Part shown: positions 1 to 49,144 of the stretch, one piece after another
How the letters are laid out: each line of letters begins with the position of its first letter
Numbering within the stretch: position 1 is the first letter of the stretch
Source of the DNA: Planctomycetota bacterium
GTDB taxonomy: Bacteria; Planctomycetota; Planctomycetia; Pirellulales; UBA7805
DNA length: 49,144 nt
Assembly: GCA_036337375.1 (NCBI GenBank)
Contig: JAYZEI010000003.1
Span: forward strand, 1-49,144
Direction: 5' to 3'
Program-made: the position numbers and the translations under genes
The notes under the pieces: model-generated
Databases searched by the model: none
The model's input: the letters and a program-made list of their open reading frames with translations, nothing else
What the model was told of the DNA's origin: nothing

Positions 1-1185
1 GCGCATTCCATTGCGAAAGGCGATGTATTTCCAGGGCCCCTGGCGAATCGCCAGGCCCGCCGGCGCCTGGTTGATGGTTGCTTCGCGGAGGGGGCCATCC
101 GCTTTACCCAGCAGACCGGGCAGAATACTGACACTGTCCTCGGCCGCGTTGCCCGGCAAATCCGCCCCGAGGATATCGGCGCAGGTGGCAAAAAGATCGT
201 TGAGGCAAATGACCTCGTGGTTTACCGAACCCGCTTTAATATTACCGGGCCAGCGGGCCACAAAAGGCTCGCGGTGGCCGCCTTCGTAAATACTGCTCTT
301 ATGCTCCCGTAACGGCGGGTAAGTGCGGCCTGCGGCCCCATTGTCCCCGGTGGCGATGAGGAGCGTGTTCTTGTCCTGCCCGTTCCGTTTCAGGGCCTCC
401 ATGATCTGGCCCAGCATATGGTCGCCCTGGTAGACCCAGTCGCCGTATTTGCCTTCCTTGCCCTCCATTCCGCTCTTGCCCACGAATTCCTCCGCCGGCA
501 CGATCGGACTATGGGGAGGGCACATCGGGAAATAGAGGAAGAACGGCTTGTCCTCCTTGCGCCGCTCGTCGAGATACTTCAGGGCCTGCCTGATCATCAT
601 GGGCTGGTTCTCGATGCCCTTCACGTTGGCCACTACCCTGTCCTGCTCGATCACCGTCCCGATGTTGCGGGCATGGGTGAAGCCGTAGAAATAATCGAAG
701 CCGAGGGCGTTCGGGCCATCCGTCATGCGGGCTCCAATCGGCAGCTCATTATCCTTGCCCTGTTTGCCGTCCTCCCAATTCATCCCCAGATGCCACTTAC
801 CGATGCAGGCGGTGTGGTACCCTTTGCCCTTGAGGAAGGAGGCTACCGTGAGACGGGTCTTGGGAATAATGGGAGCAGAGTAGGTTTTTAAAACGCCATA
901 CTGGCCGATTCGGCACGGATAACGGCCGGTCAATACCCCGTAGCGGGTGGGCGTGCAGTTGGCGGCCGCCGAGTGCGCGTCGGTAAACCGCATGCCTTGC
1001 CGGGTCAAACGGTCTATATTCGGGGTCTTAAAGGGAGAATCTGCGCGGTAAGACGGCGGCTGCCCGTAGCCCATGTCATCAAACAATACAAAAACTATAT
1101 TGGGTCTTACGTTTTCTGTATCTGCCAGTCCATCCAACGGTTGGCACAGGAAGCCTACACAGAACAGTATTGTTTGTTTCATCAT
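1..1185 (-). CDS. Arylsulfatase (formylglycine-dependent S1 sulfatase), secreted; 3' end runs off the window
   Basis: Not in the ORF track because it has no stop in the window. Manual translation from ATG 1185: MMKQTILFCVGFL...RPNIVFVLFDDMGYG...TPNIDRL...FTDAHSAAANCTPTRYGVLTGRYP (CxPxR motif). The same frame reads AIRQGPWKYI at the window edge. Confidence 0.93.
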   Translation of the reverse strand, partial: MMKQTILFCVGFLCQPLDGLADTENVRPNIVFVLFDDMGYGQPPSYRADSPFKTPNIDRLTRQGMRFTDAHSAAANCTPTRYGVLTGRYPCRIGQYGVLKTYSAPIIPKTRLTVASFLKGKGYHTACIGKWHLGMNWEDGKQGKDNELPIGARMTDGPNALGFDYFYGFTHARNIGTVIEQDRVVANVKGIENQPMMIRQALKYLDERRKEDKPFFLYFPMCPPHSPIVPAEEFVGKSGMEGKEGKYGDWVYQGDHMLGQIMEALKRNGQDKNTLLIATGDNGAAGRTYPPLREHKSSIYEGGHREPFVARWPGNIKAGSVNHEVICLNDLFATCADILGADLPGNAAEDSVSILPGLLGKADGPLREATINQAPAGLAIRQGPWKYIAFRNGMR

Positions 1186-1201
1186 GATCGCTTGCGAAAT
1201 G

Positions 1202-2695
1202 TCAGTCCTTTGTTTGATCCCACAGACGATAGGGATCGTTGAGCCGTTTCATCTCCGAAAGTAATAAAGCCTCCATTTCCTTTAGCTTACCGGCGTACTT
1301 GGGATCGTTTGCTAAGTTGAGCTGGTTGGCCTTCGGCTTGGCTCCGGATTGCGCCTTCACCTGAGGTGCATGGTTTTGCTCGAGGTACTCGTGGGGGTTT
1401 TCCTTCAGGTTGAAAAGCTGGGTTTCGCGAACCTTGCCATCCATGACGTCGTACTTGATCAACTTCCAGTCACCTTTACGGACCGATCGCATACCCGGCT
1501 TGGTGCCGCCGCAGTAAACGCCATAGAGCACCTCGCGGGTCGTCTCCTGCTGGCCCATGAGAACGGGCTTGAAGCTGATCCCCTCGCAAGTAGCGGGCGG
1601 CTTGAACCCGGCGAGGTCACAGAAAGTGGCCATGACATCGAGCAGATAAACATTTCCGAGTGCCCGACTGCCGGGCTTAATCCCGGGGCCCTTTACGAAT
1701 AGCGGAACTCTCCAGGTATGTTCGTAAAGGTTCTGCTTGCCCTGCAACCCGTGACGGCCGATGGCCATGCCGTGGTCGGAGGTGTAGAAGATGTAGGTGT
1801 TGTCGAGCTCGCCCATGGCTTCCAGCTTTTTGAGTACGCGGCCGACCTGGATATCGATGTTCTCGCCGCAGGCGAACTGGCGGCCGATCTCGTTGCGGAG
1901 CGTGATCTGGTCGCGACGCTCCCAGACCCCGCTGACCGACACCTCATCACGCAAACCGGGATGGCCGTGGTGAAAAGGGTGCTTGGGCAACCAGTTCAGC
2001 GGCAGCTTCGGGGCCTGAGGATTCGCCGGAGGCAAGGACTGGCGATCGCGATGGTTCACCGCCCCGTATTTCTTGAGCAGTTCGGGCGTGCCGTCTCGGG
2101 TGTCATGCGGATGGGAGAAGCCAAAGTAGATAAGGAAGGGATCGGTGTCTCTGGCCTTTTCCCTCGCGTTTAGGTAGTTGATCACCTGCTGGCCGTGCCA
2201 GTGGCTGCCGGACTCCTTCGTGCCGCCGCGCTTGGTGGCGTCATGACGCACCGTGAACTGGGCGTTGGCTCCGTTGTGACTGTTGCCGTTCTTGCAGGTG
2301 CGGATGGTGTCGTAACCGGCCGCGTTGAAGATAGCGGGCAGGCAATTTTCGATCGGATTCTCGATGCCGGACTTTTTCTCTTTTTTCAGGTTCTTTTTTC
2401 CACCGGTTCCCTGCAAGTGCCAAACCGTCCGGCCCGTCATGATCATTTTCCGGGAGGGAGAACACACCGCCCCGGACATGGAGCCCATGTGGTAGGCCTG
2501 ATCAAAGGTCATGCCTTGAGCCACCAGCTTGTCCAAAACCGGAGAGTTCAGTGCCGAGGCGGGGTTGTAGGCCTTGAAATCAAACGGCGACTGATCGTCG
2601 GCGATGATGAAGAGAATGTTCGGCCGTTTCTTCGCCTCGGCCTGCGCCACCATGGGCAGCAAACCGGCCAACAGCATAAGCAATAATTTTTTCAT
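1202..2695 (-). CDS. Sulfatase (S1 family), signal peptide
   Basis: PNILFIIADD, active-site CSPSR..MTGR, YTSDHG, GKQNLYE, GDWKLI; Sec signal MKKLLLMLLAGLLPMVAQA. Confidence 0.93.
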   Translation of the reverse strand: MKKLLLMLLAGLLPMVAQAEAKKRPNILFIIADDQSPFDFKAYNPASALNSPVLDKLVAQGMTFDQAYHMGSMSGAVCSPSRKMIMTGRTVWHLQGTGGKKNLKKEKKSGIENPIENCLPAIFNAAGYDTIRTCKNGNSHNGANAQFTVRHDATKRGGTKESGSHWHGQQVINYLNAREKARDTDPFLIYFGFSHPHDTRDGTPELLKKYGAVNHRDRQSLPPANPQAPKLPLNWLPKHPFHHGHPGLRDEVSVSGVWERRDQITLRNEIGRQFACGENIDIQVGRVLKKLEAMGELDNTYIFYTSDHGMAIGRHGLQGKQNLYEHTWRVPLFVKGPGIKPGSRALGNVYLLDVMATFCDLAGFKPPATCEGISFKPVLMGQQETTREVLYGVYCGGTKPGMRSVRKGDWKLIKYDVMDGKVRETQLFNLKENPHEYLEQNHAPQVKAQSGAKPKANQLNLANDPKYAGKLKEMEALLLSEMKRLNDPYRLWDQTKD

Positions 2696-4293
2696 GGATT
2701 TTTCTTTGGCTTCTTCGGCGGCTTGTTCTTGTTTCTTTCCCGAATGATTGGCACGGGTAAACCGTCATCGGGCTGATTCCAAAAACGGTAGGGATCGTCA
2801 TGGCGGCGCATCTCGGTCAGCAGCAGGGCCTCCATTTCCTTGAGCTTTGCGACATATTTCGGGTTGCCCGCCAGATTCAACTGATTTGGGGTCGGCTTGA
2901 TGCCGGTCAGCGCAACCAGCTTGGGATCATGATGCTGCTTGAGGAACTCGTGCGGGTTTTCTTTCAGGTTGAAGAGCTGGGTGTGCCGGACCCCGGTCTT
3001 CTCCACCTGGTACTTCGTCAATTTCCAGTCGCCCTGTCTGACACAGCGGGTCCCCGGCCGGCCACCGCCGCAGTAGACACCGTAAAGGGCATCCCGTACC
3101 GCATCCCTTTCCCCCTCGAGCACAGGCTTGAAGCTGCTGCCTTCCGATGTGGCGGGGGCTCGAATGCCGGACAGATCACAAAGCGTAGCCAGGACATCGA
3201 GCAGATAAATATTCCCCTTTGCCCGCGACCCGGCCTTGATGCCCGGGCCCTTCACGATAAACGGAATGCGCCAGGTGTGATCATACATGTTCTGCTTTCC
3301 CTGCAGACCGTGGCGGCCAATCGCCATGCCGTGGTCAGCGGTGTAAAAAATATAGGTGTTATCCAGTTCCCCCATCGCCTCGAGTTTCTTGATCACACGA
3401 CCGATTTGGATGTCGATATTCTCACTGCAGGCAAACTGCCGGCCGATCTCGTTGCGGATGGTGCGTTCATCGCGCCGGGCCCAAACGCCCTTCACCCCCA
3501 CTTCATCACGCACACCGGTGTGACCGTGGTCGAAAGGATGTTCCGGCAGATAATTGACGGGCAGCGCAGGCTGCTTGGCGTTGGCGGGCGGGATGGTTGC
3601 TTTGTCCGCATGATTGACGGCCCCGTACTTGGCGAGTAGTTCGGGTTTACCGTCGCGCGTGTCGTGTGGATGAGAAAACCCGAAATAGATCAGAAACGGA
3701 TCGGTGTCCTTCGTTGCTTCGCGTTCGTTGAGATAATCCAGAACTTGTTCGGCGTGCCAGTGGCTGCCCTTCTCATCGGTGCCGCCTCGGCGGGTGCCGT
3801 CGTGGCGCACCTGGAAAAGTTTGTTGGCGGCATCGTAGCTATTACCATTTTTACAGGTGCGCATGGTGTCGTAACCTGCCCGGTTAAAAACTGCCGGCAG
3901 CGTGTACTTAACCAGATCCGTCGGAACCATTTTAGGGTTGGTCACGTGCGGATTCATGATCCGCCCGGGCTTGTCAGGAATATGCCAGACCGTACGACCG
4001 CTCATGATCATGTGCCGCGAGGCCGTGCACACGCCACCCACCCATGGGCCCATCTGGTACGCGCCGTCAATGACCATTCCTCTCGCCGCCAGCTGGTCGA
4101 TGTTTGGCGACCGGAGTTCCGATTTCGGGTTGTAGATCTTCAGGTCAAACGGTGACTGGTCATCCGCAATAATGAAAAGAATGTTGGGGCGGTCGTCATT
4201 CGCATTTGCCGTATGAAGGGTGCCGAAAAAGCTTAGCAGCGAAAAAATTATCGCCGTCATTTTATTGAAGTGAGCGAGTGACGTGTTCGCCAT
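2692..4293 (-). CDS. Sulfatase (S1 family), paralog of the adjacent gene
   Basis: PNILFIIADD, active-site CTASR..MSGR, YTADHG; N-terminal signal peptide; AGGA RBS; stop overlaps the next start (ATGA). Confidence 0.93.
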   Translation of the reverse strand: MANTSLAHFNKMTAIIFSLLSFFGTLHTANANDDRPNILFIIADDQSPFDLKIYNPKSELRSPNIDQLAARGMVIDGAYQMGPWVGGVCTASRHMIMSGRTVWHIPDKPGRIMNPHVTNPKMVPTDLVKYTLPAVFNRAGYDTMRTCKNGNSYDAANKLFQVRHDGTRRGGTDEKGSHWHAEQVLDYLNEREATKDTDPFLIYFGFSHPHDTRDGKPELLAKYGAVNHADKATIPPANAKQPALPVNYLPEHPFDHGHTGVRDEVGVKGVWARRDERTIRNEIGRQFACSENIDIQIGRVIKKLEAMGELDNTYIFYTADHGMAIGRHGLQGKQNMYDHTWRIPFIVKGPGIKAGSRAKGNIYLLDVLATLCDLSGIRAPATSEGSSFKPVLEGERDAVRDALYGVYCGGGRPGTRCVRQGDWKLTKYQVEKTGVRHTQLFNLKENPHEFLKQHHDPKLVALTGIKPTPNQLNLAGNPKYVAKLKEMEALLLTEMRRHDDPYRFWNQPDDGLPVPIIRERNKNKPPKKPKKNP

Positions 4294-4708
4294 AAGATGT
4301 ATTCCTGAAACCAGGGGGGAGATGTCGTCTCAAACGATAATGTCCAACGCTTTACGCCGGGCCGCTGACCGTTTCAAGACAGGCCGTTTATCTTTGCGGT
4401 AGCCGATCAACCGTGCTCCGAAGTCGGCGTCGCCTTCCAACATTATATCCGGTCAAAAACTTGCAGGCGTGTCTTTGGGGGGCAATGTTCAATTCGAAGA
4501 CTTGTTCCGCTGCCGCGAAGCGGATTTTTCGATCTGGAAATCGGACAGTGGCTCCCGGTAACGGAACCACAGAGTCGGCGGCCGTTAGATTTTTCCGCCG
4601 TTTCCACGGTATTTGGCCATCGCGCAGCGACCCTGTGCGAGGGCGAACGGCGGGCGGTATCGACACCTCGAATCGCGAGGAGCACGACAACCGCCGGTTA
4701 TCGTTTTG

Positions 4709-4939
4709 TTATCGAGCGTGATAGCATTCGCGACTGCCGACACAATTGCAGCGATCGACCGGCGCATCGTCCGGGCCGACAATGTGCTGCGTGAGGTTGC
4801 ACCAGCAATAATGGCTTCCAGCTTCGTCGAGATGCGATGGATTCAGGTCGCCGGTGACATACATCGCCTTACTGCGCAAATGAACGCAGGCGGGCCCGGC
4901 AGTCACATCACTTTCGTTTACGGTCCGCTGGTAACTCAT
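4709..4939 (-). CDS. Small Cys-rich hypothetical protein (76 aa), fourth gene of the molybdoenzyme operon
   Basis: ATG overlaps the TGA of the FAD subunit (ATGA at 4936-4939) with GGAG upstream; six Cys in the pattern CxHLRSK...CWC...GPD...CxC...C. Confidence 0.7.
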   Translation of the reverse strand: MSYQRTVNESDVTAGPACVHLRSKAMYVTGDLNPSHLDEAGSHYCWCNLTQHIVGPDDAPVDRCNCVGSRECYHAR

Positions 4940-5934
4940 GCGTAGACTCCTCCCGTTGGCGCGGTGGTAGCTTGCAGCAATGCACGTTTTACGGCGACTT
5001 TTGCCAACTGTACTTTGTATTCATTTTGGGAAAGCGGCGCTGCGGCGGATACCGCCGCTAGGCCTGCGGCCTCGGCCGTCGACTCGTTGATCGGCTGACC
5101 GACGATATCTTGTGTTGCTTCCGACGAAACCCAAGGTATCGGCGCGACTTGACCGAGTACGATTTTGGCCCGCTCAACCAGGCCGCCGCGAAGCGAAACA
5201 GCCACCGCCGCTGCAGCGAGCGGATCGTCCTGTCCTTGGCCATGGTGAACTTCGTAGGTTGCGCTGATCACGGTCGGCGAACTGGGAATCACAATCGCCG
5301 TCACCACCTGGTTCCGCTTGAGCACGTTTTCGCGTTGCCCTTCACGGCGTGGGGTTTGATACAACTCTTCGAGCGATATCTGTCGCTGGTCGGTCGTTTT
5401 GGGGCCGGCGATACGGACTTCAGTACCCAGCGCGACCAACGCCGGTGCGAGTCGCGACGCGTTGACGAACTTTGCGGGGCCGCTGTTTCCAAGAATCGCG
5501 TGAAAACGATTGTCGCCGTCCACAACCATCCGGCCGTTTTCCGCCAACAGTCCGTGGCCGTCGCGAAAATACCAACATCGCGGCCGCCGGCACAATTCGC
5601 CAGCCAGCGTACTTTGCGATGGGAACTGGATATTTGCCGTGCCGTCGATCGCCTGCCGCAAGGCGTCGAACGGTTCGGTCAGCGGGCAGTCTCGGATTTC
5701 GTCCAATCGCACCGCCGCGCCGATAACGAGGTTGCCCGCTTCGTCGGTGTCGATGCCTTGCATTTCTGCGACGTCGTTGACGTTAACCACAAACTGCGGT
5801 GTAACGATCATCTGCTTCATCAGGCCGATCAAATCCGTGCCGCCGGCGAGCAGCTCGGTCTTGTCCGACTCGGCCGACAATAGATCGAGAAGTTCGTCAA
5901 GGTTGTCGGGTTGTGCGTAGTCGAAGTTGTTCAT
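4936..5934 (-). CDS. Xanthine dehydrogenase/aldehyde oxidoreductase family FAD-binding subunit (PaoB/YagS-like)
   Basis: AGGTDL FAD motif, RPRCWYFR, NRFHAILG, LGQVAPIPW, PLSQNEYKV. Confidence 0.93.
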   Translation of the reverse strand: MNNFDYAQPDNLDELLDLLSAESDKTELLAGGTDLIGLMKQMIVTPQFVVNVNDVAEMQGIDTDEAGNLVIGAAVRLDEIRDCPLTEPFDALRQAIDGTANIQFPSQSTLAGELCRRPRCWYFRDGHGLLAENGRMVVDGDNRFHAILGNSGPAKFVNASRLAPALVALGTEVRIAGPKTTDQRQISLEELYQTPRREGQRENVLKRNQVVTAIVIPSSPTVISATYEVHHGQGQDDPLAAAAVAVSLRGGLVERAKIVLGQVAPIPWVSSEATQDIVGQPINESTAEAAGLAAVSAAAPLSQNEYKVQLAKVAVKRALLQATTAPTGGVYA

Positions 5935-5970
5935 AGCTGGTTCCTTTTTAACCGTTCGGGGGTTACGTCT

Positions 5971-6010
5971 TTCACCCCTCCCCGGCCCTCCTCATCAAAA
6001 GAGGAGAGAG
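5971..6010. repeat. REP-like palindromic intergenic element
   Basis: TTCACCCCTCCCCGGCCCTCCTC-atcaaaa-GAGGAG hairpin; a related copy lies on the opposite strand near 43465-43502. Confidence 0.55.
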
Positions 6011-6017
6011 ATCAAAA

Positions 6018-8231
6018 TTAGGCATTTTTTAGCGTGTCCAGGACCCGCTTTGGCGTTAATGGCAAAACGGGAACGCGGACGCCGAGGGCGTTACAGACGG
6101 CGTTCGAAATCGCCGCGCCGGTACCGATTACCGGCGGCTCGCCGAGTCCGATGACGCCGCGGGCCCGCTGGCTTTCGGGTTCGTATAGCTCCACAACGAT
6201 GTCGCCGATATCGCCCAGGCGAGGCAGTTTGTAATCGGATAATTCCGCGTTCACAAACGCGCCGGTTTTGGGATCCATGATTCTTTCTTCGAACAGGCTG
6301 TAGGCAATCCCCATAATCACGGCGCCATAAACCTGGCTGGCCGCGGACTTGCGATTGATGATCAACCCCATGTCCTGAACGGCGACGACTGTCTTAATCA
6401 TGACTTGGCCGGTTTCCTTATCGACCGCGACGTGCGCCATTTGCACGCCGCCGACGCCTTCGTCGGAAAGTGGAGATTTCGCGCCACGGCGATGGCTGGC
6501 TGTGGTTTCCAGCGGGTTCATTCCAAGCAGCCCGCAGGCTCCTTTCCAACTGAGGCCCTGCTTTGCGTTTCCGCGGACTTGAATCCGGCCGCCGGTTGCT
6601 TCCAGCGACGCGGCATCCACGCCGAGTTTCGTCGCCACCAGCCCGAACAAATGCGAGGTGGCGTCTTGTGCCGCGCGGCGATGCGATTCGGCAACGGCTC
6701 CGACGGTGGTACTCCCGCCCGAAGCACCGCTGAAGGGGTACTTCGACGAACCGATGTTTACTTTGATGTGACCGACCGGCAAACCGAGAGTCTCGGCCAG
6801 AACCATCGCGCAGACGGTCTTTGTTCCTGTGCCTAGATCCTGCGTCCCGCAGTAGGCTTCAACCCCGCCGTCGGGATGAATCTTCAGCAGGCACGTCGAC
6901 GAATTCGCCACCCCGCCCCACTCGTGGATGGCCATCCCCAGTCCGTCGACAACCGAGCCTTTTTTAGGCCCCTTGCCGTGTGGATGCCATTTGGCCTGCC
7001 AATCGATCAGTTTGGCGGCAACTGCCATTTCGTCCGCATAAACCTCAGCCGTTTGCCGCGACTCGATGTTGACCAGGTTTTTGCGAAAGATATCGTAGCT
7101 GTTCGCGCCCATTTCTGCGGCTAGGTCGTCGTACGCCGTCTGGCTAATCGCGCAGGCTTGTGGGTGGTTGGGCGCCCGCCAAGCGCGGGCAGGATCGGCA
7201 TTGACTTTGACCGCAGTCGAACGCCGCCGATAATTCTTCGGGCGATACACATACGGGATCACTCTGTCACTGACTCCGCCGCCCGTAAACCCGGAACTTC
7301 CCCACTGGTGTGAATCCCAAACCTGAACAATGCCCTTCTCGTCGGCGCCGAGTTTTACCCGGATAAAACCGGACGGCCGATTGCCGGCGATTTTCAGTTC
7401 CTGGTCGCGATCCAGCATGAATTTGACGGGACGGCCGGTCTTCTTGGCGATTTCCGCCGCGGCAATTCCCCAGTAGTCGGGCCGAAATTTGCTGCCAAAT
7501 CCGCCACCGACGTACTCGCAGTGGACATCTACTTCGTCGGCCGTTATCCCCAGCGCGTCGGCGAAGCCGTCGTCGGTGCGGGAGACATTTTGGGTGGACA
7601 ACTCAACTTCTAACCGGTTGCCGTTCCAACGCAGCGTCGAACCATGCGGTTCCAGACAGCAGTGTGTGATCGCCTGAATGCCATATTCGGCCTCGACCAC
7701 GTGCTTGGAGGCTTTCAGCAGCCGCGAAATCTCCTTTTCTTCGAATTCGTCCTCGTCCTCGTCGTCACCCGGTTCGCGTTCCAGCTCAGTTTTGCCACCG
7801 GCCTTCTGGGTGCGGCCGGCCTTCGTTGCGGCATTCAGGTTTTCCTCTTTAACGAAAACGTCCAACAGTTCGTATTCGACCTTCAACGCTGCAACGCCGG
7901 CGGCGGCAGCGCCTTCGGATTCGGCCGCGACGGCCGCCAGCAACTCACCTTGGAAGTGAATTTCGGGCAGCTTCTCGCCCTTGGGTTCGCGGAGGACGTG
8001 GACGCAGACGACACCGGGAACTTTTTCGGCGGCGGCGGCGTCGATCGACTTAATTCGGCAATGCGCGTGGGGGCTGTCGAGCGACTTCACAATCAGCTGA
8101 TTTTCAAAGTTCACGTCGTAGGTGTACTTGGCGGCACCGGTCGCTTTATCCAGACCGTCCAGCCGATCGAGTGATTTGCCAATGACTTTGGCGTTCTTTG
8201 CGGAAGGCCAGTTGTATTGAGCTTCAGCCAT
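6018..8231 (-). CDS. Xanthine dehydrogenase family molybdopterin-binding subunit (PaoC/YagR-like)
   Basis: KATGAAKY, LEPHG, GGGFGSK, RAP, QDLGTGT, SGGSTT and the catalytic-Glu motif GLGEPP. Confidence 0.95.
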   Translation of the reverse strand: MAEAQYNWPSAKNAKVIGKSLDRLDGLDKATGAAKYTYDVNFENQLIVKSLDSPHAHCRIKSIDAAAAEKVPGVVCVHVLREPKGEKLPEIHFQGELLAAVAAESEGAAAAGVAALKVEYELLDVFVKEENLNAATKAGRTQKAGGKTELEREPGDDEDEDEFEEKEISRLLKASKHVVEAEYGIQAITHCCLEPHGSTLRWNGNRLEVELSTQNVSRTDDGFADALGITADEVDVHCEYVGGGFGSKFRPDYWGIAAAEIAKKTGRPVKFMLDRDQELKIAGNRPSGFIRVKLGADEKGIVQVWDSHQWGSSGFTGGGVSDRVIPYVYRPKNYRRRSTAVKVNADPARAWRAPNHPQACAISQTAYDDLAAEMGANSYDIFRKNLVNIESRQTAEVYADEMAVAAKLIDWQAKWHPHGKGPKKGSVVDGLGMAIHEWGGVANSSTCLLKIHPDGGVEAYCGTQDLGTGTKTVCAMVLAETLGLPVGHIKVNIGSSKYPFSGASGGSTTVGAVAESHRRAAQDATSHLFGLVATKLGVDAASLEATGGRIQVRGNAKQGLSWKGACGLLGMNPLETTASHRRGAKSPLSDEGVGGVQMAHVAVDKETGQVMIKTVVAVQDMGLIINRKSAASQVYGAVIMGIAYSLFEERIMDPKTGAFVNAELSDYKLPRLGDIGDIVVELYEPESQRARGVIGLGEPPVIGTGAAISNAVCNALGVRVPVLPLTPKRVLDTLKNA

Positions 8232-8838
8232 TTCGGCCTCCTTTCACAATCGACGTAGCAGCTTGGATGACGTTCGCGTATGTCCCGCACCGACAGATAT
8301 TACCGTTGAGTCCGCGGCGTATCTCGGCTTCCGATGCTTTGGGATGCTTGCTCAAGAAAGCTCGCACAGCGAGGACGAAGCCTGGCGTGCAGAAGCCGCA
8401 TTGTTCGGCGTCATGCTGGACAAATGCCTGCGGGATGGCGTCGGGTTTATCGCCGCCGAGGCTCTCGACGGTTTCAATCTCCTTGCCGCGTGCCGCCAGT
8501 GCCAAGGTCGTTGAGGCCATAATCGGCTTGCCACCAACCAGCACGGTACTCGCGCCGCTGCTGCCGTCGCTGCTGACGGGTTTCGCGCCCGTCAGTTCGA
8601 GTTGATATCGCAAAACTTCAAGCAGCGTCGTTCGCGGCTCAACGGTAACGCGGTGCGATTTACCGTTGATGGTCAGCGAAATGGTCGTCGCGCCGCTAAT
8701 TACCTTTTTCGCGCCTTTCTCTTCCGCCATAGCTTCGGCGGTGGCGGTTCCCAGCGCGGTGGCGGCTGCCGCTGCGCTGGACCCTTTGAGAAATTCACGG
8801 CGAGAGAAGCCAGACCCGTTTTCGGATGTGCCTGCCAT
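8224..8838 (-). CDS. Fe-S subunit of the molybdoenzyme (PaoA/YagT-like), Tat signal; first [2Fe-2S] motif degenerate
   Basis: Tat motif SRREFLK; EPRTTLL..LR; intact QCGFC...CRC; N-terminal cluster motif reads SSDGSSGAS. Confidence 0.93.
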   Translation of the reverse strand: MAGTSENGSGFSRREFLKGSSAAAAATALGTATAEAMAEEKGAKKVISGATTISLTINGKSHRVTVEPRTTLLEVLRYQLELTGAKPVSSDGSSGASTVLVGGKPIMASTTLALAARGKEIETVESLGGDKPDAIPQAFVQHDAEQCGFCTPGFVLAVRAFLSKHPKASEAEIRRGLNGNICRCGTYANVIQAATSIVKGGRNG

Positions 8839-8877
8839 GAGAAAATCCTTCCTGCAAAGAACCGATTGCGCCGGTGA

Positions 8878-8920
8878 TTATAAGCGTTGAGTTTGCGGTT
8901 ACAAGTAACCGCAAACTCAA
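8878..8920 (-). promoter_or_regulatory. Sigma70-like promoter (TTGTAA-16-TATAAT) overlapped by a perfect 16-bp inverted repeat
   Basis: TTGAGTTTGCGGTTAC-aa-GTAACCGCAAACTCAA at 8887-8920; TATAAT on the minus strand at 8878-8883. Confidence 0.7.
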
Positions 8921-9095
8921 GCTAGGGAGTTCGTTTGGCGCCCGCGGCGGCGGCGGGTTAGGATGGGCATTGTCAGCCTGAACCGTTGACGGCGGAAGGC
9001 CGCGCGGACGCATCGGGTTGCGATCCAACTTCGTATATAATGGCGCGGCTGCGGTGCCGCTATGAACTGTTTGACTTTGCGCGGAGTGCGTTGAT

Positions 9096-10403
9096 ATGCC
9101 ACGTTCGAATTTGAATTTAATCTGGGTCGCCGGCGTTATTTCACTGCTGTGTTACAGCCAAGTGAACCGATCCGCATACGGCCGATATTTTGTCGAAGCT
9201 CTGGAAACAATTCATTATTTAGGGCTCGAGGAAAAGGGCGAGCAGGAGTTGTTCGATGCTGCGGTGTACGCCATGGCGAAGCAGCACGATAAGTATTCTA
9301 CGTTCGTTTCGCGCGAGTTGAAGAACCCGTACGAGCAACAGCTGGATCAGCAGTTCGTCGGGATTGGGACGAAAGTGGAACTCGACCCCGACGGCCAAGG
9401 AATCCTGATCGCCAATCCCGTGATGGGGCCGACACATCCCGCTTACGATGCGGGCATCCGTACGGGCGACATTATTGTCGCTGTGGAGGGGCGGTCGATA
9501 AAAGACCTGCCGCAAAACGAATTCAGGAAGACCGTCGAAAGCATCAAGGGACCAGCCGGGACGTACGTTCAATTGACGGTTAAACCCGAAGGCCGTGACG
9601 AGCAAAAAATCTTTAAGGTAAAACGATCGCAAATCCGCGTCGATTCTCTGGCCGGCGATATCCGCGGCCCAGACCGCAAGTGGCGGTTCTTGCTGGCTGC
9701 CGACCCGCAAATCGTCTATCTGCGGCTGACACAGTTTGGAGCACAGACCGTTGCCGAAATGCAGGCGACGTTGGACGAACTGAAAGAGAAGGATCAACTC
9801 AACGCGTTAATACTGGATCTTCGCGATAATCCGGGCGGCTACTTGGACGCTTCTTGGCAAGTCTGCAATCTATTCATTTCATCGGGAGTGATCGTCGAAA
9901 CGCGATATCGCGACAATACGATCAAGCGGCGATACGAAGCATTGGCGAAGAACACGTTTTCCGACTTTCCCATGGTGGTCTTGGTGAACGGCGAGAGCGC
10001 GAGCGCCAGCGAAATTGTAGCCGCCTGCTTGCAAGATCACGGTCGCGCGGTTGTCTGTGGCGTCCGCACTTATGGAAAAGGCTCTGTCCAGGATATGATT
10101 TCGATGGAAGGTCAACGCAGCATTCTCAAGCTGACCACGGCCAGCTTTTGGCGGCCCAGCGACAGGAACATTCACCGCAGGCAGGGCGCGGGCGATGAGG
10201 ACGAATGGGGCGTCAAACCCGACGAAGGCTTTGGCATTAATATTGAGGAAGCGGCCGAAAAACAGCGAAGAAAGTTGCGGGACGAGCGCGAAGCGTTTCG
10301 CGACAATCGAAATGACGTTGTTGAAGGCTGCCTTCCGGCCATCGATCTGCAGTTGAAAAAAGCTGTGGAGTATCTGCGGGCGAAGCTGGTTGATGCTCAG
10401 TGA
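9096..10403 (+). CDS. ctpA: S41 family carboxyl-terminal processing protease with PDZ domain
   Basis: FVGIG and PAYDAGIRTGD (PDZ), ILDLRDNPGGYL, SASASEIV (catalytic Ser), TYGKGSVQ (catalytic Lys). Confidence 0.95.
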   Translation: MPRSNLNLIWVAGVISLLCYSQVNRSAYGRYFVEALETIHYLGLEEKGEQELFDAAVYAMAKQHDKYSTFVSRELKNPYEQQLDQQFVGIGTKVELDPDGQGILIANPVMGPTHPAYDAGIRTGDIIVAVEGRSIKDLPQNEFRKTVESIKGPAGTYVQLTVKPEGRDEQKIFKVKRSQIRVDSLAGDIRGPDRKWRFLLAADPQIVYLRLTQFGAQTVAEMQATLDELKEKDQLNALILDLRDNPGGYLDASWQVCNLFISSGVIVETRYRDNTIKRRYEALAKNTFSDFPMVVLVNGESASASEIVAACLQDHGRAVVCGVRTYGKGSVQDMISMEGQRSILKLTTASFWRPSDRNIHRRQGAGDEDEWGVKPDEGFGINIEEAAEKQRRKLRDEREAFRDNRNDVVEGCLPAIDLQLKKAVEYLRAKLVDAQ

Positions 10404-10821
10404 TTGCAAACTGCCGCAGATAGCAGTTCCTGCAATGTTCGGCACTCAGTCGCCCTGTTGGCATCCCGACCCCGCAGGAGGGGCCGCAAAGCTTTCGCGG
10501 TTTGCCGATCTTCTCAACGGTTTGCAAAGCGTTTGAAAATCGTTCAGGCAACCATTCTTTGTACGTGAGGTGGGGGCCCTAGCCAAACTTTGCCGGCGGC
10601 GCTGGTTAAGTTTTGATCTGAAAGCGGATTACGTAAATACAACCGGCCCGAGCAAGTTTTTTTTTCGTGATTGGCCCGCGACTTGCCTCTGATGTAGTTG
10701 TTGTTTTCGCTAAGCCGCGGTCGCCCGGCTCGAGCGACTGCGGCCAGAAGTTCAGCGACGAGTACGACACTTTGAAGAGGCTGCTTTCATATTTATTGGC
10801 GGTTTGAAACGAGGTTATGTC

Positions 10822-11139
10822 ATGGTGGAGTCAATGGTTCGTGCGATGGTTGTCGAAATCCCTTTGATAGATTCCGGTAACTCTTCGGTAACCGGTTCAC
10901 GGGTAAAAGAGCTGCTGAGCGACGCCGATCCGTTTATCCTTGGATTGATTCGCAAGCTTCAAAATGAAGTCAGTTCTGAACGGGAGGCACAGGCGCCGAG
11001 AAATCGGCTCCGGCAGCGGGAACTGTGGACGCTGCGAGTCGAAGCGCCGCCACCTAAGGGCGAACCGGAGGTTGATTTTGAGTCGCCCGCAGATGATGAG
11101 GTGGACTGGCCGCTGCTAAGCGACCTGGAGCGGTTCTGA
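10822..11139 (+). CDS. Hypothetical protein (~105 aa, acidic C-terminus)
   Basis: GAGG RBS before ATG 10822; fills the gap between ctpA and folC; no family recognised. Confidence 0.5.
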   Translation: MVESMVRAMVVEIPLIDSGNSSVTGSRVKELLSDADPFILGLIRKLQNEVSSEREAQAPRNRLRQRELWTLRVEAPPPKGEPEVDFESPADDEVDWPLLSDLERF

Positions 11140-11237
11140 CAGACGAGAACTGAATAGCTGCCAACAAGGCTTGCTCCCTCCGGTACGATTGTTTTCAATC
11201 GCGGCCGCAGTAATTTTTTGCGGCGGTCGAGGTGGGG

Positions 11238-12701
11238 TCATGTCGAGGTCGCGCTGAGCGACTCCTCGACCGCGGCGGAAGTGGGATCCGGCCTATTCGC
11301 TTGAGCGGTGATCAGTCGCCTCAATTCTGCGGCAATGAAGAACGATCCCGTGACGCAGATCAAGTCGTCCACATCGGCGAGTTGGCTCGCCGTTTGCCAA
11401 GCCTCATACGGGTCTGCGCATACTTGCGGCCGGGCTGTTGGTTCCCGCCCGTCGGTCGTGCAGTGGGCGGCGATCTGCAGCAAAGCCGACGGCGGAACGC
11501 TGCGCGGATTGTTGAAATAGCGGGTGAAAAAGACTTTTTCGAATCGCGGCAGCACACGTTGCAGCATGCCGGCGATGTCTTTGTCCTGAGTTGTCGCGAA
11601 TATCAGAATCCGCCGCCCGGCGACGAAAATAGATTCGATTGTTTCCAACAGTGCATCAATCGACGCGACGTTATGTGCGGCGTCGACGATGACAGCGGGC
11701 TGTTGTTGAACCAACTCGACACGGCCGCGGCACTGTGCCGCATTCAGCCCGGTTCGGCGAGCATCTGCGGAGAAGTGCCAGCCTTGTTCGGCCAGTTCAT
11801 CGATAATGGCCAGGACGACTGCAGCATTCGCCGCTTGATGTCGCCCCAACAACCGCAGCTGCATTCGATCCAAACGCGTTGCATAAAGGTGACTGAAATA
11901 GTCGAGCGACGTCGTGATCGCTGCGTCGCTGGCATCGCGGCATTGCGAGTATTTAAATTCGAAATCTTCGCCAGCTTGCACCAGCGGCGCCTTGTTGTCG
12001 TCTGCCGACTGTGAGATTACACGTTGCGCCTCGGTTTCCGTAACGCCGCTGACGACCGGTATCCCGGCCTTTATGATGCCGGCTTTTTCGCCGGCGATCT
12101 GCGCCAGTGTATTGCCGAGTTGTTTTGTGTGGTCGAAGCTGATGCTGGTGATGACCGAACAAATCGGCGTGCAGACGTTCGTCGAATCCAGACGTCCGCC
12201 CATGCCGACTTCTAAAATCGCAATGTCCGCCTCGCAACGCGCAAAATGCAGCAGCGCGAGCGCGGTGGTGATTTCAAAGTACGTGGGGCCGCGTTGGTGA
12301 AAGTCATCGTCCGAATCGGTAATCGCGCCGGCGGCATCCATTTGCTCGACGACCGGTCGTACGGCATGAACGAGATCGACCAATTCTGCTGCCGAGCAGG
12401 CCGCGCCGTTGATGGCGATTCGTTCTTCCAGCAGATCTAAGTGAGGGGACGTATACATGCCGGTCTTATAGCCGGCGGCGACACAAATCGATGACAGAAT
12501 CGCTGCCGTCGAGCCTTTGCCCTTCGTTCCCGCGATGTGTACTACCGGCACGTCGTTTTGAGGATCGCCGAGGTGGCGCAAGAACTCTCGCATCCGGTCA
12601 AGTTTGTATTCATCCTCACAATATGCGACCGCGGGAATACGTTCGTAGTCAATCCGATCGATCAGAAATCGAACCGCGTTGTTGTAAACTTCCTGGTCCA
12701 T
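11238..12701 (-). CDS. folC: Bifunctional folylpolyglutamate synthase/dihydrofolate synthase
   Basis: HIAGTKGKGST, YTSPHL..ERI, TYFEITT, EVGMGGRLDSTN, EKAGIIK, DAAHN, TGSFF. Confidence 0.96.
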   Translation of the reverse strand: MDQEVYNNAVRFLIDRIDYERIPAVAYCEDEYKLDRMREFLRHLGDPQNDVPVVHIAGTKGKGSTAAILSSICVAAGYKTGMYTSPHLDLLEERIAINGAACSAAELVDLVHAVRPVVEQMDAAGAITDSDDDFHQRGPTYFEITTALALLHFARCEADIAILEVGMGGRLDSTNVCTPICSVITSISFDHTKQLGNTLAQIAGEKAGIIKAGIPVVSGVTETEAQRVISQSADDNKAPLVQAGEDFEFKYSQCRDASDAAITTSLDYFSHLYATRLDRMQLRLLGRHQAANAAVVLAIIDELAEQGWHFSADARRTGLNAAQCRGRVELVQQQPAVIVDAAHNVASIDALLETIESIFVAGRRILIFATTQDKDIAGMLQRVLPRFEKVFFTRYFNNPRSVPPSALLQIAAHCTTDGREPTARPQVCADPYEAWQTASQLADVDDLICVTGSFFIAAELRRLITAQANRPDPTSAAVEESLSATST

Positions 12702-12705
12702 CGGC

Positions 12706-12739
12706 GCTGTGTTCGCGGGATAGCTGTGTTCGCGGGATA
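12706..12739. repeat. Perfect 17-bp tandem duplication immediately upstream of folC
   Basis: GCTGTGTTCGCGGGATA x2. Confidence 0.9.
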
Positions 12740-12927
12740 AAAGAAGGTTCCGTTCGTGTGACGAGAAGGAGTTTAACCGCTACCCGTCAAACTGTCATTC
12801 TGAGCGAAGCCGGGCACGGTACCGCCGATCACCCGAATTGGTCGCCTCGGCAGGGTTGCGGGGCCGTATAGCAGCGGATTGAGAAGAAGTCGCCTTGCCA
12901 CGGACGTTCCGGCTCCATTAAGACTGC

Positions 12928-12956
12928 TTGCCAATGGGCGCAACCCTCTTTATAGT
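12928..12956 (+). promoter_or_regulatory. Sigma70-like promoter of the ABC operon
   Basis: TTGCCA-17-TATAGT. Confidence 0.7.
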
Positions 12957-13087
12957 TAGGGGTTCTGAATCGCAACATTATCGTTGCCACCGGGTCGTTG
13001 TGCAAACGATCCGCCGAGCGGTGGCGAACTGTTTACCACGATTGATCGTACCGAATTGATTGCACTGCAGCCCCCACGAGGCTTTTG

Positions 13088-14053
13088 ATGTCAAAGGCGA
13101 AATCGTCGAAGAAACCGGGCGGTTCGGCCAGCTCGTCAGCTTCTGGCCAAACCAATCGCGAAGTGGTCATTGAAACGCGGAATCTCTCGAAAGTCTATCG
13201 CGATTTTTGGGGTCGTCAAAAGGTGCGGGCGCTGAAAGCGCTCGACCTAAAGGTTCACCGCGGCGAAGTCTTCGGGTTGCTCGGCCCGAACGGTTCGGGA
13301 AAATCGACGACCATAAAGATTCTTTTGGGACTGCTTTTTCCCACCGGTGGCGAGGCACTGGTTCTAGGCCGCAGCGCGACGGATGTCGCTAAGAACGAGC
13401 GTATCGGCTATTTGCCCGAAGAATCGTACCTCTATCGGTTTTTGAATGCCGTCGAAACCCTCGATTTTTATGGCCGACTGTTTAACATGCCCGCCAAACA
13501 GCGCCGCGCGCGGGCGAGCGAGTTGATTGAGATGGTCGGCCTGGCGGGCGCGCAGAGACGTCCGCTCAAGGAGTACTCCAAAGGTATGGCTCGGCGTATC
13601 GGTCTGGCGCAGGCGCTAATCAACGATCCGGAATTAATTCTGCTCGACGAACCGACGACGGGCCTCGATCCGATCGGCACGAAGCAGATGAAAAACCTGA
13701 TCATTAAATTGAAGGAACAGGGAAAGACGGTTATCCTCTGCAGTCACTTATTGGCCGATGTTCAGGACGTGTGTGACCGCATCGCCATCCTCTATCAAGG
13801 CGAGTTGAAAGAACTAGGCCGCGTGGACCAGCTACTAGAAGTCAGCGACGTCACACAATTGCGGACGTCACGCCTGAGCGAGCAGGCGGAAGCCGACGTT
13901 CGCGCCGTCGTTGAACGGCACGGCGCCGAGATTCTTGCACTCGAGCATCCGACGACGACGCTCGAAGAGTTGTTCCTGGGAATCGTTCGCGAAAGCGAAG
14001 CCCGTCCGGGCAGGCGTGTGACATCCGGTCGCGATGGGGAGACCCAAGAGTGA
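13088..14053 (+). CDS. ABC transporter ATP-binding protein (ABC-2 exporter type)
   Basis: Walker [10 protein letters not shown], signature YSKGM, Walker B ILLDEP, SH switch. Confidence 0.95.
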
Positions 14054-16266
14054 GCGGTTTGGACATCGAATACAAGATCGTCCCCTTTTTGGAATGGCTC
14101 TTTGGGCGGGCGGCGGCGGAAGACGGCACAGGTGCCACCGAAGGCGCATGGGCGACTTTTTGGCAAACGGTGCTAGTCCTATTTCTAATCGGGGTTTTGG
14201 TCAAAGTTGGCGTATTGACGGTCAGATTTTTTCACATTGCCCTGACAAAGGGGTTCGGCCAGGCCGGAGTCGCAGTGATCGACGATCTTGTGGGGATGCG
14301 GCGAACGATTACAAATTTCGAGCTATTTCGTGTCTCCCCTCGCCGTGTCTGGGGTCTGGCGATGCTCGCCATGCGCGAATCGTTTCGCCGCAACGTCTGG
14401 GTGGCGCTGGTCGTGTTTGTCTTGATGTTGATGTTTGCCGGCTGGGTTTTGAACCCGGACAGCGACCAGCCCGGCACGCTGTACCTCAACTTTGTGCTTT
14501 CGGCGACAACTTATTTGATGTTCCCGGTCATCATCTTGCTAGGATCGTTCAGTTTGCCGAACGACATCAAGAACCGAACGATTTACACCGTGGCCAGTAA
14601 GCCGGTCCGCGCGAGTGAGGTTGTGATGGGTCGGACGCTGGGGTTCATCGGGATCGGAACGTGTTTGTTGGCGGTCATGGCCGTCTGCAGTTACATTTTT
14701 GTCGATCGCGGCCTCGATCATCGACACGAACTTGCAGCCGAAGACCTGGAAAGGAAGGACAACAAACTGGTCGGTAAAACATCGATCGGCGGCCGGCATC
14801 GTCACAGCCTGTCCATTCCAGTCGATGCGTTTACGCCGGAGTTGTCGTTCGAGCCGGAGCCTACGACCGCCGGTCCGGTCGTTGCCCGCGCCGGCGAATC
14901 GGCGGAGGCGGCGGGTTTGGCGGTCGGCGATGTCGTTGAATCGATCGATGGCAGCGGGACTTTGCAACTGTCCGTGGATGACATTATACGTGCTCTTCAG
15001 GGGTCGGTCGGTTCGACCGTTGAATTGGGTATTTCGCGGGGAGGCTCCCGCCAGACTATCCAGTTGCAGCGGATCGTCAGTGAAGTTTTCACCGACGTCA
15101 ATAAAGGCCACCGGCATCGAGTGACTGCGCGATGGAGTGAGGATTCAAATGCGGTGGAATACGAAGTCGGTCCGCCCGAGGGAATGTTGCTGGCCCGGAC
15201 GCCGCACTACGGCGACCTGCGATTTCTTGATCCGTATGGGAAACCGCGGGAAAGAGGAATCAGCGTAGGCGATCTGTACTCCTACCGCAGTTACATCGCC
15301 GGCCGGACGAGAGCCGCGGCCATCTGGACGTTCGATGAATTGTCGGCGGCAAGCTACCCCGACGGCTTGCCGCTGGATATGAATATCCGGATTTATCGTT
15401 TCACCACCGGCGATATTCAAGCGGGGATTCACGGCAGCCTGCAGCTTGTCCATCCAGACCGGCAAGTCAACAAGCGCAGTCGCGAGTATCGGATTCTCGT
15501 CGGCGGCGCGGAGGATACGGCGGAAGATGTAACCGCGATTTCAAAAGAGTTTCAAGTCGGCCGCACGCTCATTCCTCGCCAAACGACCGATCCCAGCGGC
15601 GAGCCGATCGACATTTTTGAAGACTTGGTTAACAACGACGGACAAGTTGAGGTGTGGTTGCGCTGCTCGGACAGCCAGCGGTACTTTGGCGTCGGCTATG
15701 CGGACGTTTACGTCCGAGCTCGGGACGGATCTTATACGTTGAACTTCGCCAAAGCCGTGATGGCGATTTGGTTGCAAATGACCATCGTTGCCGGACTGAC
15801 CGTGTTCTTCAGCACCTTTTTAAGCGGGCCTATCGCACTTTTGTTGTCGATCACCGTGATCATCTTGGGATTTTTTAAAAGCAAGATCGACGCCATGATA
15901 ATTTTTGTGACGGAGGGCAAAGCACGAATGCTTGAACTGCTGCCCTCGCACGAGCGTCACTGGGGTGGGGGGCCCTTGGAGGCAACCTATCGAATCATCA
16001 CACAAATGAACCAGACTTCGGACCTCCCGGACAACGGCTTGTCGTCGGCGATCAAATTCATGGACTACTATCTGGCGAAAGGTATCGAGGCGGTTCTCCA
16101 CCTGATTCCGAGCTTTGAAAAATTTGACGAAGTCCGGTTTCTATCGCACGGTTACGCGATTCAAACATCAATGCTGCTTCAGCACGTTTCAACCACGTTA
16201 GCGTTTTTGATCGCCGCATATATTCTCGGGTATCTGATGCTTAAACAACGGGAATTGGCCGCATGA
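14050..16266 (+). CDS. ABC-2 type permease with large extracytoplasmic domain (HRH motifs and a PDZ-like segment)
   Basis: N- and C-terminal TM blocks, [26 protein letters not shown] motif, [20 protein letters not shown]-like segment; GTGA coupling to the upstream gene. Confidence 0.85.
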
Positions 16267-17843
16267 ACAAACTCAGCCGTTTCCAGCGAAAGATCGTCTA
16301 TCTTGTCGCCGTCGCCATCCTGTTATTTCCGCTCTATTGGTTCGGCCATCCGCGGACGACGCAATCCGACGGCGGCAAACTCGCGCAACTTCGTATGGTG
16401 CACCGACTGAGCGAGGCGCGGCTCGGAAAAATCAATCCGGCCGGAGCGAGTATGAAACTGGCGACGTTTGGCCTGCACGCTTTTGCCGTTAACTGGCTAT
16501 GGCTCAAAGCGATTGATTACAAACAGCGTGAGGATTGGGTTAATTTCGACGCAACGCTCGAGCAAATTACGCATCTGCAGCCTCATTTCGTCAAGGTCTG
16601 GGATTTTCAAAGTCACAACGTTGCTTTTAACATTTCGGTGAAATTCGACGACTATCGGGACCGTTATCGCTACGTCATCAAGGGTTTCAACTTGCTGCGG
16701 AGGGGGATTAGCTACAACGAAGAGCGTCACAAACTGCCCCGTGCGCTGGCCGGCTACGTCAGCCTGAAGATTGGTCGATCGGACGACAAAGAGTTTTACC
16801 GCGTCCTCTTTCGCAACGACCACGACTACCACGCACCGCCCCGCGACCAAAATAACTTAATTGGCACCCGCTACGAGGGACGGCCTGAGAATCTGACCGA
16901 TTGCTTTTTGGTCAGTAAGTGGTGGTATCTTGAAGCGGAACGGCTGATTGACGAAGGCCTCGCCGAATACGGCTTGGTCTATCCAGTCTTTTTTCACAGC
17001 AGTTCGCCAATGCAGCAGATGAACTACGCCAAGACGCTGGAAGAAGAGGGTATTTTCGACGAGCGCCCGCGCCAGGCATGGGAAGAGGCCGCCGAATTGT
17101 GGCGGAGTTTCAGCCAACGATCCTACGAGTCCTCACTTGGATTCTATTACCGCCTGACCGAATTCGATGAGGTTCGCAAACAGCGCGACGAAATTGCCGA
17201 TCAACTATTGGCGGAAGAGCCCGGATTGCGGGAAAAGATGCAGCAGAAGGTCTTGAATGATTTGACGGACGAGGAACGTACGGCCTACAACAAAGCTCAC
17301 GCCGAGCGGACACCCAAAGAAGTGTATCTCACTCAGAAAATTAATGATCGGCTAACCATCGGTGCACAGGAATTGGCCGAAAAAATGTTCCCGATTAATC
17401 GCGCCAAAGGTTTCCAACTCGCCGACCGCTACTACCAAACGCAGAAGCGCTACAGCGCGATTTACAACGGTCGTGACACCGTCAATTACAATTACTGGGA
17501 TCACCGCTGCCGGATCGAACAGATGCCCGAAACGGTCGCTGCCCGCAAAGCAGTTTATCTGGCCCGCGAAGCTTACGAAGATAATCCGCCCGAGGCGCTG
17601 GCCAAGTATGAAGAGGCATTAAAATTATGGCGGAAAGTACTCGACGAGTATCCTGTGATGGCCGAGCAGGAAGTGTTCGTCCGCGACATGGTCGACATGA
17701 TCGACGGCAAACAGGGGTACCGGGACACCCTCGCTCAAAATCGGGAGGATCGCGGCCGAGATCTTCCCGAGGACTTCATTCTTGACGACTTGCTCAAGCG
17801 GTGGGATGAAATCCAGAAGCAATACACGGTCGGCGGCGGTTGA
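16263..17843 (+). CDS. Membrane-anchored, helical/TPR-like extracytoplasmic protein associated with the ABC transporter
   Basis: Single N-terminal TM helix; ITHLQPHFVKVWDFQSHNVAFNISV motif of a PVC ABC-associated family; ATGA coupling. Confidence 0.8.
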   Translation: MNKLSRFQRKIVYLVAVAILLFPLYWFGHPRTTQSDGGKLAQLRMVHRLSEARLGKINPAGASMKLATFGLHAFAVNWLWLKAIDYKQREDWVNFDATLEQITHLQPHFVKVWDFQSHNVAFNISVKFDDYRDRYRYVIKGFNLLRRGISYNEERHKLPRALAGYVSLKIGRSDDKEFYRVLFRNDHDYHAPPRDQNNLIGTRYEGRPENLTDCFLVSKWWYLEAERLIDEGLAEYGLVYPVFFHSSSPMQQMNYAKTLEEEGIFDERPRQAWEEAAELWRSFSQRSYESSLGFYYRLTEFDEVRKQRDEIADQLLAEEPGLREKMQQKVLNDLTDEERTAYNKAHAERTPKEVYLTQKINDRLTIGAQELAEKMFPINRAKGFQLADRYYQTQKRYSAIYNGRDTVNYNYWDHRCRIEQMPETVAARKAVYLAREAYEDNPPEALAKYEEALKLWRKVLDEYPVMAEQEVFVRDMVDMIDGKQGYRDTLAQNREDRGRDLPEDFILDDLLKRWDEIQKQYTVGGG

Positions 17844-17916
17844 TGCTTCCAGGCAAAGTAGCTGGAAACGCAAGAATTAACGGGGTGCCTCCGCCACAAT
17901 CATCGTGCCTCGGGAT

Positions 17917-18933
17917 CTAGTTCTGCGGGGCGACGACCGGCCGAATGACATTGCAGTTTATCGCCGCCAACGCGTTCTTCAGAAGCTGAAAGGAATCTTC
18001 GTCCGGGCACGTCCCGATGATTGCGCCGCCGGACCCGGCAAACTTGGCGCTCGCGCCGGTCTGCCGCGCGGTATCCACCATCTGCAAGTGATTCGCCGAG
18101 ATGTCGCAAATCGATTGGCGTTTGTCGAAATTTTGATCAATCAACAAACTCAGGCGGGCCGCGTCACCGGAGGCTAACGCCGCCCTCGCGGCCTCTGTGA
18201 ACTCCGCGAAAGATTCCATCGCGGCCAAAACAACCTGGTCGCCCCGCTGGAAGCGTGCGCGGAGCGGGGCGTGTGTGACTTCGGTTGGCTCGCCAACTTC
18301 GCTGCTGTAGGCGAGATACAGTGGCGGCAAAATCGCCGGATCGAGCGGTTCGTAAACGCCGCACTTCATGCCGTGTTGCTCGGACTCCCGGTTCTGACTG
18401 AAGTCCATATAGACCAGACCCTCGTAAACCTGAATGACGCGATCCTGCAGCCCGGCGGTGATGCCCAACTCGGCCACTTCGACGCTCATCGCCAGGGATG
18501 GGAGCACCTCCTGTGGGATCTCCACGTCGTAAAAGTCAATCAATGCTCGCAACGTGGCAACGATAATGGCGCTGCTGCCGGCCAATCCTACCTGCCGCGG
18601 GATGTTGGTCTGGTAGCGGATCGCGAAATTACGATCATGCAGTCGGATGTTCTGGCTGTCGCAATAATCGACAAATCGCTTGATCGTCGCCTTCACCAGC
18701 CGCACGCCTCCGTAGTAGCCGTGCAGTTGGACGTCGTGCACCAATTCGCGGACGGACTGAAAGCAGCTTTGATCCTGCTGGCTCGAGACGATCTCGGCCG
18801 TCGGCCATTCGTAGAGCACGGCTTCAGCAAAGAAATTCCGAACGACGAGCGAAATTGTTTTGCCGTTGTACCCGTCCGATGGGTTGCCCATCAGTCCAGC
18901 ACGAGCGTAAGTGCGATGGCGAATCAATTGCAT
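17917..18933 (-). CDS. Glucuronokinase-like GHMP kinase
   Basis: ARAGLMGNPSDGYNGKTIS, GYYGGVRL, YQTNIPRQVGLAGSSAII, AGLQDRVIQVYEGLVYMDF and KFAGSGGA match plant-type glucuronokinase. Confidence 0.88.
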   Translation of the reverse strand: MQLIRHRTYARAGLMGNPSDGYNGKTISLVVRNFFAEAVLYEWPTAEIVSSQQDQSCFQSVRELVHDVQLHGYYGGVRLVKATIKRFVDYCDSQNIRLHDRNFAIRYQTNIPRQVGLAGSSAIIVATLRALIDFYDVEIPQEVLPSLAMSVEVAELGITAGLQDRVIQVYEGLVYMDFSQNRESEQHGMKCGVYEPLDPAILPPLYLAYSSEVGEPTEVTHAPLRARFQRGDQVVLAAMESFAEFTEAARAALASGDAARLSLLIDQNFDKRQSICDISANHLQMVDTARQTGASAKFAGSGGAIIGTCPDEDSFQLLKNALAAINCNVIRPVVAPQN

Positions 18934-18948
18934 GGTGGATTTCAGATT

Positions 18949-19836
18949 TTACTGATCCAACAACTTGGCGATATGCTCGCGAAGTTTGCTGCCATGATGT
19001 GGGTCGGCCAGCGCGAACTCGACAAACGTGCGAAAGTAGCTGTCGAAATTGCCGATATCGAAACGGCGCTCGCCCGCATCGAGCCGAATGCCGATGCCTT
19101 TGCCGCCCGCCTGCAACACGCGGCGGATCGCATCGGTTAATTGAATCTCGCCACCCTTGCCGGGTTCGGTCTCGGCCAGTTTTTCAAAAATCGAGGCGCC
19201 GAACACGTAACGTGACGCGACGGCCAGTGTGCTGGGCGCCTCTTCGACGCTCGGTTTTTCCACCAAGTCCTCCAGTTCAAACACGTCGCCCGCCTCACCG
19301 CGAGGTTTGGCAATGCCGTAATGTACGACGTCGCGGCGATCAGCAATCTCTTCAAATGCAATAACGACGTCGGCCCTTTCTTGTTCGTACTGATGTACCA
19401 TCCGTTGAACTATATTCGACTGCGCGTGCAGCCCGATAATCGAGTCGCCCAGTGCCACGACAAACGGCTGGTCGGCCACAAAGGGCTGCGCGCAAAGCAC
19501 GGCGTGCCCCAGACCAAGCTGTTCGCGCTGACGCGTGTAGGCGAATTCAATCGGTTCGCGCTCGAACTGCAGTGCTTCGAGTTGATCTTCGCGGCCCGTC
19601 TGCCGCAGGTAAGCGATCAATTCACTATTCCAGTCAAAAAAATCTTCAATGGACTGCTTGCCATTGCCGGTAATGAATAGGATTCGATGAATCCCAGATT
19701 GGGCCAACTCTTCGACCACATACTGCACGACCGGCTTGCGGCCAACGGGAAGCATTTCCTTGGGCTGTGATTTGGTCGACGGCAGCAGGCGGGTGCCAAT
19801 GCCGGCGACCGGAACAACGGCTAAGTCGATGGCCAT
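18949..19836 (-). CDS. galU: UTP:sugar-1-phosphate uridylyltransferase (GalU family)
   Basis: VPVAGIGTRLLPSTKSQPKEMLPV, RQREQLGLGHAV, LVEKP, GEIQLTDAI, DIGN. Confidence 0.9.
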   Translation of the reverse strand: MAIDLAVVPVAGIGTRLLPSTKSQPKEMLPVGRKPVVQYVVEELAQSGIHRILFITGNGKQSIEDFFDWNSELIAYLRQTGREDQLEALQFEREPIEFAYTRQREQLGLGHAVLCAQPFVADQPFVVALGDSIIGLHAQSNIVQRMVHQYEQERADVVIAFEEIADRRDVVHYGIAKPRGEAGDVFELEDLVEKPSVEEAPSTLAVASRYVFGASIFEKLAETEPGKGGEIQLTDAIRRVLQAGGKGIGIRLDAGERRFDIGNFDSYFRTFVEFALADPHHGSKLREHIAKLLDQ

Positions 19837-20070
19837 AGAATCTCATTTCGAAGGGCGGATATCGTTGGCGAAAGATTTACGATCCATGCGCATCCGCATC
19901 GTAACGCGAATCGTAAGCCAAAGACAAGGATGTGATATTTCACGAGTGTGGCGGATTCCCCCGCCGTTGAGATCGGCGTTGGTGCCGACGTGAGGGACCA
20001 CAATGCGATAGTTGGCTGGTTCGCCTGAATGCAGTAGGTTAGTCGTAATCCGGCCGGCTGTGCCATCTTC

Positions 20071-21114
20071 TTGTTGCTGATTCTGATTTGTCCATACGTC
20101 GAGGTTGACGCAATTTCTGCCATTGCACTGGTAACTGGCGCCAACGGTTTTCTGGGCCGTTACATCGTCGAGCAACTGCTCGAACGAGGCAGCCGAGTCC
20201 GCGCGTTTTGCCGTAGCCGCGACGACCATCTAGAGCAGCTCGGCGCGGAGCTGCATTTGGGTGATATTCGCGACCGTGAAGCGGTTTGCGCGGCGTGTGG
20301 CGGGATCGATGTTGTCTACCACGCGGCGGGCGTGGCGGGAATTTGGGGGCCGTGGGAACGCTTTCACTCGATCAATACGGCGGGCACGGCGCATGTGATC
20401 GATGGCTGTCGGCAGCGGGCCGTACCAAAACTCGTTTATACGAGCAGCCCCAGCGTAACGTTCGACGGCAGGCCGCAGGAGGGCATTGATGAATCGGCAC
20501 CGTATTCCAGTCGCTGGCTCTGCCATTATCCGCACACCAAGGCGCTCGCCGAGCAAGCTGTTTTGGCGGCCAATGATGACCAACTGGCGACCTGTAGTTT
20601 GCGTCCGCATTTGATTTGGGGTCCCCGTGATCGGCATCTCGTCCCCCGGCTGTTGCAGCGAGCGCGAGCGGGCCAATTGAAACGCGTTGGCGACGGGACG
20701 AATTTGGTTGACATGATCTACGTTGAAAATGCGGCAGCGGCGCACTTGCGAGCGGCCGACGTGTTGGGGCCGAGAACGGCGGTGGCGGGCCGCGCTTATT
20801 TCATCAGCCAAGGTGAGCCGGTCAACTGCTGGGCATGGATCAACCAAATTCTAAATTTTTCGGGAATCCCCGCAGTCCAGAAGGCAATTTCCATGGGGGC
20901 CGCCTGGCGCATCGGCCACGCGCTGGAATGTGTGCATCGGTTATTCGGCATCGAACGGGAACCACGCATGACCCGGTTTCTCGCCGCTCAGCTGGGCGGT
21001 TCGCATTATTTCGATATCGAGCGAGCCCGCAACGATTTCGGCTACTCGCCACAAGTTTCGACGAACGAGGGCATGGTGCGGCTGGGGAACTGGCTGGCAG
21101 ACGGCAAAAAGTAA
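20071..21114 (+). CDS. oleD: OleD-like extended SDR (2-alkyl-3-oxoalkanoate reductase / 3-beta-HSD family); start codon uncertain
   Basis: TGANGFLG, YTSSPSV, YPHTK (YxxxK), LRPHLIWGPRD, C-terminal MTRFLAAQL..SHYFDI..AR.DFGY typical of OleD. Confidence 0.8.
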   Translation: MLLILICPYVEVDAISAIALVTGANGFLGRYIVEQLLERGSRVRAFCRSRDDHLEQLGAELHLGDIRDREAVCAACGGIDVVYHAAGVAGIWGPWERFHSINTAGTAHVIDGCRQRAVPKLVYTSSPSVTFDGRPQEGIDESAPYSSRWLCHYPHTKALAEQAVLAANDDQLATCSLRPHLIWGPRDRHLVPRLLQRARAGQLKRVGDGTNLVDMIYVENAAAAHLRAADVLGPRTAVAGRAYFISQGEPVNCWAWINQILNFSGIPAVQKAISMGAAWRIGHALECVHRLFGIEREPRMTRFLAAQLGGSHYFDIERARNDFGYSPQVSTNEGMVRLGNWLADGKK

Positions 21115-21223
21115 TCGGCCTCGACCGCCTGGGCGAGATTCAGGCCTGAAACTGAAACCAGCAAGAGCGAGGCTCCGGCCGATCCCAGCCACCGCAAGCA
21201 GACCGACCTGAGGTGGTCACTCC

Positions 21224-21252
21224 TTGCCAATTCCCCCAAATATAGATAGCCT
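21224..21252 (+). promoter_or_regulatory. Sigma70-like promoter of the fabF cluster
   Basis: TTGCCA-17-TAGCCT, same architecture as the promoter at 12928. Confidence 0.6.
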
Positions 21253-21291
21253 TAGGGGTTCGAACTTTCGCTCTTACGCTCGTTATCGCTC

Positions 21292-22536
21292 ATGATTTAC
21301 GCGCCCACCGACAGCCGCCGCATTGTCATTACCGGAGTCGGCCTGACTGCGCCGAATGGCAATAGCCTGTCCGAATTTCGAGAGGGCCTGCTTGCGGGTC
21401 GTAGCGGAGTTAGCCGCTACAAGATTCGGTACGTGGGCGACACCTTGGCGGGCGTTTGCGACTACGACCAACTGCGTTATCAAAAACGCAAAGAAGTTCG
21501 TCGCGGCACGCGGGCCGGGAGCATCGGCGTTTACTGCGCACACGAGGCCGTAGCCGACTCGGGCATCGACTGGGACAACACCGACAAATCTCGCGTTGGG
21601 GTGTACATCGGCGTGACCGAGCACGGCAATGTGGAAACAGAAAACGAAGTTTACGAGTTGAAGGGTTACGACTACGACACCCAGTTTTGGTCGCACCACC
21701 ACAATCCACGTACAGTGGCCAACAATCCGGCCGGTGAAATCACGTTGAACATGGGCATCACAGGCCCTCATTATTCCATCGGCGCGGCGTGCGCCGCAGG
21801 AAACGCGGGGCTGATTCAAGGCGCGCAAATGTTGTGGCTGGGCGACTGCGACGTGGCTCTGGCGGGCGGTGTTTCGGAGAGCATTCATACGTTCGGCATA
21901 TTCGCTAGCTTCAAGAGCCAGGGCGCTTTGGCCGAACATGAAGATCCGGCCAAAGCGTCGCGGCCCTTCGACGAGCAGCGCAACGGAATCGTCGTGGCCG
22001 AAGGCGGCTGTATGTATGTTCTGGAACGCTACTCGGATGCCAAGGCCCGCGATGCGAAGATCTACGGCGAGTTGGCCGGGTACGCGATCAACAGCGACGC
22101 CAGTGATTTCGTTTTACCCAACCCGGAACGGCAGGCCGAGTGCATCTCGTTGGCGCTGCAGCGAGCGGGTATTGCAGCGGAACAAGTTGACATTGTCAGC
22201 ACGCATGCGACGGGGACCAGCGAGGGCGACATTCAAGAATGCCAGGCATTGCGGCGTGTGTTTGGTGACAGCCAAAAGACGCTGATCAATAATACGAAAA
22301 GTTTCATCGGCCACGCCATGGGCGCAGCGGGTGTGCTGGAATTGACCGGAAATCTGCCGGCTTTCGACGACGGTGTTTGCCACCCGACAATCAATGTTGA
22401 ACAGGTGGACCCCCAGTGTGCGGTCACCGGCCTCGTTTGCGGTCAGCCTCGTGAGACCGACGGCGTGAATTATATTCTTAATAATTCCTTCGGGATGCTT
22501 GGAATTAACTCAACGGTAGTGATAAAAAAGGTTTGA
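21292..22536 (+). CDS. fabF: Beta-ketoacyl-ACP synthase II family
   Basis: Cys-His-His triad: GAACAAG, STHATGT, KSFIGHAMGAAG; SRPFD; NSFG. Confidence 0.92.
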   Translation: MIYAPTDSRRIVITGVGLTAPNGNSLSEFREGLLAGRSGVSRYKIRYVGDTLAGVCDYDQLRYQKRKEVRRGTRAGSIGVYCAHEAVADSGIDWDNTDKSRVGVYIGVTEHGNVETENEVYELKGYDYDTQFWSHHHNPRTVANNPAGEITLNMGITGPHYSIGAACAAGNAGLIQGAQMLWLGDCDVALAGGVSESIHTFGIFASFKSQGALAEHEDPAKASRPFDEQRNGIVVAEGGCMYVLERYSDAKARDAKIYGELAGYAINSDASDFVLPNPERQAECISLALQRAGIAAEQVDIVSTHATGTSEGDIQECQALRRVFGDSQKTLINNTKSFIGHAMGAAGVLELTGNLPAFDDGVCHPTINVEQVDPQCAVTGLVCGQPRETDGVNYILNNSFGMLGINSTVVIKKV

Positions 22537-22588
22537 ATTAACGGTTGACGATCAAGAACGAAACAGAGCGAACGGGACGGAGTTTAGA

Positions 22589-22849
22589 ATGACGACCGAC
22601 GAAATCCGCGAAGCGGTGATTGATATTCTTAGCGACATTGCACCGGACGAAGACCTTGGCGGATTGGACGACGGCGTGGCGTTCCGCGAACAACTCGAAA
22701 TGGACAGTATGGATTTTCTCGATATTGTCATGGAGTTGCGGAAGCGATACCGTGTTCAGGTTCCCGAGGAAGATTACGGCGCGTTGGCCAGTATGAGCAG
22801 TACGGTCGAGTATCTTACGCCGAAGTTGGAAGATACGGAAAAAGTCTAG
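22589..22849 (+). CDS. Acyl carrier protein
   Basis: 86 aa, acidic, LEMDSMDFLDIV phosphopantetheine Ser motif; GGAG RBS. Confidence 0.92.
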   Translation: MTTDEIREAVIDILSDIAPDEDLGGLDDGVAFREQLEMDSMDFLDIVMELRKRYRVQVPEEDYGALASMSSTVEYLTPKLEDTEKV

Positions 22850-22972
22850 TATTCGGGGTTCGGCTGCAGAAACAGTTATTTAACACCCTGTCTCAGCCGC
22901 CGGTATTTCTGCAGTACGCAGCCGGCGACGTGGACTGGGCATCGAAGAAAGATGCCCGCAGGAACGCTCGCG

Positions 22973-24361
22973 ATGTACGATACCGTCATTATCGGCGCCG
23001 GCATGTCGGGTTTGGCCGCGGGAATCCGGCTGGCGTATTACGATCGGCGCGTTTGCATTCTTGAACGGCACACGACGATCGGCGGTTTAAATTCGTTCTA
23101 TCGATTGGGCGGCCGCAACTACGATGTCGGCCTGCACGCGGTCACGAATTACACCCCCAAGGGCGCCCGCAAAGGTCCGTTGGCACGATTGCTGCGGCAG
23201 TTGCGGATGCAGTGGGAGGACTTTGGACTCGCGCCGCAGATCGGTTCTGAGATCGCGTTTCCCGATGTGCGGATGCGGTTTGGAAATAATTTTGAGTTAT
23301 TTCAGGCCGAAGTCGAGCGGTGCTTTCCGGATCAGAGAGATAATTTCAAAAAACTGCTCGACAAGATTGTCGATTACGATGACTTGAAACAAGATTTGTT
23401 CAATATCACGGCACGGCCGATTCTGCGAGAGACGATTACCGATCCGCTGCTGGTCGAAATGATACTGTGTCCGATTATGTGGTACGGCAATCCGCGGGCG
23501 CGGGACATGGATTTTGGGCTGTTCTGTATTATGTTCCGCAGCATTTTTCTTGAGGGGTTTGCGCGACCATTTGAGGGTGTGCGAATCATATTAAAGAAAC
23601 TGGTCCACAAGTTTCGTAATCTCGGTGGCGAACTAAAACTGCGGGCGGGCGTGAGTCGCATTAAAGTGGAAAACGGCAGGGCGAGTGGTGTGGTGCTGGA
23701 GGACGGCCAGGAGCTTGCCGCGAGGCAGGTGCTCTCGTCGGCCGGATGGATTGAAACGATGCGGATGTGCGACGAAGCTGAAGAGGTCGACGCTTCGCAG
23801 GCGGGGAATCTGTCATTTGTCGAGGCAATTGCGGTGCTCGATAAGCAGCCGCGAGAATTGGATCACCACCGGACGACCCTGTTTTTCAACGACTCGGAAA
23901 AATTCCATTGGGAACAACCTGACGAACTGTGCGACGTGCGGACGGGCGTTATTTGTTCGCCAAACAACTTTGCTTACGACGACGGCGCATCGTTGGACGA
24001 CGGCATGATCCGCATCACTGCGCAGGCAAATTTTGATCGCTGGATCAGTTTGGAAGACGAGGAATATCAACTGGCCAAACTGCGGTGTTACGATCGCGTT
24101 TTTGAGTCCGGGGTCCGTTTCATGCCTGACGTGCGAAATCATATCATCGATACGGACATGTTTACTCCTAAGACAATCCGGCGATTTACTTCGCACGACA
24201 ACGGCGCGGTCTACGGCGCGCCCCACAAGAGACTGGACGGCGAAACACCCGTTTCGAATTTGTTTCTGTGTGGGACCGACCAGGGATTCGTCGGCATTAT
24301 CGGCGCGATGTTCAGCGGGGTGGCGATGGCGAATCGCTGCCTGAGATCGCTGGTCGCTTAA
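22973..24361 (+). CDS. FAD-dependent oxidoreductase, phytoene desaturase (CrtI)-like
   Basis: IIGAGMSGL Rossmann motif, GGLNS.Y...[15 protein letters not shown]...GAVYG, NLFLCG; AGGA RBS favours ATG 22973. Confidence 0.88.
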
Positions 24362-24395
24362 TCGGTTCTTCATCGACCAATTTACAATCAAACTC

Positions 24396-25868
<1,473 letters not shown>

Positions 25869-25906
25869 TTTCGTCAGCGCGGGCCGCTCTAGAAGTCGAA
25901 GAACTT

Positions 25907-26353
25907 ATGACTCTTGAAGCTATCAAGGCGGCTATACCGCATCGCGAACCTTTTTTATTGCTCGACGAAATCGTTGAGCAAGGCGAAAACCGAATCGTCT
26001 GTCGCAAGAAGTTTACGGGTGATGAGTTTTGGTATACCGGCCATTATCCGGATTTTCCGTTGACGCCAGGTGTGATTCTCTGCGAAGCAGCAATGCAGGC
26101 CGGTGGTGTGCTGTTGTCCCAATTTGTTGGCGAGGGGCAGGTTCCGGTCGTTACCCGCTTAAACGACGCGAGGTTTAAACGCATGGTCCGCCCCGGCGAT
26201 ACGGTGGAACTTGAAGCAAAAATAACCGACCGGGTCAGCAAAGCGATTGTACTTGCGGCCAAAGTGACCGTTGCAGGGAAGCTAGCGGCAAGGTTGTCGT
26301 TCGTATGCACCTTTGCCGTAGTCGAAACCGATTCCCCAGGCGAACCGTCGTGA
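25907..26353 (+). CDS. fabZ: 3-hydroxyacyl-ACP dehydratase (FabZ family)
   Basis: [36 protein letters not shown]. Confidence 0.9.
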
Positions 26354-27147
26354 ATTTCCTAGATCTGGATGGCAAGACGATTGTTGTTTTTGGCGTCGCC
26401 AATCGCAAAAGTGTGGCGTACCACGTCGGCCGGGTTTTGAGTGAAGCTGGAGCTCGCGTCCTGTACGTTGTTCGCTCGGAAGAGCGTAAATCACAGCTCA
26501 ATAAAATTTTGAACGACGCACCGATTTTTGTTTGTGACGTTGAAGATGAGCGGCAAATCGCCAGCCTTCGTGAACGGGTTGCCGTCGGGGAAACGGTGAT
26601 TCACGGACTGGTGCACTCGATTGCATTCGCCGAATACGAGGATGGCATAAAACCGTTTCATGAAACGGGTAAGCGCGAGTTTCTACGCGCGGTGGATATC
26701 TCGTGCTATTCGTTGATAGCTATTTGCAATCAATTCAAGGAATTGCTCGATGCCGATGCGTCCGTCGTAACAATTTCGATCTCGACGACGCGGATGGCTA
26801 GCGAGAATTATGGCTATATGGCGCCGGTGAAAGCGGCGTTGGACAGTTCACTGGCATTCCTCGCCAAATCGTTCAGCGCGTTTTCGCGAGTGCGATTTAA
26901 CGCGGTTGCGCCGGGGTTGCTGAAGACCTCGGCATCGGCGGGAATTCCGGGATACGTCGATTCGTATTTGTACGCCGAAAAGATCATCCCGCGAAATCAG
27001 GCAGTTACCACCGAGGAGGCAGCAAACGCCGCGGCGTTTCTACTGAGTTCACGGTCGAGCGGCATTAACGCGCAGCAGATAATTGTCGATGCCGGAATGT
27101 CGATCAATTATTTCGACCGCGAGGTTGTGAAACGTATGGCTGAGTGA
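26350..27147 (+). CDS. fabI: Enoyl-ACP reductase (FabI family)
   Basis: [27 protein letters not shown]-x6-K (YGYMAPVK), KTSASAGI; GTG start overlaps the fabZ TGA. Confidence 0.9.
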
Positions 27148-27153
27148 CGTCGG

Positions 27154-27543
27154 CTAGTTGCGGATTCGCCATACATCGTCGACTTTCTCAAAAACCATCG
27201 ACTGTTTCGCGGTGCGGTTGGGAATCTTGATCAGGTAGGTCGCCTTCTTGCCGGATTCGCTGAGTTTCGGCTCGAGCGATTGGGTTTGTTTGAGCGCCGC
27301 AACAAGATGTTTGCCCTTGTTCTTGGCAACCTTGCGGACGAGTTCTTCCAGGGTTCTGGTCTGAAGCAGTTTATTTAATTCGCCCGGGTGCGCGTGTGTG
27401 GTGATGAATTTTTCATACTGTTCGGCTTCGAGCAATTTAATCGCAGCGGCGACGGCCTTCGTCAGGTCGCTCGGTGGTTCATCCGCCTGCGCGGTTGCCG
27501 CAAATGGGCTGATGAGAATTGCAGAGGCGATAAGTATTCTCAT
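27154..27543 (-). CDS. Small secreted hypothetical protein
   Basis: Signal peptide MRILIASAILISPFAATAQA from ATG 27543; C-terminal FEKVDDVWRIRN (NTF2-like ending). Confidence 0.72.
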   Translation of the reverse strand: MRILIASAILISPFAATAQADEPPSDLTKAVAAAIKLLEAEQYEKFITTHAHPGELNKLLQTRTLEELVRKVAKNKGKHLVAALKQTQSLEPKLSESGKKATYLIKIPNRTAKQSMVFEKVDDVWRIRN

Positions 27544-27747
27544 GCCGCGTTTCCACGCTGGACTGCAGGGGATGTTACCGTCGTTCGGACCGCCCTTGCC
27601 TCGCCGTCGGCGTTCCAAAGCAATTGCGAAGGATCGACCTGCCGCGGGAAACTGTCCTGGCGGACACGCCGCGTCACTATAACAAAAAACGCTGCGAAAA
27701 ACCGAAGTTTTTCACAGCGTGTGAATTGTGCAAGGGCTAACCCTGGC

Positions 27748-29562
27748 CTATTCGCCCGCCAAGCCGGGCACGATGTTGCCGGTTGCTCGGCGAACGGTGT
27801 TGTCGTGACAGAGCACTTTTGACGCGCCAACGAAGTATGTGTGGGAGTCGGCTACGACCAAATTGTATGTCTCGGCCTCTTCGGCCTGATCCACGGTGCT
27901 GGCCGTCGCCGTTCCGTTGACGGCATGTAACTGTGCCCCGCTTTTTAAGTCGCGAGACTTGACCCAGCCATCCCCGGAAACCCAGAACAAGTGGCCGCCG
28001 CTGGTGGTGACTTCACTCCCGTTGATGCTGATCTTGGTCAGTTTGCTCTTGGGCCGAACGGTCGTGGCCAAAACGGGTTTATAGACAAGTTCTCCGGTTT
28101 CAACATCCTGCGAGAGCACGAGGTCGCCGACCTGAATCTTTTCAATTGCGCGAGGTCCCGTGTTGGTCCAGACCATCGTACCGGCCGCAAGGCAGTCGTA
28201 TGCGCCCCCGCCGCCGCTGGCGAGCAGGCTGGGCGGAATGGCCGACTGATCGATGAGCGAGATTTCTTCTTCGCGGTAAGTCGTAGCCAGTGTCTTGTTA
28301 CCGCTGACATAAACTTCGTTGTGCAGGTTCCACCACTCCCACCACTGTCGCGGTGAGTTGAAAACGTTGTCCATGCCTGTCGTGATTTCCAAAGCATCCA
28401 TAATGCGGCGATTTAAATCAATCGTCCGATTATTCTGATCGGTGACGGCTTCCTCTCGCGTTTCCGCCCGATTCCGCACGTCCGAGAGCGCGCGGCGGGT
28501 CGTATCGCGACGGTTGCCGCTGCCATCCACCCGAGGGATGCGCTGGTAGTTGGTATCCAGCACCGTCAGTTCGCGGCTGTCCTGTCCTTCGCGATAAAAT
28601 GCGTGGCGATAGGTGAGCCGCCCACCTCGGCCTTGCAGTACTTCGCGTTGCGTTTGAATCGGCAATCGCAAGGCAGCCAGCATGGCCGGGACAAAGTCGT
28701 CTAACTCACGGTCTTGAAGTTGTTTCGCCGCCGCTTCGCGAACCTTACCGAATTCAGAAAAGATCGCGTGTCGCGCCAAGGAAGTCGAGGCCTCGCTGCC
28801 GCTGAGACCGTCGAGAATATCGATGGCCAGCATCGCCATCGGTTCGCTGTACGTCGAAAGCACGACCTCGACCGCGGGAACGGCGGTCGGATCGGCAATG
28901 TCTTTTAACTGGGCTTTGGCATACTCACGCTGTTTTTTGCTTCGCGACAACACGTTATCCCGAAGTTTTTCCAACCGGGGTCGCCAGAGGGCTAGTGAAG
29001 TGCGAAGTTGTTCGCCGCGGGTCCGCTCGTCGATCAATTCCCGGCGAGTCAGCCACTCATTGTCCACCCGAACGAAGCCCAGCCGCCGTCGAGCTTCGGC
29101 GTGATCGGTTTCGTGTTCAAGGATGCGAGTGAGGTGTGCGCGTTCTTGTTGGAATAGCCGGTTGTCGTGACACCAATTCGCCGTCTTCAGGTTGCCGTGG
29201 GCAGTATCCTTCTCCTCGCTCCGCTTTACGCGATAGCGGGCTAATTTTTTATCGCGGCCGCTGATATCCGGGACTTCGTCTGCTTTGACCCACTGATTTT
29301 TGTATTGCACGTGGCCGGTATGCCAGAGCGCCGGTTTGCATTCGGCCGACTCTGCGAGCGCCTTCTTGAGCAACTGCTCGCGGGCCTTGCCCTGACCGTA
29401 AATCTCACGCTGCAGCGCCTCCGAGACATATTGATCGGCGGCCTTGACCTTTTCGGTCTTGGTTGCCGCGAGGGTCTCGGGCGACCCGAGGGTCAGTGCC
29501 CATCCGTATAAAACCAAAACTCCGAGTGCTTCACGACTGAAGCGAAGATGTGAGCTGGACAT
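27748..29562 (-). CDS. Secreted helical/HEAT-like protein with C-terminal Hint (intein-like) domain
   Basis: Signal peptide; Hint at 27799-28194: CLAAGTMVWT..GPRAIEKIQVGDLVLS...TTSGGHLFWV...TYNLVVADSHTYFVG...CHDN. Confidence 0.9.
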   Translation of the reverse strand: MSSSHLRFSREALGVLVLYGWALTLGSPETLAATKTEKVKAADQYVSEALQREIYGQGKAREQLLKKALAESAECKPALWHTGHVQYKNQWVKADEVPDISGRDKKLARYRVKRSEEKDTAHGNLKTANWCHDNRLFQQERAHLTRILEHETDHAEARRRLGFVRVDNEWLTRRELIDERTRGEQLRTSLALWRPRLEKLRDNVLSRSKKQREYAKAQLKDIADPTAVPAVEVVLSTYSEPMAMLAIDILDGLSGSEASTSLARHAIFSEFGKVREAAAKQLQDRELDDFVPAMLAALRLPIQTQREVLQGRGGRLTYRHAFYREGQDSRELTVLDTNYQRIPRVDGSGNRRDTTRRALSDVRNRAETREEAVTDQNNRTIDLNRRIMDALEITTGMDNVFNSPRQWWEWWNLHNEVYVSGNKTLATTYREEEISLIDQSAIPPSLLASGGGGAYDCLAAGTMVWTNTGPRAIEKIQVGDLVLSQDVETGELVYKPVLATTVRPKSKLTKISINGSEVTTSGGHLFWVSGDGWVKSRDLKSGAQLHAVNGTATASTVDQAEEAETYNLVVADSHTYFVGASKVLCHDNTVRRATGNIVPGLAGE

Positions 29563-29655
29563 TAACCCCCCCTTTTGAGGCGTATGAAGAGACCGTCAGA
29601 CGAGGCCCGCAACCGTGCAAACGACTGTAAACAGGTAGCCCTACTTTCATTACCG

Positions 29656-29684
29656 ATACTAACCAGGGCTGTGAGGATTTGCAA
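29656..29684 (-). promoter_or_regulatory. Sigma70-like promoter of the Hint gene
   Basis: TTGCAA-17-TAGTAT on the minus strand. Confidence 0.55.
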
Positions 29685-29818
29685 GCAAAATCGTGACGGC
29701 CAAAACGCCGTTCGGCGAGGAATTTTCCTCACCAAGTGGAAAAATCGGCCGCTGACGATTAGACTTACGACCGCTCGGTGTTAAGCAACTCAAACACATT
29801 TGCCGCGAAGGACAACTC

Positions 29819-31057
29819 ATGGCCGCTTTTTCAGACCAAATCAATTGCTGGAACTCTTTTATAACAAAGGCCTTCCGAGGTATTTTGTGCCTTCTGGTTT
29901 CCTTGGTGCCGTACTTGCCGGTCACAACCGCTGGGGCGGAGGACGTGGATCAATCCAAATTGTCGATTGCCACGGAACGGTCGTTTAAAAATCTCTCCGT
30001 TCGGCGACCAATCGTTTTGACGCATGCCGGGGACGGAACGAACCGCGTGTTTATCGCCTCGGAACACGGTGTCATTCATGTGGTACCTAACGATCAAGGT
30101 GTCAAGAAGACCACCGTTTTCCTCGACATTGAGAAAAAGGTCACTTACAAGGACAAACAAAACGAAGAGGGGTTTCTCGGTCTGGCCTTTCATCCAGATT
30201 ACAAAAAGAATGGTCAGTTCTTTGTCTACTATTCAACGAAAGACGCGGCACAGACTTCGGTCATTTCGCGGTTTCGCGTGACGTCGGATGATCCCAATCG
30301 CGCGGATCCGGCAAGCGAAGAAGAACTGATGCGAATCAAGCAGCCGTTTTGGAATCACAACGGTGGCAATATTCTCTTTGGACCGGACGGCTGTCTCTAT
30401 ATCGGCCTGGGAGACGGTGGCAGCGGGCGAGATCCGAAAGGCAACGGTCAGAATCGGGCGACATTGCTCGGCAATATCTTGCGTATCGACGTCGATCGGC
30501 AGGATGACGGAAAAAAGTACGCCATTCCTAAAGATAATCCGTTCGTCGGCATGAAAGATGCGCGGCCCGAAATTTGGGCGTGGGGTTTTCGCAATCCCTG
30601 GGGCATGACGTTTGATACCGAGACGGGGCTGTTCTGGGTCGCCGACGTGGGCCAGGACATTTGGGAGGAAGTCAACATCGTGCAAAAAGGCGGCAACTAT
30701 GGCTGGAATCTGCGCGAGGCAAAGCACAAGTTTGGCGACAAAGGCTCCGGCCCGCGTGACGACCTGATCGATCCAATTTGGGAGTACGATCACAAGGTCG
30801 GCAAATCGATTACCGGCGGCCGCGTCTATCGGGGCAAGCGGATCAAGCAGCTTGTCGGTGCGTATCTCTATGCGGATTATGTCTCGGGTAAAATCTGGGC
30901 ATTGCGGTACGATGCGAACAAGAAAAAAGTGACCGCCAATCGCCCCCTGCACGACAACAAGATGCCGATCATTTCATTTGGCGAAGACCAGGACGGCGAA
31001 GTTTATCTGACCGACGCGTTGGGACAGATTCATCGCTTTGTGGAAGCAAAAAAGTAG
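29819..31057 (+). CDS. PQQ-dependent glucose/sorbosone (aldose sugar) dehydrogenase family protein
   Basis: EEGFLGLAFHPDY, NHNGGNILFGPDG.LYIGLGDGG, GFRNPW, ADVGQD.WEE, GGNYGW, SITGG.VYRG. Confidence 0.93.
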   Translation: MAAFSDQINCWNSFITKAFRGILCLLVSLVPYLPVTTAGAEDVDQSKLSIATERSFKNLSVRRPIVLTHAGDGTNRVFIASEHGVIHVVPNDQGVKKTTVFLDIEKKVTYKDKQNEEGFLGLAFHPDYKKNGQFFVYYSTKDAAQTSVISRFRVTSDDPNRADPASEEELMRIKQPFWNHNGGNILFGPDGCLYIGLGDGGSGRDPKGNGQNRATLLGNILRIDVDRQDDGKKYAIPKDNPFVGMKDARPEIWAWGFRNPWGMTFDTETGLFWVADVGQDIWEEVNIVQKGGNYGWNLREAKHKFGDKGSGPRDDLIDPIWEYDHKVGKSITGGRVYRGKRIKQLVGAYLYADYVSGKIWALRYDANKKKVTANRPLHDNKMPIISFGEDQDGEVYLTDALGQIHRFVEAKK

Positions 31058-31301
31058 CCGCACTCCGCGGCGGGCCGTCCGGGCGGTGTTACCCGGCCTG
31101 CGATTTCAGGGCCAGCGTTAAGCCGGCGCGTGTTCCCGCCGTTTCAGCCAAGAGTATCCGACTTTCAGCGGTTGCCGCTCGAGCGGATCGTTTCTCACGA
31201 CTCGTAACTCAGGTTCTGGATGGCCTCGAGTCAACTGCGGCACTCGCAGGCACTTACTAAAAAAATAACTCTTTCCCGGAGTTTCGGCAAATAAACGAAA
31301 G

Positions 31302-31374
31302 TGACCCCAACGGGACTCGAACCCGTGTTGCCGGCGTGAAAGGCCGGAGTCCTAGACCGCTAGACGATGGGGCC
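31302..31374 (-). tRNA. tRNA-Glu (TTC), CCA not encoded
   Basis: GGCCCCATCGTCTAGCGGTCTAGGACTCCGGCCTTTCACGCCGGCAACACGGGTTCGAGTCCCGTTGGGGTCA forms a cloverleaf with anticodon TTC and a GTTCGA T-loop. Confidence 0.97.
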
Positions 31375-31460
31375 GACTCTTGACGCAGCCAGCAAAACTT
31401 GCCGCGTATTAAAGGCAGCAACCCGAAAAACGTCAAGTGGGAATTAGAAATGTGGCCTGC

Positions 31461-31505
31461 AAGAATGCCGGACACGAGAATTCGGGACACAAGAATGCGG
31501 GACAC
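31461..31505. repeat. Imperfect 15-bp tandem repeat x3 between csrA and the tRNA
   Basis: AAGAATGCCGGACAC / GAGAATTCGGGACAC / AAGAATGCGGGACAC. Confidence 0.85.
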
Positions 31506-31524
31506 AGATCAGAGCGATCTAGGC

Positions 31525-31749
31525 TCAAGCATCCGTTGTTTTGGCTGGGTCGGCCGGGGCTGGGTCGGCCGGCGCACCTGCCGTATCGCCACGCTTGATC
31601 GCCTCGTAAACCTCTCGCCGGTGAACCGGCACTTCTCTTGGCGCTTCCACACCGAGCCGCACCTTGTCACCGCGAATTTCGACCACTACGATCGTGATCG
31701 TATCATCAATGACGATACTTTCGTTCTTCTTACGCGATAAAACTAACAT
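31525..31749 (-). CDS. csrA: Carbon storage regulator CsrA
   Basis: MLVLSRKKNESIVI..ITIVVVEIRGDKVRLGVEAPREVPVHRREVYEAI; AAGGA RBS. Confidence 0.97.
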   Translation of the reverse strand: MLVLSRKKNESIVIDDTITIVVVEIRGDKVRLGVEAPREVPVHRREVYEAIKRGDTAGAPADPAPADPAKTTDA

Positions 31750-32351
31750 CACCGATTCCTTCGATTGCTTCCTTCGAGGTAATTTCCAGTTCGGAATCTC
31801 CGACCGGCAGCAACCCTCTATGCTGTGCCAAAACCCATCAACCGCGGTAGTTCCTTCCTTCCACTCTACGTCCTAACAGGCAACAGTCAAGCAGACCGCT
31901 GCCGCTTCGTTCGTATTTGCACGTATTTTTTCAGCAGATGTGGATAGAATAGGTAACATCGATTAACTTCAATTTGTCGAAAAAACTTGCCTCGGGCGTA
32001 TTATCGATACCCTAACACCTTGCATAAGATAATGTTATGCCTTTCAGAAGCAGGGTGAATTCTGTTGGCGACGAGCCTCCGGGGCATATTGTACGGGTGG
32101 CTACGCACGGCCGCCTAGAATTTGATATTTCTTGTCGATACCCCCTTATTTGGTGGGAAGTTGCCGGTATTCGCGTATAGAAATGCCCCCGGCCAAATCC
32201 GTAAAAATTGACAGCGTGACGGGCCGGATTCAGGTTTTCCGGCGGTTAATTTGCGGACTCTTCGAGTGGGCTGCCGACGCTGGATTGTGCCGGGCCAGCT
32301 TCGTCTCAATTTTCGTCGCACGCAAAATCATCTTCAACTCTCTGCCGATGG

Positions 32352-32379
32352 TTGCGAGCGGAAAGTGCGTATCTATAAT
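32352..32379 (+). promoter_or_regulatory. Sigma70-like promoter of nuoI
   Basis: TTGCGA-16-TATAAT. Confidence 0.6.
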
Positions 32380-32428
32380 TCAGCGGGTCGGCCGGTGATC
32401 TGGCGTATGACCTCCGTTCGAAATTTCG

Positions 32429-32491
32429 GGGCAAGGAACCAGGGCAAGGAACCAGGGCAAGGAACCAGGGCAAGGAACCAGGGCAAGGAAC
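32429..32491 (+). repeat. 13-bp tandem repeat (four full copies plus 11 bp) in the nuoI leader
   Basis: GGGCAAGGAACCA x4 plus GGGCAAGGAAC; the last AAGGA is the likely RBS for ATG 32500. Confidence 0.95.
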
Positions 32492-32499
32492 GCAGAGTA

Positions 32500-33027
32500 A
32501 TGCGAAAGTGGTTTGGAGACGTATACGGGGCAGTCTACACCGTGGCTCGGGGTCTGTATGTCACTATGCGTTATTGGCTCAGGACATACGATCCGAAACG
32601 TAAAGCGTTCACACAGCATTATGAGTATCCCGAATTGCCGGTCCCGGTTGCACCTCGATATCGTGGATTTCACCGCTACGATTTGACGACGTGCATTGCC
32701 TGCGATCAGTGCGCCAAGGTGTGCCCGGTGGATTGCATTTACATCGGCAAAGAACGCGTGGAAGGTGGCAAAGGTTTTAAGATCACGGGCTTTGCCGTTG
32801 ACTATTCGAAGTGCATGTTCTGTGCGCTATGCGTCGAACCTTGTCCCGTAGATTGTATTTTTATGGGGGCAACTCACGACTTAAGCTGCTACAGCCGTGA
32901 CGGCTGCATTGTGGACTTTTCGCGGTTGCCGTTGGACGTCGGTTGGGGCCGCGCCACGTTGAATCCGACGGCAGTCGCGGATTCGAAGGTTATCACAGAG
33001 CCCGTGCATGGAGGGCCGAATCAATAA
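32500..33027 (+). CDS. nuoI: NADH-quinone oxidoreductase subunit I
   Basis: YEYPE...PRYRGFH, CIACDQCAKVCP and CMFCALCVEPCP (2x[4Fe-4S]). Confidence 0.92.
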   Translation: MRKWFGDVYGAVYTVARGLYVTMRYWLRTYDPKRKAFTQHYEYPELPVPVAPRYRGFHRYDLTTCIACDQCAKVCPVDCIYIGKERVEGGKGFKITGFAVDYSKCMFCALCVEPCPVDCIFMGATHDLSCYSRDGCIVDFSRLPLDVGWGRATLNPTAVADSKVITEPVHGGPNQ

Positions 33028-33097
33028 CAATCGTCGGCCGGCCGGCGATTGTCGATCTGTTTTCCGCAGCCGACGAAACTGATAGAGAGTCAGTAGT

Positions 33098-33568
33098 ATG
33101 ACCCCCGATCCTGATAGATTTCCCCGGTTATTTACGGTGGGAGAGGCCAACGCGACGTTGCCGCTGGTCACCGCCATTTGTAAGGATCTTTCAACATTGG
33201 CGCGGGATGTGGTTGAACGGCGTCAGCGGCTGGCGCTGTTAACGTCCGGGCGGGACGATAATGCGTCGGTACTCTATGCTGAGGAACTTGTACAGGTCGA
33301 AGAGGAACTGCAGCGTGACGGAGAACGGCTGCAGGAATATGTGCAAGAACTCGAGCAACTGGGTGTTGAGCCCAAGGGCGCGGTGCAGGGGTTGGTTGAC
33401 TTTCCCTGTTTTATGGACGGACGCATTGTTTATTTGTGCTGGCAACTGAACGAACCAGAAGTACTTTTCTGGCACGAACTTGACAACGGCTTCGCCGGCC
33501 GGCAGCTGCTTACGGTCGACAGCGCCGCCGCAGACGAGGCCTTGGGCGGGCGCTCGGGCAGCATGTAG
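33098..33568 (+). CDS. DUF2203 family protein
   Basis: FTVGEANATLPLV, LGVEPKG...GLVDFP...GRIVYLCWQLNEPEVLFWHELDNGFAGRQ. Confidence 0.9.
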   Translation: MTPDPDRFPRLFTVGEANATLPLVTAICKDLSTLARDVVERRQRLALLTSGRDDNASVLYAEELVQVEEELQRDGERLQEYVQELEQLGVEPKGAVQGLVDFPCFMDGRIVYLCWQLNEPEVLFWHELDNGFAGRQLLTVDSAAADEALGGRSGSM

Positions 33569-33641
33569 GTTGCGGGTGGTTGTACCGGGCGCGTTCTAAA
33601 ATCGGGGCAAGATTCTCGGGGCCGGTTCGAATACCTTCTGT

Positions 33642-33677
33642 GCTGGTATAGTGACACGGGCTGGTATAGTGGCACGG
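33642..33677 (+). repeat. 18-bp near-perfect tandem duplication containing an extended -10-like TGGTATAGT
   Basis: GCTGGTATAGTGACACGG / GCTGGTATAGTGGCACGG, ending 13 bp before ATG 33691. Confidence 0.85.
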
Positions 33678-33690
33678 GGAAGGGCATACG

Positions 33691-33960
33691 ATGTTGCTGC
33701 CAAGGTTCACGATCCGCTGGATACTCGGTTTCACGCTCGTCTGTGCGCTGTTGCTGCTGATTTTGCGCGCGTCGATCACCGGCGGCGCTTGGGCAACCGG
33801 CGTTAGTGCCGCAATCGGCTTTGTCATCGTTACCCTGCTGGTCCACGGGCTCTGTTTTGGGCTGTTGTGGTTGGCGTCGCAAGTTTTTGTTCGCCCGCAA
33901 GATGCCCGCCGCCAAACGCCTGGCACAGCCGGTTCGCGATCCGAGGAGGTGCCGCCGTGA
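33691..33960 (+). CDS. Small two-TM membrane protein
   Basis: PRFTIRWIL N-terminus (planctomycete-like), two hydrophobic helices, GTGA coupling to the next gene. Confidence 0.7.
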   Translation: MLLPRFTIRWILGFTLVCALLLLILRASITGGAWATGVSAAIGFVIVTLLVHGLCFGLLWLASQVFVRPQDARRQTPGTAGSRSEEVPP

Positions 33961-36116
33961 CCCTGCTGAGGATTGAGTTTTCCATTTTGAGGTGTGTTGT
34001 CCTGGCGGCCTTGCAGGGAGTGATCGCGACCACGTCGCTTGCCGGAACCGGCACGCCTATCAAATCGCCCAATCCCAGAATCCCATCGACAACAGGCATT
34101 CAGCTGACCGTCGACCCCTATTGGGTCGAGGGCCGGGGTTACCGTCCGGTCCGGGTGGTGGCTTTCGCAAGTACTTTGGCGAATTACGATCGAACGATTT
34201 CCATCACGTTTTACGCGGACGAATTTTCCAGGGTTGATCGAAAATTGAGCGGCATCAGCGTCACGCAAGAGTTTGTTTTGCCCGAGAATGCGCAATCGGC
34301 TTCGACGACGATCGCCGTTCCTCAGTACACGGCATGGAACCGGATGGGCTGGACGGTATTTGTCGATGGCGACTTGGCGAAAGAACTGGGCGTGGAATGG
34401 ATCGACGGTCCGTCAGGTTCGTCGAATTGGCAAGAACAAGTCAGCCGTGTTCTGTACGTGAATTTGGTTTCCGCCGTCCGCCGAGTTACGGATGCCCCGC
34501 TTCGCCGCCAGCGTCTCCAATTTCGGTTACCAGCATCAGAAGGTGCAACCGATGGGGTTAACCAGTCGCTATATTCCGACAATGCGGCAGGAATCGGAAT
34601 TCGAGAACTGCCGGTTCGTTGGATCGATTACAGTTGCCTCGACATCGTCCAGGTGCCGTCCACGGAATTTCAATTACTTGTAAAACAGAATCCGCAAGCC
34701 TGGCGGGCGATCAGGCAGTGGGTGGCGACGGGGGGGAATCTGGTCATCGAGCAGTTTCCTTTCGGGCCGACGGGCAACGACCCGTCGGGTCTTCAAGCCG
34801 TCGACACCGCGCTGATTCAAAACGACGGCCGGTCGCCTTCGGACGATTCGCGCTGGCGGTCTTCAGTGGAGACGTCACCCGACGATCGCGACAGGCCCCA
34901 GCAACGGCCGCTAGAGATCCCGTTTCGTTGGCGGCCCTACCAAATCGGCACGGTGACGGTGGCGGGCGGCAAGTTGTCGGATCTCGGGTTTCGCTATGAG
35001 GATTTTTCGGATGGCGATATCGAATATGGAGGTGCCGTCTATGAAGAATCCATGCCTGAAAATAGTGCGAGATTTTCGCCTCCCGATTACGATCGTCAGA
35101 CGTGGGCGATGCGTCACGGTCTCGAACCTTACATGGGAACATCAGAGTTTTGGAACTTCCTGATTCCCGGCGTGGGCCTGGCACCGGTGGGTGCGTTTCG
35201 CATCCTGATCACATTGTTTGTGATTGCAATCGGACCCGTTAACTACTACTTTTTGCGCCGCTGGCGGCGCAACCATCTGCTCGTGTTTACCATTCCGGTC
35301 TGTGCGGGCGCGGTCACTTTTGCGCTGTTTGGTTATGCGCTGATTTCCGACGGACTGGGCACGCGGGTGCGGGTCCGCAGTTTTACGGAAATCGACCAAC
35401 GCACCGGCGAGGCGGCATGCATCTCGCGGCAGTCCTATTACTCGGGACTAGCTCCGGGGGACGGGCTGAGTTTTCCAAATGACGCCATGGTCGTGCCCAT
35501 CGTGCCGCCAGCCCGCGATGCTCGCCGCTGGATGGGCGGCGGCGTGCTCAACGATCTGCGAGCAATTGACTGGGACGATCGTCAGAACCTCACAGACGGT
35601 TGGCTTGCGTCGCGGACACCGACGCAGTATTTGATCGTGCGTTCCCGATCCACGCCGCACGCCTTGGATGTCAAATTTCAAAACGGCGGCGTCAGCGTCG
35701 CGAATCAGCTGGGTACGCGAGTTCAATACCTGGTCGTGTGCGACAGCGACGGCAATATCCACTGGGGCGAAAATATTGAGGTGGGCGGCGGGTCGCGACT
35801 AACGGCCATCGAGGGACCAGAGGCCGTTTCCAAATTCGATCGCGTGTTCTCCGACAACCACCCTGAATACCCGTCCGCAACGACCGATGGCGACTATGAC
35901 GATTGGCGGTCGTTGTCGGACGCTTACGGGGACGGCCAGTTGGAAATGGCCCACAGTCGTCTTGAGCAATCGTTAAGAGATTACGGTCCCTCGTATGCAG
36001 GCAGGCCGCGGTCGCGGACCTATTTGGCGGTCGTCGAAAACTCGCCGGAAGTCGAACTGGGAGTCGAGGCTGCGACCGTGGAAGGAAGTTTACACGTGAT
36101 TCTGGGAAAATATTGA
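33957..36116 (+). CDS. Large membrane-anchored ABC-associated protein (GATase-like segment, two internal TM helices)
   Basis: GGAGG RBS and GTG 33957; WIDYSCLDIV...AIRQWVATGGNLVI; FVIAIGPVNYYFLRR...LLVFTIP TM pair. Confidence 0.8.
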   Translation: MTLLRIEFSILRCVVLAALQGVIATTSLAGTGTPIKSPNPRIPSTTGIQLTVDPYWVEGRGYRPVRVVAFASTLANYDRTISITFYADEFSRVDRKLSGISVTQEFVLPENAQSASTTIAVPQYTAWNRMGWTVFVDGDLAKELGVEWIDGPSGSSNWQEQVSRVLYVNLVSAVRRVTDAPLRRQRLQFRLPASEGATDGVNQSLYSDNAAGIGIRELPVRWIDYSCLDIVQVPSTEFQLLVKQNPQAWRAIRQWVATGGNLVIEQFPFGPTGNDPSGLQAVDTALIQNDGRSPSDDSRWRSSVETSPDDRDRPQQRPLEIPFRWRPYQIGTVTVAGGKLSDLGFRYEDFSDGDIEYGGAVYEESMPENSARFSPPDYDRQTWAMRHGLEPYMGTSEFWNFLIPGVGLAPVGAFRILITLFVIAIGPVNYYFLRRWRRNHLLVFTIPVCAGAVTFALFGYALISDGLGTRVRVRSFTEIDQRTGEAACISRQSYYSGLAPGDGLSFPNDAMVVPIVPPARDARRWMGGGVLNDLRAIDWDDRQNLTDGWLASRTPTQYLIVRSRSTPHALDVKFQNGGVSVANQLGTRVQYLVVCDSDGNIHWGENIEVGGGSRLTAIEGPEAVSKFDRVFSDNHPEYPSATTDGDYDDWRSLSDAYGDGQLEMAHSRLEQSLRDYGPSYAGRPRSRTYLAVVENSPEVELGVEAATVEGSLHVILGKY

Positions 36117-36205
36117 AGAAGATATTGGACGGGCGCGACGAACCGGCAAGGGGGTGGCGCCGCGCGAGTCGGTAAGCCCTATTGTCCATCTGCCGCGGCA
36201 AGAAT

Positions 36206-37141
36206 ATGCATCCGATGATCCAACTCAACCGTCTGCATCGCTTCTTCGGTGCCACCCGCGCCGTGGACGACGTTTCGTTCGAAGTGCAGGCGGGGGAGGT
36301 GTTCGGCTACATCGGTCCTAACGGAGCCGGCAAGACGACCAGCATGCGGATTCTGTCGACCTTGGACGAACCGACATCCGGCGACGCCTACGTGGACGGC
36401 TTTTCGGTGGTCGATGATCCCGACCGGGTCCGCACGCGGCTGGGATTTATGCCTGATTACTTCGGCACGTACGCGAACGTTAATGTCCGCGAATACCTCG
36501 ATTTTTTTGCCCGCTCGTACGGACTGCGGGGCGGGGAACGAAGCCGGGCAATCGAGTATGTGATGGACTTCACGCTGCTGAACCGTCTCTCTGAAAAACC
36601 GATCAGTGCGCTGTCGAAAGGTATGAAGCAGCGGCTGTGCCTGGGCCGCGCTTTAATCCACGATCCGGCGGTAATGATCCTCGACGAACCGGCCGCGGGT
36701 CTTGACCCGCGAGCGCGAATTGAACTGCGTGAAATGATCGGGAAATTGGCCGAAGTCGGCAAAGCCGTGCTGATCAGTTCGCATATCCTCACGGAACTGG
36801 CCGAAATGTGTCACACGGTGGGCATCATCGAGCAGGGAAAACTGTTGGCCGTCGGTACGGTCGAGGAAATGCGGAAGCGGGCGCAGTCTCTCTCGATGGT
36901 TCGCATTACGGTCGTGGGGGGTGGGGGGCCGCTGGGCCAGTGGCTGGCCGCGCGGGACGAGATTGAGGAAGTCGATGTGGACGGCGAAGTCGTCGTCATA
37001 TCGCATTCGGGTAATCGGCAATCGGAAGTCGCGCTGCTGCGCGAAATCGTCGAGTCGGGTTATCCCGTTGCCGAATTCCAAGTGGATGCGAAGTCTCTGG
37101 AAGATGTCTTCTTACACGTAACCGAGGGCAGGGTGCAGTAA
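36206..37141 (+). CDS. ABC transporter ATP-binding protein
   Basis: GPNGAGKTT, LSKGMKQR, ILDEPAAGLDP, SSHIL. Confidence 0.95.
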   Translation: MHPMIQLNRLHRFFGATRAVDDVSFEVQAGEVFGYIGPNGAGKTTSMRILSTLDEPTSGDAYVDGFSVVDDPDRVRTRLGFMPDYFGTYANVNVREYLDFFARSYGLRGGERSRAIEYVMDFTLLNRLSEKPISALSKGMKQRLCLGRALIHDPAVMILDEPAAGLDPRARIELREMIGKLAEVGKAVLISSHILTELAEMCHTVGIIEQGKLLAVGTVEEMRKRAQSLSMVRITVVGGGGPLGQWLAARDEIEEVDVDGEVVVISHSGNRQSEVALLREIVESGYPVAEFQVDAKSLEDVFLHVTEGRVQ

Positions 37142-37230
37142 CCAAAGAACGGCCGGGGACGCGGTAACCGGCTGGTTTCAGGCGGCGTTGCGGAATGCGG
37201 CCGCCTCGAACTTAAAGGCAGGATTCAGTA

Positions 37231-38856
37231 GTGGCTTCAAACGCGGACAGCCCCGAAATTGCAGCGACCGCCGTCGCAACCGGCGGTGCTGCACATTGGC
37301 AACGCATCGAATCGCGGCTGCTGCGAATGGGCGACTATTTAAATCCCATTCTCGTCAAGGAAACGCGGCAGGCGCTAAAGAGCCGGTACTTCACGGTTAC
37401 GTTCGGGCTCGTACTGGCCACGCAGTGGATTTGCACGATCCTCTGGTTGGCGGTCGAGGGCTCGGCCGCCTATTACAGTGCAAGAGGCGCCGACCTTTTT
37501 TACTTTTACTACATCATTTTAGGTGTTCCGCTAGCCGTCATCATCCCGTTCGCAACGTATCGGTCACTGCAGGCGGAGCGGGAAGACAATACGTATGAGT
37601 TGCTGTCGATTACGGCACTCAGCGCGCGGCAGATTATTGCGGGGAAAATGGGTAGTGCGTTGTTGCAGATGGTGCTGTTCTTTTCGGCCAGCGTCCCCTG
37701 TTTGGCATTTACGTATTTGCTGCGGGGCATCGACATCCTGACGATCGGGTTGTTGCTCTACTACGCCCTGTTTGCGTCAGTCACGCTTTCAGTGCTGGGG
37801 ATTTTTTTCGCGACCCTGACGATCCATCGGTTCGCCCAGGTGCTTTTGTCAATCGTGCTGATTATGGCATTGGTGTGGGCGTACTTTATGGGGTTCGTGG
37901 CGGGCAGCTGGGGATTTCTTTCGGAAGCCGTGCGGGAATACAGCTCGGTCGAGTTTTGGATTGCGAATGGCATCATCAGCACGGTCGATTTTACGTCTGT
38001 GGGCATGCTGTTCTTGGCCGCTGCGGCGATGATCAGCTTTCCAACCGAAAACCGTTCGACGGCGCTGCGCTGGGGGATGCTCGTGCAGCACGCCTGCATC
38101 GCCGGTTGGTGCGCTTTTTTTTGGCAATATTTCAGTCCTGATCTGGAGGGTTGCCTGGCATTGATGACTGTGCTGGGCATTTACTGGTATTTGATGGGCG
38201 CTTTAATGTCCGGGGAGTCGCGGCATATGTCGGAACGCGCCAAGCGCGACCTGCCGCAGAGTTTCTTTGGCCGCGTGTTTTTAACCTGGTTTAATCCCGG
38301 TCCGATGACCGGATATGTGTTCACCATCGTCAATCTCACGAGCGGTTTGTTGTTGGGCTGTTTGGGAATCCTGTTTGTATATTTGGAGGGTAACGCCGGA
38401 ACGTCGCCGACCTCTGAGGAGACGTTTCGCTTTATGGTGTTGCTGGTCAGCTACGTCGTCATTTACCTGGGCGTGGGCAACCTGATCCTGTCGCCGCTGC
38501 GGAGCCCCACTCGCGTCGGTTGGTTTCATTCGGTCGTGGTACAGATCATCTTGCTGTTGGTGTTGTGCCTGGCTCCCTGGGTCATACAACTCTGGACATT
38601 CAACGGCTCCGCCCGATGGGATTATTCCTTTTTGCAAATCGGCAATCCGTTTTGGTCCATGATTCACGTCATGGACCGCGGGTCGGTACTGTTTTGGTTC
38701 GTGCCGGCGGTCGCTCTAATTGTCTTTTATTGCAACCTCCGACCGATTCTCGACGATGTGCGGGAAGTCCGCATCTTGCGGCCAAGGCGGGTGCAGGAGG
38801 AGGATGCGGCAATGCTCCCCATCGAGACGGAACCGACCGGCCCCTGGGACGATTGA
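37231..38856 (+). CDS. ABC-2 type permease (multi-TM)
   Basis: NPILVKETRQALKSR, EREDNTYELLSITALSARQIIAGK, many TM helices. Confidence 0.88.
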   Translation: MASNADSPEIAATAVATGGAAHWQRIESRLLRMGDYLNPILVKETRQALKSRYFTVTFGLVLATQWICTILWLAVEGSAAYYSARGADLFYFYYIILGVPLAVIIPFATYRSLQAEREDNTYELLSITALSARQIIAGKMGSALLQMVLFFSASVPCLAFTYLLRGIDILTIGLLLYYALFASVTLSVLGIFFATLTIHRFAQVLLSIVLIMALVWAYFMGFVAGSWGFLSEAVREYSSVEFWIANGIISTVDFTSVGMLFLAAAAMISFPTENRSTALRWGMLVQHACIAGWCAFFWQYFSPDLEGCLALMTVLGIYWYLMGALMSGESRHMSERAKRDLPQSFFGRVFLTWFNPGPMTGYVFTIVNLTSGLLLGCLGILFVYLEGNAGTSPTSEETFRFMVLLVSYVVIYLGVGNLILSPLRSPTRVGWFHSVVVQIILLLVLCLAPWVIQLWTFNGSARWDYSFLQIGNPFWSMIHVMDRGSVLFWFVPAVALIVFYCNLRPILDDVREVRILRPRRVQEEDAAMLPIETEPTGPWDD

Positions 38857-38918
38857 CCCGGTTGGCCGGGGATGCGGTTTTGAGTCCGATCCGCTGCTGT
38901 GGTAGTGCGTAGGCTGGC

Positions 38919-38946
38919 TTGCAAAACTGCCCGCACCGAATAAAAT
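38919..38946 (+). promoter_or_regulatory. Sigma70-like promoter of the nuoA operon
   Basis: TTGCAA-16-TAAAAT. Confidence 0.55.
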
Positions 38947-38979
38947 GCCCGTTTCCTATAACCCTCGATGTGCGACGGC

Positions 38980-39576
38980 ATGGCGACCACCACCCAAATC
39001 GCGGCCTACTTGACCCTGTTTTTTTCCGTCGGGGCGATTTTTCTGTTCGTCAACTTGTTGGTCGGTCGTTTTATTCGGCCGCACGATCCGCACGCCGAAA
39101 AGCAGGAAATCTACGAATGCGGAGAACCGGCGATTGGATCCAGCTTCGTGCAGTTCGATTTGCGGTTCTATGTGGTGGCGCTGGTATTCATCGTTTTTGA
39201 TGCGGAAGTCGCTTTTCTGTTTCCGGCGGCCACCGTCTTTGGCAAGCAGACGCAACTGGAGGAGATGGCCGGCGAGCAAGGCGTACTGAACGGCGCCGCC
39301 GCGCAAGCGATGTTGGACGAAATGTCCGTCGGACAGCCTGCCGCGTCGGAAGCTGGCTCGGCAGCATCGCTGCGGGAGACGATGAGCGATTTCACTTGGT
39401 ACATTTATGTCGCGACGCTGGTGTTCTTTATGGTGCTGTTCGTCGGCTTTGCATACGAATGGAAAACCGGCGCATTCGATTGGGTCCGCGCCGTGCAGCA
39501 GGACCGCAGCCGCGCGCCGCCGCCGCCGGGCGTGAATTCCGTGACGCCCGAAAACGAACCCGCGTTGACGAGTTGA
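38980..39576 (+). CDS. nuoA: NADH-quinone oxidoreductase subunit A (long TM2-TM3 loop)
   Basis: KQEIYECGE, FDLRFYVVALVFIVFDAEVAFLFP, FAYEWKTGAFDW. Confidence 0.93.
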   Translation: MATTTQIAAYLTLFFSVGAIFLFVNLLVGRFIRPHDPHAEKQEIYECGEPAIGSSFVQFDLRFYVVALVFIVFDAEVAFLFPAATVFGKQTQLEEMAGEQGVLNGAAAQAMLDEMSVGQPAASEAGSAASLRETMSDFTWYIYVATLVFFMVLFVGFAYEWKTGAFDWVRAVQQDRSRAPPPPGVNSVTPENEPALTS

Positions 39577-39588
39577 GCGAGCCGCAAA

Positions 39589-40113
39589 ATGTCTGATCTG
39601 ATCGGCCGACTAAAAAACAAGTTTGGCGACATCATTACCGGTGCGAATGTCGAGGCGCTCGATCCTTGGGTCGAAGTTGCCCCGGACGGTCTCGTCGAAA
39701 TCTGCACGTATCTGCGCGACGAACCCGATTTGCGGTTCGATATGTTGCAGTGCATTTCCGGTGTCGACTATTGCGAGCCGGACCCCAAGAAGGCGGCCAA
39801 GCTCGATTGGGAACCGCATCTGGAAGTGGTTTACCATTTATGGAGCATCCCGAATAAAGCGAGCTTGGTCGTAAAAGTAATCCTGCCCCGCTGGCAGGAC
39901 GGCAAAGAAGGCGAACTGCCCAGCGTGCCGTCGGTCAGTGGAATCTGGAGCACGGCGGATTGGCACGAGCGCGAGGTTTTCGATTTGTCCGGGGTCGATT
40001 TTGTCGGGCATCCAAATCTGCGGCGGATTCTCTGCCCGGAGGATTGGGTCGGTCACCCGCTCCGCAAAGACTACGAAATGCCCTTGGAATACCACGGAAT
40101 AAGATGCCGCTGA
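39589..40113 (+). CDS. nuoC: NADH-quinone oxidoreductase subunit C
   Basis: ISGVDY, EVVYHL.S, ADWHEREVFDLSGVDFVGHPNLRRIL.PEDWVGHPLRKDY. Confidence 0.95.
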   Translation: MSDLIGRLKNKFGDIITGANVEALDPWVEVAPDGLVEICTYLRDEPDLRFDMLQCISGVDYCEPDPKKAAKLDWEPHLEVVYHLWSIPNKASLVVKVILPRWQDGKEGELPSVPSVSGIWSTADWHEREVFDLSGVDFVGHPNLRRILCPEDWVGHPLRKDYEMPLEYHGIRCR

Positions 40114-40152
40114 GAAGGTCGATGGCAGCAACGCTGTTTTGAGTAAGTTTTT

Positions 40153-40187
40153 TCACCCCTCACCCCTCACCACTGACCCCTGACCCT
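40153..40187. repeat. Heptamer tandem repeat x5 upstream of nuoD
   Basis: TCACCCC TCACCCC TCACCAC TGACCCC TGACCCT. Confidence 0.85.
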
Positions 40188-40191
40188 TGAA

Positions 40192-41394
40192 ATGGCGACT
40201 GTCGACGATCCCCGCATTATCGAGTTCGACGTCCGTACGGACGAAATGTTGGTCAACATGGGCCCGCAGCATCCCAGTACGCACGGCGTGTTGCGGCTCG
40301 TGCTGCGGACCGATGGTGAGATCGTCTCGGAAGTCACGCCTTACATCGGCTATCTGCACCGCTGTGCAGAGAAGATCGGCGAAAACTTGACGCCGCGGCA
40401 GTGGATTCCATACACCGACCGGATGGATTACTTGGCCGGGATGAATATGAACCTCGGCTGGGCGATGTGCGTCGAGAAATTGATGAACCTACAGTTGCCC
40501 GAAAAAGGGCGGCATTTGCGCGTGATCATCGCCGAAATGGGCCGTATTGCCAGCCACTTGGTTGGCATGGGGGCATACGGGCTTGACCTGGGAACTTTCA
40601 GCCCGTTCCTTTACGCCTTCCGCGAGCGGGAAAAGATTTTGGATTTGTTCGAAGAAGCCTGCGGCGCTCGGTTGACGTACAGCTATCTGACCGTCGGTGG
40701 TGCGACGGCCGATCTGCCTAACGGTTGGCTGCAAAAATGCGAAGCGTTTCTTGAAGGGTTGTTGCCGGTCATCGACGAATGCCACACGTTGCTGACGACC
40801 AATTCGATTTTCGTCAAACGTACGGCTAACATTGGCGTCATGTCGGGGGAGATGGCGATCGACTACGGCTGCACCGGGCCGGTGCTGCGGGGTAGCGGTG
40901 TCGACCATGACCTACGGCGGGACGGTGAAGAGTTCTACACCAGCATGTACGACGGTTACGCGTTCGAAGTGATTGTCGAAAAGGACGGCCATTATCCTCA
41001 GGATCACGAATATCCGGTCGTGCCTCACGAAGCTGCCTTGGGCGACTGTTGGCATCGCTTTTACGTAAGGATGCTAGAAGTCCGCCAGGCGATCGACCTG
41101 GTCCGCCAGGCAATGGACCGTTACAGCACGGCAACCGGTTCCTACGGCGAGCCGGTGAAGCTCAACGAAAAGTTGCCGAAAGGCGAAGCGTACCTGGAAA
41201 CGGAGGCCCCCCGCGGCCAAATGGGCTTTTATGTCGTTAGCGACGGCTCGGCGATTCCCTGGCGAGCACGAGCGCGCAGCAGTAGTTTTTGCAATCTTTC
41301 AGTAACCGGTCCGCTTTGTAAAAACACGCTAATTGCCGACATTCCGGCGATCGTCGGCTCGCTCGATGTTGTCATGGGTGAGATCGATCGCTGA
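40192..41394 (+). CDS. nuoD: NADH-quinone oxidoreductase subunit D
   Basis: NMGPQHPSTHGVLRL, IGYLHR.AEK, DRMDY, EAPRGQMG, SLDVVMGEIDR. Confidence 0.96.
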   Translation: MATVDDPRIIEFDVRTDEMLVNMGPQHPSTHGVLRLVLRTDGEIVSEVTPYIGYLHRCAEKIGENLTPRQWIPYTDRMDYLAGMNMNLGWAMCVEKLMNLQLPEKGRHLRVIIAEMGRIASHLVGMGAYGLDLGTFSPFLYAFREREKILDLFEEACGARLTYSYLTVGGATADLPNGWLQKCEAFLEGLLPVIDECHTLLTTNSIFVKRTANIGVMSGEMAIDYGCTGPVLRGSGVDHDLRRDGEEFYTSMYDGYAFEVIVEKDGHYPQDHEYPVVPHEAALGDCWHRFYVRMLEVRQAIDLVRQAMDRYSTATGSYGEPVKLNEKLPKGEAYLETEAPRGQMGFYVVSDGSAIPWRARARSSSFCNLSVTGPLCKNTLIADIPAIVGSLDVVMGEIDR

Positions 41395-41611
41395 ATGCGT
41401 CAATTGCTCTCGATTTTCCATGGAAACACACCAATCCGACCCCGCAGGGGCTTGCCCATTCGCACCTGCTTGTGCCATATTTCACGGTCTTAAAAGCTTG
41501 GAAAACACTACCGGCTTAACCCTAGGCAGCACCAGGGCTTTGGCGGTCCTCCGCTCGCCGTACGAGAATCGATTACGCCGCCGCGATAGTTCGCGATAGT
41601 TCAAGGAAGCT

Positions 41612-42829
41612 GTGGCTGAGTTCATTAACGAGAAAATCCTAACTTGTTTGTTGGGATGGCTTTTTGGCACATTTAACGCCGACCACTGGCTCGGGCACGT
41701 TGTTGTTGCGCTGGTTGCGGCTTTTCTGATCATCAACCTGATCGCGGTTGGTGCGCTGGTTTTCATTTGGCTTGAGCGGAAAATAGCCGGCCGTATCCAG
41801 GATCGGCTGGGGCCGACCCGCGTTGGCGGCAAGTTCGGTTGGCTACAAACGCTGGCCGACGGTATCAAGTTGATCAGCAAAGAAGACATTACGCCCGGCG
41901 CGGCCGACCGGATGCTGTTCAAGATCGCGCCCTATATCGCCTTTTGCGCTTCGTATGGCTCGTTTATTGCGCTGCCGTTTGCCACCGGCTGGGTCGGCCT
42001 AGAGTTGAACGTTGCGGTGTTCTTTGTCGTGGCGGTGTTGGGGTTGGAAGTCTTTGGTGTCATCCTGGCCGGTTACGCGTCGGGGTCCAAATGGTCGTTG
42101 TTCGGTGCCATGCGGGAGGCGGCCCAAGTGGTCAGCTATGAAGTCCCACTTGGTCTGTGCGTCGTCATTCCCGTGATGATCGCCGGCAGCATGGACCTGA
42201 CCGTCATTGGCGACCAGCAGGCGGGGTTGTTCACAAATTGGTATATCTTTCACGACCCGTTTGCGTTCGTCACGTTTTGGGTTTATTTCACGTGTGCGAC
42301 CGCGAGTGTCAATCGGGCGCCGTTTGATTTGGCGGAGGCGGAAAGCGAATTGGTCGCCGGTTTTCACACGGAGTATTCCGGCCTCCGCTGGAGCATCTTC
42401 TTTATGGCCGAATACGGTTCGATGCTGTTGGTATCGGGTCTCGGTGCAATCCTGTTTTTGGGCGCCTGGAACGGGCCGATTCCGATTACGGCGGTTTTGG
42501 ATACAAATAGCGGGTTCCTTTGGTTCGTAGCAAACGTGCTGGGGGTGATGAACTTTTTGCTCAAGGCCGTCGTTTTAGTGATCTTGATGATGTGGATCCG
42601 CTGGACGTTTCCACGCTTGCGCATCGACCAGGTGATTACGACATGTTGGAAATACTGCACGCCCATTGCCGGAGTGATGTTCGTCGGAGTGATTACGTGG
42701 CAGGCGTTGGGACTGCCTAATGGTGGAGACCTGCTGCCGCCGCCCGCAGACACCACCGTCGAAGTCGGCGAGACGACTTACGAGGTAGGCGTACGTCGGC
42801 AAGTTGCCGACAAGATTGAAAAAGAATAA
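41612..42829 (+). CDS. nuoH: NADH-quinone oxidoreductase subunit H
   Basis: ERKIAGRIQDRLGPTRVG, LADGIKLISKED, NRAPFDLAEAESELVAGFHTEYSG, PRLRIDQ. Confidence 0.96.
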   Translation: MAEFINEKILTCLLGWLFGTFNADHWLGHVVVALVAAFLIINLIAVGALVFIWLERKIAGRIQDRLGPTRVGGKFGWLQTLADGIKLISKEDITPGAADRMLFKIAPYIAFCASYGSFIALPFATGWVGLELNVAVFFVVAVLGLEVFGVILAGYASGSKWSLFGAMREAAQVVSYEVPLGLCVVIPVMIAGSMDLTVIGDQQAGLFTNWYIFHDPFAFVTFWVYFTCATASVNRAPFDLAEAESELVAGFHTEYSGLRWSIFFMAEYGSMLLVSGLGAILFLGAWNGPIPITAVLDTNSGFLWFVANVLGVMNFLLKAVVLVILMMWIRWTFPRLRIDQVITTCWKYCTPIAGVMFVGVITWQALGLPNGGDLLPPPADTTVEVGETTYEVGVRRQVADKIEKE

Positions 42830-42834
42830 ATCTT

Positions 42835-43458
42835 ATGGAAATTAACTGGCATTCGCTGTACTTCCTGCTGTTCGCGAGCATCGCGTGCATTTTCGCCTTG
42901 GCGGTCGTGTTCACGGCGAACGTGGTGCGGATGGCGTTTTATTTGATGCTTTCTCTGGCGGCGACTGCCGGCTTGTTCTTTTTGGCGGGAGCCGATTTTG
43001 TCGGCGCGATGCAGTTGGTATTGTACGTCGGCGGAACGCTGGTGCTGTTGGTCTTCGGCGTCATGCTGACGGCGCAAAGCCCGTTTATTTCGATAAGGAC
43101 CGGTGGTGGCGATTGGGTGTTAGCGGCGATCGTTGGCGGTTTGTTCCTGGCGGTGCTGATTCCGGCTGCGGTGCAGTCCGGCGCGTCGCACGAAAATTTC
43201 CCCAAAAACGTCGCCGCATCCGAGGAAGATGCTGTCTCGGCTGATACGGCCGAAGAGCCTGCCAGCGAACCGACCGCCGCACGAATTGGTTTAGCTCTGC
43301 TCGGCGCACCGGCGGACGGTTCGAAGGGCGGCAGCGGGTATCTGCTTCCGTTTGAAATAATCTCAATTCATTTGCTTGTTGTTCTGGTCGGCGCCGCTTA
43401 TTTGGCGAGGCCGAAGCGGCGGGCGACGCCCGAAAAAAACGTCGCTGAGGAAAGTTGA
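42835..43458 (+). CDS. nuoJ: NADH-quinone oxidoreductase subunit J
   Basis: ADFVGAMQLVLYVGGTLVLLVFGVML, YLLPFEIISIHLLVVLVGA. Confidence 0.94.
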   Translation: MEINWHSLYFLLFASIACIFALAVVFTANVVRMAFYLMLSLAATAGLFFLAGADFVGAMQLVLYVGGTLVLLVFGVMLTAQSPFISIRTGGGDWVLAAIVGGLFLAVLIPAAVQSGASHENFPKNVAASEEDAVSADTAEEPASEPTAARIGLALLGAPADGSKGGSGYLLPFEIISIHLLVVLVGAAYLARPKRRATPEKNVAEES

Positions 43459-43464
43459 ACCTGA

Positions 43465-43502
43465 AGGCCCTCCCTCGAACGGGAGGACTGGCGAGGGGTG
43501 AA
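43465..43502. repeat. REP-like palindromic element between nuoJ and nuoK
   Basis: CCCTCCCTCGAACGGGAGGACTGGCGAGGGGTGAA; its reverse complement begins TTCACCCCTC like the element at 5971. Confidence 0.55.
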
Positions 43503-43510
43503 AAAAAGTC

Positions 43511-43855
43511 ATGAATCTACTAACAGATCCGGTCACCATTTCGCACTACCTGATTGTCGGCTCCGTCATGTTTGTTGCCGGCGCGGTGTGCATGGCGACG
43601 AAACGCAATGCGTTGGGCGTGTTGATGGGTATCGAGTTGGTGCTCAACGGCGCAAACATCAACTTTGTCGCCTTCGGCTCGGAAATTCTCGCCAGAAACC
43701 CGCATTACCGATTGGGCCTGGACGGTCAGATTATTGCCTTGTTCGTGATCGTGTTGGCTGCTGCCGAAGCGGCCGTAGCCTTGGCGATTGTACTGAATTT
43801 TTATAACAACCACGCGACCGTGGACGTGGACCGCGCAGATGAGTTGAAGGGCTAA
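43511..43855 (+). CDS. nuoK: NADH-quinone oxidoreductase subunit K
   Basis: RNALGVLMGIELVLNGANINFV, GQIIALFVIVLAAAEAAVALAI. Confidence 0.96.
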   Translation: MNLLTDPVTISHYLIVGSVMFVAGAVCMATKRNALGVLMGIELVLNGANINFVAFGSEILARNPHYRLGLDGQIIALFVIVLAAAEAAVALAIVLNFYNNHATVDVDRADELKG

Positions 43856-46260
43856 TGGAACTGGGAGCGACATTATCGACGCTGTTGCTGCTGGCGTGGT
43901 TGCTGCCGCTGGCTTCGTTCGGTGCCATCGTGCTGTTCGGTCCGCGCATGGGCCGGGCGGGAAAAGCCGCCGGCTACGTCGCCACCGGCGCGATCTTGGC
44001 CGGCGTGGTGTTGTCGCTCTTCGCGCTGGGGTTTTGGATCGGCGAACACGGTCTTGGAGAGTCGCTTCATGGCGACGAACACGCTGAGGTTAAAGCAGGC
44101 GAAGAAGCGGACCACCACGGGCACCGTCATGACGACGGTCACGCCAAGAAGTTCTATTCGGGCGACTGGTACACGCTGGCCGAGTTCGGCGGATTGCGGC
44201 TGACGATCGGCTATTACATCGACGCGTTGACGGTCGTCATGTTCTGCATGGTCACGCTGATCGCTACGTGCATCCATTTCTACGCGATGGGCTACATGCA
44301 CGAAGAACTAGAGGACGTTACGGACCACGAAGTGGCGCTTGCCAACGGCGAACATCTGCGGCGGCCCGGCCGCTATCATCGTTTCTTCCAATACTTGTCG
44401 CTTTTCTGTTTTAGCATGTTGGGCATCGTGGTCGCCGGCAACATCGCGATGACGTTCATCTTTTGGGAACTGGTCGGGATTTGCTCGTACTTTCTGATTG
44501 GCTTTTACATCGAACGAAAGACCGCCTCGACAGCTGCGAACAAAGCGTTCATCGTTAACCGCGTTGGCGACTTCGGCATGATCATCGGCCTGATGGCGAT
44601 CTTTGGGAGTCTGGGCACATTCCATTACGAAGAGATTTTCGCACAGGTGCGGCCCCAGGAAATTTACACGCCGACCGAGACCATCGAAAAGCACCACGAA
44701 CTCACCGTGCCCGACGGCATGGTCTGGGCGGAAGCGACGGAGCGTGCCGGCGAGATCGTGATGGACCATGCCGGGCAGGAATACGGCCTGGAGAACGCCG
44801 CCGCGCAAATGGCTGCGGAAGCGAATGAGTATCGTGATCAGGGGTTCGGGTACACGTTGTTGATTATCGCCGGCCTCGGTATTTTTTGCGGCTGCATGGG
44901 TAAGAGTGCCCAGTTTCCTCTGCACGTCTGGCTGCCCGATGCGATGGAAGGCCCGACGCCGGTTTCCGCGCTGGTTCACTCGGCGACGATGGTCGCGGCG
45001 GGCGTGTTTCTCACCGCGAGGTTCTTTCCGGTGTTTACGCCAGAGGTGCTGCTGGTCATTGCGATTGTCGGCACGGTTACGTTGTTCATGGCGGCGACCA
45101 TTGCGATCACGGCAACGGACATCAAACGCGTACTGGCATATTCGACGCTATCTCAGTTGGGCTACATGATGTTCGCGCTGGGCGTTGGCGGTTGGGTCGC
45201 CGGAGTTTTGCATTTGATTACGCATGCGTTTTTCAAGAGCCTGCTGTTCATGTGCTCCGGGTCGGTAATCCACGCGGTTCACAGTAATGAAATGACCGAC
45301 ATGGGCGGATTGCTCAAGAAGATGCCGATCACGGCTTACACGATGTTGGTCGGCTGCTTGGCAATCATCGGTGCGGGAATTCCGCTGGTGATCGGACTCA
45401 GTGGTTACTATTCCAAAGACGCGATTCTCGCGCAGGCATATGTATTCGGCGAGTCGAACGGAAGCCTGCTTTTCCTGTTTGTCATCGCCGCTGGCGGAGC
45501 CGCCATTACCGCATTTTATATGTTCCGCCTGTGGTTCATGACATTCCTCGGCGAGCCGCGCGACAAGCATCGTTTCGACCACGCTCATGAATCACCAAAA
45601 GTGATGTGGATACCGCTGGTTGTGTTGTCTTGTTTTGCGGTTTTCGTCGCCACGCCACCGATTACGGATTTGTTTAATCCTACCGCCGCTCCCTTGGTTC
45701 GCATGTTGGAGCAGGCGGTGCCCAACGGGGTTGCCGCTGGAGGAGCGAGCGGCGGTATCGTCATTCCGGCCGAAGCCGATTCTCACGAACACACGGTTCA
45801 CGTTCTTGCCGGCTTTATCGCATTTGGCACCGCAATGTCGGGACTGCTGATTGCCTGCTGTGTCTACTGGTGGCGGCTGATCAACCCCGATGAAGTCCGG
45901 GCCATGTTCGCGCCAATTTATAGGTTTTTGCTGAATAAGTGGTGGTTTGACGAGTTGTACGACAAGCTGTTGGTCAGGCCGACGCTTTACATCGGCAGAT
46001 TCATTGCCTGGATCGATCGAGGCCTGATCGACTGGCTGATCGACAATATCGCCCGCTGGGCGCGAGGCTTTTCTGACGGATTTGATCGCGCGATCGATCG
46101 CACTTTTATCGACGGCACGGTCAATTGGGTCGCCCGCCAAACGCACGCCGTCGGTTTGGCGCTGCGCGGCGTACAGACCGGGCGCATCCGCCAGTACGTT
46201 GTCTTGATTGTCGTTGGAACGGTTACCATGTTTGTTATTGCATTTGGATTGTCGAAATAA
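43855..46260 (+). CDS. nuoL: NADH-quinone oxidoreductase subunit L
   Basis: WELVGICSYFLIGF, KAFIVNRVGDFG, GKSAQFPLHVWLPDAMEGPTPVSALVHSATMV, THAFFKSLLF, QTGRIRQY. Confidence 0.96.
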   Translation: MELGATLSTLLLLAWLLPLASFGAIVLFGPRMGRAGKAAGYVATGAILAGVVLSLFALGFWIGEHGLGESLHGDEHAEVKAGEEADHHGHRHDDGHAKKFYSGDWYTLAEFGGLRLTIGYYIDALTVVMFCMVTLIATCIHFYAMGYMHEELEDVTDHEVALANGEHLRRPGRYHRFFQYLSLFCFSMLGIVVAGNIAMTFIFWELVGICSYFLIGFYIERKTASTAANKAFIVNRVGDFGMIIGLMAIFGSLGTFHYEEIFAQVRPQEIYTPTETIEKHHELTVPDGMVWAEATERAGEIVMDHAGQEYGLENAAAQMAAEANEYRDQGFGYTLLIIAGLGIFCGCMGKSAQFPLHVWLPDAMEGPTPVSALVHSATMVAAGVFLTARFFPVFTPEVLLVIAIVGTVTLFMAATIAITATDIKRVLAYSTLSQLGYMMFALGVGGWVAGVLHLITHAFFKSLLFMCSGSVIHAVHSNEMTDMGGLLKKMPITAYTMLVGCLAIIGAGIPLVIGLSGYYSKDAILAQAYVFGESNGSLLFLFVIAAGGAAITAFYMFRLWFMTFLGEPRDKHRFDHAHESPKVMWIPLVVLSCFAVFVATPPITDLFNPTAAPLVRMLEQAVPNGVAAGGASGGIVIPAEADSHEHTVHVLAGFIAFGTAMSGLLIACCVYWWRLINPDEVRAMFAPIYRFLLNKWWFDELYDKLLVRPTLYIGRFIAWIDRGLIDWLIDNIARWARGFSDGFDRAIDRTFIDGTVNWVARQTHAVGLALRGVQTGRIRQYVVLIVVGTVTMFVIAFGLSK

Positions 46261-46298
46261 TCGAGGCTTTCGCCTACATAAATTGGACCAGTTAAACG

Positions 46299-48275
46299 AT
46301 GAACCCATACGTCCTTTTCATTAGCCTTGTAGTCTTCCTGCCGGCGGTGGCGTCGCTGGTGCTGCTGTTTCTTAGCCGGGACAATACGGAAGGCATCAAA
46401 TGGATATCCATGATCACGACCGTGATTGTCTTTTTGCTCACACTTTGGATGGCGGTTCCCGCTGCCGATGGCGTGGACAACGTCCAGTTCCAGTTGGGCG
46501 TCGAACAAATGCAGAGCGCGTTCAACTACGAATGGATTCCTACGTTTAACATCCGTTATTTTATGGGTATGGACGGGATTAGTTTCCCGCTGCTCGTACT
46601 GACGTCGTTTATCAGTATGTTGGCGATGGCGGCAAGCTGGAACATCAGCAAACACGTCAAAGCGTACTGCGCGCTATTTCTACTGCTCGAGACCGGTATG
46701 CTCGGCGTCTTTTTGGCGCTGGATTTCATTTTGTTCTACGTCTTTTGGGAGGTCATGCTACTGCCGATGTACTTCCTGATCGGCGTCTGGGGAGGCCCTC
46801 GTCGCGAATATGCGGCGATCAAATTCTTCCTCTACACGCTGTTCGGCAGCGTGCTGATGTTGATCGCAATACTGATGTTGTACTTCAACAGCGACCTGCG
46901 GGAGCTCACACCCGATCAGCTTGCTGAATCGCATGTGCTCGATCCGTACGTCGACAGTTCGGTTGAAGATCAAGAAGTCCGGGAAGTCGCCGCGCGGGAT
47001 AAGTTGCTTACGGCGATCAAAAGTGGAGAAACATCGGAACACACGTTCAATATTCTCGCCCTACAGCAGCTTGGACAGCATACGACTCAGTTCGACGATT
47101 TTGGCGAGGATGAAGACGGCAAGGCGATTTACTTTCTGGGGCAAAGCGTTCAGTTCTGGGCTTTCTTGCTGTTGTTCGTTGGCTTCGTCATCAAAGTTCC
47201 CAGCGTTCCGGTTCACACTTGGCTGCCCGATGCGCACGTTGAGGCGCCGACACCTATTTCAATGATCTTGGCCGGCGTGCTGCTGAAAATGGGTGGTTAC
47301 GGCATCATTCGAATCTGCTATCCCATCTGTCCTGAAGCGGGATACGACTTACGCTGGGTCGTGTGCATCATCGGTGTCGTCAGTATGGTTTACGGCGCGT
47401 TTGCCGCGCTGGCTCAAAAGGACTTCAAGCGGATGGTGGCTTACAGTTCGGTCAGCCACATGGGTTACGTCGTGCTTGGCCTCGGCGTGTGGAGCGCTCT
47501 GAATCACTCCGGTTACAAGACCGAGTATTGGCAAATGGGCATGAACGGCGCGATGTTCCAGATGATCGCTCACGGTATTAGCTCGGCCGGAATGTTCTTC
47601 ATGGTCGGAGTAATTTACGATCGGGTGCATCACCGTCGCCTCGACGAGTACGGTGGGCTGTTTGCAAAGATGCCTACTTACAGCGGTTTGGCCATCGTGA
47701 TTTTCTTCGCCGGCCTGGGATTGCCAGGATTGTGCGGCTTCATTGGCGAAGTGCTGGTCGTGCTTAGCGTCTGGAACTTCAGCAAGGTATTAGCAGTGAT
47801 TTCAGCGTTCGTTGTGATACTGACCGCTGCTTATATTCTTTGGGCGCTGCAGCGTGTCTACCTGGGGTCCGAATACAAAGGGCCACACGAAGAATCGCTG
47901 ACGCGGATCACGCCGCGCGAAATGTCCATTGCCGTGCCGCTGGTCATCCTGGCAATTCTGTTTGGCGTCTATCCAAAGAGCGTGCTCAACTACATGGCGC
48001 CGTCGGTCAACAAAACGGTTGATGACTTGGCCGATTGGCGGATGCGGCAAGATGAGAAGCAAGCTGCGCAAGCGAAAACAACACAAAAAGGTCCGCCCGC
48101 AACGGTAGCGGAGGTGGCGATAAATCGGCAGAACGTTCAGTTGCCGGGCGATGCGGCAGACGGAGTCGCGATCGTCGAACGGAGGGCGTTCGGTTTAAAA
48201 GAGGTGCGACGTAATTTACCTCCTCCCGTGAAAGAACCAAACCAGATCAACCCCGCAGTACGGCAAGAACCGTGA
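46299..48275 (+). CDS. nuoM: NADH-quinone oxidoreductase subunit M
   Basis: DGIS, FYVFWEVMLLPMYFLIGVWG, YAAIKFFLYT, HTWLPDAHVEAPT, LLKMGGYG, AYSSVSHMG. Confidence 0.96.
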   Translation: MNPYVLFISLVVFLPAVASLVLLFLSRDNTEGIKWISMITTVIVFLLTLWMAVPAADGVDNVQFQLGVEQMQSAFNYEWIPTFNIRYFMGMDGISFPLLVLTSFISMLAMAASWNISKHVKAYCALFLLLETGMLGVFLALDFILFYVFWEVMLLPMYFLIGVWGGPRREYAAIKFFLYTLFGSVLMLIAILMLYFNSDLRELTPDQLAESHVLDPYVDSSVEDQEVREVAARDKLLTAIKSGETSEHTFNILALQQLGQHTTQFDDFGEDEDGKAIYFLGQSVQFWAFLLLFVGFVIKVPSVPVHTWLPDAHVEAPTPISMILAGVLLKMGGYGIIRICYPICPEAGYDLRWVVCIIGVVSMVYGAFAALAQKDFKRMVAYSSVSHMGYVVLGLGVWSALNHSGYKTEYWQMGMNGAMFQMIAHGISSAGMFFMVGVIYDRVHHRRLDEYGGLFAKMPTYSGLAIVIFFAGLGLPGLCGFIGEVLVVLSVWNFSKVLAVISAFVVILTAAYILWALQRVYLGSEYKGPHEESLTRITPREMSIAVPLVILAILFGVYPKSVLNYMAPSVNKTVDDLADWRMRQDEKQAAQAKTTQKGPPATVAEVAINRQNVQLPGDAADGVAIVERRAFGLKEVRRNLPPPVKEPNQINPAVRQEP

Positions 48276-49144
48276 ACTACGACGCGTTAGCCAAACTAGT
48301 AATCAGTGAAACGAGTGATTCACTGGGTAAATTTTTGCCCGAGATTGTGCTTTGCGGCACGATACTCGTGATGCTGATGCTGCGTATTTCGAATCGACTG
48401 ACCAAATTGTTTCCCTCATGGTTGCTCGCGCTGGCGGGTGCGATCATTGCTCTGGCATTCTGCGATCCATTGAGCGTGCTCGGCAGCCAGGTAGTCCCAA
48501 AGCCGGATCCGATTTTTCAGGAAATGCTGGTTTACGACGCTTTCACAGTTTTCTTCCGGACATTTCTTCTTTTGTTCACGGTCCTCTTCATTATTCTCAC
48601 GAAACTAACAGGCATCCCCGACTCCGAAGACGGCGCTGATTTTTACACGCTTGTCCTCGGCGCGGTGATCGGCATGTGCTTGATGGTATCGGCGAATCAC
48701 TTGTTGATAGTCTTTCTGGCAGTTGAGATGGCCAGTGTCCCTTCGTATGTGCTGGCGGGGATGTTGAAAGGACGTCGCGAATCGAGCGAAGCGGCCTTAA
48801 AGTATTCGATTTACGGCGCGGGTACGGCGGGCGTAATGCTGTACGGCATCAGTCTGGTCTCCGGTGTGATCGGATCAGCGCACCTGCCCACCATTGCCAC
48901 GCGGTTGGCTGAAGGTGTTGCCGGCGACGCTTCGCTGGTCTTGGTGCTCGGCGGCTTAATGATCATGGTCGGTTTGGCGTTCAAGCTGTCGGCCGTACCG
49001 TTCCATTTTTGGTGTCCCGATGTTTTCGAAGGTGCCTGCGCCGAGGTGAACGCCTTTTTGTCAGTCGCCTCCAAAGCCGCGGCGCTGGCGCTTTTGGTTC
49101 GTGTGGCGGTTGGCGTAACCAACCCAGACCTCCCCGAAGTTGCC
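48272..49144 (+). CDS. nuoN: NADH-quinone oxidoreductase subunit N (runs off the window end)
   Basis: GTG overlapping the nuoM TGA; manual translation MNYDALAKLV...FLPEIVL...SSEAALKY...FKLSAVPFHFWCPDVFEGA. Confidence 0.93.
   Translation, partial: MNYDALAKLVISETSDSLGKFLPEIVLCGTILVMLMLRISNRLTKLFPSWLLALAGAIIALAFCDPLSVLGSQVVPKPDPIFQEMLVYDAFTVFFRTFLLLFTVLFIILTKLTGIPDSEDGADFYTLVLGAVIGMCLMVSANHLLIVFLAVEMASVPSYVLAGMLKGRRESSEAALKYSIYGAGTAGVMLYGISLVSGVIGSAHLPTIATRLAEGVAGDASLVLVLGGLMIMVGLAFKLSAVPFHFWCPDVFEGACAEVNAFLSVASKAAALALLVRVAVGVTNPDLPEVA

Follow-up and report, generated by a model that had tools for sequence, protein, structure and literature searches.

In this work, we show that the small subunit of a molybdenum hydroxylase from a planctomycete carries Ser at all four positions at which solved relatives have the Cys ligands of the outer [2Fe-2S] cluster (FeS II), and that the Cys-less loop is a trait fixed in one clade, whose members belong to Pirellulales or other Planctomycetota where they are named. 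At the sequence level the FeS II ligands are gone, and FeS I, the Mo-site motifs and the main FAD motif have been conserved. The reading that we favour, to which we would give odds of about three in four, is that FeS II has been lost from a PaoABC-like, Tat-signalled enzyme in which the fold and the emptied loop are still selected, and that the chain Mo -> FeS I -> FeS II -> FAD would be cut. The window, that is, the whole stretch of DNA analysed, comprises 49,144 nt of contig JAYZEI010000003.1 from the assembly GCA_036337375.1 of a Planctomycetota bacterium (Pirellulales; UBA7805).

The gene for the small (iron-sulfur) subunit, which is PaoA/YagT-like and 204 aa long, lies at 8224..8838 on the minus strand, as delimited by its ORF and by PDB matches. 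Its product starts with a twin-arginine (Tat) signal containing FSRREFLKG (residues 11-30; 8749..8808, minus strand), recognized by Pfam TAT_signal (PF10518, 1.7e-06) and by NCBIfam TIGR01409. A Fer2_2 domain (Pfam PF01799, 8.6e-26) occupies residues 123-194 (8257..8472, minus strand), with the FeS I ligands Cys147, Cys150, Cys182 and Cys184 intact. The former FeS II binding loop (residues 82-113; 8500..8595, minus strand) reads LTGAKPV-S-SDGS-S-GA-S-TVLVGGKPIMA-S-TTLA in the minus-strand ORF. Among solved structures, phmmer matched the subunit to PaoA (5g5g_A, 6.7e-32) and 5y6q_A (7e-32), and further to quinoline oxidoreductase (1t3q_A) and CO dehydrogenase (1ffu_A), the set spanning 7e-32 to 3e-31. 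All four alignments run ungapped across the loop and place Ser89, Ser94, Ser97 and Ser109 on the four N-terminal [2Fe-2S] Cys of the solved relatives (..GTKKGCDHGQCGACTVLV....ACLTLA).

The initial annotation, made from the letters of the window, had already read Ser at all four of these positions, and both the codons and the ungapped alignments bear it out; the span that it gave to the substitutions, 8512..8574, has the first and the fourth Ser codon as its exact limits. The codons had also been read correctly, Ser89 being AGC (8574-8572), Ser94 AGC (8559-8557), Ser97 AGT (8550-8548) and Ser109 TCA (8514-8512). What does not stand is the additional argument that AGY codons are a single step away from TGY. 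Across 27 window ORFs, 39% of Ser codons are AGY, and the argument carries no weight because three AGY out of four is not significant when judged within the window alone (p=0.16). The whole small subunit contains four Cys, at 147, 150, 182 and 184. Since these are all FeS I ligands, no Cys-bound second cluster is possible in this subunit. In the Pfam search, Fer2 (PF00111) was not found in it even at E<=10, whereas the canonical sisters P0124, P0501 and P0130 do match this family.

To place the loop among its relatives, we took the best 120 matches from a set of 5.8 billion proteins, which are 68-99% identical to the small subunit of the window. None of them has a PF00111 match in the precomputed Pfam column, and in none of the 120 are the four Cys present. 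The residues at the four positions could be read by pattern in 114 relatives: 101 have SSSS, four SSAS, three SCSA and two TSSS, and SSSA, SSSE, SCAT and CSAN occur once each, so that a single Cys is found at these positions in 5/114. The remaining 6 of the 120, missed by the pattern, likewise have Ser-rich loops without the Cys. It had been proposed that related sequences be aligned, and the alignment shows the Ser loop to be fixed in a clade that numbers over 100 independent sequences from the database. Names are given for few rows only, and these are metagenome-assembled genomes (MAGs) of Pirellulales, Pirellulaceae or 'Planctomycetes'. Chance and sequencing error, the latter of which the initial annotation had argued against, are thereby excluded. 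We regard a sequencing or assembly artefact, or mutations private to one strain, as an explanation with practically no chance of being right, and it is refuted by six relatives (P0001-P0006, 96-99% identical and from four different sources) and by more than 100 more distant sequences, which carry the same residues.

Among the best 150 representatives at 50% identity plus the query, 126 have CCCC and 11 SSSS, the remainder being variants or fragments. A survey of genome contigs with patterns for the C-terminal motif gave at least 80 loci, in which all the matches listed are canonical CCCC and at most 50% identical, and a search of the ESM Atlas returned canonical clusters only. A tree of 79 rows that retained the loop columns placed the 24 Cys-less rows, without exception, in a single clade (SH-aLRT 99), to which the canonical P0124 and then P0130 are successive sisters. 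After removal of the loop columns (77 rows; P0156, a long-branched fragment, was left out), the 23 Ser-type rows remain one clade (SH-aLRT 95). Both trees are quick LG+G4 reconstructions with midpoint rooting and subsampled canonical rows.

Conservation within the clade was measured in 115 members; P0001-P0006, nearly identical to the window protein, were excluded. The stretch L82-V99 (LTGAKPVSxDGSSGASTV) is near-invariant apart from position 90. The four Ser are conserved at 0.97 (Ser89), 0.97 (Ser94), 0.95 (Ser97) and 0.92 (Ser109), with neighbours at 100% standing slightly higher, and the FeS I Cys are conserved at 100%. In the N-terminal domain of the Ser clade, conservation is still highest in the loop. 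Relative to the C-terminal domain, the loop has a mean entropy of 0.81 in the Ser clade against 0.74 in canonical representatives, and the variability of the whole N-terminal domain is 1.24 against 1.00, ratios that are indicative only, because the two sets differ in depth. Judged from these sequences, the empty loop is under strong purifying selection. The conservation of the loop and its Ser exceeds what a mere spacer would need, and this hints at a further function.

One such function would be to hold a metal centre still, either a [2Fe-2S] cluster bound through serinate oxygens (or aspartate oxygens in the second Cys-less clade described below) or another ion (Ca, Mg, mononuclear Fe, Mn), which would either sustain electron transfer or stabilize the fold. 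A metal other than iron-sulfur would account for how well the oxygen-rich loops are conserved. The high conservation of the Ser (92-97%) in a near-invariant loop is consistent with this, as is Asp91, which is conserved at 95% in the clade and is specific to it, the canonical sequences shown having mostly R, H or Q there. Furthermore, single Cys-to-Ser variants of 2Fe ferredoxins can retain their cluster. On the other hand, Ala, Thr, Asn and Glu are tolerated in place of these Ser within the clade, a hard cation would stabilize the fold and not carry electrons, and we know of no natural [2Fe-2S] cluster without any Cys or His ligand. On balance, we consider a retained metal centre improbable.

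The fold of the emptied domain was predicted with AF2 from 35 clade sequences. Mean pLDDT is 67.8, rising to 86-89 in the strands and the helix of the N-terminal domain, which keeps the strand-strand-helix-strand-strand layout, and falling to about 57 in residues 81-100 and below 50 in residues 91-94. A Foldseek comparison of the whole model with solved small subunits gave target-normalized TM values of 0.74-0.84. The low confidence of the loop is no evidence of disorder, since the FeS I loops, which are intact, reach only 66-67 here as well. In the model, the fold of the N-terminal domain is kept. The proposal of the initial annotation that the cluster was lost and the structure retained is therefore in agreement with the lack of spare Cys, the clade-wide occurrence, the predicted layout and the conserved loop, and the comparisons and the model support it to that extent.

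Beyond what had been noted initially, the analysis brought out that the trait is clade-wide, that the [4Fe-4S] Cys of the FAD subunit are missing, and that a second clade of Tat-signalled small subunits without the FeS II Cys exists (P0151 and P0391-P0509). The latter was found through two odd representatives, P0143 and P0151, and a search with P0151; the alignment has 122 rows, made up of the window protein, P0124, P0151 and 119 matches. FeS I Cys are kept in all 122 rows. At the FeS II positions, DSDS occurs in 37 rows, DDDG in 28, DADG in 23, DTDG in eight and DSDG in six, and CCCC in only five (P0124, P0495, P0496, P0501 and P0502). Members of the second clade thus have Asp at ligand positions 1 and 3, Ala, Ser, Asp or Thr at position 2, and Gly or Ser at position 4. 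Where names are given, they are Planctomycetaceae, Planctomycetales or Planctomycetota. These residues cut both ways for a retained metal centre: Asp at positions 1 and 3 would suit it, and the loops of both clades are rich in oxygen donors, but Ala and Gly at positions 2 and 4 are unable to bind metal.

In the loop-free tree, 22 Asp-type rows group with those five canonical rows (SH-aLRT 96), and the group is sister to the Ser clade. Outside the loop, Asp-type sequences are 0.70 identical to P0495, P0496, P0501 and P0502, 0.69 identical among themselves and 0.56 identical to the Ser type. Two separate losses are favoured because the Asp-type rows group with canonical rows and resemble four of these, which fall inside the divergence of the second clade, as closely as they resemble each other. 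A tree in which the 45 Cys-less rows are held as one group is 25.2 lnL units worse, but was not rejected by an AU test (p 0.234). As far as the sequences indicate, the second Cys-less clade probably arose separately from the Ser clade.

The gene for the FAD-binding (medium) subunit (332 aa) lies at 4936..5934 on the minus strand. Its product matches Pfam FAD_binding_5 and CO_deh_flav_C (PF00941, 2.3e-29; PF03450, 1.2e-14) and, among solved structures, 5y6q_B (5.4e-33) and PaoB 5g5g_B (5.1e-21). Alignment to both structures delimits the insertion region that carries the [4Fe-4S] cluster in PaoB-type subunits (residues 109-167; 5434..5610, minus strand). The insertion is kept, but three of its four motif Cys are missing, which leaves Cys120 together with a non-homologous Cys115. 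We aligned the query with 120 relatives (121 rows, 54-98% identity). One Cys is found in the insertion region of 66 rows, two in 45, three in 10 and four in none, and Cys120 is invariant (121/121). Of the 121 rows, 109 have the first FAD motif, AGGTDL, the window protein among them; for the second motif, 85 rows read T-x-G-G-E, 25 V-G-E and 11 A-G-E.

The [4Fe-4S] Cys are also missing from the FAD subunits of five loci that still bear the FeS II ligands (L001, L003, L004, L006 and L007), and are four in number in more distant loci (L002, L005, L008-L011, L013, L014, L016 and L018). Because it is common to FeS II-bearing relatives, the loss of [4Fe-4S] is older or wider than the loss of FeS II, and separate from it. 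Equal longest-contig figures pair relatives of the small subunit with relatives of the FAD subunit (P0003 with P0271, 7325; P0007 with P0272, 78921; P0071 with P0293, 507728), which suggests that the two genes travel together in the clade.

Between these genes, at 6018..8231 on the minus strand, lies the gene for the Mo-cofactor (large) subunit (737 aa). Pfam recognizes in it Ald_Xan_dh_C, MoCoBD_1 and MoCoBD_2 (PF01315, PF02738 and PF20256, that is, the a/b-hammerhead and two Moco-binding domains, E 2e-12 to 2e-49), and it matches PaoC (5g5h_C) at 3e-60. The motifs STQNVS, GGGFGSK, RAWRAPNHPQ, QDLGTGT(K/R)T and GLGEPPV are common to it and to the FeS II-bearing L001, L004, L006 and L007, and STQNVS, GGGFGSK, RAWRAPN and GLGEPPV align with PaoC. 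We take the active-site elements to include a Gln close to Mo=O, GGGFG, the Arg in RAP and the catalytic Glu. Since all active-site motifs are kept, the Mo catalytic site gives no sign of decay. The small-subunit gene ends, with its stop, 8 bases inside the start of the Mo-subunit gene (8224-8231, ..ATGGCTGA), which suggests translational coupling, and the FAD-subunit gene follows the Mo-subunit gene after a gap of 83 bases. All three ORFs are intact, and the window copy has no frameshift.

This organization bears on the view that the losses of FeS II and [4Fe-4S] are the erosion of a disused oxidoreductase, now a decaying relic or pseudoenzyme. Two cofactor sites are indeed gone, the second FAD motif is relaxed in the proportions given above, and the N-terminal domain has the raised variability ratio. 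However, intact reading frames with overlapping small- and large-subunit genes, FeS I Cys without exception in the clade, Mo motifs identical to those of canonical relatives, and a clade that is large and old (68-99% identity in the small subunit, 54-98% in the FAD subunit) with no frameshift in the window copy make such a decay very improbable.

A strongly acidic run in the Mo subunit (ELEREPGDDEDEDEFEEKE; residues 149-167; 7731-7787, minus strand) lies within a surface loop, the length of which varies widely among relatives; the inserts of L006 and L007 are much longer. The idea that this insert is a docking patch for a cytochrome was dropped in view of the variable loop length.

If FeS II has been lost, as we favour, the N-terminal plant-ferredoxin-like domain would no longer bind a [2Fe-2S] cluster and may persist as a structural piece that joins the FeS I domain to the Mo and FAD subunits and probably contributes to the FAD pocket. 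Electron flow along the usual path Mo -> FeS I -> FeS II -> FAD would then be interrupted. Enroth and co-workers reportedly gave, in 2000, steps of about 15, 12 and 8 A between successive cofactors. With the cluster removed, FeS I would be roughly 20 A away from FAD, farther than the limit of about 14 A that is usually assumed for physiological tunnelling. Electrons from the substrate, which is probably aldehyde-like, would still reach FeS I; from there they may cross the gap to FAD very slowly, or leave for an outside acceptor and bypass FAD. Thus, either electrons would exit by a route not yet described for the family, or the enzyme would be slow. Given the low potentials of these centres, electrons are unlikely to hop through aromatic side chains. 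The good conservation of the FAD subunit (54-98% identity in 120 relatives) sits oddly with a FAD that is electronically cut off. The family path itself, with FeS II as the outer and more exposed cluster, is outlined in PMC10223205 and PMC12316806, and the Mo-FeS-flavin wire is described in the former, a review. The physiological acceptor of E. coli PaoABC is given as not known in PMC3958847.

Compared with known systems, the three proteins have the Mo domains, the active-site motifs, FeS I and the predicted FAD-binding subunit of a three-subunit enzyme within the xanthine oxidase family, and lack its FeS II. Among solved structures, E. coli PaoABC (YagTSR; 5G5G/5G5H) gives the best match, or one close to it, for each of them. 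Both systems have FeS, FAD and Mo-MCD-type subunits, with FeS I and Mo motifs conserved, and in both the Tat signal is found on the small subunit only, which fits the hitchhiker export outlined for PaoABC in PMC4273604. We conclude that the window system descends from, and works like, PaoABC-type periplasmic molybdenum hydroxylases. Nevertheless, it is a distant PaoABC-like enzyme and not PaoABC itself, because its scores fall far below the equivalog cut-offs: NCBIfam PaoA is the top model for the small subunit at 142.6 bits (cut-off 322), and PaoC for the Mo subunit at 303.4 bits (cut-off 1180). It further differs from PaoABC in lacking both the FeS II ligands and the four PaoB [4Fe-4S] Cys, a motif presented as characteristic of PaoABC in a preprint (PMC13404670), and in its gene order, S-L-M. 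At position 440 of PaoABC, which is Arg or His depending on the structure (5G5G vs 5G5H), the aligned residue of the window is Trp. PaoD is named as the last gene of paoABCD in PMC3909100, whereas XdhC/PaoD-type families, like cytochrome c families, were not found with Pfam among 33 ORFs of the window (beyond 12.7 kb, those with 150 aa or more).

The aldehyde oxidase of Methylobacillus sp. KY4400 (5Y6Q) has the same three-subunit build. It is the best solved match for the FAD subunit (5.4e-33) and ties with PaoA for the small subunit (7e-32), but it carries the complete FeS II set of four Cys and a further four at the PaoB [4Fe-4S] motif, and the window proteins have neither set. The nearest FeS II-bearing loci among the matches listed are the five already mentioned (L001, L003, L004, L006 and L007), which come from Acidobacteriota and Verrucomicrobiota. 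They share with the window the S-L-M order, a Tat-type small subunit and a FAD subunit without the [4Fe-4S] Cys, at identities of 47-52% (S), 44-50% (L) and 43-47% (M), and differ from it in keeping all four FeS II Cys.

A parallel for the removal of one element of the path is the aldehyde oxidoreductase of Desulfovibrio gigas (MOP/AOR; 1VLB/1SIJ), which, according to PMC10223205, has no FAD domain and passes electrons from its exposed FeS II to flavodoxin. The absence of flavin in that enzyme implies that the family tolerates a rewired electron exit. The element dropped is a different one: D. gigas AOR lost the flavin and kept both clusters, whereas the window enzyme kept the flavin subunit and would have dropped the cluster adjoining it. 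As for the substitutions themselves, Iwasaki and co-workers are said to have made Cys-to-Ser variants of the FeS II motif of rat xanthine oxidoreductase in 2000 to assign its EPR signals. In these variants the identical ligand positions were turned to Ser, but as single laboratory substitutions; the window case is natural, fixed, four-fold and clade-wide.

We found no description of a natural xanthine oxidase family member without FeS II ligands in the full-text literature, a body of text that takes in few of the subscription journals, and two [2Fe-2S] clusters are treated as a family constant in PMC4548258 and PMC12316806. A large natural clade, and probably two, with Mo, FeS I and the flavin subunit but without FeS II ligands amounts to a ready-made deletion experiment. 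It opens to test whether FeS II is needed for turnover, how electrons leave periplasmic enzymes of this kind, and how the fold stays stable after loss of the cluster. The clade also matters for annotation: since such proteins are labelled '(2Fe-2S)-binding protein' or 'YagT', they would be counted as two-cluster proteins.

A bolder reading, which we hold only tentatively and think more doubtful than not, is that molybdenum hydroxylases of Planctomycetota have been short-circuited, the cluster beside the flavin having been dropped twice, once in the all-Ser form of Pirellulales and once in the Asp/Ala/Gly form of Planctomycetaceae, with FeS I, Moco and the flavin subunit still selected. If that were true, the electron exit would be new to the family. 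FeS I might then hand electrons directly to a partner in the periplasm, a non-sulfur metal centre might sit in the oxygen-rich loop, or the exported complex might combine two uncoupled catalysts, one at the Mo site and one at the flavin site.

The neighbourhood of the operon, as far as Pfam matches of 33 window ORFs go, gives no pointer to a substrate or a partner. Downstream lie three consecutive sulfatase genes (1-4293, minus strand; Pfam Sulfatase 2e-53, 5.6e-37 and 1.9e-32), separated from the operon by a 100-aa ORF without a family match (4388-4690), and an S41 peptidase gene lies upstream. Farther away, a 604-aa protein (27748-29562, minus strand) ends in a pretoxin HINT domain (PF07591, 5.7e-25), its first 450 or so residues having no family match. 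A run of complex I-type genes (38968-49144, plus strand) encodes homologues of chain 3 (unusually long, 202 aa), the 30 kDa and 49 kDa subunits, NADHdh/chain 1 and chain 6, together with three antiporter-like subunits; the 51 kDa, 24 kDa and 75 kDa families were not found among window ORFs of at least 150 aa. Finally, two adjacent genes for amine-oxidase/FAD-dependent oxidoreductase-like proteins of 469 and 490 aa (22952-25868, plus strand) are located after a beta-ketoacyl synthase gene and before an enoyl-ACP-reductase-like gene.

Follow-up and report, generated by a model that had tools for sequence, protein, structure and literature searches.

A GHMP kinase and a GalU-like uridylyltransferase as a candidate glucuronate salvage module in a Planctomycetota bacterium

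The window analysed here is the whole 49,144-nucleotide stretch of contig JAYZEI010000003.1 (assembly GCA_036337375.1, forward strand, positions 1 to 49,144) from a Planctomycetota MAG (Pirellulales) that is 64% complete. Two intact open reading frames (ORFs) lie on its minus strand, a GalU-like gene and then a kinase gene, in the arrangement and with the 15-bp separation that an earlier note on this DNA had described.

18949..19836, minus strand: predicted GalU-like sugar-1-phosphate uridylyltransferase P0001 (295 aa, ATG start, TAA stop), the first gene of the pair
18934..18948, minus strand: intergenic spacer of 15 nt, read from the sequence, from the TAA of the GalU-like gene to the ATG of the kinase gene
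17917..18933, minus strand: GHMP kinase P0002, assigned to the glucuronokinase family (338 aa, ATG start), the second gene of the pair

A terminator scan found no terminator-like site in the spacer; the only two such sites both lie within the GalU-like coding region, which is fewer than in shuffled sequence. A promoter scan of the pair detected none. Both scans are uninformative for Planctomycetota. The 15-nt gap and the conserved gene order suggest that the two genes are co-transcribed as an operon.

In the window the pair is flanked by genes of ABC-transporter, PDZ and lipid type. When related loci were compared, these were not found beside the pair elsewhere, save for scattered superfamily matches. 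Clustering of the ORFs over 80 kinase loci, a naive procedure partly spoiled by antisense ORFs, revealed no third widely conserved gene (the next cluster covers at most 7 loci). In Phycisphaerae loci the pair is followed by an SDR gene; the OleD-like reductase gene that runs divergently from the pair in this window shares only about 24% identity with it at the protein level and was therefore dropped as a partner.

Family and predicted substrate of the kinase

P0002 matches the Pfam model GHMP_kinases_N (PF00288) at 9.1e-14 and PF08544 at 0.0022, the latter under that model's cut-off. By sequence comparison it is a member of the glucuronokinase family (EC 2.7.1.43), together with plant GlcAK and the kinase half of fish GKUP. 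The alignment with the plant and fish enzymes spans the whole protein. Identity over about 320-330 residues is 44% to glucuronokinase 1 of the plant Ziziphus (P0295) and 45% (E 2e-94; 1e-93 in a batch comparison) to the kinase half of a Danio aesculapii protein (P0163, named 'glucuronokinase with putative uridyl pyrophosphorylase'). These two proteins are related to, and not identical with, the enzymes assayed from Arabidopsis and zebrafish. Identity to Nematostella P0139 is 47% over about 320-330 residues. The plant and fish proteins are 48% identical to one another, which is about the level that P0002 shows to these proteins (44-47%).

In a co-linear alignment of 30 bacterial, plant, fish, cnidarian and protist kinase sequences, 20 columns are invariant, including GNPSD (residues 16-20 of P0002), P112, G116 and G300/G303. 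Motif II, PRQVGLAGSSA (112-122), and motif III, GSGGA (300-304), show little or no variation. The GNPSD block lies within residues 11-25 (residues 13-25 are GLMGNPSDGYNGK, with G16-D20 invariant in 30/30 sequences) and corresponds to a peptide of Lilium glucuronokinase, VGFLGNPSDVYFGR, given in the available text of PMC2823444; the heptose kinase 3K85 has GGGSD at this position. The signature and the family membership that the earlier note had recognised in the kinase are borne out by these matches. Homologues of P0002 already carry the name 'glucuronokinase' in automated annotation (JGI), and bacterial homologues of glucuronokinase were listed as early as 2010. No enzyme assay of any bacterial member was found.

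The sugar of P0002 is predicted to be D-glucuronate. The Arabidopsis and zebrafish kinases are reported, in the available parts of PMC2823444 and PMC3938481, to be specific for glucuronate (GlcA). The Km values reported for the two enzymes are 0.7 mM (Arabidopsis) and 31 µM (zebrafish). The distance of P0002 from the plant and fish lineages is about that between them. An identity of 44-47% is nevertheless insufficient to fix substrate specificity among GHMP kinases, and the same architecture of kinase and GalU-type enzyme might instead serve another sugar, for example a neutral hexose, galacturonate or some other uronic or 6-modified hexose, and yield the corresponding UDP-sugar. GHMP sugar kinases shift specificity at modest sequence distance; plant galacturonokinase acts on a similar substrate and yet has, as far as the accessible text of PMC2823444 reports, next to no sequence identity to GlcAK. 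A PDB search with P0002 found no solved glucuronokinase structure that would define the sugar pocket, the best matches being heptose kinases at 1e-14.

A sister kinase family, with a GNPTD motif, 25-31% identity and a match to the galactokinase signature, is paired with the same kind of GalU-like gene, one that lacks the Asp discussed below, which suggests that the module serves more than one sugar. In three Chloroflexota genomes (G192, G167 and G227) a GalU-like gene of low score is present in addition to a canonical GalU, and tblastn places the sister kinase beside the low-scoring copy (loci L128, L133 and L129); the neighbouring GHMP kinase in G192 and G227 is 28-29% identical to P0002. Against a different sugar for the pair in the window speak the co-linear conservation and the 20 invariant columns, which tie P0002 to the glucuronokinases, and we consider that alternative rather unlikely.

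The GalU-like protein and its sugar pocket

P0001 matches NTP_transferase (PF00483) at 1.8e-29; its only other Pfam match is to PF12804, and the UDPGP domain (PF01704) is absent. The best NCBIfam model is TIGR01099 (galU) at 281.8 bits, below the equivalog cut-off of 326.8 bits, and matches to MurU models are weak. For relatives of this type the scores are 280-291 bits, and one linked GalU-like protein (L063 type) exceeds the cut-off with 344.7 bits. The closest solved relative is Bacillus subtilis YngB (1.4e-68), and P0001 is of the same fold family as the solved GalU and YngB proteins (PDB 7B1R, 3JUK and 8B31).

All the mapped contacts of solved GalUs to the nucleotide (uridine), Mg and phosphate are kept in P0001. 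The YngB contacts retained are A11, G12, K26, E27, Q103, G108, D131 (Mg), G174, E193, K194 and V206, with A11, G12, K26, E27, Q103, G108, D131 and K194 equivalent to YngB A13, G14, K28, E29, Q105, G110, D133 and K192. Three of the four YngB glucose contacts (D134, G172, E191 and V204) are also kept, as G174, E193 and V206, but Asp134, which like D131 of PaUGP contacts glucose (PMC7961091, PMC11796359), is replaced by Ser132.

The residue at this site is Ser, Thr, Cys or Ala in 80/80 kinase-associated GalU-like proteins (44 + 18 linked, 6 fused and 12 linked to the sister kinase) and Asp in none, whereas the 30 canonical Chloroflexota GalUs have Asp (25), Glu (1) or Val (4). The change from Asp to Ser or Thr is also present in the GalU-like proteins beside the galactokinase-like sister kinase, and an active Klebsiella GalU has Val here (PMC11796359); the loss of Asp therefore points to altered or relaxed sugar recognition and not to glucuronate in particular.

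In a quick IQ-TREE tree P0001 lies across a long, fully supported branch from the canonical Chloroflexota and Escherichia coli GalUs, and by sequence it belongs to a clade of GalU-like proteins partnered with kinases; unlike GalU, proteins of the P0001 type always have a GHMP kinase partner. The sub-threshold score, the Ser and the clade support the idea that P0001 is something other than a usual GalU. P0001 is predicted to accept the product of the kinase and could also, or solely, make UDP-glucose.

Linkage and distribution of the two genes

Among 80 kinase loci from Planctomycetota, Chloroflexota, Verrucomicrobiota, Thermodesulfobacteriota, Balneolota, Kiritimatiellota and others, a GalU-like gene directly adjoins the kinase gene on the same strand in 62, with GalU then kinase in 44 and kinase then GalU in 18. 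This is the synteny survey that the earlier note had proposed, and the frequency of same-strand adjacency in related loci argues that the pairing is not due to chance. Six proteins (P0123-P0128, 603-633 aa) are fusions with both PF00483 and PF00288; in P0123 the N-terminal half is GalU-like (42% identity to P0001, E 5e-70) and the C-terminal half is the kinase (52% identity). Long kinase ORFs in three genomes (G040, G077 and G138; 474-633 aa) were rejected as fusions, their N-terminal extensions having no Pfam domain; the DNA is GC-rich and the ORFs were probably called too long.

In 151 Planctomycetota genomes the kinase orthologue is present in 15 and a GalU-like gene in 20. Both occur in 14 of the 15 kinase-bearing genomes (in 9 of these 14 the genes are on different contigs, a point against the salvage reading), and the 15th kinase lies at a contig end; Fisher's test for co-occurrence gives p = 3e-14, an overstated value because related genomes are not independent. 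Of the remaining six genomes with a GalU-like gene, one has a partial copy of the P0002-type kinase and five have an adjacent sister kinase. GalU-type genes are thus absent from 131/151 Planctomycetota genomes and present only alongside a P0002-type or sister kinase. By contrast, a UDPGP-type enzyme (PF01704) is encoded in 134/151, this genome included (G000:C109:5363-6250), and GalU is not the usual pyrophosphorylase of the Planctomycetota.

The earlier note had suggested looking for a second galU and for ugd. A Ugd-like gene is encoded elsewhere in this genome; a second GalU was not found in what is a 64%-complete genome, and the pyrophosphorylase that did appear is the UDPGP-type one. This MAG and 3/5 other genomes checked have no GalU homologue besides the linked GalU-like gene, and in a further one of the five the second homologue is merely a distant match of 197 bits.

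These distributions bear on a second alternative, in which P0001 is a plain UDP-glucose pyrophosphorylase, either housekeeping or condition-specific, GlcA-1-phosphate (GlcA-1-P) is uridylylated elsewhere by a UDPGP-family (USP-like) enzyme as in plants, and adjacency reflects shared regulation of the supply of envelope sugar nucleotides. The retained nucleotide, Mg, phosphate and glucose contacts, the frequent status of the linked gene as sole GalU homologue and the Val of the active Klebsiella enzyme are all compatible with it, and this genome does have a PF01704 enzyme. No PF01704 match was found, however, in two genomes that carry the kinase and the GalU-like gene (G014 and G124), and a housekeeping role sits poorly with a gene that the Planctomycetota genomes never carry without such a kinase, with the fusion polypeptides and with the canonical GalU that coexists with a low-scoring paralogue in the three Chloroflexota genomes. 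We regard this alternative as improbable. That the two are chance neighbours, sugar-metabolism genes with no shared function in this genome, would fit a wider gene context that is not conserved, but can practically be dismissed given 62/80 adjacent same-strand loci in several phyla and two orders, and the fusions.

Proposed function and comparison with known systems

UDP-glucuronate (UDP-GlcA) is a precursor for capsules, exopolysaccharides and lipid A modification, and for the xylose and arabinose donors. To our knowledge, textbook bacterial metabolism derives it solely from UDP-glucose dehydrogenase. The pair in the window is probably a module for its salvage, in which the kinase P0002 would phosphorylate free D-glucuronate at C1 using ATP and P0001 would join the resulting GlcA-1-P to UTP to give UDP-GlcA. 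With a Ugd-like gene in the genome, the pair would be a second route to UDP-GlcA, supplementing the oxidation of UDP-glucose by the Ugd-like dehydrogenase.

The glucuronate presumably comes from polysaccharide breakdown and the product is presumably destined for surface glycans. A search for myo-inositol oxygenase (MIOX, PF05153) in this genome and in five other pair-bearing genomes gave no match, and it had none in control genomes either; this is weak evidence that myo-inositol is an unlikely source. The uronate isomerase UxaC was not found in this 64%-complete MAG and is encoded in 4/5 of the other genomes (strong matches in G151 and G153, weak ones in G035 and G105), a loose hint that pair-bearing organisms meet free hexuronates.

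The kinase family and the pathway are already known from plants and fish, and it is the function in bacteria that is predicted here. Arabidopsis GlcAK1 (At3g01640, EC 2.7.1.43) acts with USP, with glucuronate from myo-inositol oxygenase or salvage, according to the available text of PMC2823444. The kinases are of one family (44% identity to P0295), with GNPSD, PRQxGLxGSSA and GSGGA blocks in common, and the logic of two steps, from sugar to sugar-1-phosphate to UDP-sugar, is the same. The partner differs, being a UDPGP-type (PF01704) USP in plants and a GalU-type (PF00483) enzyme of about 300 aa next door in the window, as does the apparent lack of MIOX in the six pair-bearing genomes (a search without a positive control).

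In zebrafish, DrGKUP combines a glucuronokinase and a putative UDP-glucuronate pyrophosphorylase in one fusion protein; the activity of its pyrophosphorylase domain was extremely low in the authors' hands, in the part of PMC3938481 that was available. The kinase half is similar (45% identity in the Danio aesculapii protein) and in both systems the kinase is coupled, physically or genetically, to a short 'bacterial-type' nucleotidyltransferase. DrGKUP is, however, a single polypeptide, compared with two ORFs 15 nt apart in the window. The statement of the earlier note that some animals fuse the kinase to a nucleotidyltransferase holds for the fusion itself, but the animal N-terminal domain is no relative of GalU (E 0.049 over 69 residues against P0001), and P0123-P0128, with a true GalU-like half, represent a separate fusion.

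The pair offers a chance to study the pyrophosphorylase step that was barely detectable in the zebrafish work. It would also supply compact bacterial enzymes for one-pot synthesis of UDP-GlcA, the regeneration of which with Arabidopsis GlcAK and USP is described in the available part of a review (PMC11868170).

On a broader and more tentative reading, which is possible but which we hold with less than even confidence, the GalU-like proteins without the Asp would form a distinct and widespread class of bacterial salvage pyrophosphorylases, each obligately associated with a dedicated anomeric GHMP kinase (GNPSD for the glucuronokinase type, GNPTD for another sugar). In that case P0001 would be a GalU-fold pyrophosphorylase dedicated to UDP-glucuronate, and its choice of sugar would be set in part by the change from Asp to Ser, Thr or Cys. 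Pairs of an anomeric sugar kinase and a nucleotidyltransferase that take a free sugar to a nucleotide sugar and bypass de novo synthesis are familiar from AmgK/MurU and Fkp-type systems, which use other kinase and transferase families and other sugars (MurNAc and fucose) than the pair in the window. If the reading as a distinct class is true, bacteria would have a route from scavenged sugars to UDP-uronic acids that is independent of Ugd and of NAD. If the salvage function is true, polysaccharide degraders among the Planctomycetota, Verrucomicrobiota and Chloroflexota could reuse uronic acids directly, without loss of carbon or demand for NAD+.

The gene pair and its kinase

The source MAG (3.22 Mb, 267 contigs, estimated to be 64% complete) carries the pair on contig C3, which forms the window; the closest protein relatives found by protein search are labelled Pirellulales or Planctomycetota. 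The earlier note's observation of a GalU-family gene followed after 15 bp by a kinase was correct as written, because both ORFs are intact, follow one another in tandem on the minus strand across a 15-nt gap and match the respective families (PF00483/GalU and GHMP, PF00288). The pair and its surroundings are:

18949-19836, minus strand: P0001, GalU-like, 295 aa, intact ORF, first of the pair
17917-18933, minus strand: P0002, GHMP kinase, 338 aa, intact ORF, second of the pair
14050-16266, plus strand: 738-aa protein downstream of an ABC-ATPase, PDZ match only, converging on the kinase gene
16263-17843, plus strand: 526-aa protein downstream of the ABC-ATPase, no Pfam/NCBIfam match, converging on the kinase gene
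20071-27147, plus strand: lipid- or polyene-type gene run, divergent from the pair

The flanking genes are not conserved beside the pair in other loci. They comprise the convergent ABC-transporter/PDZ operon and the divergent run, which encodes an OleD-like reductase (383.7 bits against a cut-off of 580), a ketoacyl synthase resembling FabF, two FAD oxidoreductases of the CrtI/CrtD family, a dehydratase resembling FabA and a FabI-like (enoyl-ACP-reductase-like) SDR. Elsewhere in the window are a 604-aa protein (27748-29562, minus strand) with a C-terminal pretoxin HINT domain (PF07591, 5.7e-25) of the type found in polymorphic toxin systems, whose adjoining small ORFs gave no family match, and a three-subunit molybdenum hydroxylase of the xanthine dehydrogenase/CO dehydrogenase type (4936-8838, minus strand), the 2Fe-2S subunit of which has a TAT signal.

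P0002 matches the GHMP kinase domain in Pfam (PF00288, 9.1e-14), and no model in an NCBIfam profile search came close to its own cut-off. A word-index search found at least 8000 relatives (all 8000 scored candidates), the best 120 of which are Planctomycetota-type proteins (64-97% identity), many named 'glucuronokinase' by JGI. An exhaustive search (594 clusters at 50% identity, E up to 1e-30) included a protein named glucuronokinase 1 of Ziziphus jujuba (P0295), and a search for longer relatives returned animal proteins named 'glucuronokinase with putative uridyl pyrophosphorylase', which align with 90-99% of P0002 at 44-48% identity. P0002 shares 44% identity with the plant protein, 45% with that of Danio and 47% with that of Nematostella, while the plant and Danio proteins share 48%; the distance from P0002 to each of the lineages that include an assayed enzyme is therefore about the same as the distance between those lineages.

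The glucuronokinase signature previously recognised in P0002 was borne out by a co-linear alignment of 30 kinases from bacteria, plants, fish, cnidarians and protists. The 20 invariant columns include the GNPSD block, which matches the Lilium peptide described as having served for cloning the plant glucuronokinase gene (PMC2823444). The Arabidopsis and zebrafish enzymes are D-glucuronate-specific as published (PMC2823444, PMC3938481), and homologues in Solibacter, Dyadobacter and Verrucomicrobium are already given in PMC2823444; no biochemical work on a bacterial enzyme of the family turned up in the literature searched. The nearest solved structures to P0002 are heptose kinases (1e-14). Set against the kinship with D-glucuronate-specific enzymes, it is possible but unlikely that the same kinase and GalU-like architecture serves another sugar.

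Linkage of the kinase and the GalU-like gene

On three independent lines of comparative evidence, synteny, fusion and phyletic pattern, the GalU-like gene is a real partner of the kinase. In the synteny survey, a check proposed in the earlier note, a same-strand GalU-like gene directly adjoins the kinase in 62 of 80 loci from species-representative genomes of the Planctomycetota, Chloroflexota, Verrucomicrobiota, Thermodesulfobacteriota, Balneolota, Kiritimatiellota, Spirochaetota and others. It lies upstream in 44 loci (49-74% identity to P0001) and downstream in 18 (38-45%); three of the 18 loci lacking such a neighbour end close upstream. Six proteins (P0123-P0128, 603-633 aa, from NCBI/JGI sources) contain both PF00483 and PF00288; in P0123 the N-terminal half is GalU-like (42% identity to P0001, E 5e-70) and the C-terminal half is the kinase (52%). 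By contrast, the nucleotidyltransferase domain of the animal fusion is of another kind (E 0.049 to P0001).

The phyletic survey covered 151 genomes of Planctomycetota, which apart from the source MAG have a completeness of at least 90%. Of these, 15 have a kinase orthologue (49% identity or more) and just 20 have a GalU-type gene. Both occur in 14 of the 15, the remaining kinase being at a contig end. The other six GalU-bearing genomes have a partial kinase copy (G007) or an adjoining sister GHMP kinase (G094, G091, G006, G074, G057), and therefore all 20 GalU-type genes in the sample accompany such a kinase. The two genes are on separate contigs in nine of the 14 genomes, which counts against a tight operon model.

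The sister kinase directly adjoins each of 12 low-scoring, Asp-less GalU-likes of the Chloroflexota and Planctomycetota (L128, at G192:C45, 2830-3780 and 3789-4658; also L129-L140). It has GNPTD instead of GNPSD, shares 25-31% identity with P0002 and matches the galactose-binding signature of galactokinase. This arrangement is a second, uncharacterised kinase/GalU-type module that probably serves another sugar.

In eight Phycisphaerae/Sedimentisphaerales loci the kinase and GalU genes, in that order, are directly followed on the same strand by a further gene:

about 5890-6870, plus strand: GalE/RmlB-like SDR, about 310 aa (L061, L062, L063, L067, L068, L072, L079, L082)

None of these SDRs reached an NCBIfam cut-off; they could be UDP-GlcA epimerases or decarboxylases, and their position fits further nucleotide-sugar modification.

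The sugar-proximal site of the GalU-like protein

The best NCBIfam model for P0001 (PF00483) is GalU TIGR01099, at 281.8 bits (cut-off 326.8), and its best solved relative is Bacillus subtilis YngB (1.4e-68). Aligned to YngB (contacts from PMC7961091), P0001 retains every uridine, Mg and phosphate contact and all but one of the four glucose contacts, the exception, Asp134, being Ser132. In the Pseudomonas enzyme the corresponding residue, D131, helps to hold glucose and D131A is almost inactive, while Klebsiella GalU has Val and tolerates changes, as described in PMC11796359; the site is thus sugar-proximal yet not universal. Asp is found there in none of 80 kinase-associated GalU-likes.

Residues at the Asp site of GalU-type proteins. 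The canonical GalUs score above the TIGR01099 cut-off and come from genomes that lack a kinase orthologue; two of these genomes, G170 and G192, have the sister kinase.
GalU then kinase (n=44): Ser 42, Thr 1, Ala 1
Kinase then GalU (n=18): Thr 16, Ser 1, Cys 1
Fused proteins (n=6): Cys 6
Linked to sister kinase (n=12): Thr 7, Ser 5
Canonical Chloroflexota GalUs (n=30): Asp 25, Val 4, Glu 1

A distant GalU-like match (L095, G154:C1592:146-985, 196.9 bits), with His at this site, lies within a 645-aa open frame that may be another fused form.

In a quick maximum-likelihood tree, one long branch (SH-aLRT 100, length 1.06) separates the P0001-type, fused and sister-kinase-linked proteins from the canonical Chloroflexota GalUs, E. 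coli GalU and the 'kinase then GalU' clade; the tree is unrooted. Three Chloroflexota genomes (G192, G167, G227) have a canonical GalU together with a low-scoring copy, which adjoins the sister kinase (L128, L133, L129). In some other genomes no GalU homologue exists besides the linked gene, and one linked gene exceeds the GalU cut-off, so the GalU-like enzyme may have a dual role that includes UDP-glucose synthesis.

Probable routes to UDP-glucuronate

A UDPGP-family enzyme (PF01704, 460-500 aa) is present in 134 of the 151 Planctomycetota genomes, including the source MAG (G000:C109:5363-6250), compared with 20 for any GalU-type gene; the phylum seems to rely as a rule on a UDP-sugar pyrophosphorylase of 'eukaryotic' type. 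That this enzyme carries out the uridylylation and P0001 is an ordinary GalU is improbable, given the kinase linkage, and two genomes (G014, G124) have the kinase and GalU-like genes with no PF01704 match.

The source MAG has three nucleotide-sugar dehydrogenases. One, the Ugd-like gene sought at the earlier note's suggestion, scores best on UDP-glucose 6-dehydrogenase models (TuaD 468.8 bits, AglM 382.3 bits; below the equivalog cut-offs), and a second reaches the UDP-ManNAc dehydrogenase cut-off. The genome thus probably encodes the oxidative route to UDP-GlcA; the kinase/GalU-like pair would add another, just as salvage runs beside the oxidative route in plants and zebrafish. The search for MIOX gave no match in the source MAG, in five pair-bearing genomes or in the control genomes; uronate isomerase was found in four of five genomes checked and not in the source MAG (64% complete).

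The mechanism we favour, with some confidence, is that the kinase would convert GlcA and ATP to GlcA-1-P, from which the GalU-like enzyme would form UDP-GlcA and PPi with UTP. The kind of pathway is already known and the bacterial case is a variant of it; the new element is a plant/fish-type glucuronokinase in bacteria coupled to a GalU-fold partner, not a USP-fold one.
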